Positions 1-24,000 of a DNA stretch of 24,000 nt are shown one piece after another; the first letter of the stretch is position 1; each line of letters opens with the position of its first letter. The notes under the pieces were generated by a model. That model was not told where the DNA came from, searched no databases, and was given only the letters and a program-made list of their open reading frames with translations. The DNA lies in assembly GCF_014490785.1 (NCBI RefSeq), contig NZ_CP051489.1, positions 1,859-25,858 on the forward strand, read 5' to 3'. Made by a program: the position numbers and the translations under genes. This stretch comes from Kosakonia sp. SMBL-WEM22 (lineage in GTDB: Bacteria > Pseudomonadota > Gammaproteobacteria > Enterobacterales > Enterobacteriaceae).

Positions 1-1218
1 CGCCTTTCGCTCGCAGTAATCATCGTCGGTATATCCCATCGTTTCGATCACCACAGTATGATGTTTTCCGCCCGACTTGCTGGCTGTAACTATGAAATCC
101 GGCAGAACAAACCCTTTTTCGCCGTTCAGGGTCACTTCAAGATCAAAAAGCGGTTTTTCCAGACTCAGAGCCGGCGCATCAGGTTTTTTTGCAACCCAGC
201 CCGCAACTTCAGCCAAGCTTTCGATGGTAGTGCGCTCAAGTCCGCTGTCGACTGGTACCGGACATCCACGGCGGAATAAGGCATGTGCATATCCTTCGCT
301 GCAGATAACCCTGCCATCCATCCCCCGGCGAAAGGCCAGAATGACCCAGTAGGGGGGGCGCGCACCGTCCTGGGCTTCGCCATTAATACTTACGCCGCGC
401 TCCGGACGAAACTGCAGCTCTCCGCCCGGCCAACAAAACGAGACTTCATCGCGGGTTACCTGATCGGACATAAAAATCTGAAAGAACATCCGCGTTTTGC
501 CTGCTGGCCAGTGAGTGTCTGGACGCTCCAGTTCCTGCATTAGCTTTTCCTTGCCGTTCTCACTCATCGCTGGCGAAAAACGTACAATCTCCGAGAGTCT
601 GCGAGCGTGGATAAATTCGATATTTTCGGCGACAGCCCGAAGTGCATTAATGGATTCCATCACTCCAGTCACAGGGAGGGGGTGTAACGTGGCCAGACGG
701 TTAAGTCCTGCGTCCTCTATCAGCGAAAGCAGCAGGCGCGCAATACGCGAACGTCGAGTCCGGCGAGTACGCTCACCTGCCGGAGCGACCAGACGCCCCG
801 GAGACTTAATCCTGGTTTCGGAGTCGTCAGGCGGCAAAAAACTTCGGTAACTGATACGCTTGCTGCCTGCTGTTTTACGGGTTCCAGAAGATGTAGCATC
901 AGTATCTCCACTGAACGGACGGAACATCGCGCAGTCAGGCGCATGCTCATGGTTAAATCCGGCCAGAAAAAGAGTACCAGTGTCCTGCATCAGGTTAGCG
1001 CTGTTCATCGCCGGCGAATCGCCCGGCACACAGTCACACTGCAGCCAGGCTTCCCTTTGGCGCATTTCCAGGAGGATCTTTTCTGCCAGTACGTACTGAT
1101 CACGCCCGGTAAAAATCCGCCGTCCGGACACGTTCTTTAGGGCGGTTTCTTCGTCCTTGTCCAGCCAGCGGATGAGACCACCCCGAGGTGATTTCTTACG
1201 GACAAGTTTCATGGCCAT
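1..1218 (-). CDS. Hypothetical protein, 3'-partial (open to the left window edge, at least 404 codons). It has a Cys/His cluster and a C-terminal PD-(D/E)xK-like motif, and is reminiscent of DUF1173-type island proteins.
   Basis: I reverse-complemented 1-1212 block by block and found no stop codon. The ORF is missing from the supplied track because it has no stop inside the window. Possible starts are ATG 1212-1210 or ATG 1218-1216, with AAGGAA upstream. Translation begins MKLVRKKSPRGGLIRWLDKDEE. It contains CDCVPG...HEHAPDC and ends ...GFVLPDFIVTASKSGGKHHTVVIETMGYTDDDY. The family assignment is from memory only. Confidence 0.6.
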   Translation of the reverse strand, partial: MAMKLVRKKSPRGGLIRWLDKDEETALKNVSGRRIFTGRDQYVLAEKILLEMRQREAWLQCDCVPGDSPAMNSANLMQDTGTLFLAGFNHEHAPDCAMFRPFSGDTDATSSGTRKTAGSKRISYRSFLPPDDSETRIKSPGRLVAPAGERTRRTRRSRIARLLLSLIEDAGLNRLATLHPLPVTGVMESINALRAVAENIEFIHARRLSEIVRFSPAMSENGKEKLMQELERPDTHWPAGKTRMFFQIFMSDQVTRDEVSFCWPGGELQFRPERGVSINGEAQDGARPPYWVILAFRRGMDGRVICSEGYAHALFRRGCPVPVDSGLERTTIESLAEVAGWVAKKPDAPALSLEKPLFDLEVTLNGEKGFVLPDFIVTASKSGGKHHTVVIETMGYTDDDYCERKA

Positions 1219-1361
1219 ACAGAACAGTTTCCTTTTCTGTGTGAGTAAGTCGCTGATGGGATTGATGTACTGGAGATTAACACATTGAGCTGCTCAGTAA
1301 GGAGCGAGCCAGTTGTACATGACCATTATAATTAGTTCATAAATATCTAAATGAGATCTGT

Positions 1362-1805
1362 ATGTTAAAAGAATTCTCAGTTTTCACTGACACTGCAACG
1401 CTTTCAGTATTTGACATTGATGCGGTTAAGCACAGAGTTCCTGATTCACCTGACTGGTGGACCATTGAGGAGAATGAGATCCTTGAAGTGAACAAGGGCA
1501 ACATCGCTTTTCTTGGGTTGGGCGCTGATGGTGACTACATCGTTAAGGTGACGGAATCTGTTGAAGGTGAAGCAGGTACACTGAATCTGCACTTCCCGTC
1601 AGGCAACGTTTTTATCGGGGCAGGCGAGGACACGTCCGGAGGCGATCTGGAGCCCGACGGATCTGATGTCATCGAAGGAGAAACCTTGAGCTTTGCGCCT
1701 GGCTACTACAGCATGAAATATTCTCGCGCAGGAAATGTAATAGAACTTTGCTTTGAGCCGACCCGGGAAAGATATAATTCTGTAGAAGAGCCTGTCCGGA
1801 TATAA
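1362..1805 (+). CDS. Hypothetical acidic 147-aa protein with no recognised family
   Basis: Clean ATG ORF in an otherwise minus-strand module, convergent with the recombinase gene. AT-rich upstream region. I saw no catalytic motif. Confidence 0.55.
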   Translation: MLKEFSVFTDTATLSVFDIDAVKHRVPDSPDWWTIEENEILEVNKGNIAFLGLGADGDYIVKVTESVEGEAGTLNLHFPSGNVFIGAGEDTSGGDLEPDGSDVIEGETLSFAPGYYSMKYSRAGNVIELCFEPTRERYNSVEEPVRI

Positions 1806-1806
1806 A

Positions 1807-1847
1807 AGATGGAGCCTTATGTCCATTGACAGGTCATAGCTCCATCT
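1807..1847. terminator. Possible bidirectional hairpin between convergent genes
   Basis: AGATGGAGC (1807-1815) pairs perfectly with GCTCCATCT (1839-1847), a 9-bp stem with a long loop. No clear U-tract follows. Confidence 0.3.
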
Positions 1848-1881
1848 AAATCGCGCTGACGCAGGGAGCCGTTAACGTATA

Positions 1882-2670
1882 TCAGCCCCTGTTAATGCCC
1901 CTGAGTAAGGCGACAGCCTCTTCACCCGGCATTTCAAACCGGACGCGGTGGCGTGCGGCGACATCCAGGGCAAAGACTTTCGTATATACCTCCGTCGAGC
2001 TGACGGACTTGTGCCCCATAAGGGTCTGCAGGATCTTGAGGGGGATGCCGGCATACAGCATGTGCATGGCATAACTGTGCCGGAACGTGTGCGGGGTCAC
2101 CGGCACGGAAAAGGTCACACCGTCTGCCGCTGCGGCCTCAACCGCCTCATTCAGCCAGGTCCTGACTGTCCTGTCGGTGATCTCCCAGATACGTGCCTTT
2201 TCCATTCTGCCGGTGCGCTTATTTCTCCGCTCCAGCGGGATCTTCAGCGTGGCCACCATCATCTCCAGCTGGCTGACGTAGTGGCTGTCGGACAGGGGAA
2301 CAATCCTGTGACTCGTGCTGCCGGCCGGCGCACGGCCTGCCGTCCGGGCTGCCTTTTCCGTGCGCTGTTTCAGTGTGGCCAGCTGAACAAACGGGGAGGG
2401 GGACGTCAGGTTAAAATCAGCGCGCGTCAGGGCCAGCGCTTCGTTTATGCGGGCACCGGAATTCCACAATGTTGACAGCAACATCCTGCGGTGCAGATCC
2501 GGGACGTAATGAAGCAGGGCACTGACTTCCGGGGCCAGAAGGTACTTTGGCAGTTCCTCCTGAACAAGTGCCATCTGGCGCAGAGCCAGGGCTGCCGGAT
2601 AGTCTATTGGTACCGGGAGCTGGATTCTCTCTGTGGCAGGCAGGTGTCCGTAAGGGGATGGAAAACTCAT
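1882..2670 (-). CDS. Tyrosine site-specific recombinase (phage-integrase family), short form of 262 aa
   Basis: Catalytic signature is visible: GARINEALALTRADF (Arg I), HTFRHSYAMHML (H-x-x-R) and GHKSVSSTEVYTKV (His...Tyr nucleophile). Only about 55 aa precede the catalytic domain. Confidence 0.9.
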   Translation of the reverse strand: MSFPSPYGHLPATERIQLPVPIDYPAALALRQMALVQEELPKYLLAPEVSALLHYVPDLHRRMLLSTLWNSGARINEALALTRADFNLTSPSPFVQLATLKQRTEKAARTAGRAPAGSTSHRIVPLSDSHYVSQLEMMVATLKIPLERRNKRTGRMEKARIWEITDRTVRTWLNEAVEAAAADGVTFSVPVTPHTFRHSYAMHMLYAGIPLKILQTLMGHKSVSSTEVYTKVFALDVAARHRVRFEMPGEEAVALLRGINRG

Positions 2671-3143
2671 GATACCTCTGGTGTTTCGCCATTGTCTTCC
2701 GACAGCTTCTGCCGCTTAACCGGCGCAAGATACTGGTTTAATTCATCTAGCATAATCAGTACACGGCGACCCGTCTTACGGGGAAACATCCTCCGCATTT
2801 CAGGCGTGAGCTGCTTACGTTCCCATCCGTAAGGGAAAATAATGCTGTATCCTGGTTCTCGGTGCGCATCCCTGTGGTCTGGGCCTGCGACAATACGTGC
2901 AACTTCCTGATTCAGGCGTTCTCCGCGCCAGCCCCACGCCGCGAGTCGCTTGCGGATCCGGCCCACCGGAAAACGGTTATCGGAGTTGCGGGGGAACATG
3001 ATTTTCCCGTCCTCATCCCGTCTGACCACAAACATATCCAGCGACTGCTGAATCAGCACATTCCGCACCGGAAAATGGCTGCGCATTTCTTTCATCATGC
3101 TGTGCATTACTCTACTCTGTATTGTTACGACCAGCAGCTGCAC
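2667..3143 (-). CDS. Hypothetical 158-aa basic protein, translationally coupled to the recombinase
   Basis: Its stop overlaps the recombinase start by 4 nt (ATGA at 2667-2670). Arg/Lys-rich. No family recognised. Confidence 0.6.
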   Translation of the reverse strand: MQLLVVTIQSRVMHSMMKEMRSHFPVRNVLIQQSLDMFVVRRDEDGKIMFPRNSDNRFPVGRIRKRLAAWGWRGERLNQEVARIVAGPDHRDAHREPGYSIIFPYGWERKQLTPEMRRMFPRKTGRRVLIMLDELNQYLAPVKRQKLSEDNGETPEVS

Positions 3144-3196
3144 TGGTGCCTTAAATTCTGCCTTCTGTTATTTTCGTTCCAGACAAATCCCGCCGG

Positions 3197-3526
3197 TCAC
3201 GAGATCGCCGCCCATTCCCATAATGTCATGAAAACCTGCCGGGCCTTCTCCTGGGAGGGCAGTTCAATCATATCCCCCTGCCGCAAATCGAGCTCTTCAT
3301 CAACCGTTTCGTTGTCTCGCATATGCAACCGCCATCCCGTCTCCGGAGGCGCGTTCTGTATGGCCAGCACGCGTCCTTCCGGAGACAGCAGTTCGCGGAG
3401 GATGTAGCAGGTGCCAGTCCGGGTCAAATTCCGCAGGCACATCACGGGGTACTCCTGAACCAGCTGGTCATACACACATTCTGCAGTATGGAAGTAATTC
3501 CGGTCCGCCTTACAAAAAACACACAT
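3197..3526 (-). CDS. Hypothetical 109-aa protein
   Basis: Co-oriented ORF in the same minus-strand gene string. No motif recognised. Confidence 0.45.
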   Translation of the reverse strand: MCVFCKADRNYFHTAECVYDQLVQEYPVMCLRNLTRTGTCYILRELLSPEGRVLAIQNAPPETGWRLHMRDNETVDEELDLRQGDMIELPSQEKARQVFMTLWEWAAIS

Positions 3527-3582
3527 ACGCCTTCCTTATTGAAAAATCCCGCCTACCATTTTTCCTGCCTGCCCGAATTCAT

Positions 3583-3879
3583 TCAGACATAACCTGTCAG
3601 AAAGAAGCACCCTTTTGCTTGAGCGCTGTCATTCAGATCAACCCATCTCATGAGGACTTCAGCATTATTGCCTGACCTAACCCCTTGCCAGTCGACCATT
3701 GACCAGCCGTAACTTTCCGGAGTATGTATCTTTCTGGCAACGATATCTCCGCTTTCATCAAGTACGAGATATTCCCCAACAAAGACTTTTTCATCGTCGG
3801 TAGGACGTTTATTTGAAACGAGGGATATTGTTTTTTGACCATCAGCAATGAGGGTATCAATCATTTCCACATAATCCAT
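3583..3879 (-). CDS. Hypothetical 98-aa protein
   Basis: Co-oriented ORF and first gene of the minus-strand string. No motif recognised. Confidence 0.5.
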   Translation of the reverse strand: MDYVEMIDTLIADGQKTISLVSNKRPTDDEKVFVGEYLVLDESGDIVARKIHTPESYGWSMVDWQGVRSGNNAEVLMRWVDLNDSAQAKGCFFLTGYV

Positions 3880-4335
3880 TCGTTACCCCTTCTTATAGAA
3901 TAGCCACTCAGGGTAATGATAACGCGCAGCACAATCAGCGGAGCACAATCCTGCGACTGTCACTCGAATGATTTTCACCTTACGCAATCATTACCTAACT
4001 GATAATAAGCATAAATATAAACACACAGGTAAATTACCGGATGACCGTTCCGGTGTGATCCGGTTTTCTGCGTATTCACGAATATCCGGAAGTGTACCAC
4101 GGTCAGGGAACAAGCAAAGCGCCCTTTTATGGTGGTGGGCACCGGGGTCACGATCATGGCCTAAAACACAACATATGGAAGAAATAGCAGCTGATGATAT
4201 GGCACATGTTGTGTTTCCGGGCCGGCGGGCAGCGGGTGACGATCTGCAGATCCGGAACTCACAGAAACCGGATCTTTGATAAAAATGAAGGAAGTAATGA
4301 TAGGCTCGGCCATGAAGCCATAAACAGCTGGACAA

Positions 4336-4434
4336 CATACGAACCGTATCCATTTTTAATAACGGTAATAACCGCGCCATCCGTTTCCCCGCGATCTGGA
4401 TTTTGAGGGAGTGAGAAAACTGGAGATCGTCCGG
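4336..4434 (+). pseudogene. vapB: vapB (AbrB/SpoVT-type antitoxin) 5' remnant with lost start codon, a frameshift and a truncation
   Basis: By-hand alignment to the intact vapB at 12361-12457 gives about 9 substitutions and one 1-nt deletion over about 94 nt. ATG has become ATA (catacgaacc versus catgagaacc). Homology stops abruptly after gtccgg at 4434. Confidence 0.8.
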
Positions 4435-4566
4435 CTTGTCCTGGTATTTACTCAGTATATGTACTCGTTCAATCCCTTTACATAGGACATGAATTAATGC
4501 CACCTTTGTATTTCAGCCACTTTTGGTGATTATATGGCAAAATTACAATAATCAGGAAGATATACT

Positions 4567-4583
4567 TCACGTTTTTAACGTGA
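4567..4583. promoter_or_regulatory. Perfect 17-bp palindrome TCACGTT-TTT-AACGTGA, a candidate operator
   Basis: The 7-bp arms are exact reverse complements. It lies in the AT-rich region about 320 bp upstream of the sugar operon start. Confidence 0.3.
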
Positions 4584-4771
4584 CTCACCATAATTAGAGT
4601 TATCACGGAGATATATATTCGTGACGACCTAACTATATAAACATCCACGCAAATATAATGTGGTTAAAACCCGAACCAAGGACAATAGAACTAAGTTTTA
4701 TATAAATATAATACACCTAGAGTGCAACACATCTAAATAATAAAAAGAAGATAAAACAATCAAACTTTCTT

Positions 4772-4787
4772 TGTGACGTGGTTAACA
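4772..4787. promoter_or_regulatory. CRP-like binding site TGTGA-N6-TAACA
   Basis: tttGTGAcgtggtTAACAaa matches the CRP consensus TGTGA-N6-TCACA with one mismatch, and the flanks are symmetric. A -10-like TATTAT at 4808-4813 would give class II spacing. The site sits upstream of ATG 4904. Confidence 0.45.
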
Positions 4788-4903
4788 AATTATAAATTGA
4801 TATATTTTATTATTTGATATTGTTCAGCCTGGTAGTGGTAACCTCATGAGTAGATTGATATTAATTCAATGGATGGTTGCAGGGTAAAAAGAGAGGAATT
4901 GAA

Positions 4904-6217
4904 ATGAAGAATGAAATGCATCAAGAAACCATAATATCTGAAATTGGTTTCTGTTGTTCTGATTTTACAGTTGAATATGCACTGTTGGTCAAGGATAAAT
5001 GCTATGTTGCCTATTATGATGAAAATCATACTATAACGGTAGCAAGTCGTAATCCTGACGAGAAAACATGGAAGCTAAGCCATCCGGAAGGTGAATGGTT
5101 ACCAGAAAAAAAACGATTTATGCATCAAACTGAATATGATAGCCACAATTACCTCACACTGGCAATGGACAGTAAAGGACATATTCATCTCTCCGGAAAT
5201 ATGCATAAAGACAAACTGGTCTGGTTCCGCTCAACAAAACCTTATGATATTCATTCTCTTGTTCAGAGGAAAATGACTGGAATAAGGGAGGGGAGTTCCA
5301 CCTATCCGTTATTTTTCTATGGCAGAAATGGAGAGCTTTTTTTTCGTTATCGCGATGGAGAAAGCGGAAACGGTGATGATATCTACAACTGCTGGAACGA
5401 AGATGAAAATAAATGGTTCAGATTACAGGGCAATCCATTATTAAGTGGTGAAGAACTCAGAAATGCATATGCCCGTTTACCCGTCTTTGGTCCGGATAAT
5501 CAATGGCATATGATCTGGATGTGGAGGGATACACCACACTGCGAAACCTGCCATGATCTTTCCTATGCACGCAGTCCGGATCTGCTCAAATGGTATTCGC
5601 ACGATGGCTATCGTTTACCCGTGCCGATCACCTTGCAGAAGAGCGATATTGTTGATGGCAGTTCTGTAAAACACGGGCTGATTAATATGAGCCAGAATAT
5701 TGGTTTCAGTGCCAAAGGTAAGCCGTTAATTACCTGGCATCGTTATGATGAAAAAGGCTTTTCTCAGGCCTGGATTGCCAGACCGGAAGGGAATAAATGG
5801 CTGATAAAACAAATCAGTGACTGGGAATTCCGCTGGGAGTTTAGTGGGATGGGTTCCATTCCTCCGGATGTCATTATCTCTGCACCCTATTTAAAAGATA
5901 ATTATCTCAGTGTTGATTTCAGATTATCCACTGGCGAGAGTGGAAACTGGTTGCTGGATCAAGAAACATTGGATGTCATAAAGACTTTTTCAGGCCCTGT
6001 CTCACCTCTTCCTGAACATTTTTATAAACCTTGCGAAGGCCTTGATGCGGAGGCAAAAGTGCAGATCATACCTGAGCTGTATCAATCATCTCCATCTTAT
6101 TTTTTGCGCTGGGAAGCGTTACCTATTCGAAGGGATATCTCTTCAGGGAAAAATATACGGCCAAGTATGTTAACACTGATAACTACCAAATGTTTCACGG
6201 AAGAGAAAGGAGATTAA
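4904..6217 (+). CDS. Cytoplasmic BNR-4 / beta-propeller-like carbohydrate-active enzyme (putative glycoside hydrolase or lyase); function unassigned
   Basis: The track ORF starts at TTG 4877. ATG 4904 is preferred because GAGAGGA lies 6 nt upstream. No signal peptide. Segments such as HNYLTLAMDSKGHIHLSGNMH and WMWRDTPHCETCHDLSYARSPD resemble proteins I remember annotated as BNR-4 repeat proteins. Operon context is a sugar transporter plus a porin. Confidence 0.6.
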   Translation: MKNEMHQETIISEIGFCCSDFTVEYALLVKDKCYVAYYDENHTITVASRNPDEKTWKLSHPEGEWLPEKKRFMHQTEYDSHNYLTLAMDSKGHIHLSGNMHKDKLVWFRSTKPYDIHSLVQRKMTGIREGSSTYPLFFYGRNGELFFRYRDGESGNGDDIYNCWNEDENKWFRLQGNPLLSGEELRNAYARLPVFGPDNQWHMIWMWRDTPHCETCHDLSYARSPDLLKWYSHDGYRLPVPITLQKSDIVDGSSVKHGLINMSQNIGFSAKGKPLITWHRYDEKGFSQAWIARPEGNKWLIKQISDWEFRWEFSGMGSIPPDVIISAPYLKDNYLSVDFRLSTGESGNWLLDQETLDVIKTFSGPVSPLPEHFYKPCEGLDAEAKVQIIPELYQSSPSYFLRWEALPIRRDISSGKNIRPSMLTLITTKCFTEEKGD

Positions 6218-6218
6218 A

Positions 6219-7487
6219 ATGATTTCGTCAGCGTCAAAAAACGCTTACATGCGGATAAGCTTATGTTTGTTTCTTTTTTATTTTTCATGGTCAACAACGT
6301 GGTCATTTCTGGCTATCTGGCTTGGAGATAATGTCGGCTTTACCAGTACACAGATAGGCTACACGCTGTCTGTAAATGCGCTATTTGCGCTCGCAATAAA
6401 GCCGGCGTTTGGCTTCATCATGGATAAACTTGGATTAAAAAAATCTTTATTAACCTGCGTGGCTATTGCTTCGGTATTCGCAGCTCCATTTTTTATCTAT
6501 GTATATCAGTATCTGCTGATGACCAGCATGGTTTTGGGCATGCTCCTCGGAGGGTTGTATCTGGGTACAGCTTATCTTGCTGGTGTACTGGTTTTTGAAA
6601 CATACGCAGACCGATACAGCCGGGCATTCGGGTTTGAATTCGGACGGGTCAGAATGTGGGGATCTCTTGGCTGGGCAATAGCTTCTATTTTTGCCGGGCA
6701 GTTATTTAATATAAATCCTCACTTTAACTTTATCATCACTTCCTGTGGTGCAGTTGCTGTTTTACTCATTCTTTTTACCCTTAAAACACAGGGCGACGGC
6801 ATTGACTGGCAGGCAGTGAATGCATCAAGAAAAGATCCCGTAAACCGCAAAGATGTCCGGATGCTGTTCCGGCATGCCAGTTTCTGGGTTCTGATGCTGT
6901 TTTATGGGGGGATTATCTGGATGATGCAAAGCGCAGAACAACAATTTCCACGTTATTTTGTGACGTTCTTTGCCGACCATCAGACAGGTAATGCCGTCTT
7001 GGGGTATATGGGATTTGTGCAGTCAGCATGTGAATTTTTGCTGATGTTCTCGATCCCTTTTCTGGTAAACCGGATAGGAGCCCGCAACGGTCTTCTTCTT
7101 GCTGGATTCGTTATTGGGCTCCGTCTTGTGCTGTCTGCCCTCGCAACTCATCCCTGGATGATTATTGTCATTAAACCGCTTTATGGTCTGGAAATGGCAC
7201 TGTTACTGGTTTCAATTTTTAAATTTCTCGCCGAGCATTTCGATAAGCGTCTGACCGGAACCATTTATATGGTACTCGGATGCTTTAATTACCTCGGAAT
7301 TACAGCAATAAATCCACTGGCTGGATATTTTTACGACAAGCATGGCTTCGCCTCCACATATATGGCTATGGGCTGCGCGGCGTGGTTAGTTACGCTTGCA
7401 GGGGTGAAGTTTTTAGGAAAACAAAAATCTTTATCGACGGAGAAATCAATGCACAATGCGACACAAGACGTTAACGCAATGAAATAA
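6219..7487 (+). CDS. LacY-family (oligosaccharide:H+ symporter) MFS transporter
   Basis: The N-terminus (FLFYFSWSTTWSFLAIWL...KPAFGFIMDKLGLKKSLL) parallels LacY (FFFYFFIMGAYFPFFPIWL...QPLFGLLSDKLGLRKYLL). About 12 hydrophobic segments. AAAGGAG RBS, and the start lies 1 nt after the upstream stop. Confidence 0.88.
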   Translation: MISSASKNAYMRISLCLFLFYFSWSTTWSFLAIWLGDNVGFTSTQIGYTLSVNALFALAIKPAFGFIMDKLGLKKSLLTCVAIASVFAAPFFIYVYQYLLMTSMVLGMLLGGLYLGTAYLAGVLVFETYADRYSRAFGFEFGRVRMWGSLGWAIASIFAGQLFNINPHFNFIITSCGAVAVLLILFTLKTQGDGIDWQAVNASRKDPVNRKDVRMLFRHASFWVLMLFYGGIIWMMQSAEQQFPRYFVTFFADHQTGNAVLGYMGFVQSACEFLLMFSIPFLVNRIGARNGLLLAGFVIGLRLVLSALATHPWMIIVIKPLYGLEMALLLVSIFKFLAEHFDKRLTGTIYMVLGCFNYLGITAINPLAGYFYDKHGFASTYMAMGCAAWLVTLAGVKFLGKQKSLSTEKSMHNATQDVNAMK

Positions 7488-7564
7488 AAAATTATTTTTT
7501 AATATTAATGCCTTTCAACAGGACTGGCGTCACAACAAATTACGCTCAAATTTCAGGAGTAAAA

Positions 7565-8260
7565 ATGAAAGCAAACCTGCCTCTCCTTTTTATTATCAGT
7601 GCTATTCATCCCATTTCAGCCTTCGCGGCTGGTGCGTGGATTGAAGGTCGTGAAGCTTTTAACACCGCCTCAGAGCAGCATGAATTTGTTCTGCGGGGAG
7701 GATATAACTTTGATGGTGGTGCAGGCATTATGCTTACTAATGCCTACAATACCGGTAAACTGGATCAGTTTAAGCACAGCTATAATGAACTCGAAGGATG
7801 GTATCCGCTTTTTAAGCCTACCACGGAGCTCACTATTTCACCCGCGCTTATTCTCACAGACAACGCTGATGGTTCAACTGTATCGCCATATGTTGATTTT
7901 AACTATAAATTTATTCCTGATTTTAATGTCACGTTAAGATACCGATACAATAATAAAAACTACGACAGCGTGGATCTTAATGGTAATAAAAATAAAGACA
8001 GCACACATCAGTTTGTTATGTACTGGAACCTCAAAATTAATGAAGAATGGGCCTATACTTTTGAACCGGATTATTTTATTCATGTTAAAGATTTCCATAG
8101 TAAAAACGGGAAAGATCATAACTGGGAGCTTAATAACAAGCTGACTTATACCCTGACACCACGGTGGAAGCCCTACTTAGAGGCATCATGGCTTGATCGA
8201 TGGAATCAGTACGAACGTGAACAATATCGTTTCAGGGTTGGGATAAGATATTATTTTTAG
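7565..8260 (+). CDS. KdgM/NanC-family oligosaccharide-specific outer-membrane porin
   Basis: Start at MKANL with AGGAG upstream. Signal peptide ends ...ISAFA/AGAW. About 210 aa mature length. Alternating beta-strand pattern with a terminal aromatic (RVGIRYYF), typical of small KdgM-family barrels. Confidence 0.8.
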   Translation: MKANLPLLFIISAIHPISAFAAGAWIEGREAFNTASEQHEFVLRGGYNFDGGAGIMLTNAYNTGKLDQFKHSYNELEGWYPLFKPTTELTISPALILTDNADGSTVSPYVDFNYKFIPDFNVTLRYRYNNKNYDSVDLNGNKNKDSTHQFVMYWNLKINEEWAYTFEPDYFIHVKDFHSKNGKDHNWELNNKLTYTLTPRWKPYLEASWLDRWNQYEREQYRFRVGIRYYF

Positions 8261-8544
8261 GTAATTATTTGAGTCAGTAATGTATCCCGTCATAACGATG
8301 GGATACGCTATGCTTCATAGCAACATATTCAGAATGCACCGGCTATATCGTGAAGCAGATTGTTGCGGAGTTTCTGAGTGATCGCCACCGGAACTTACTT
8401 TTTTCGGATCTGAGTGCAGAAAAGTGAATGAAGGAAAAGTGAATTACTATTCAAGACATGATGTCATATTTATTTCGTGCGTGCTTTTTTATTCATGTTG
8501 ATGCATTATTTCTATAATCCAGCAGCATTAAGGAAAAAAGCATC

Positions 8545-9630
8545 ATGCTCAGCCAACTGACATTACGGTTTCCGAAAAAACTCATTGAGGGGCTCAAGTC
8601 CCGCGCGTCCGCCGAGGACACCTCGGTCAACGCCCTCACCGAACGCCTGCTCGACGGCGCGCTGAAGTCCGCCCCGCCGGACGATGCCTTTTTTGCCCTT
8701 CAGGCCGATCCGGGCGGCACGCGGGAGACGCTCTACCGGAAGGTGGTTCGCGGTGAAACCTTCGGCCGCCACTCCCTGAAGCCGGCCGAGCTGCGCTGGC
8801 TGTTTGTTCAGGCGCATGCGGCCTGTCAGACCGGCAGCGCGTTCATGAGCTGGTCCGCGATGGAGGCCCTGCTGGGCATCACCTTTGACGCTCTGATTTA
8901 CGCCTCGGAAAACGGCATTCCCGTCGATACTTACTACATCAACCGGGCCTTCGATCTCGCCGGCGTGGACTACCGGGCCGAAACAGACGCCTTTATGGCG
9001 GCCATGCCGCACGGGGTGGACGCCACCTGGGCGGAGTTCCTGCTGCGCCCGCTTTCCTCCGGTGCCCTGAACCTGAACGCCTTTCCGGATGAAGCGATCG
9101 GGCGCATCTGCACGCCGGCGCGCCTGAAGGCCGCTTTCCCGCTGGTCGTCCGGGCGCAGCGGTCAGACGGGGAAAGCCTGAAAGCCTGGGCCGCGGCCAC
9201 CGGGCTGGTCACGGACGATCTTATCCTGACGGCGGAGGTGGCCGACGTCACTCTGCGCGCCGAGATTCGCGGAAACCGGCTGCCACAGCTGCCCGGGCAG
9301 CCCTGGCAGGCGCCGCAGTTCAGCCTTTTCGTGATCGCCGGCCGGGTGTCGCTGGCGCTGGGCTGGGAAGTGTTCAGCGCGCTGGTCCGCTATATGCAGG
9401 CCCGCGCCTGGCAGGGGAGTACGGACAGGTGGAGCGCCCGCGACAGCCTGGTGTCCCTGTACCTGCCACACGCGGAGGGGGGCAGGGCGGTTCTCGGACT
9501 GGATGGCACCCATATCGCCATGACGACGGAGGAATACCTGCAGCTGGAAGAAGCGCTCCTCGACGCGGTGGCGGATGCTGGGGCGGCGCCGGTGCTGGAT
9601 GAGCTGCGCGCCCTGTACGGGGATCTCTGA
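8545..9630 (+). CDS. Ribbon-helix-helix (Arc/CopG-like) N-terminal domain protein with a roughly 310-aa uncharacterised C-terminal region
   Basis: N-terminus is LTLRFPKKLIEGLKSRASAEDTSVNALTERLLDGAL, a beta-strand plus two helices in the RHH pattern. The rest is Ala/Leu/Arg-rich with no motif I recognise. GC-rich coding sequence sits behind an AT-rich promoter region (TATAAT at 8513-8518). Confidence 0.75.
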   Translation: MLSQLTLRFPKKLIEGLKSRASAEDTSVNALTERLLDGALKSAPPDDAFFALQADPGGTRETLYRKVVRGETFGRHSLKPAELRWLFVQAHAACQTGSAFMSWSAMEALLGITFDALIYASENGIPVDTYYINRAFDLAGVDYRAETDAFMAAMPHGVDATWAEFLLRPLSSGALNLNAFPDEAIGRICTPARLKAAFPLVVRAQRSDGESLKAWAAATGLVTDDLILTAEVADVTLRAEIRGNRLPQLPGQPWQAPQFSLFVIAGRVSLALGWEVFSALVRYMQARAWQGSTDRWSARDSLVSLYLPHAEGGRAVLGLDGTHIAMTTEEYLQLEEALLDAVADAGAAPVLDELRALYGDL

Positions 9631-9631
9631 C

Positions 9632-11887
9632 GTGCGCGCGGGAGAGAGAAGGGCCGGGCAGGATGCGCCGATTTCTGCCGATGACGACGATCGCTACGGG
9701 TTCACGGCGGTGGCCGACGGCCTGGCGGAAAGCATTCATGCGCTGGAGGATGACGCCGGAACGGTGATCGGTATTGAGGGCCGCTGGGGCGCGGGTAAAA
9801 CCAGCCTGCTGAACCTGCTGCTCGCCCGCCTCAGAGCCGCGAGCCCGCCCGGCACGCACGTGATCCACTTTTCACCCTGGCTGAGCGGACCGGGTGGCAA
9901 CCTTGCCGAGGCGCTGCTGCTGCCGGTGGCCGGCATTCTTCAGCAGGTCGAGTCGCAACGTGAAGAGGCTGACAGACGCCTGAGAAAGCGCATCGCGCGG
10001 TGGTGGAAAAAGCAGGGGAAGAGCCGCAACGCCGGCGCCGCCCTGAAGGTGCTGAAGTACGTGCAGCAGACCTCCGGCCACCTGGCGCCGCTGGCGGATC
10101 TTGCCGGCAACGTCGTACCGGGGTTTGGGCTGGCGGCAAAGGGCATGGACGCGCTGGCGAAGCTCGACCTCAGCGCGCGTGGTAAAACGGCCGCCGAGCT
10201 GCGCGGCGAGATTGAATCGCGGCTTGATGCGCTCGGGCTAACGTTTGTCGTCGTGATTGACGATCTGGACCGGCTGGAGCCCTCGCAGGCGGTGGAGGTG
10301 CTGCGCCTGGTGCGCTCGGTGGCGGATTTCACGCGCTTCCGCTACGTCATGTGCTACGACCGCGACGTGCTGGCGCACGCCGTTCATCAGGGGCTGGGCG
10401 TGCAGGACGGCCAGCTGTACCTGCAGAAAATCGTGCCGATCTCCTTCAGCCTGCCCCGACCCGAGTCGTTCACGCTGCGCAGACACTTCCGTGACGAAGC
10501 CACACAGCTTTATCGCGAGGTGCACGGCGACGCGCCGGATGCTGAAACCCTGTCTGCGCTGGAGCGGGCAACGGATGTCTATGGAGAGGCGCTGGCTACG
10601 CCGCGCGAGGTCGGTCAGGCGCTCAGCGCCATTCGCTTCCGCTATGCCGGCATGAAGGACTACGTCTGGTTCCCTGATCTGTGCCTGCTGCAGCTTATCC
10701 GCGTCACCAATCCGGCGCTTCACGACTGGGCCGAGCGCTACCTCTCGGAGCGCGCCATCGAGATGTCGGGTGACGCCACACTTGCGGATGAGGAAAAGCA
10801 GGAAATCACTGTGGCCCTGGACCACGCGCTGGCGCAGTTTCCCACTCACGCCGCCCGGTCCGGGTGGGAGCTGGGGCGGTGGGTGCCCGGGGTGCAGGGG
10901 CGCAGGGAAAAGGGCGTCGCTGCGTTTCAGGATGAAGACAAACACTCAGCCCATGCGGCTACGGCACGCCGGCGCCTGGCCAGTCCGGTGTACTGGCGCT
11001 ACTACTTTGCCTTCTCGGCTCCCGGCAACGTGCTGTCTGAGGGCTACGTGCAGAATATCCTCCGCCTTGCCTCAGAGGACAAGGAGGCGCTGGCGAAGCA
11101 ACTGCTGGAAAGCGTCACCGACAACGGCGTGTCGTCCCGCACCTGGTTTGAGCACATCCTTACGCGGCTGACGCCCGCGGTGACGCTTGCCGCAGGCGCG
11201 CAGGCGCGCGCTGGGCTGCTGGCTTTCCTGTTCGTTCACGCGGATGAAGTCATGCTCTACTACTACCGGCAGCGCGGCCTCATGTACCGATATCAGTCGA
11301 TTGGGATTGAGGAACTGGCCACGCAGCTGATCGCACAGGCTCTGGACACCAGTCGTCCGGAAGCGCTAGCCATGCTGCAGGAGCTGCTCGAAGAAAGCGC
11401 CGGTTCGACGTGGGCCGCCATCTATTTTCGTGACGTGATGCGGCTGCACCGGGCGGCAGGTAACCGTCCGGGCATGGAAAGCGAAAAGTTCCTTTCCGCC
11501 GTTGAGCTGGAAAGGCTGCGTCAGGGAATGGCAGAAAAGATGTCGCCACCGGCGTTGGACCACGACGTGGATAAGCTGGACGAAACGGGCAGCTACCTCT
11601 GGGCGTGGCGGGACATTGCCGGCATGGAAACCGTGGACCGTTGGGTGGAAGAAGAGTGCAGCGAGGATGCAGCATTCCTGCTGTTTCTACTGTGTATGCG
11701 CTCTCCCGTAACCAGCAGCGACAGGGGGCGTTATTTCCGGCTCGATATCACTACCGCTGAGAAACTGACGGATCAGCCAGGCCTTTACAGGGCGAGGCTT
11801 GATGAGATTGTCGCAAAAAATGACCCTGCCCTTTCCGGCCTTCAGAACGACGTGCTGGAGGCTATCAGTAACGGCAGGGACTACTGA
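9632..11887 (+). CDS. KAP-family P-loop NTPase, soluble form with no obvious TM insert
   Basis: Walker A GRWGAGKTS at nt 9779-9805. Walker B VVVIDDLDR at nt 10247-10273. The N-terminal DDDDRYGFTAVADGLAESI lead-in is typical of KAP proteins. Start is either GTG 9632 (1 nt after the upstream TGA, with GGGGA upstream) or ATG 9575 (56-nt overlap). Confidence 0.85.
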   Translation: MRAGERRAGQDAPISADDDDRYGFTAVADGLAESIHALEDDAGTVIGIEGRWGAGKTSLLNLLLARLRAASPPGTHVIHFSPWLSGPGGNLAEALLLPVAGILQQVESQREEADRRLRKRIARWWKKQGKSRNAGAALKVLKYVQQTSGHLAPLADLAGNVVPGFGLAAKGMDALAKLDLSARGKTAAELRGEIESRLDALGLTFVVVIDDLDRLEPSQAVEVLRLVRSVADFTRFRYVMCYDRDVLAHAVHQGLGVQDGQLYLQKIVPISFSLPRPESFTLRRHFRDEATQLYREVHGDAPDAETLSALERATDVYGEALATPREVGQALSAIRFRYAGMKDYVWFPDLCLLQLIRVTNPALHDWAERYLSERAIEMSGDATLADEEKQEITVALDHALAQFPTHAARSGWELGRWVPGVQGRREKGVAAFQDEDKHSAHAATARRRLASPVYWRYYFAFSAPGNVLSEGYVQNILRLASEDKEALAKQLLESVTDNGVSSRTWFEHILTRLTPAVTLAAGAQARAGLLAFLFVHADEVMLYYYRQRGLMYRYQSIGIEELATQLIAQALDTSRPEALAMLQELLEESAGSTWAAIYFRDVMRLHRAAGNRPGMESEKFLSAVELERLRQGMAEKMSPPALDHDVDKLDETGSYLWAWRDIAGMETVDRWVEEECSEDAAFLLFLLCMRSPVTSSDRGRYFRLDITTAEKLTDQPGLYRARLDEIVAKNDPALSGLQNDVLEAISNGRDY

Positions 11888-12233
11888 ACCGACAACAGCA
11901 GCTAAGAGGCTTCCCCAAGCAGGTATTCTGGTACCAGAGCTGCGGGCAGCTACGTGCGCTGAGTGGCCGCGGTCATGGACACGATGCCCTGACGCGGCCC
12001 CCTCGCGCCACGGCGGCCTGGCGTAAATATTCGGCCAACTGACCGCGCCCTTCCGGATGCGTCACAGATCCGACGCGCTACTCTTCTGTGTTTCCCCTGC
12101 GCCCATGTTCAGACCCTATTTGCATCAGCAAAAAACATTTCCCATACGACCGCCATTTTCTCCGCTTGATGAAGATCCGCTTCTGCCAGAAATCGGATCT
12201 GAGTGGAAAAGAGAGAAACTAACATAGGCAGGA

Positions 12234-12308
12234 CATATCCATATGTCAGGCATCTGCATATGTTATGCATATACACTTGCAAAGCATCTGCTTATACTAA
12301 GCATATGC
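12234..12308. promoter_or_regulatory. Candidate vapBC promoter/operator array
   Basis: Palindromes CATATccATATG (12234-12245), TATGCATA (12264-12271) and GCATATGC (12301-12308). Direct repeat GCATCTGC at 12250-12257 and 12284-12291. -10-like TATACT at 12293-12298. All lie within 130 bp of the vapB ATG. Confidence 0.45.
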
Positions 12309-12360
12309 GCACACCCGACGCATACTACCGTCCGGAAAGGTCCGGACTCAGGGAGAACTC

Positions 12361-12591
12361 ATGAGAACCGTATCCATTTTTAAAAACGGCAACAACCGCG
12401 CCATCCGCCTTCCCCGCGATCTAGATTTTGAGGGGGTGAGCGAACTGGAAATCGTCCGGGAAGGGGACAGCATCATCCTCCGTCCCGTCCGGCCGACCTG
12501 GAGTTCATTCCTGGAGCTCGAAAAAGCCGATCCGGATTTTATGGCTGAGCGCGAGGACGTTGTCAGCGACGAAGGACGATTTGACCTGTGA
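12361..12591 (+). CDS. vapB: VapB antitoxin (AbrB/SpoVT/MazE-type swapped-hairpin domain)
   Basis: MRTVSIFKNGNNRAIRLPRDLDFEG... matches the classic VapB/MvpA N-terminus. 76 aa. Overlaps vapC by 4 nt. Confidence 0.9.
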   Translation: MRTVSIFKNGNNRAIRLPRDLDFEGVSELEIVREGDSIILRPVRPTWSSFLELEKADPDFMAEREDVVSDEGRFDL

Positions 12592-13004
12592 ACAAAACGT
12601 ATATGCTGGATACTAATATCTGCTCATTCATCATGCGTGAGCAGCCGGAAGCGGTGCTGAAGCGCCTTGAGCAGACAGTGCTGCGCGGTCACCGCATTGT
12701 GGTCTCGGCCATCACTTACTCCGAGATGCGCTTCGGTGCAAACGGCCCGAAGGCCTCTCCCCGCCACGTGGCGCTGGTTGACGCATTCTGCTCCCGCCTT
12801 GATGCTGTGCTGCCCTGGGACCGCGCCGCTGTGGACGCCACCACGGAAATCCGGGTTGCGCTGCGCCTCGCCGGCACGCCAATTGGCCCGAACGACACGG
12901 CGATTGCCGGGCACGCCATCGCGGCCGGTGCAGTGCTGGTGACGAATAATATGAGGGAGTTTGAGCGGGTGCCGGATCTGATCCTGGAAGACTGGGTTAA
13001 ATAG
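12588..13004 (+). CDS. vapC: VapC PIN-domain toxin (tRNA-fMet endonuclease type)
   Basis: GTG start overlaps the vapB stop. MLDTNICSF..., SAITYSEMRFGA, GTPIGPNDTAIAGHA and LVTNNMREFERVP..EDW are collinear with enterobacterial VapC/MvpT as I remember them. Confidence 0.92.
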   Translation: MNKTYMLDTNICSFIMREQPEAVLKRLEQTVLRGHRIVVSAITYSEMRFGANGPKASPRHVALVDAFCSRLDAVLPWDRAAVDATTEIRVALRLAGTPIGPNDTAIAGHAIAAGAVLVTNNMREFERVPDLILEDWVK

Positions 13005-14604
13005 ACTCAGTCAGATTTGAAGTAATAAAGGTCCGCTTTGTGCCAGATATAGTCATTCACACCCTGAGAGTTACACTTTTAAGTGATTCAGGGTACGCGC
13101 TTATTGGTTACGAATATTGTGCCAGAATCATGTGATTTGATGATTGCCGCTTTGCTTTCGAGCCAGTAAGTGCTCCACGTTCGCTAACGAATACTCAGGG
13201 CATGCAGAAAAACTGCTGACTATATTCTTTCGAAGAGCGTGGAATGCATACAAATCCCCGATAAAAGGAGTTGGTGATGACTGCGAAAGATCAGTTTGCT
13301 GCTCATGTTGGTCTGGACTGGGCGGATAAAAAACACGATGTCTGCGTTCAGTTTAAAAACGGTGATCGCATATTTCATGTGATTGAACATACGCCTGAGG
13401 CACTTGATATCTGGCTCAATGAGTTACACCAGAGGGTGAAAGGCAGGATTGCTATTGCCATTGAGCTGAAGAAAGGCCCGGTGGTTTATGCACTCCAGAA
13501 GTACCCATTTGTCACTGTTTTTCCAGTACACGCCTTGTCACTGGCCCGCTACCGACAGGCTTTCTGGCCCAGCGGTGCGAAGGATGATCCGCAGGACGTT
13601 GAGCTGGCATTAGACCTGATGCTACGTTATCCCCACAAGATAAAAGCCATTGAAGCCGACAATCCGGATATCCGATTACTCCAGCAATTAGTTGAGCAGC
13701 GCCGACTGCTGGTCGAAGACAAGCGTCGCTTTGTTAATCGGCTCATCAACACACTTAAGCAGTATTACCCCCAGCCCCTGGAATGGTTCTCTCATCGGGA
13801 CAGCTCTCTGTTCTGCGAGCTAATCATTCGCTGGCCGAGCCTGCAACGACTCAAACGGGCTCGCAGCGATACTGTCCGTCATTTTATGAACGCTAAAGGT
13901 GGTCCTGCTGTTGCATATACCGAACAGCGGGTTGCAAGTATTGCCAGCGCTATTCCCCTGACCACAGATAAAACTGTCATCGAGGCAAATGCATTGATGG
14001 CAACAGCACTTGCATCCCAAATCAAACTGACAGGCGACCTAATCAGAACCTACGACGAACGTATTGAATCCTTATTCGATACGCTTCCGGATGCAGAACT
14101 GTTCAAATCACTCCCTGGAATGGGACCGTGTATGGGCCCACGGATGCTTGCCGCACTGGGTGATAACCGCGACCGCTTCAATAGCGCAGAAGAAATTCAA
14201 AACTACGCTGGCATCGCACCAGTAACCGAGCGAAGTGGTCAAAAATCCTGGGTACACTGGCGTTGGCAGTGCGCAAAGTTCGTCCGACAGACATTCGTGG
14301 AATGGACTGCGAAGACGGTTAACTCATCGTACTGGGCCAGACTTTATTACCAGGGCCAGCGAGAAAAAGGGAAATCGCATCAATCAGCTATCCGGGCTCT
14401 GGCGTTTAAATGGATAAGGATCATTTACCGTTGTTGGAAGACCAAAACCCGGTACGACGAAGCGAAATACTTGCTGGCACTGGAAGCGCGAAAGTCCCCC
14501 TTACTGAAGCCATAAAAAGCTTGTCGAATGTCTCAGGGCGTGAAGCGGACATTTCATTAATCGCATTGCCTGAAGTTTAGTAAGATGCCAAAAGGAAATT
14601 CATC
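13005..14604 (+). mobile_element. Interval containing an IS110-family insertion sequence; exact ends unresolved
   Basis: A single DEDD transposase gene with about 270 nt of non-coding sequence 5' and about 90 nt 3'. No terminal inverted repeats, as expected for IS110. TCAGGG-containing motifs at about 13061-13094 and about 14531-14540 could mark the junctions. Confidence 0.6.
13277..14515 (+). CDS. IS110-family DEDD transposase/recombinase
   Basis: AAGGAG lies 6 nt before ATG 13277. N-terminal HVGLDWADKKHDV and AIAIELKKGP, then AKDDPQDVELALDL (the K-x-D-x-x-D-A-type motif). C-terminal LPGMGPCMGPRMLAALGDNRDRFNSAEEIQNYAGIAPVTERSGQ matches the Transposase_20 HhH region. Confidence 0.88.
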   Translation: MTAKDQFAAHVGLDWADKKHDVCVQFKNGDRIFHVIEHTPEALDIWLNELHQRVKGRIAIAIELKKGPVVYALQKYPFVTVFPVHALSLARYRQAFWPSGAKDDPQDVELALDLMLRYPHKIKAIEADNPDIRLLQQLVEQRRLLVEDKRRFVNRLINTLKQYYPQPLEWFSHRDSSLFCELIIRWPSLQRLKRARSDTVRHFMNAKGGPAVAYTEQRVASIASAIPLTTDKTVIEANALMATALASQIKLTGDLIRTYDERIESLFDTLPDAELFKSLPGMGPCMGPRMLAALGDNRDRFNSAEEIQNYAGIAPVTERSGQKSWVHWRWQCAKFVRQTFVEWTAKTVNSSYWARLYYQGQREKGKSHQSAIRALAFKWIRIIYRCWKTKTRYDEAKYLLALEARKSPLLKP

Positions 14605-15396
14605 ATGGAGTTAGCTACAGGTAAAAGTATGGAAGCTCTGATCAAAACGTATATAGAAATCCTTAAAAGTCTTAACGCTCAAGCGTTTGCACTCATGGAG
14701 GATAAGTATTCAGGAGTATTTCTTCCTGTTCCCTCTGAAGAGTACTGGCACTCCCCGGTAAAAATCATGCTGGTTGGGCGTGAAACGGCAGGATGGAATA
14801 CTGGAAATCATAAAAATAAAATTGCTCGGGTTCTGGGCCTGATGCCCAATATTACTGTCGAACATGTAGTTGAAGAAGCGGTAACTCGCTACAAAGAGCA
14901 TCAGGATAAGTGCACTCCTAATACGAAATCACGAAGCCGTTTTATGCAGTATTATTTCTTGCTGGCGCGAAAACTAGAATTACCCCCTAAAGCAATAGTG
15001 TATGCAAATTTATTTGCATGGGATTATGACCGAAAGAGCCCACTGCTCCGCTCTGAAAACGAACTTCAGGAAATAGCGTCTGTTTCATTAAGGCTTCTGG
15101 CGACCCAGATAGGGCATTTAAAACCTGATTTTGTAATATTTGCATGTGGTTCACTAACCGACCATTTTATAAAGTGTTTATCAAATAAATATTTGGGCGG
15201 TTCTAAGACTCTATCAGTCACTCCTAAAAAAATATGGAAGTTTGAGGCTGGGGATGCGACCTGCTTCAGGATTGCTCATCCCAGAGCAACCTATGGGCAT
15301 CAGGAGTTCAGGGCAGAGGTGATCGAACAGATTAAACAAGCGGCTGTACGCTTATCCTGTCATCGAAAGCAAAATTGCGAGTCTGAAGGAGCTTAG
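14605..15396 (+). CDS. Hypothetical 263-aa protein with weak uracil-DNA-glycosylase-superfamily-like motif order; unverified
   Basis: AGGA RBS upstream of an ATG start. AT-rich codon usage unlike both flanks. Motif order is KIMLVGRETAGWN ... VYANLFAWDY ... DFVIFACGS ... CFRIAHPRATYG. Confidence 0.65.
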   Translation: MELATGKSMEALIKTYIEILKSLNAQAFALMEDKYSGVFLPVPSEEYWHSPVKIMLVGRETAGWNTGNHKNKIARVLGLMPNITVEHVVEEAVTRYKEHQDKCTPNTKSRSRFMQYYFLLARKLELPPKAIVYANLFAWDYDRKSPLLRSENELQEIASVSLRLLATQIGHLKPDFVIFACGSLTDHFIKCLSNKYLGGSKTLSVTPKKIWKFEAGDATCFRIAHPRATYGHQEFRAEVIEQIKQAAVRLSCHRKQNCESEGA

Positions 15397-15480
15397 AGAA
15401 ATGGAAAGCTGTCAGTCGTCATTTCTAATCGCGATGACATGTTCCCTTTTCTTTAATACACAGCAAAACTAATTATCCAT

Positions 15481-15750
15481 GTGCCGACTCGATTGCTAAC
15501 TTCCGCTCCTCGCTCACAGCGGAACTTTCACTCAGGTAACTTGTCCGCATTGTGCCAGGAGCGGACATTGCTAAGAACTGAACGTACTAAGCGGTGGGGG
15601 AGGTCAGAGCGGCTATGGCAAGTGCTGCATGACACGATAACCCACAATTATCAGCACCTCTCAATGTGGCAATTGTTGAAAAAAGTCCGTCACTTTATGG
15701 ATACCGTCAGTCTGTTCCCAGGTAGAAAACATGGACTGACAAAAGCGTAG
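15481..15750 (+). pseudogene. Probable IS630-family transposase C-terminal remnant
   Basis: The tail ...SERLWQVLHDTITHNYQHLSMWQLLKKVRHFM resembles the conserved ...NP(V/I)ERLW..LK...THN...F.....L end of IS630/DDE_3 transposases. An out-of-frame ELN just upstream suggests decay. No intact N-terminal part is present. Confidence 0.35.
15499..15523. repeat. 25-nt hairpin-forming repeat, copy R1
   Basis: acttccgctcctcgctcacagcgga. TTCCGCT/AGCGGAA forms a 7-bp stem. Matches copy R2 at 23 of 25 positions in direct orientation. Confidence 0.7.
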
Positions 15751-15823
15751 CGGTATTAGGACCACTTATTTAGATTATCCCTTGCGATTCATAAATTATG
15801 GTGACGGCTAAATAAGTCACAAT

Positions 15824-16312
15824 TTAACAGGATAATTTTCGAATAACTTCGTTCTGAACTTCTGATGGTAAAGATTCAACCATATTAACTATAGCAGTAA
15901 CAGTCTGTCTTTCTGTTGTCGTAAGATTGATGCCATCATCATCTCCGGTTGGCAATATAAAAATCTTGGCGTTTATGTGAAGCGTACGATTTGCATGGAA
16001 AAAAACTTCTTCCATAACTTCGTGAATTTCAGATAATTGTGCTTTATTTGGTGCCTGGCGGAATCGCTGGAGAACGCGCTCAGTTTTCTTACCATCAAGG
16101 TCATCAGCCACAAGATATGAATCAAAATCAATGTCTTTGTAGCCAATATATTTGCTCGGAGCGAAATACCACTTCATATTAACATAGCATGCATACCAAC
16201 ACCGTACAAAACTCAAACGCTCTGTCATTTCATGTTCTGGATACTTTTTAATTTCATCATACCAGTAGACAATGTTACGAACAGCTTCGGAAGGACAATC
16301 GATAAGTTCCAT
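15824..16312 (-). CDS. Hypothetical 162-aa protein with no recognised family
   Basis: Clean ATG ORF in the AT-rich segment, convergent with 14605-15396. No obvious SD sequence. Contains WYFAPSKYIGYKD...DGKKTERVL. Confidence 0.6.
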   Translation of the reverse strand: MELIDCPSEAVRNIVYWYDEIKKYPEHEMTERLSFVRCWYACYVNMKWYFAPSKYIGYKDIDFDSYLVADDLDGKKTERVLQRFRQAPNKAQLSEIHEVMEEVFFHANRTLHINAKIFILPTGDDDGINLTTTERQTVTAIVNMVESLPSEVQNEVIRKLSC

Positions 16313-16582
16313 AATTTTAGGCTATTAACTCTGTGGGGTGTGCGATCACTCTATACAGAATTATGAATGCCGTCAATGGTTCATAATGTACATAATTTAA
16401 TTGACTGATCTCTATGTCAATTTTATCATCAACGAGCCAGATGTTTTAAGCTCACGCGGTCGTGTCATGCACACAGACCTGAAAGAGCAGGAAGTTAGAA
16501 AGTAGGCATACACGTTTTAGTTCCACGTACATTGAATTACACCTGTTTGTGTAGTCAATTTGAGCAGACCACAAAAGTGGCT

Positions 16583-16607
16583 ACTTCCGCACCTCGCTCA
16601 TAGCGGA
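16583..16607. repeat. 25-nt hairpin-forming repeat, copy R2
   Basis: acttccgcacctcgctcatagcgga. It ends 1 nt before the IS3-family left inverted repeat. Confidence 0.7.
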
Positions 16608-16679
16608 CTGACCTGCTACCCGTTGATTAACGCACCACGATGTTAGTAATGTCTTCATAAGCCACATGAGGACATCCCC

Positions 16680-16943
16680 ATGAAGAAGCGTTTTTCCGAC
16701 GAACAGATCATCAGTATTCTCCGCGAGGCAGAAGCCGGGGTTTCAGCCCGGGAACTCTGCCGTAAGCATGCTATTTCAGACGCTACCTTTTACACCTGGC
16801 GCAAGAAGTTTGGTGGCATGGAAGTTCCCGAAGTGAAGCGGCTCAAGTCGCTTGAAGAGGAGAACGCCCGCCTCAAGAAGCTGCTCGCTGAAGCCATGCT
16901 GGATAAGGAGGCGCTTCAGGTAGCTCTTGGCCGAAAGTTCTGA
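16680..16943 (+). CDS. IS3-family transposase OrfA (HTH)
   Basis: [47 protein letters not shown]... followed by a leucine-zipper-like region, typical of IS407-group OrfA. Confidence 0.9.
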
Positions 16944-16966
16944 CGACAGACCAGAAGCGGGAAGCC

Positions 16967-17800
16967 GTGGAAGTCATGTGTGAGGCCGCAGGTCTGTCGC
17001 AACGTCGTGCCTGCAGGCTGGCAGGTTTGTCCCTGTCGACCTGCCGTTACTCGGCTCAGCGTTCGGCTGCTGACGCGCAGCTGTCTCTACGCATCACAGA
17101 GCTGGCACTTGAGCGCCGCCGCTTTGGTTACCGGCGCATCTGGCATCTACTGCGTCGGGAAGGCCTTCACGTCAACCACAAGCGGGTATACCGCATCTAT
17201 CATCTCAACGGCCTGAGTGTAAAACGCAGGCGACGCCGCAAGGGACTGGCGACTGAGCGGCTTCCGCTTCTTCGTCCGGATGCGCCGAACCTGACATGGT
17301 CGATGGATTTTGTCATGGATGCACTTGCCAGCGGCCGCAGGATGAAGTGCCTGACCTGCGTGGATGATTTCACGAAGGAGTGTCTGACGATCACCAGGGC
17401 ATTCGGGATCACAGGCGTTCAGGTGACACGTATTCTGGACAGCATTGCGTTGTTTCGTGGCTATCCTGCAACGATAAGAACCGATCAGGGCCCGGAGTTC
17501 ACCTGCCGCGCGCTCGATCAATGGGCCTTTGAACATGGTGTTGAGTTGCGCTTAATCCAGCCGGGCAAGCCAACGCAAAACGGATTTATTGAGAGTTTCA
17601 ATGGCCGCTTTCGGGATGAATGCCTGAATGAGCACTGGTTCAGCGATATTCTACATGCCCGGGCAATAATTAATGACTGGCGGCAGGATTATAACGAGTG
17701 TCGACCACATTCATCGCTGAATTACCTCACGCCGGCTGAATTTGCAGCGGGCTGGCGAAACGGGAAATTTGAAGAAAAACCAACTGACATTACTAACTGA
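16967..17800 (+). CDS. IS3-family transposase OrfB (DDE integrase core), expressed as an OrfAB fusion by -1 frameshift
   Basis: The -1 frame is open from 16922 (..[17 protein letters not shown]..), overlapping the end of orfA. DDE-region motifs are [15 protein letters not shown] and [13 protein letters not shown]. Confidence 0.9.
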
Positions 17801-18346
17801 AGGTTGTATCTAATCCTAGGGGCAGGTCACCCTTAAGCTAAATATTATCCTTTCATATAAAGCGCTTTCTCAGCGCGGCCAGTAAAAGAAAATCCTCTTT
17901 CTTTCATGAATATTTCAGTGCGTTATTAGAGACGTCCTCCATAAAAACAGCCTGCTGTTCTCCGGAATTTATGCCAGCTATCAATACTTGTTTGTACTGG
18001 AATCAGAATAATCTGTATATGCAGAATAATGGTGGTTTTCCGGGAAGTTTCTTATTGGTATATTTGCACCGCGCGCGCGTCGTTTGTATATGGCCTTTAT
18101 TGCCGCTTCGCTACCTGACATTTCCTGATAGGGCTTAACCTCTGCGGAGGCTTCGCCGGCGGTAGCCATATTATGAAATTTCAGCCCTGCAATATGAAAT
18201 TAACTAAAACTGCAATGAGTTTCTGCTGTGCGGCCGGAAGCGTGAAAGTATGCGTCATTTACTGCTGTGCTGTGATCTACGGGGCATAGCCAGATGGATG
18301 TCTCCGGCTCTGGTTTGCAGCGCATATACACATAGGGATGGAAGTT

Positions 18347-20275
18347 ATGCTTAACCGAATCACCGTTCAGCTCCCGGTCGAGGGGCTGCTTTTCTGGAAG
18401 CTTACCGGGCGCGAGTCGCTGTCGGAGCCGTTCATGTTCACCCTGGCGCTGCTTGGGACTGACGCGCGTACCGACCGCAGCGCGCTGCTGGGCAAGCCGG
18501 TGACGGTGACCATCCCGACTCAGGCCCTGATGACGCCGCGTTACCTCAACGGTAAGGTGACTCGAGTTGCGGTAAGCGCGGTGGAGATGTCGGGTACCCG
18601 CTATGCGGCCTACGAGCTGACGGTGGAGCCGGACCTGTGGCCGATGCAGCGTGACCGCAATCTGCGCATCTTCCAGGGGCAGACGGTGCCGCAGATAGTG
18701 AAAACGCTGCTGGGCGAGAGCCAGGTGAACGTCGAGGAGCGGCTCTCCGGCAGTTACCGGGTCTGGGAGTACTGCGTGCAGTATCAGGAGAGCAGCCTCG
18801 ACTTCATGAGTCGCCTGCTGGAGCTGGAGGGCATCACTTATCACTTCCGCCATGAGCAGGACCGCCACACGCTGGTGCTTACCGATGCCCCCGGCCAGTA
18901 CAAGCCTTTTCCCGGCTACGAGGCTATTCCGTACCACGTGACGCCATCAGGCGGTACAACGGATGAAGAGGGTATCAGCCAGTGGGCGCTGCAGGATAAC
19001 GTGACTCCGGGCATCTACAGCCTCGACGACTACGACTTCCGCAAGCCGAACGCGTGGCTGTTCCAGGCGCGGCAGAACCCAAAATCGCCACAGCCAGGGA
19101 GCATTGACGTCTATGACTGGCCGGGCCGGTTTGTGGAGCACGGTCACGGGGAGTTCTATGCCCGCATCCGCCAGGAGAGATGGCAGGTGGAGCACCGCCA
19201 GACGCGGGGCGCAGCGACAGCGCTCGGCATCGCGCCGGGGCACACATTCGTGCTGCACAACGCCCCGTTCTTCGGTGACAACGGGGAATACCTTACCACG
19301 GCGGCGCAATATCACTTCGAGGAGAACCGCTACGCGAGCGGGGCGGACAGCAATACGGTGCACGAAACGCATTTTGAGGTGATACCGGCGGACGTGCCGT
19401 ACCGCCCGGCGCAGAAGACGCCGTGGCCGCGTACGTACGGCCCGCAGACTGCGAAGGTGGTGGGCCCGCAGGGCGAGAGCATCTGGACGGACAAATATGG
19501 TCGGGTGAAGGTGAAATTCCACTGGGACCGGCTGTCGAAGGGCGACGACACCAGCTCGAGCTGGGTGCGCGTGTCGAGCGCATGGGCGGGTCAGGGCTTC
19601 GGTGGCGTACAGATACCGCGCGTGGGTGACGAAGTGGTTGTGGACTTCATCAACGGCGACCCGGACCGCCCGCTGATAACGGGGCGCGTATACAACGAGG
19701 CGAGCATGCCGCCGTGGTCGCTGCCGGCGGCGGCGACGCAGATGGGTTTTTTAAGCCGCTCGAAGGACGGCTCGCCGGACAACGCCAACGCCCTGCGCTT
19801 CGAGGATAAAGCCGGTGCCGAGCAGGTGTGGCTACAGGCCGAGCGCAACCTTGATACGAGCATCAAGAAAGACGAGACTCACAGCGTCGGCGGTTCGCAG
19901 TTGCTTTCCATCAAGCAGGACTACACCGGCAAAGTGGAAGGAAAACACGAGCACGCGATTCAGATGACCCGCAACGAGCTGGTCGGCGGCCAGTACGACA
20001 TTAAAGGCCAGGGGATGGTGACTATCTCTTCCGCAACAGGCATCCGTCTGGTGACGGGCGATTCCGTGCTGGAGATGGGCTCGAACGGCCAGGTCAACCT
20101 TTACTGTACTAAGTTTGCGATCAATGCCAGCGGTACGGGGCAAATCAACACCGGCGGTACGCTCGATCTGAATCTCAAGGATCCGGACAAAGCGACAAAC
20201 GTGGCGCCGACACCCGCAGATATTCAGAACGAAGTGGCAAAAACTTTTACCCCTGACGGAGAAGGGCAGGCATGA
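18347..20275 (+). CDS. vgrG: Type VI secretion spike protein VgrG (TssI) with no C-terminal effector extension
   Basis: MLNRITVQLPVEGLLFWKLTGRESLSEPF..., then the gp27/gp5-like core (VRVSSAWAGQGFGGVQIPRVGDEVVVDFINGDPDRPLITGRVYN) and beta-helix repeats. An alternative ATG lies at 18338. Confidence 0.92.
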   Translation: MLNRITVQLPVEGLLFWKLTGRESLSEPFMFTLALLGTDARTDRSALLGKPVTVTIPTQALMTPRYLNGKVTRVAVSAVEMSGTRYAAYELTVEPDLWPMQRDRNLRIFQGQTVPQIVKTLLGESQVNVEERLSGSYRVWEYCVQYQESSLDFMSRLLELEGITYHFRHEQDRHTLVLTDAPGQYKPFPGYEAIPYHVTPSGGTTDEEGISQWALQDNVTPGIYSLDDYDFRKPNAWLFQARQNPKSPQPGSIDVYDWPGRFVEHGHGEFYARIRQERWQVEHRQTRGAATALGIAPGHTFVLHNAPFFGDNGEYLTTAAQYHFEENRYASGADSNTVHETHFEVIPADVPYRPAQKTPWPRTYGPQTAKVVGPQGESIWTDKYGRVKVKFHWDRLSKGDDTSSSWVRVSSAWAGQGFGGVQIPRVGDEVVVDFINGDPDRPLITGRVYNEASMPPWSLPAAATQMGFLSRSKDGSPDNANALRFEDKAGAEQVWLQAERNLDTSIKKDETHSVGGSQLLSIKQDYTGKVEGKHEHAIQMTRNELVGGQYDIKGQGMVTISSATGIRLVTGDSVLEMGSNGQVNLYCTKFAINASGTGQINTGGTLDLNLKDPDKATNVAPTPADIQNEVAKTFTPDGEGQA

Positions 20276-20703
20276 GCAACGTGAAATATACGCTATCAGA
20301 AGGGACGCTGACGCTGCCGGAAGCGGTGCAGGATCGCAGCATGACAATATTGTCACTACCGAAAGCGGGCGCGTCGCTGGTGCTGACCCGTGCATGGGAC
20401 GTGAAGCCTGGCGACGAAGAGGCGTACCTGAAAAGCCAGGTCGCTAAAATCAAACGCGACATGAAGAAGTTTACCGGCGGAGAGGTGCAGGCCACCCAGG
20501 TCGGTGGCCGGCCCGCACAGGAAGTCGCCCTGCGTTTTGAAAACCACGGCGTAACGGTTCATGAACAGCTGGCGACCACGATGCTTGACGATCATCTACT
20601 GGTGATGGCCATGAGCCGCACCGCGCCGTTTGATGAAGACGCGCTGGCGTTATGGGAATCCATTAAAGCGGGTCTGGAGTTTATGCCAGGGGAAGGAGCA
20701 TAA
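20272..20703 (+). CDS. eagR: DUF1795/DcrB-like Eag-family T6SS effector chaperone
   Basis: 4-nt ATGA overlap with vgrG. 143 aa. MSNVKYTLSEGTLTLPEAVQDRSMTILSLP... matches the Eag pattern (x-EG-x-L-x-LP...D-x-S). It sits immediately upstream of a prePAAR Rhs gene. Confidence 0.82.
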   Translation: MSNVKYTLSEGTLTLPEAVQDRSMTILSLPKAGASLVLTRAWDVKPGDEEAYLKSQVAKIKRDMKKFTGGEVQATQVGGRPAQEVALRFENHGVTVHEQLATTMLDDHLLVMAMSRTAPFDEDALALWESIKAGLEFMPGEGA

Positions 20704-20705
20704 GC

Positions 20706-23700
20706 GTGTCCCAACCGTTAGCTGCCCGTTATCAGGATCCACTCATCCATAGCTCTCTGCTCGCCGACGTTGTCAGCGGTGTGATCGAAGGGGCCATCTG
20801 TCTTGCCGCCTTTACCGCGGGTACGGCAATGATGACGACCGGGCTTGGCACGGTCGCGGGCGTTGCATTGATTGCCGTTGTCTTCACCAGCGGCGTCGCG
20901 GAGGAAGCAGGCGATATGGTCGGCCAGGGTGTCGATGCCGTGCTGGATTTCTTCGGCTGGCGTGGACCACCGGATGCCCTTATTACCAGTGGCTCGCACA
21001 ACGTTCATATCATGGACCTCCCTGCCGCCCGTGCGGCGGGCACGGTCGATCATGATTATCTCAATACACCTATCCCGGAAGAGAGCTTTTCCGATAAAGC
21101 GAAAGCGTTTGCCATAAACACGGCCGTTACCATTCTCGAAGTGGCGCAGTTTACGCTGCACCCGGTTGATAATCTGGCGGCGGGAGTAAACGCGATTGCC
21201 AGCAGTGGCTGGCAGGGCGTGAAAAATTTTGCGGGCAGCGTCTGGGATAACTTAACCCAGCCGGTCGTGGCGGGGGCCAGCCCTTTTGCTAAAGAAGCGC
21301 CGCTGGATACCGTTGAGTGTACCAAAGGCCATACGGTTACTGGCGGTAGCTTCCTGGCGGAAGGCTCGAAAAAGGTGCTGATCAACGGTCAGCCTGCTTG
21401 TCGTGACGGCGATCGCAGTACCTGCGAAGCAAAGATAAAAGTTAAAGAGAACACGCGCGTGCGCATCGGCGGCGAGAGCATTGTGGTGCGCGATATCCGC
21501 AGCGGTGAAAATTTCTGGGCGCGGCTTATTGGTAACGCCATCGGCAGCCTCGGGCCGGGAATTATTCGCAATCTCAGTAAAGGCCTGCTGAAGACGATTT
21601 TCAGCCGCCAGATACTCAAGGCGTTTTGCTGTCAGCTCGCCGGCGATCTCGGAATGGGACTAGCCACGCTCGGGATGATCCAGGCCGGGAAGGTTGGCAG
21701 CGAAGCGCGCCACACGCAGCACCCGGTGGATATCGCCAGCGGTGCGAAAATTCTTGCGGGCGAGGAAGACCGCGATTTCACGCTCGAAGATCGTATTCCG
21801 CTTATCTGGCAGCGCATCTACAACAGCCGCAATCTCGCGACCGGTATGCTCGGCACCGGCTGGCTGCTGCCGTTCGAGACCCGCTTCTTCCGCCTTGAGG
21901 ACAATACGTTTATCTGGCGCGATATGTCAGGCCGCGATCTGGGCTTTGGCGAGCTGACCCCCGGCGACGTGGTGGATTATCTCGAAGATGGTATCACGCT
22001 CTATTACACCGTGACCGGTACGCTGATGCTCCAGATGGCGAACGGTGAATACCATGTCTATGAGCCGGACCCGACGAACCCCGGCGAATGGCGCCTGTTC
22101 CGCATCTACGATCGTCACGAGAACTGTCAGCACTACGCCTGGGACGAGCACGGCAAACTGGTGCGGATTTCCGGTGACAATGAATCGCTGGATGTCGAGC
22201 TTGCCTATGAGAAACAGCATGGCCGTCTCGCCAGCGTACATCAGGTTTGCGCAGGCGAGCGCCGCCTGCTGGTCACTTACGGCTATAACGAACACGGCCA
22301 GCTAACCGACGTGACCGACGCCGACGGCATCGTCACGCGCCGCTTCGGCTGGGACCGCGCCAGCGACATGATGGGCTGGCACAGCTACTCCACCAACCTC
22401 AGCGTGCATTATCAGTGGCAGCCCGCCGCCGATGCGCCCAACTGGCGCGTGTGCAGTTATCAGGTGCTGGATGACCAGGATAACGTGCTGGAGCGCTGGC
22501 GCATCGATGCCGACGAGGCGAAACGCTGCGCGACGGTGAGCTGCGACGCGGGCTTCTCAACGCGCCACTGCTGGGATTTCCTCTATCGCATCACCGAGTT
22601 CACCGACCGCAACGGCGGCGTGTGGCGCTACGAGTGGGCGGACTACGCCGAACTGCTGAAGGCGGCCACCACGCCGGACGGCAGCCGCTGGGAATACGGC
22701 TACGACGAGCACGGCAACCTGACGGAAGTGCGCGACCCGCTCGGCAACAGGACGTTCACCACCTGGCACCCGGTTTTCGCGTTCCCGCTGAAGGAGGTGC
22801 TGCCGGACGGCGGCACCTGGCAGTATGAGTACAACGCGCGCGGCGACGTGGTCTCGCTCACTGACCCGAAAGGCGGCGTGACGCGCTTTGAGTGGAACGA
22901 GCAGGGCGACCTGGTGAAGCAGACGGACGCGCTGGAGAACACGCACCGTTTCTGGTGGAACGAGCGCGGACAGCTGGTGCGCGACGAGGACTGCTCCGGC
23001 AACCAGAGCCACCGGCTGTACGACGCGGCGGGACGGCCGCTGAGCGCGGGCGACGCCGAAGGCAACACCGACCGCTGGACGCTGAGCGCGGCGGGGCGTC
23101 TGCAGACCTGGCGACGGGCGGACGGCCGCGAGACGCACTACGAATATGACAGCGCCGGGCTGCTGTGCGGGCAGGACGACGACGGGCTGCGCGAGCGTAA
23201 AGTCACGCGCAACGCGCGCGGGCAGGTGGTGAGCGCCGCCGACCCGGCGGGTCATCTCACGCACCTGCGCTACGACCGCCTGGGCCGCCTGACGACGCTG
23301 ATTAACCCGAACCGCGAGAGCTGGCGGTTTGAGTATGACGCCACGGGCCGGCTGACGGGCCAGCGCGACTACGCGGGCCGCCTGACGGAGTACCGCCACG
23401 ACGCGCTGGGCCAGGTGACGGAGGTGATTCGCCATCCGCTGCCGGGCAGCCAGGAGGCGCCGCTGGTCACCGCGTTTGAGTATGACGTGCTGGGGCGCCT
23501 GACCGCGCGGGAAACCGCCGACCACCGCACCGAGTACCGTCACGACACGCTGTCGCTGGAAATTCGCCGCGCCACCCGCGCCGAATGGCGCACCGCGCTG
23601 CTGGAAGAGCGCGAACCGCAGTGGGACGCCGTACTGGTCTTCACCCGCAATGCCGCGGGCGAGCTGGTGAGCGAGGAGAACCACGGCGGGACGTTTGAGT

Positions 23701-24000
23701 ACGAGTACGACGCGCTCGGCAACCTCAGCAGCACGCGTTTCCCGGACGGACGCGAGCTGGCGGCGCTGCGCTACGGCACCGGGCACCTGCTGGAGATGCA
23801 GCTGCGCCACGGCGGAGCGACGCACACGCTGGCGGCCTATGGCCGAGACCGCCTGCACCGGGAAATCTCCCGCAGCCAGGGCGTGCTCTCGCAGGAGACC
23901 CGTTACGACACCGCGGGGCGCATCACCCAGCGTACGGTGCTGGACGCCCGCCGGGAGCTGGTGTTCGAGCGCCGCTACCGCTGGGACCGCACCGACCAGA
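20706..24000 (+). CDS. rhs: Rhs-family T6SS effector, 5' part (prePAAR motif, TM helices, PAAR, YD-repeat shell); continues beyond the window
   Basis: GTG 20706 lies 7 nt after GGAAGGAG. prePAAR AARYQDPLIH at nt 20721-20750. Hydrophobic helices at about 20757-20900. PAAR-like region at about 21310-21490 (GHTVTGGSF...INGQPACRDGDRSTC). Many YD repeats follow (YEYDSAGLL, FEYDATGRL, YRHDALGQV, YEYDALGNL). No stop before 24000, so it is absent from the ORF track. Confidence 0.93.
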   Translation, partial: MSQPLAARYQDPLIHSSLLADVVSGVIEGAICLAAFTAGTAMMTTGLGTVAGVALIAVVFTSGVAEEAGDMVGQGVDAVLDFFGWRGPPDALITSGSHNVHIMDLPAARAAGTVDHDYLNTPIPEESFSDKAKAFAINTAVTILEVAQFTLHPVDNLAAGVNAIASSGWQGVKNFAGSVWDNLTQPVVAGASPFAKEAPLDTVECTKGHTVTGGSFLAEGSKKVLINGQPACRDGDRSTCEAKIKVKENTRVRIGGESIVVRDIRSGENFWARLIGNAIGSLGPGIIRNLSKGLLKTIFSRQILKAFCCQLAGDLGMGLATLGMIQAGKVGSEARHTQHPVDIASGAKILAGEEDRDFTLEDRIPLIWQRIYNSRNLATGMLGTGWLLPFETRFFRLEDNTFIWRDMSGRDLGFGELTPGDVVDYLEDGITLYYTVTGTLMLQMANGEYHVYEPDPTNPGEWRLFRIYDRHENCQHYAWDEHGKLVRISGDNESLDVELAYEKQHGRLASVHQVCAGERRLLVTYGYNEHGQLTDVTDADGIVTRRFGWDRASDMMGWHSYSTNLSVHYQWQPAADAPNWRVCSYQVLDDQDNVLERWRIDADEAKRCATVSCDAGFSTRHCWDFLYRITEFTDRNGGVWRYEWADYAELLKAATTPDGSRWEYGYDEHGNLTEVRDPLGNRTFTTWHPVFAFPLKEVLPDGGTWQYEYNARGDVVSLTDPKGGVTRFEWNEQGDLVKQTDALENTHRFWWNERGQLVRDEDCSGNQSHRLYDAAGRPLSAGDAEGNTDRWTLSAAGRLQTWRRADGRETHYEYDSAGLLCGQDDDGLRERKVTRNARGQVVSAADPAGHLTHLRYDRLGRLTTLINPNRESWRFEYDATGRLTGQRDYAGRLTEYRHDALGQVTEVIRHPLPGSQEAPLVTAFEYDVLGRLTARETADHRTEYRHDTLSLEIRRATRAEWRTALLEEREPQWDAVLVFTRNAAGELVSEENHGGTFEYEYDALGNLSSTRFPDGRELAALRYGTGHLLEMQLRHGGATHTLAAYGRDRLHREISRSQGVLSQETRYDTAGRITQRTVLDARRELVFERRYRWDRTDQ

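Follow-up and report, generated by a model that had tools for sequence, protein, structure and literature searches.

The closest described systems are the rfsF/ResD loci of plasmid F and of IncI1 and IncR plasmids. The rfsF sites of F have been put at the start of its RepFIA segment, which begins at nt 45922 (PMC4398462), and in R64 a segment described as 'rfsF to yfcA' starts at nt 43,620 (PMC8004404). Gene sets switch at rfsF in IncI1 plasmids (PMC8004404). In IncR plasmids vagCD lies beside rfsF; some of these plasmids lose homology at rfsF, and some have foreign inserts just downstream (PMC9412624). Capture of modules at rfsF by a ResD-type recombinase has only been suggested (PMC9412624, PMC12310702). 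The type of locus, its behavior as a hotspot, and its vapBC neighborhood are already published for IncR and IncI1 plasmids.

The DNA analyzed here (the window) is a stretch of 24,000 nt from Kosakonia sp. SMBL-WEM22. It comprises bases 1859-25858 of a 157,340-bp replicon (51.5% GC), which accompanies a 5.04-Mb chromosome. The replicon is an F-like conjugative plasmid. Table 1 lists the features discussed below.

Table 1. Features of the locus. Coordinates are those of the window except where the plasmid is named.
Feature	Position	Strand	Description
resD	1882..2670	-	ResD-type tyrosine recombinase (plasmid multimer resolvase); Pfam Phage_integrase; F ResD match
Three small ORFs upstream of resD	2667..3879 (2667-3143, 3197-3526, 3583-3879)	-	ccdAB slot of F
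Conserved non-coding 'oriV1-like' flank	3899..4247	.	accompanies rfsF
rfsF-like site #1 (putative ResD site)	4248..4275	+	AGATCCGGAAC / TCACAG / AAACCGGATCT; both arms present
Remnant vapB leader	4276..4336	+	82-nt operator/promoter deletion scar at ~4305/4306; degenerate Shine-Dalgarno
vapB pseudogene	4337..4434	+	codons 1-33 only; ATG>ATA, K8N, -1 frameshift after 4384, S27R, E28K
AT-rich sugar block	4435..8387	+	442-nt leader; BNR_4 protein 4877-6217; LacY-type symporter 6219-7487
AT-rich sugar block, distal part	7508-8260, then tail	+	OmpL/KdgM porin, then 127-nt tail; Pfam and NCBIfam matches
rfsF-like site #2 (putative ResD site)	8384..8411	+	GCCACCGGAAC / TTACTT / TTTTCGGATCT; outer 4 nt of left arm GCCA, not AGAT
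pifC-like / pifA-like KAP NTPase	8545-9630 / maximal ORF 9575-11887	+	F homologues; KAP_NTPase Pfam
rfsF-like site #3 (putative ResD site)	12173..12200	+	AGATCCGCTTC / TGCCAG / AAATCGGATCT; heads intact vapBC
Intact vapBC cassette	12201..13004	+	leader, CATATG-rich operator ~12234-12330, vapB 12361-12591, vapC 12588-13004
Frameshifted 3' vapC fragment	plasmid 76186-76537 (L044 ~1687-2038)	minus in L044	codons ~19-137; directly after fhuE-type receptor gene

The rfsF-like sites and the modules they head

The integrase is closely related to the resolvase of F, and it is accompanied by short motifs that match the site of F and R64. It shares 202 of 243 amino acids (83%) with F-plasmid ResD (E 2e-152). 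The 28-bp motif has inverted arms and is presumably divided into a left arm, a spacer, and a right arm of 11, 6, and 11 nt. Three copies are found in the genome, and no others. The same motif is present in F between pifC and ccdA (NC_002483, 45909-45952) and in R64 (NC_005014, 43607-43649). Since the motif agrees with F and R64 in both sequence and position, and since the integrase is so similar to F ResD, the three copies are considered rfsF-like and putative ResD sites, an assignment based on the coordinates given in the two papers on F and R64 and on the identity of the sequences. A profile built without site #2 recovers it with an E value of 4e-4 genome-wide, and a profile from other plasmids only recovers it at 1.4e-3. 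The latter profile, which includes F and R64, also matches 4098-4260 (E 9e-29).

The rest of the locus resembles that of F, and also those of R64 and ColIb-P9 (IncI1) and, by vagCD, those of IncR plasmids. As in the F-type locus, a divergent operon and a conserved 'oriV1-like' flank are present. The flank is 71-81% identical to the equivalent block in Klebsiella, Enterobacter, Citrobacter, and Kosakonia plasmids. Unlike F, the plasmid has three small ORFs in the place of ccdAB. They have no Pfam or NCBIfam match, and the slot is occupied by ccdA-ccdB in F and by other small hypothetical genes in relatives. As in IncR plasmids (PMC9412624), vapBC/vagCD adjoins the site and foreign DNA sits just downstream. 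The locus differs from those of F, IncI1, and IncR plasmids in having three sites in direct order on one plasmid and a module that joins a pseudogene stub to a sugar operon of chromosomal type.

Two other sequence elements were found near the sites. A large palindrome (ACACAACATAT ... ACATGTTGTGT) lies at 4164-4216 in the rfsF flank and is kept in F, R64, and most related plasmids; it is a candidate for an accessory site or for the promoter/operator that serves the resD operon. Within the coding sequence of resD, at 2491-2505, there is an rfsF half-site (GCAGATCCGGGAC), and F resD contains these words too. The half-site could be due to chance, arising from a conserved protein, or it could be an extra putative ResD binding site.

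Each of the three sites heads a module: the vapB stub with the sugar operon, pifC-pifA, and the intact vapBC. The second module is a diverged form of the pifC-pifA phage-exclusion operon of F and has the same position relative to rfsF and resD. However, the full-length proteins are only 36% and 40% identical to PifC and PifA of F, and the stub and sugar block separate pifCA from the resD backbone. The pifC gene and its leader (8398-9609) have 87.6% DNA identity to a P. ananatis plasmid in which pifC-pifA directly follows resD-rfsF, and homology to the pif leaders of P. ananatis and C. freundii begins at 8388-8398. The likely start of pifA is the GTG at 9632, one base past the pifC stop as in F, and not the ATG at 9575. 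The intact vapBC has MazE_antitoxin and PIN Pfam matches, and this module is 94.9% identical to that of K. cowanii Pa82.

A similar layout is seen in related plasmids. The Klebsiella plasmids pCAV1042-183 and pKPC_CAVP366 have resD, small ORFs, the conserved block, the motif, the operator, and vapBC in that order. In P. ananatis and C. freundii plasmids the backbone is followed by a site and pifC, and the C. freundii plasmid has a second site after pif and then a vapB operator interrupted by IS26. In plasmids of K. cowanii LT-1, S. marcescens, and K. sacchari, two sites follow the backbone; between them lies other cargo (DUF3800, HEPN, and GIY-YIG genes), and vapBC comes after the second. The arrangement resD - rfsF - cargo - rfsF' - vapBC therefore recurs in the plasmids of C. 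freundii, K. cowanii LT-1, S. marcescens, and K. sacchari.

The cargo next to rfsF in relatives is often defense-like (L001 6266-8835, L032 4336-6922, and L043 2690-4777). It includes an AAA ATPase with a UvrD helicase, DUF3800 with a HEPN nuclease, and a GIY-YIG nuclease, and the PifA found here fits this pattern. Internal copies of the rfsF-like motif in other plasmids, away from the resD backbone (L030 9520-9590, L032 6981-7055, and L031 3752-3830 and 6888-6953), have a degenerate left arm with ATTTCCG or CTTCCG instead of AGATCCG. The degenerate left arms of internal copies may keep stacked cargo from being resolved away.

Integron cassettes and the pdif modules of Acinetobacter are site-bounded cargo modules. 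The present locus may be analogous to these systems, in that a short recombinase site heads each module, the recombinase gene lies alongside, and toxin-antitoxin and defense genes are common among the cargo. It differs from them in that the sites are partly degenerate, the boundary at 4434/4435 is away from any site, and movement of the modules by ResD is putative.

A sister of this plasmid shows which vapBC is native to the locus. The K. cowanii Pa82 plasmid (NZ_CP069321) has about 77 kb in common with it, with 95-96% identity in the transfer genes. There resD, two small ORFs, an rfsF-like site, the operator, and vapBC form one unbroken row. The window ceases to match Pa82 after 2622, near codon 16 of resD, and matches it again from 12174, where the left arm of site #3 has just begun. 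This adjacency and these breakpoints show that the intact vapBC, and not the stub, is the native rfsF neighbor in the lineage of this plasmid. The stub is thus part of a lineage-specific mosaic of 9.5 kb (2623 to 12172). Homology to the K. cowanii LT-1 plasmid stops at 2622 as well, and the common end point at 2622/2623 implies that the N-terminus of ResD and the upstream small ORFs are swapped as one block. Each piece of the mosaic is closest to a different source: 3254-4258 to an E. bugandensis plasmid (77%), the stub to Serratia-type alleles, the sugar operon to Superficieibacter, and pifC to P. ananatis.

The vapB stub and its lineage

The segment 4337-4434 is a decayed 5' fragment of vapB from a second vapBC cassette. 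An earlier note on this DNA had estimated about 89% identity between 4341-4434 and the intact vapB. Pairwise BLASTN of 4150-4550 against 12050-12650 agrees with this estimate: 4336-4434 matches 12360-12459 with 88 of 100 identities and one 1-nt gap (E 6e-28). In the entire 5.19-Mb genome the stub has no match apart from itself and the intact vapB (E 1.5e-28). The same pairwise run gives a looser second block, 4245-4322 against 12170-12243 (53/78, 68%, E 1e-5). The similarity reported earlier for 4240-4310 is thus real, but its reading as vapB leader has to be given up, because what lies there is an rfsF-like site of 28 bp. The stub sits in the canonical vapBC slot beside resD, as in the Klebsiella plasmids, in line with the proposal that a dead 5' stub represents a second vapBC here.

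The stub has been damaged in its coding sequence and in its leader. Its first 33 codons were compared with the same codons in 11 intact alleles of vapB, taken from plasmids and from related genomes. The intact alleles encode a near-invariant peptide and differ almost only at synonymous positions, and they have 79-88 of 99 positions in common with the stub. Five changes in the stub are absent from all 11 intact alleles, and every one is damaging. The start codon at 4337-4339 is ATA instead of ATG, and a single base is lost after 4384 (codon 17), producing a -1 frameshift; both of these lesions had been seen previously. Three missense changes are private to the stub (Lys8 to Asn, Ser27 to Arg, and Glu28 to Lys). 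The Shine-Dalgarno sequence is AGCTGG in place of AGGAGG. The remnant leader was aligned with the Serratia, K. sacchari, Klebsiella, and resident leaders. It lacks the CATATG-rich operator array, and 82 nt stand opposite the main gap in the comparison sequences, with the exception of K. sacchari plasmid pKS2022, where there are 116 nt. The alignment with the resident copy has 19 more gapped columns, so that about 100 nt of the operator region are missing in all, the size given in the earlier note.

Homology to every vapB allele examined stops at 4434, after codon 33. The GC content falls from 0.46 (4248-4434) to 0.31 (4435-4876) and is 0.41 over the whole block (4435-8387), so that the abrupt end beside AT-rich DNA (31-41% GC) described before is confirmed. 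With an ATA start, a frameshift, and an end at codon 33 instead of the full 76 codons, the stub has no intact reading frame. No vapC was found nearby by tblastn, and the autoregulated operator is likewise deleted (82 nt). In comparison with plasmid type II toxin-antitoxin modules of the vapBC/vagCD/mvpAT type, the stub is like the intact alleles in codons 1-33 and has a typical leader, but it is frameshifted and lacks the promoter/operator, the start codon, the C-terminal toxin-binding half, and vapC. It is a relic of such a module and not a module itself.

The stub and the resident vapB have different nearest relatives. The leader and coding part of the stub are 85% identical to Serratia and K. 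sacchari alleles and 67% identical to the resident copy. The region 4306-4336 and the CGA second codon correspond to the leader type of Serratia, Pectobacterium, and Kosakonia sacchari plasmids, which is marked by a GGCCATGAGGCC hairpin just 5' of the ribosome-binding site. K. cowanii alleles share 97% identity with the resident vapB, whose leader is of the K. cowanii type. The synonymous variants of the stub occur also in several natural vapB alleles. By leader type and nearest alleles, the two copies thus belong to two vapBC lineages. The stub is a different allele with a different leader type, and not the duplicate of the resident vapB that it was first taken for.

The 4434/4435 junction and the sugar block

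The missing part of the second vapBC was not found in this genome. The rest of vapB or vapC is absent from the far end of the AT-rich block by tblastn with VapB and VapC, as the earlier note had stated. Over the whole genome the same search hits, apart from the intact pair, a single unrelated and decayed vapC scar on this plasmid, at a distance of 70 kb. This scar (76186-76537) was considered as the distal half of the stub and rejected; it begins at codon 19, has at most 76% identity to any allele, and lies beside fhuE.

Some features of the vapC scar and of the intact vapC are worth recording. The scar is 99% conserved in Pa82 of K. cowanii, and the words that come after it, TCCGCTTTGTGCCAG, are also found behind the intact vapC at 13031-13045. 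The motif past the vapC stop (13030-13047) is found behind the distant scar and also behind a vapC-like gene in L013. Its recurrence suggests that it may be a flank of the vapBC cassette, which would shift the left end of the IS110 element further right. The IS110 after vapC is single-copy in the genome, and a rearrangement between IS110 copies is therefore excluded.

The two ends of the sugar block are of different kinds. Family matches inside the block are limited to the ORFs of the three sugar genes. A 616-kb Superficieibacter contig, with no rfsF nearby, is 82% identical over the operon (4897-8264). The flanks of the block (4435-4896 and 8265-8387) have no match. No IS ends, transposon ends, target duplications, or terminal (inverted) repeats are present at 4435 or 8387. 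The left junction has no clear microhomology and lies off any rfsF site. It is an illegitimate junction within vapB. On the right, the block ends at site #2, and similarity to other plasmids starts at 8388; because the rfsF-like motif recurs at 8384-8411, the block is bounded on this side by a putative recombination site. The break misses the presumed 6-bp crossover region of site #2 by 7 nt, an offset that does not fit a clean ResD exchange. No traces of the resD backbone are found left of 8388. The sole repeat that brackets the stub and sugar unit is the rfsF core, at 4252-4275 and 8388-8411, 4136 bp apart. Of the module boundaries, the Pa82 break is at site #3, the break at 4434 is away from any site, and the break at site #2 is 7 nt off the presumed spacer.

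The junction at 4434/4435 has not been found elsewhere. It is absent from PLSDB, from 19 species-representative genomes of the same genus, and from 21 other related genomes, and the 29-nt exact junction word is absent from metagenome contigs. No donor or intermediate plasmid bearing the junction was found in any of these sources.

These results bear on the checks proposed in the earlier note. It had asked whether the break coincides with the end of a known element, and the search found no IS end, repeat, or target duplication there. It had also suggested a search of related genomes for the uninterrupted arrangement; the junction itself was not recovered, but resD-rfsF-vapBC is uninterrupted in Pa82. 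The view that the event was no simple insertion is supported, and of the alternatives that had been offered, recombination between two vapBC-bearing elements fits best. The note missed the rfsF-like site at the far end of the block (8384-8411), and it also missed that Pa82 has the intact copy, and not the stub, as the native neighbor of rfsF.

Origin and significance of the stub

The best overall explanation, with a probability of about 0.78, is that the stub comes from a foreign vapBC lineage, entered through plasmid exchange at rfsF, was truncated by an illegitimate event, and then decayed. The resD operon, the 'oriV1-like' block, and rfsF constitute the known ResD multimer-resolution locus, which acts as a cargo-exchange boundary in related plasmids, and beside which vapBC (equivalent to vagCD) is normally found. 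The segment 4248-4434 is the head of one module, with an rfsF site, a vapB leader, and the first 33 codons. This foreign rfsF-vapBC head may have arrived, or may have been retained, by plasmid-plasmid exchange at rfsF, either through ResD-mediated cointegration or through homologous recombination in the conserved flanks, with deletions afterwards. An illegitimate event at 4434/4435, either in this plasmid or in a donor, would have fused the head to DNA with the sugar operon, at the cost of the 3' part of vapB and the entire vapC. With the toxin gone the stub would have been free of selection, and a related VapB is encoded 8 kb downstream, so the loss may have been tolerated through cross-protection by the second copy. 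During its decay the stub would have lost the operator, the ribosome-binding site, and the start codon and gained the frameshift and three missense changes. The order of these steps and the involvement of ResD are likewise what we infer.

Two other readings concern what the stub is, and both are improbable. It could derive from the leader and 5' end of the resident vapB by an intramolecular duplication or a Campbell-type event, with 12% divergence since. Both copies have the same orientation, lie 8 kb apart on one plasmid, and stand behind the same kind of site, and the identity of the coding part to the resident gene (87/99) equals the best of any allele. However, the stub leader from operator to start codon has the GGCCATGAGGCC hairpin and CGA and cannot be aligned with the resident leader, 7 of the 12 coding differences are synonymous variants found in other natural alleles and not private decay, and the sister plasmid carries the resident type only. 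A local duplication was already disfavored and is very unlikely. The stub could also have a function, as a decoy that titrates VapB, as a small RNA, or as part of an antisense ORF. Two long ORFs, 3991-4503 (minus strand, 170 aa) and 3968-4279 (plus strand), cross the rfsF flank and the stub; the former runs across the junction, and similar antisense ORFs are annotated by PGAP at the same place in Klebsiella plasmids. As a candidate gene the antisense ORF was rejected, as the part in common is only the reverse of the vapB codons (18/40 identities) and the antisense ORFs have no family match; the two ORFs are thus most likely not genes. In addition, Rfam matches nothing in the window but an IS3 frameshift element, the deletion has removed precisely the operator to which VapB would bind, and the substitution pattern is that of neutral decay. 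A function for the stub is scarcely credible, and it is regarded as currently functionless.

The other readings concern how the stub arrived. A 4136-bp circle containing the right half of rfsF, the vapB stub, the sugar operon, and a pseudo-site could have been excised elsewhere by ResD and integrated into a canonical rfsF that lay upstream of pifC. Truncation would then have preceded arrival, and vapBC would never have been intact at this spot. Several observations are consistent with this. The left arm of site #1 and the right arm of site #2 rebuild a canonical rfsF (AGATCCGGAAC ... TTTTCGGATCT), and such an rfsF sits upstream of pifC-like or other cargo in relatives, where pifCA can directly follow resD-rfsF. 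The only bounding repeat is the rfsF core with its 4136-bp spacing, and the sequence changes from backbone type to cargo type right after AACT, at the border between arm and spacer. On the other hand, the spacers of sites #1 and #2 differ at three of six positions, the left arm of site #2 retains only 7 of 11 positions, the break is outside the presumed crossover region, and the searches turned up no circle, donor, or empty site. Homologous recombination followed by deletion would look identical. Because of the spacer mismatch (3/6) and the 7-nt offset of the break, entry as a cassette is ranked as a rival, one that is unlikely but still has to be taken seriously. A more general proposal is that ResD captures circular modules and stacks them at rfsF in the manner of integrons or pdif modules, and that the 4136-bp unit entered via the pseudo-site GCCACCGGAAC. 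We consider this doubtful. If it were true, internal sites would persist only with one crippled arm, which would explain the degenerate left arms in several plasmids.

In the preferred reading, exchange at rfsF followed by illegitimate truncation, the stub is an ordinary by-product of plasmid recombination at a known ResD/rfsF gene-swapping site. Its value is that of a dated scar of this recombination, and an antisense ORF that crosses it should not be called a gene in annotation. The locus is a further well-resolved instance of the published rfsF hotspot type and adds one more case for rfsF as a cargo hotspot, outside the clinical IncR, IncI1, and IncF plasmids. It also offers a clear case in which a toxin-antitoxin cassette decays once a related copy shares the replicon. 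For this plasmid lineage, it appears that 9.5 kb of lineage-specific cargo, for sugar uptake and Pif phage exclusion, was built between resD and the native vapBC by rfsF exchange.

Follow-up and report, generated by a model that had tools for sequence, protein, structure and literature searches.

A probable, diverged pif operon (pifC–pifA) on an F-type plasmid of Kosakonia

Results

A Gene Pair of the Window Is Most Probably a pif Operon

Analysis of a 24,000-nt stretch of Kosakonia sp. SMBL-WEM22 (hereafter the window) indicated that two of its genes most probably form an intact, diverged pif operon, pifC–pifA, on an F-type plasmid, a reading to which we give a probability of about 0.85 from sequence comparison. 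A preliminary description made from the letters alone had proposed an uncharacterised two-gene conflict system, and had itself named an assignment by PADLOC to a known system as grounds against that proposal. PADLOC assigned gene 2 to PifA (model PDLC02361, E 3.4e-265, aligned over model positions 3–719 of 720), and both products proved homologous to PifC and PifA of F; therefore, the pair represents a known anti-phage system rather than an uncharacterised one. The general idea of an RHH regulator joined to an NTPase in a conflict module was upheld, while its novelty was not.

The layout of the locus agreed with what had been described from the letters. The two co-oriented ORFs are tightly coupled across a 1-nt gap (Table 1), the pair is GC-rich, with 67% in pifC and 64% in pifA vs. 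52% in the remainder of the window, and vapBC, IS110, IS3, and VgrG were found as neighbours, that is, a variable and defence-rich setting.

Table 1. Features of the pif locus (positions in the window).
Feature	Position	Strand	Description
Backbone inverted repeat remnant (right arm and spacer)	8390–8411		AGATCCG-N-CGGATCT; homology to other pif loci begins here
Palindrome GACATgATGTC	8455–8465		90 bp upstream of the pifC ATG; candidate PifC operator, T6 type
pifC homologue	8545–9630	+	361 aa; RHH at residues 1–45 (nt 8545–8679) and a folded body of ~315 aa
Shine-Dalgarno GGGGA of pifA	9619–9623	+	within the codons for the invariant C-terminal YGDL of PifC
pifA homologue	9632–11887 (GTG start)	+	751 aa; TM-less KAP P-loop NTPase with a long helical C-terminal region

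The flanks of the pair matched MOBF/MPF_F plasmids of Kosakonia cowanii at ~95% identity, and a 100% identical 751-aa PifA is recorded at NCBI on a plasmid of Kosakonia sp. SMBL-WEM22, so that the carrier is an F-type conjugative plasmid by both the flank match and the identical protein. The identical pifC–pifA pair was also recovered from a separate sequencing run (Logan), and the pifC–pifA–vapBC block was 87% conserved in an independent MAG (locus L009). At the nucleotide level, megablast of the pif locus gave no match in E. coli complete genomes and, among plasmids, a Pantoea pifC alone, whose homology with the window begins at 8398; homology to the wider family was seen at the protein level only. 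No RNA family was found by an Rfam scan of the locus. Around the pair, rearrangement is evident from a duplicated fragment of vapB and a locus for sugar utilisation.

PifA Is a KAP NTPase without Transmembrane Segments

Compared with F PifA by BLASTP, the product of gene 2 was 40% identical across 706 aa (E 2e-178). Pfam KAP_NTPase (PF07693), whose cut-off is 20 bits, matched it with 133 bits (E 1.4e-38), and both motifs that had been read as the KAP signature were intact, Walker A (GRWGAGKTS) at residues 50–58 (9779–9805) and Walker B (VVVIDDLDR) at residues 206–214 (10247–10273). On this sequence evidence, gene 2 is a PifA homologue and a member of the KAP family, which is named after "Kidins220/ARMS and PifA" and of which PifA is a TM-less member (PMC13001434). 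Consistently, no TM segment was detected in PifA, as had been noted from the letters: the maximum 19-residue Kyte-Doolittle window was 1.61, reached in one Ala-rich window, while a LacY-like protein scanned as control gave 36 windows of ≥1.6. The TM-less state thus matches PifA as reported (PMC13001434) and is compatible with membership of the PifA branch.

In the AF2 model of PifA (pLDDT 81), residues 122–183, which lie between Walker A and Walker B, were helical at low confidence. The top fold match of the model was the ring ATPase RdrA of RADAR (E 3e-6), followed by ORC/Cdc6 and NRC2, and a PDB sequence search with full-length PifA, like that with full-length PifC, gave nothing significant; PifA has no solved structure. 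The least conserved regions of PifA were residues 101–150, 551–650, and 701–751.

PifC Carries an Arc-Type RHH Head on a Family-Specific Body

PifC of the window was 36% identical to F PifC, which is the autorepressor of pif, across all 362 aa of the latter (BLASTP, E 1e-65), and tblastn with PifC detected homologues in 1316 plasmid records, many of them labelled 'transcriptional repressor PifC'. The RHH fold that had been recognised at its N-terminus was borne out by four lines of evidence in agreement. The sub-threshold Pfam matches were all of RHH type (DUF6364, HicB, Arc at 7.5e-5, CopG, RHH_5, and FitA), PHROGs gave 'Arc-like repressor' (9e-5), Arc was the top PDB profile match of the N-terminus, in register, and the AF2 model (pLDDT 86) placed helices at residues 11–24 and 28–41 behind an unstructured stretch of residues 1–9.

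Arc of phage P22, of the Arc/Mnt RHH repressors, is a 53-aa stand-alone repressor, whereas in PifC a body of ~315 aa follows the RHH in the same chain. Residues 9–39 of Arc align in register with PifC 4–34 (QxNLR[WF]P ... SVN), a likeness that consists of sequence matches under the curated thresholds, and Q9, N11, and R13 of Arc correspond to Q4, N/T6, and R8 of PifC. In the Arc–operator complex, Gln9, Asn11, and Arg13 contact bases.

An exhaustive search of 1.84 billion proteins with the PifC body, residues 50–361, gave only 43 representative relatives and none beyond the PifC family. Foldseek of the PifC model against the PDB gave no significant match, the top one, Whirly/PBF-2 (E 0.17), being a lead only.

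The pifA Shine-Dalgarno Is Built into the End of pifC

Reading of the junction confirmed, as described earlier, a TGA at 9628–9630, one further nucleotide, a GTG at 9632, and GGGGA upstream. A junction of the form tacGGRGAtctN-stop-(0–2 nt)-start was found in F and most pif loci, and G359 and D360 of PifC were invariant in the PifC alignment. An ATG at 9575 offers an alternative pifA start; however, the GTG at 9632 is taken as the true one, given that the stop-(0–2 nt)-start junction is near-universal in the family, that the PADLOC PifA model aligns from residue 6, and that the gene calls of NCBI and Logan are both of 751 aa.

Residue 6 of PifC Covaries with an Upstream Palindrome

The palindrome GACATgATGTC occurred in one copy in the whole window, and across the family the GACAT-type palindrome was found once per locus, each time upstream of pifC. 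Of the 15 loci with a Thr6 PifC, 14 had GACATnATGTC, as against none of the 11 with Asn6, where TGCTA-N3-TAGCA at −45 stands in its place. Residue 6, the position of Arc Asn11, covaried with the palindrome in all 24 informative loci, across clades. F combines Asn6 with ATGCTA-N3-TAGCAT at −45, while the window combines Thr6 with GACATnATGTC at −90, and a candidate operator pair for reciprocal exchange would be GACATgATGTC of the window and ATGCTAggTAGCAT. The two upstream palindromes are likely the PifC operators, equivalent to pifO. A literature search for the F pifO sequence, the reach of which did not include the primary pif papers, gave nothing relevant.

Of 26 pifC loci, 19 carried both arms of a further inverted repeat, AGATCCG-N-CGGATCT, with a fixed offset of 20 bp; the window keeps the CGGATCT arm only, the left one being lost. 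The repeat was considered as pifO and rejected, as it also occurs beside an integrase block in pifC-less plasmids, namely the Kosakonia plasmids L004 and L006. It is probably part of the integrase/resolution module of ResD-like type. A sigma-70 consensus scan upstream of pifC found no promoter on the + strand. By eye, a perfect TATAAT is seen at 8513–8518, which lacks a good −35, and no promoter is claimed here.

pifC Heads Different Cargo across F-Type Plasmids

Among 24 species-level loci, pifA directly followed pifC in 16 and was missing behind pifC in 8, so that the RHH partner cannot be called obligate, as it had been; the ResD-like integrase/resolution module adjoined pifC in 15. Allele identities were discordant between the two genes, with a PifC of 90% identity paired with a PifA of 47% and a PifC of 65% with a PifA of 95% (Spearman 0.24), and PifA alleles diverged far faster than those of PifC. 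By these identities, alleles of the two genes have been shuffled among the loci. Further, an alternative pifC-headed cassette with an HEPN-like gene and an AAA-ATPase gene was found on at least 262 plasmids, one example being NZ_AP022479 83472–87053, and this pair is a candidate defence pair. In the pif literature searched, with the primary papers outside its reach, no counterpart of the residue-6/palindrome covariation, the allele shuffling, or the HEPN-like cassette was met.

Discussion

Comparison with Known Systems

The closest known system is Pif of F (NC_002483; 'PifA' in PADLOC), which shares with the window the gene order pifC–pifA and the stop-1 nt-start junction, similar protein lengths (362/741 aa in F and 361/751 aa in the window for PifC/PifA), an Arc-type RHH in PifC, and, in PifA, a KAP P-loop with equal Walker motifs and no TM helices. 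Both pairs reside on an F-type conjugative plasmid beside a ResD-like integrase, with vapBC near on some IncF plasmids, and records of F-like plasmids call the homologues 'transcriptional repressor PifC' and 'phage T7 exclusion protein'. A soluble KAP protein and an RHH partner, which had been put forward as distinctive of the present locus, are in fact both known features of PifA and PifC (PMC13001434). The two systems nevertheless differ in that identity is only 36% for PifC and 40% for PifA, pifA has a GC content of 48% in F vs. 64% in the window and starts with GTG in the window, unlike in F, and the window lacks the convergent gene, for a 'nucleotide-binding protein', that lies behind pifA in F. 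At an identity of only 36–40%, trigger, defence strength, and fertility inhibition may all differ from those of F.

Looser similarities link PifA with other immune NTPases. In RADAR RdrA, NLR, and ORC/Cdc6-like proteins, as in PifA, a helical, sensor-like region comes after the P-loop module, and the fold match to RdrA extends over the full length; however, TM-scores of these matches are only ~0.3, PifA is by sequence a KAP protein rather than a member of the RdrA family, and neither a PADLOC RdrA match nor an RdrB deaminase neighbour was found in the window. With QatA and PDC-S20, PifA has a KAP-like N-terminal module in common (PADLOC 2e-13 and 1e-15, over the N-terminal 250–360 residues only), and these two, Tmn, and PifA are all P-loop NTPases of phage defence. 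NCBIfam QatA, with a cut-off of 600 bits, scored only 40, and QatB, QatC, and QatD were not found in the window. Tmn belongs to the YobI family, whose P-loop domain contains two TM helices (PMC13001434); no PADLOC match to Tmn was obtained, and TM helices of the YobI type are absent from the PifA of the window. As for PifC, Osa and FipA are, like F PifC, fertility-inhibition factors acting on the coupling proteins of rival plasmids (PMC5696584), but are unrelated in sequence.

Proposed Mechanism

F PifA is reported as an abortive-infection system that responds to T7 proteins, the triggers being gp1.2 and the capsid protein gp10, with depolarisation and permeability lesions of the membrane (PMC8594841, PMC13001434, PMC11990801). 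The gene pifC is both the regulatory gene of pif and a fertility-inhibition factor targeting coupling proteins (PMC5696584). By analogy, PifC of the window would dimerise via its Arc-type RHH and read GACATgATGTC with Q4, T6, and R8 of the β-strand, so that the bicistronic transcript would be autorepressed, and translation of pifA would be coupled to that of pifC through the Shine-Dalgarno in the last pifC codons. PifA, as a KAP/STAND-like NTPase, may sense a phage protein with its variable helical C-terminal region, whereupon nucleotide-dependent activation would lead to membrane depolarisation or leakage and thereby to abortive infection. Independently, the PifC body would probably inhibit fertility by acting on coupling proteins of rival conjugative plasmids. 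The trigger specificity of the window PifA probably differs from that of F PifA.

Alternative Readings

The pair had also been likened to toxin–antitoxin modules, with PifC as an RHH antitoxin that would counteract a toxic KAP NTPase both by direct binding and by repression. The RHH N-terminus and the tight translational coupling would suit such a module, and the difficulty of obtaining ectopic pifA constructs in one study (PMC8594841) hints at toxicity or at a need for native regulation. PifC, however, is 361 aa long, has a large body that is predicted to fold confidently, and has a separate function documented in F, fertility inhibition (PMC5696584), in contrast to small, labile antitoxins; it occurs without pifA in a third of the loci (8/24) and heads other cargo, and the free shuffling of alleles argues against a co-evolving protein–protein interface. 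PifC is thus neither the small antitoxin nor the obligate, co-evolving partner of a type II system. The exclusion phenotype of F is moreover ascribed to pifA expression alone, as far as the title of Schmitt et al. (1991) tells. Hence, the antitoxin reading is poorly supported, and we regard it as very unlikely. Even less credible is that the pair is an inactive relic, carried passively into a mosaic plasmid region with its expression or function lost. Although the left arm of the backbone repeat is gone, the region is rearranged around the sugar-utilisation locus and the vapB fragment, and the sigma-70 scan gave no consensus promoter, pifC and pifA are both full-length with every invariant residue and the Walker motifs intact, and the candidate operator, the RBS, and the coupling junction are all kept. 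Conservation of the block in the independent MAG and the identical pair in the separate sequencing run speak against decay as well.

More weight is due to the view, in our opinion still unlikely, that the locus is a plasmid-competition or maintenance device, selected for fertility inhibition by PifC and possibly for a role in replication or resolution, with exclusion by PifA being incidental. PifC of F and R64 inhibits IncP and IncW conjugation through the coupling protein (PMC5696584), pifC persists without pifA and frequently adjoins the ResD-like module, and the phage range of F PifA is so narrow that some authors doubt defence as its primary role (PMC8594841, PMC13552941). Against this view, PifA ranks by fold and family with immune NTPases (RdrA, NLR, QatA, and PDC-S20), its diversification far exceeds that of PifC, as is typical of arms-race sensors, and the alternative HEPN and ATPase cargo behind pifC is also defence-like; the plasmid and phage roles are, besides, not mutually exclusive. 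A diverged pif operon remains the reading that we prefer.

Implications for Pif and Its Relatives

The result is mainly corrective, in that a suspected new defence system is Pif, among the oldest known abortive-infection systems. The mechanism of PifA is poorly understood, and diverged alleles such as the present one could help to map the regions that recognise triggers. The covariation of residue 6 with the palindrome provides a testable operator assignment and a specificity code for PifC, and the pifC-headed HEPN/ATPase cassette of hundreds of IncF plasmids is a defence candidate. Tentatively, and at somewhat less than even odds, pifC may be a portable regulatory head for a cassette slot of F-type plasmids, with an operator of its own, a residue-6 specificity switch, a built-in Shine-Dalgarno, and swapped cargo: Asn6 would read TGCTA-N3-TAGCA and Thr6 GACAT-N-ATGTC, while recombination would exchange highly diverged pifA alleles or the HEPN-like/AAA-ATPase pair behind pifC. 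If so, the PifA of the window would have a trigger specificity different from the T7 gp1.2 and gp10 recognised by its F counterpart.

Identification of the gene pair as a pif operon

In the preliminary description, the gene pair was put forward as a candidate uncharacterised conflict system, defence or toxin–antitoxin (TA)-like, of a ribbon-helix-helix (RHH) protein and a KAP-family NTPase. Its sequence observations on the pair were confirmed overall: both Walker motifs of gene 2 lie at the positions reported, the pair is richer in GC (67% for gene 1 and 64% for gene 2) than the remaining window (52%), and the setting of vapBC, IS elements and VgrG was located as described. Read from the window, the junction of the two genes is ...tacGGGGAtctcTGAcGTG.

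Features located in the window
Feature	Position	Detail
Integrase, ResD-like	1882-2670	
Sugar-utilisation locus	4877-8260	between integrase and inverted-repeat arm
Candidate operator palindrome	8455-8465	GACAT-N-ATGTC, upstream of pifC
Gene 1 (pifC) ORF	8545-9630	361 aa
Gene 2 (pifA) ORF	ends 11887	possible starts ATG 9575 or GTG 9632
Walker A	9779-9805	GRWGAGKTS, gene 2
Walker B	10247-10273	VVVIDDLDR, gene 2
vapBC	12361-13004	
IS110	13271-14515	
IS1222-type frameshift signal	16910-17027	in an IS3-family element
VgrG	18338-20275	

Gene 2 matched Pfam KAP_NTPase (E 1.4e-38) and, more decisively, the PADLOC PifA model over positions 3–719 of 720 (E 3.4e-265); gene 1 matched none of the PADLOC models. 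By tblastn against plasmids, full-length homologues of gene 1 were found in 1316 records, many labelled 'transcriptional repressor PifC', and gene 2 homologues in 1116, some labelled 'phage T7 exclusion protein'. In direct comparisons with the F plasmid (NC_002483), gene 1 shared 36% identity across the entire PifC (E 1e-65) and gene 2 40% with PifA (E 2e-178), and F carries the same order, pifC (44672–45760) being followed after a 1-nt gap by a 741-aa P-loop gene (42445–44670). The window flanks 1–2622 and 12184–13005 are 86–95% identical to Kosakonia cowanii MOBF/MPF_F plasmids, and a protein 100% identical to the 751-aa gene 2 product is encoded by Kosakonia sp. SMBL-WEM22 on a plasmid of 157 kb. 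The PADLOC match, the F comparisons, the F gene order and the plasmid flanks identify the locus, at the sequence level, as a diverged pifC–pifA operon of an F-type plasmid. The reading as a conflict system of RHH regulator and KAP NTPase holds, but the system is the named, long-known Pif and not a new one.

KAP stands for 'Kidins220/ARMS and PifA', and PifA is the F-encoded member, without transmembrane (TM) helices, that protects against T7; its action depolarises the membrane and causes nucleotides to leak (PMC13001434). Sensitivity of T7-like phages to PifA is gp1.2-dependent with a contribution of the capsid protein gp10, and its phage range is narrow (PMC8594841; PMC11990801). The regulatory gene of the operon is pifC, whose product inhibits IncP and IncW conjugation via the coupling proteins of those plasmids (PMC5696584). 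Given these published features, a soluble KAP protein with an RHH partner, which the preliminary description set apart from known systems, is itself the archetype. Many PifA homologues (P0121, P0143-P0150) are called 'pilA-like protein' in NCBI, apparently a misspelling of pifA passed on from record to record, and window-clade PifC homologues are labelled only 'hypothetical protein'.

Predicted structures of PifC and PifA

The AF2 model of PifC was confident (pLDDT 86, pTM 0.80) apart from residues 1–45, where a disordered strand region preceded helices 11–24 and 28–41, as would be expected of an RHH modelled as a monomer. A PDB search with the N-terminal profile returned Arc as the best match, weak (E 0.25) and in register, aligning PifC Q4, N/T6 and R8 with Arc Q9, N11 and R13; every sub-threshold Pfam match was to an RHH-type family, and the PHROGs match was 'Arc-like repressor' (9e-5). 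Residues 50–361 form a very narrow family (43 cluster representatives in 1.84 billion proteins), and the model had no significant relatives among solved structures. Residues 226–358, in the order beta4-alpha-beta4-alpha-alpha, show a weak similarity to the Whirly fold (E 0.17), which is taken as a lead only. The GC content of pifC is 63–67% in every replicon examined (window, F, and the comparison loci L002 and L009, the latter from a MAG), in F amid 48% surroundings; that of pifA differs by allele (48–64%), F pifA being at 48%.

No TM segments were found in the window PifA. Its model (pLDDT 81) comprised a P-loop core, an all-helical C-terminal half and a poorly ordered insert (residues 122–183) between Walker A and B, and its best fold match was the RADAR ring ATPase RdrA over the full length (E 3e-6), followed by ORC/Cdc6 and plant NLRs. 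Conservation peaked at residues 201–350 and was lowest at 101–150, 551–650 and 701–751. By its fold matches, PifA is modelled as a STAND/AAA+-like sensor NTPase without an enzymatic effector domain.

Translational coupling and allele shuffling

In a survey of species-representative genomes, 24 loci with pifC were found, every one in Enterobacterales, and pifA lies directly after pifC in 16 of them (15 full-length, one fragment). Nearly all junctions have the form '...LYGDL, stop, 0-2 nt, start', and the pifA Shine-Dalgarno sequence (GGAGA or GGGGA) sits within the invariant YGDL codons of pifC. The TGAcGTG junction is common to the window and L009; this, the alignment to the PADLOC model and gene calls from two independent sources fix the pifA start at GTG 9632.

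A TA-like reading of the pair, offered as an option earlier, is disfavoured by the size of PifC, by the occurrence of pifC without pifA, and by allele shuffling, which is at odds with a co-evolving interface. PifC and PifA identities were discordant (Spearman 0.24 over 120 locus pairs): against L002 the window shared 90% in PifC and 47% in PifA, against L009 65% and 95%, respectively. At the DNA level, homology between the window and a Pantoea plasmid breaks off ~20 bp short of the stop codon of pifC.

Candidate PifC operators

Two palindrome types, each in exactly one copy per ~13-kb locus, were found upstream of pifC: TGCTA-N3-TAGCA at about −45 in 10/11 loci with Asn6 in PifC, F included, and GACAT-N-ATGTC at −90 to −133 in 14/15 Thr6 loci, the window included. 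Residue 6 and palindrome type agreed without exception in 24 informative loci, and the association cuts across overall PifC clades, as L009 and L010 have window-like PifC proteins with Asn6, and L018 and L021-23 F-like RHH sequences with Thr6. Residue 6 aligns to Arc Asn11, which contacts bases in the Arc–operator structure. We infer that both palindromes are PifC operators, with specificity set by residue 6.

A conserved inverted repeat 160–190 bp upstream of pifC in 19/26 loci, in F AGATCCGTAAC-TTGGGG-TTTTCGGATCT (L003 5923-5950; 11-bp arms, 6-bp spacer), was rejected as PifC operator and is assigned to the backbone, since it is also present in pifC-less Kosakonia plasmids, directly after the ResD-like integrase block (L004 5584-5611). 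Its geometry matches a recombinase core site, beside a ResD-like tyrosine recombinase module; it is possibly a recombinase site and could correspond to F rfsF. Between this repeat and the candidate operator, the window has a perfect direct repeat (8419–8444), two copies of GAAAAGTGAAT at 15-bp spacing, which is only partially conserved at the Pantoea locus.

Mosaic surroundings and alternative cargo

The window keeps only the right arm (8401–8411) of the inverted repeat (element 8390–8411), the sugar locus separates it from the integrase, and the vapB 5′ end is duplicated upstream of the sugar locus (~95-bp copy, 4341–4434 vs. 12365–12458); these features indicate a recombinational mosaic. The direct vapB repeats bracket the sugar locus plus pifCA, suggesting that this segment was acquired by homologous recombination between two plasmids. 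Between their ResD-like integrase block and vapBC (window 1882–4434, 12184–13005), K. cowanii plasmids have a variable cargo slot. It is empty in L006; L004 carries DUF3800 and a HEPN nuclease there, L005 DUF4238, an NTPase and korC, and the window the sugar locus plus pifCA. Elsewhere in the window, a DUF6386 protein (1362–1805, +) adjoins the integrase, small ORFs after VgrG may be T6SS cargo, and two sizeable ORFs (14605–15396, +, 263 aa; 22557–23858, −, 432–433 aa) had no Pfam or PADLOC matches.

In L017:1267-4848, L029:6001-9589 and L032:2411-5992 (E. coli IncF plasmid NZ_AP022479), a 289-aa HEPN-like gene replaces pifA at a 1-nt junction of the same YGDL-stop-ATG form. Its product matches PADLOC candidate PDC-S64 (2e-17) and Pfam HEPN (0.0016), and a convergent ~520-aa AAA_15/21 ATPase gene (PADLOC HEC-04, 4e-31) follows. 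Homologues of the HEPN-like gene were found in 266 plasmid records, 262 of them at near full length; most of these plasmids are conjugative and from E. coli or Salmonella. The unit is a candidate defence cassette, putatively controlled by PifC. In Mixta tenebrionis (L027:7159-8792), the place of pifA behind pifC is taken by an immunity gene of the colicin E1 type and a convergent gene for a pore-forming colicin.

Proposed mechanism

Homology and architecture tie the window locus to Pif, as do the geometry of the coupling and the plasmid setting. PifC would repress its own synthesis through the GACAT-N-ATGTC palindrome, pifA would be translated via coupling to pifC, and a phage protein would be sensed by the variable helical region of PifA, whose NTP-dependent activation would, as in F PifA, lead to abortive infection at the level of the membrane; the PifC body may also block conjugation of rival plasmids. 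What the analysis adds to Pif is modest: the covariation of candidate operator and PifC residue 6, the shuffling of pifC and pifA alleles, and the other cargo seen behind pifC.
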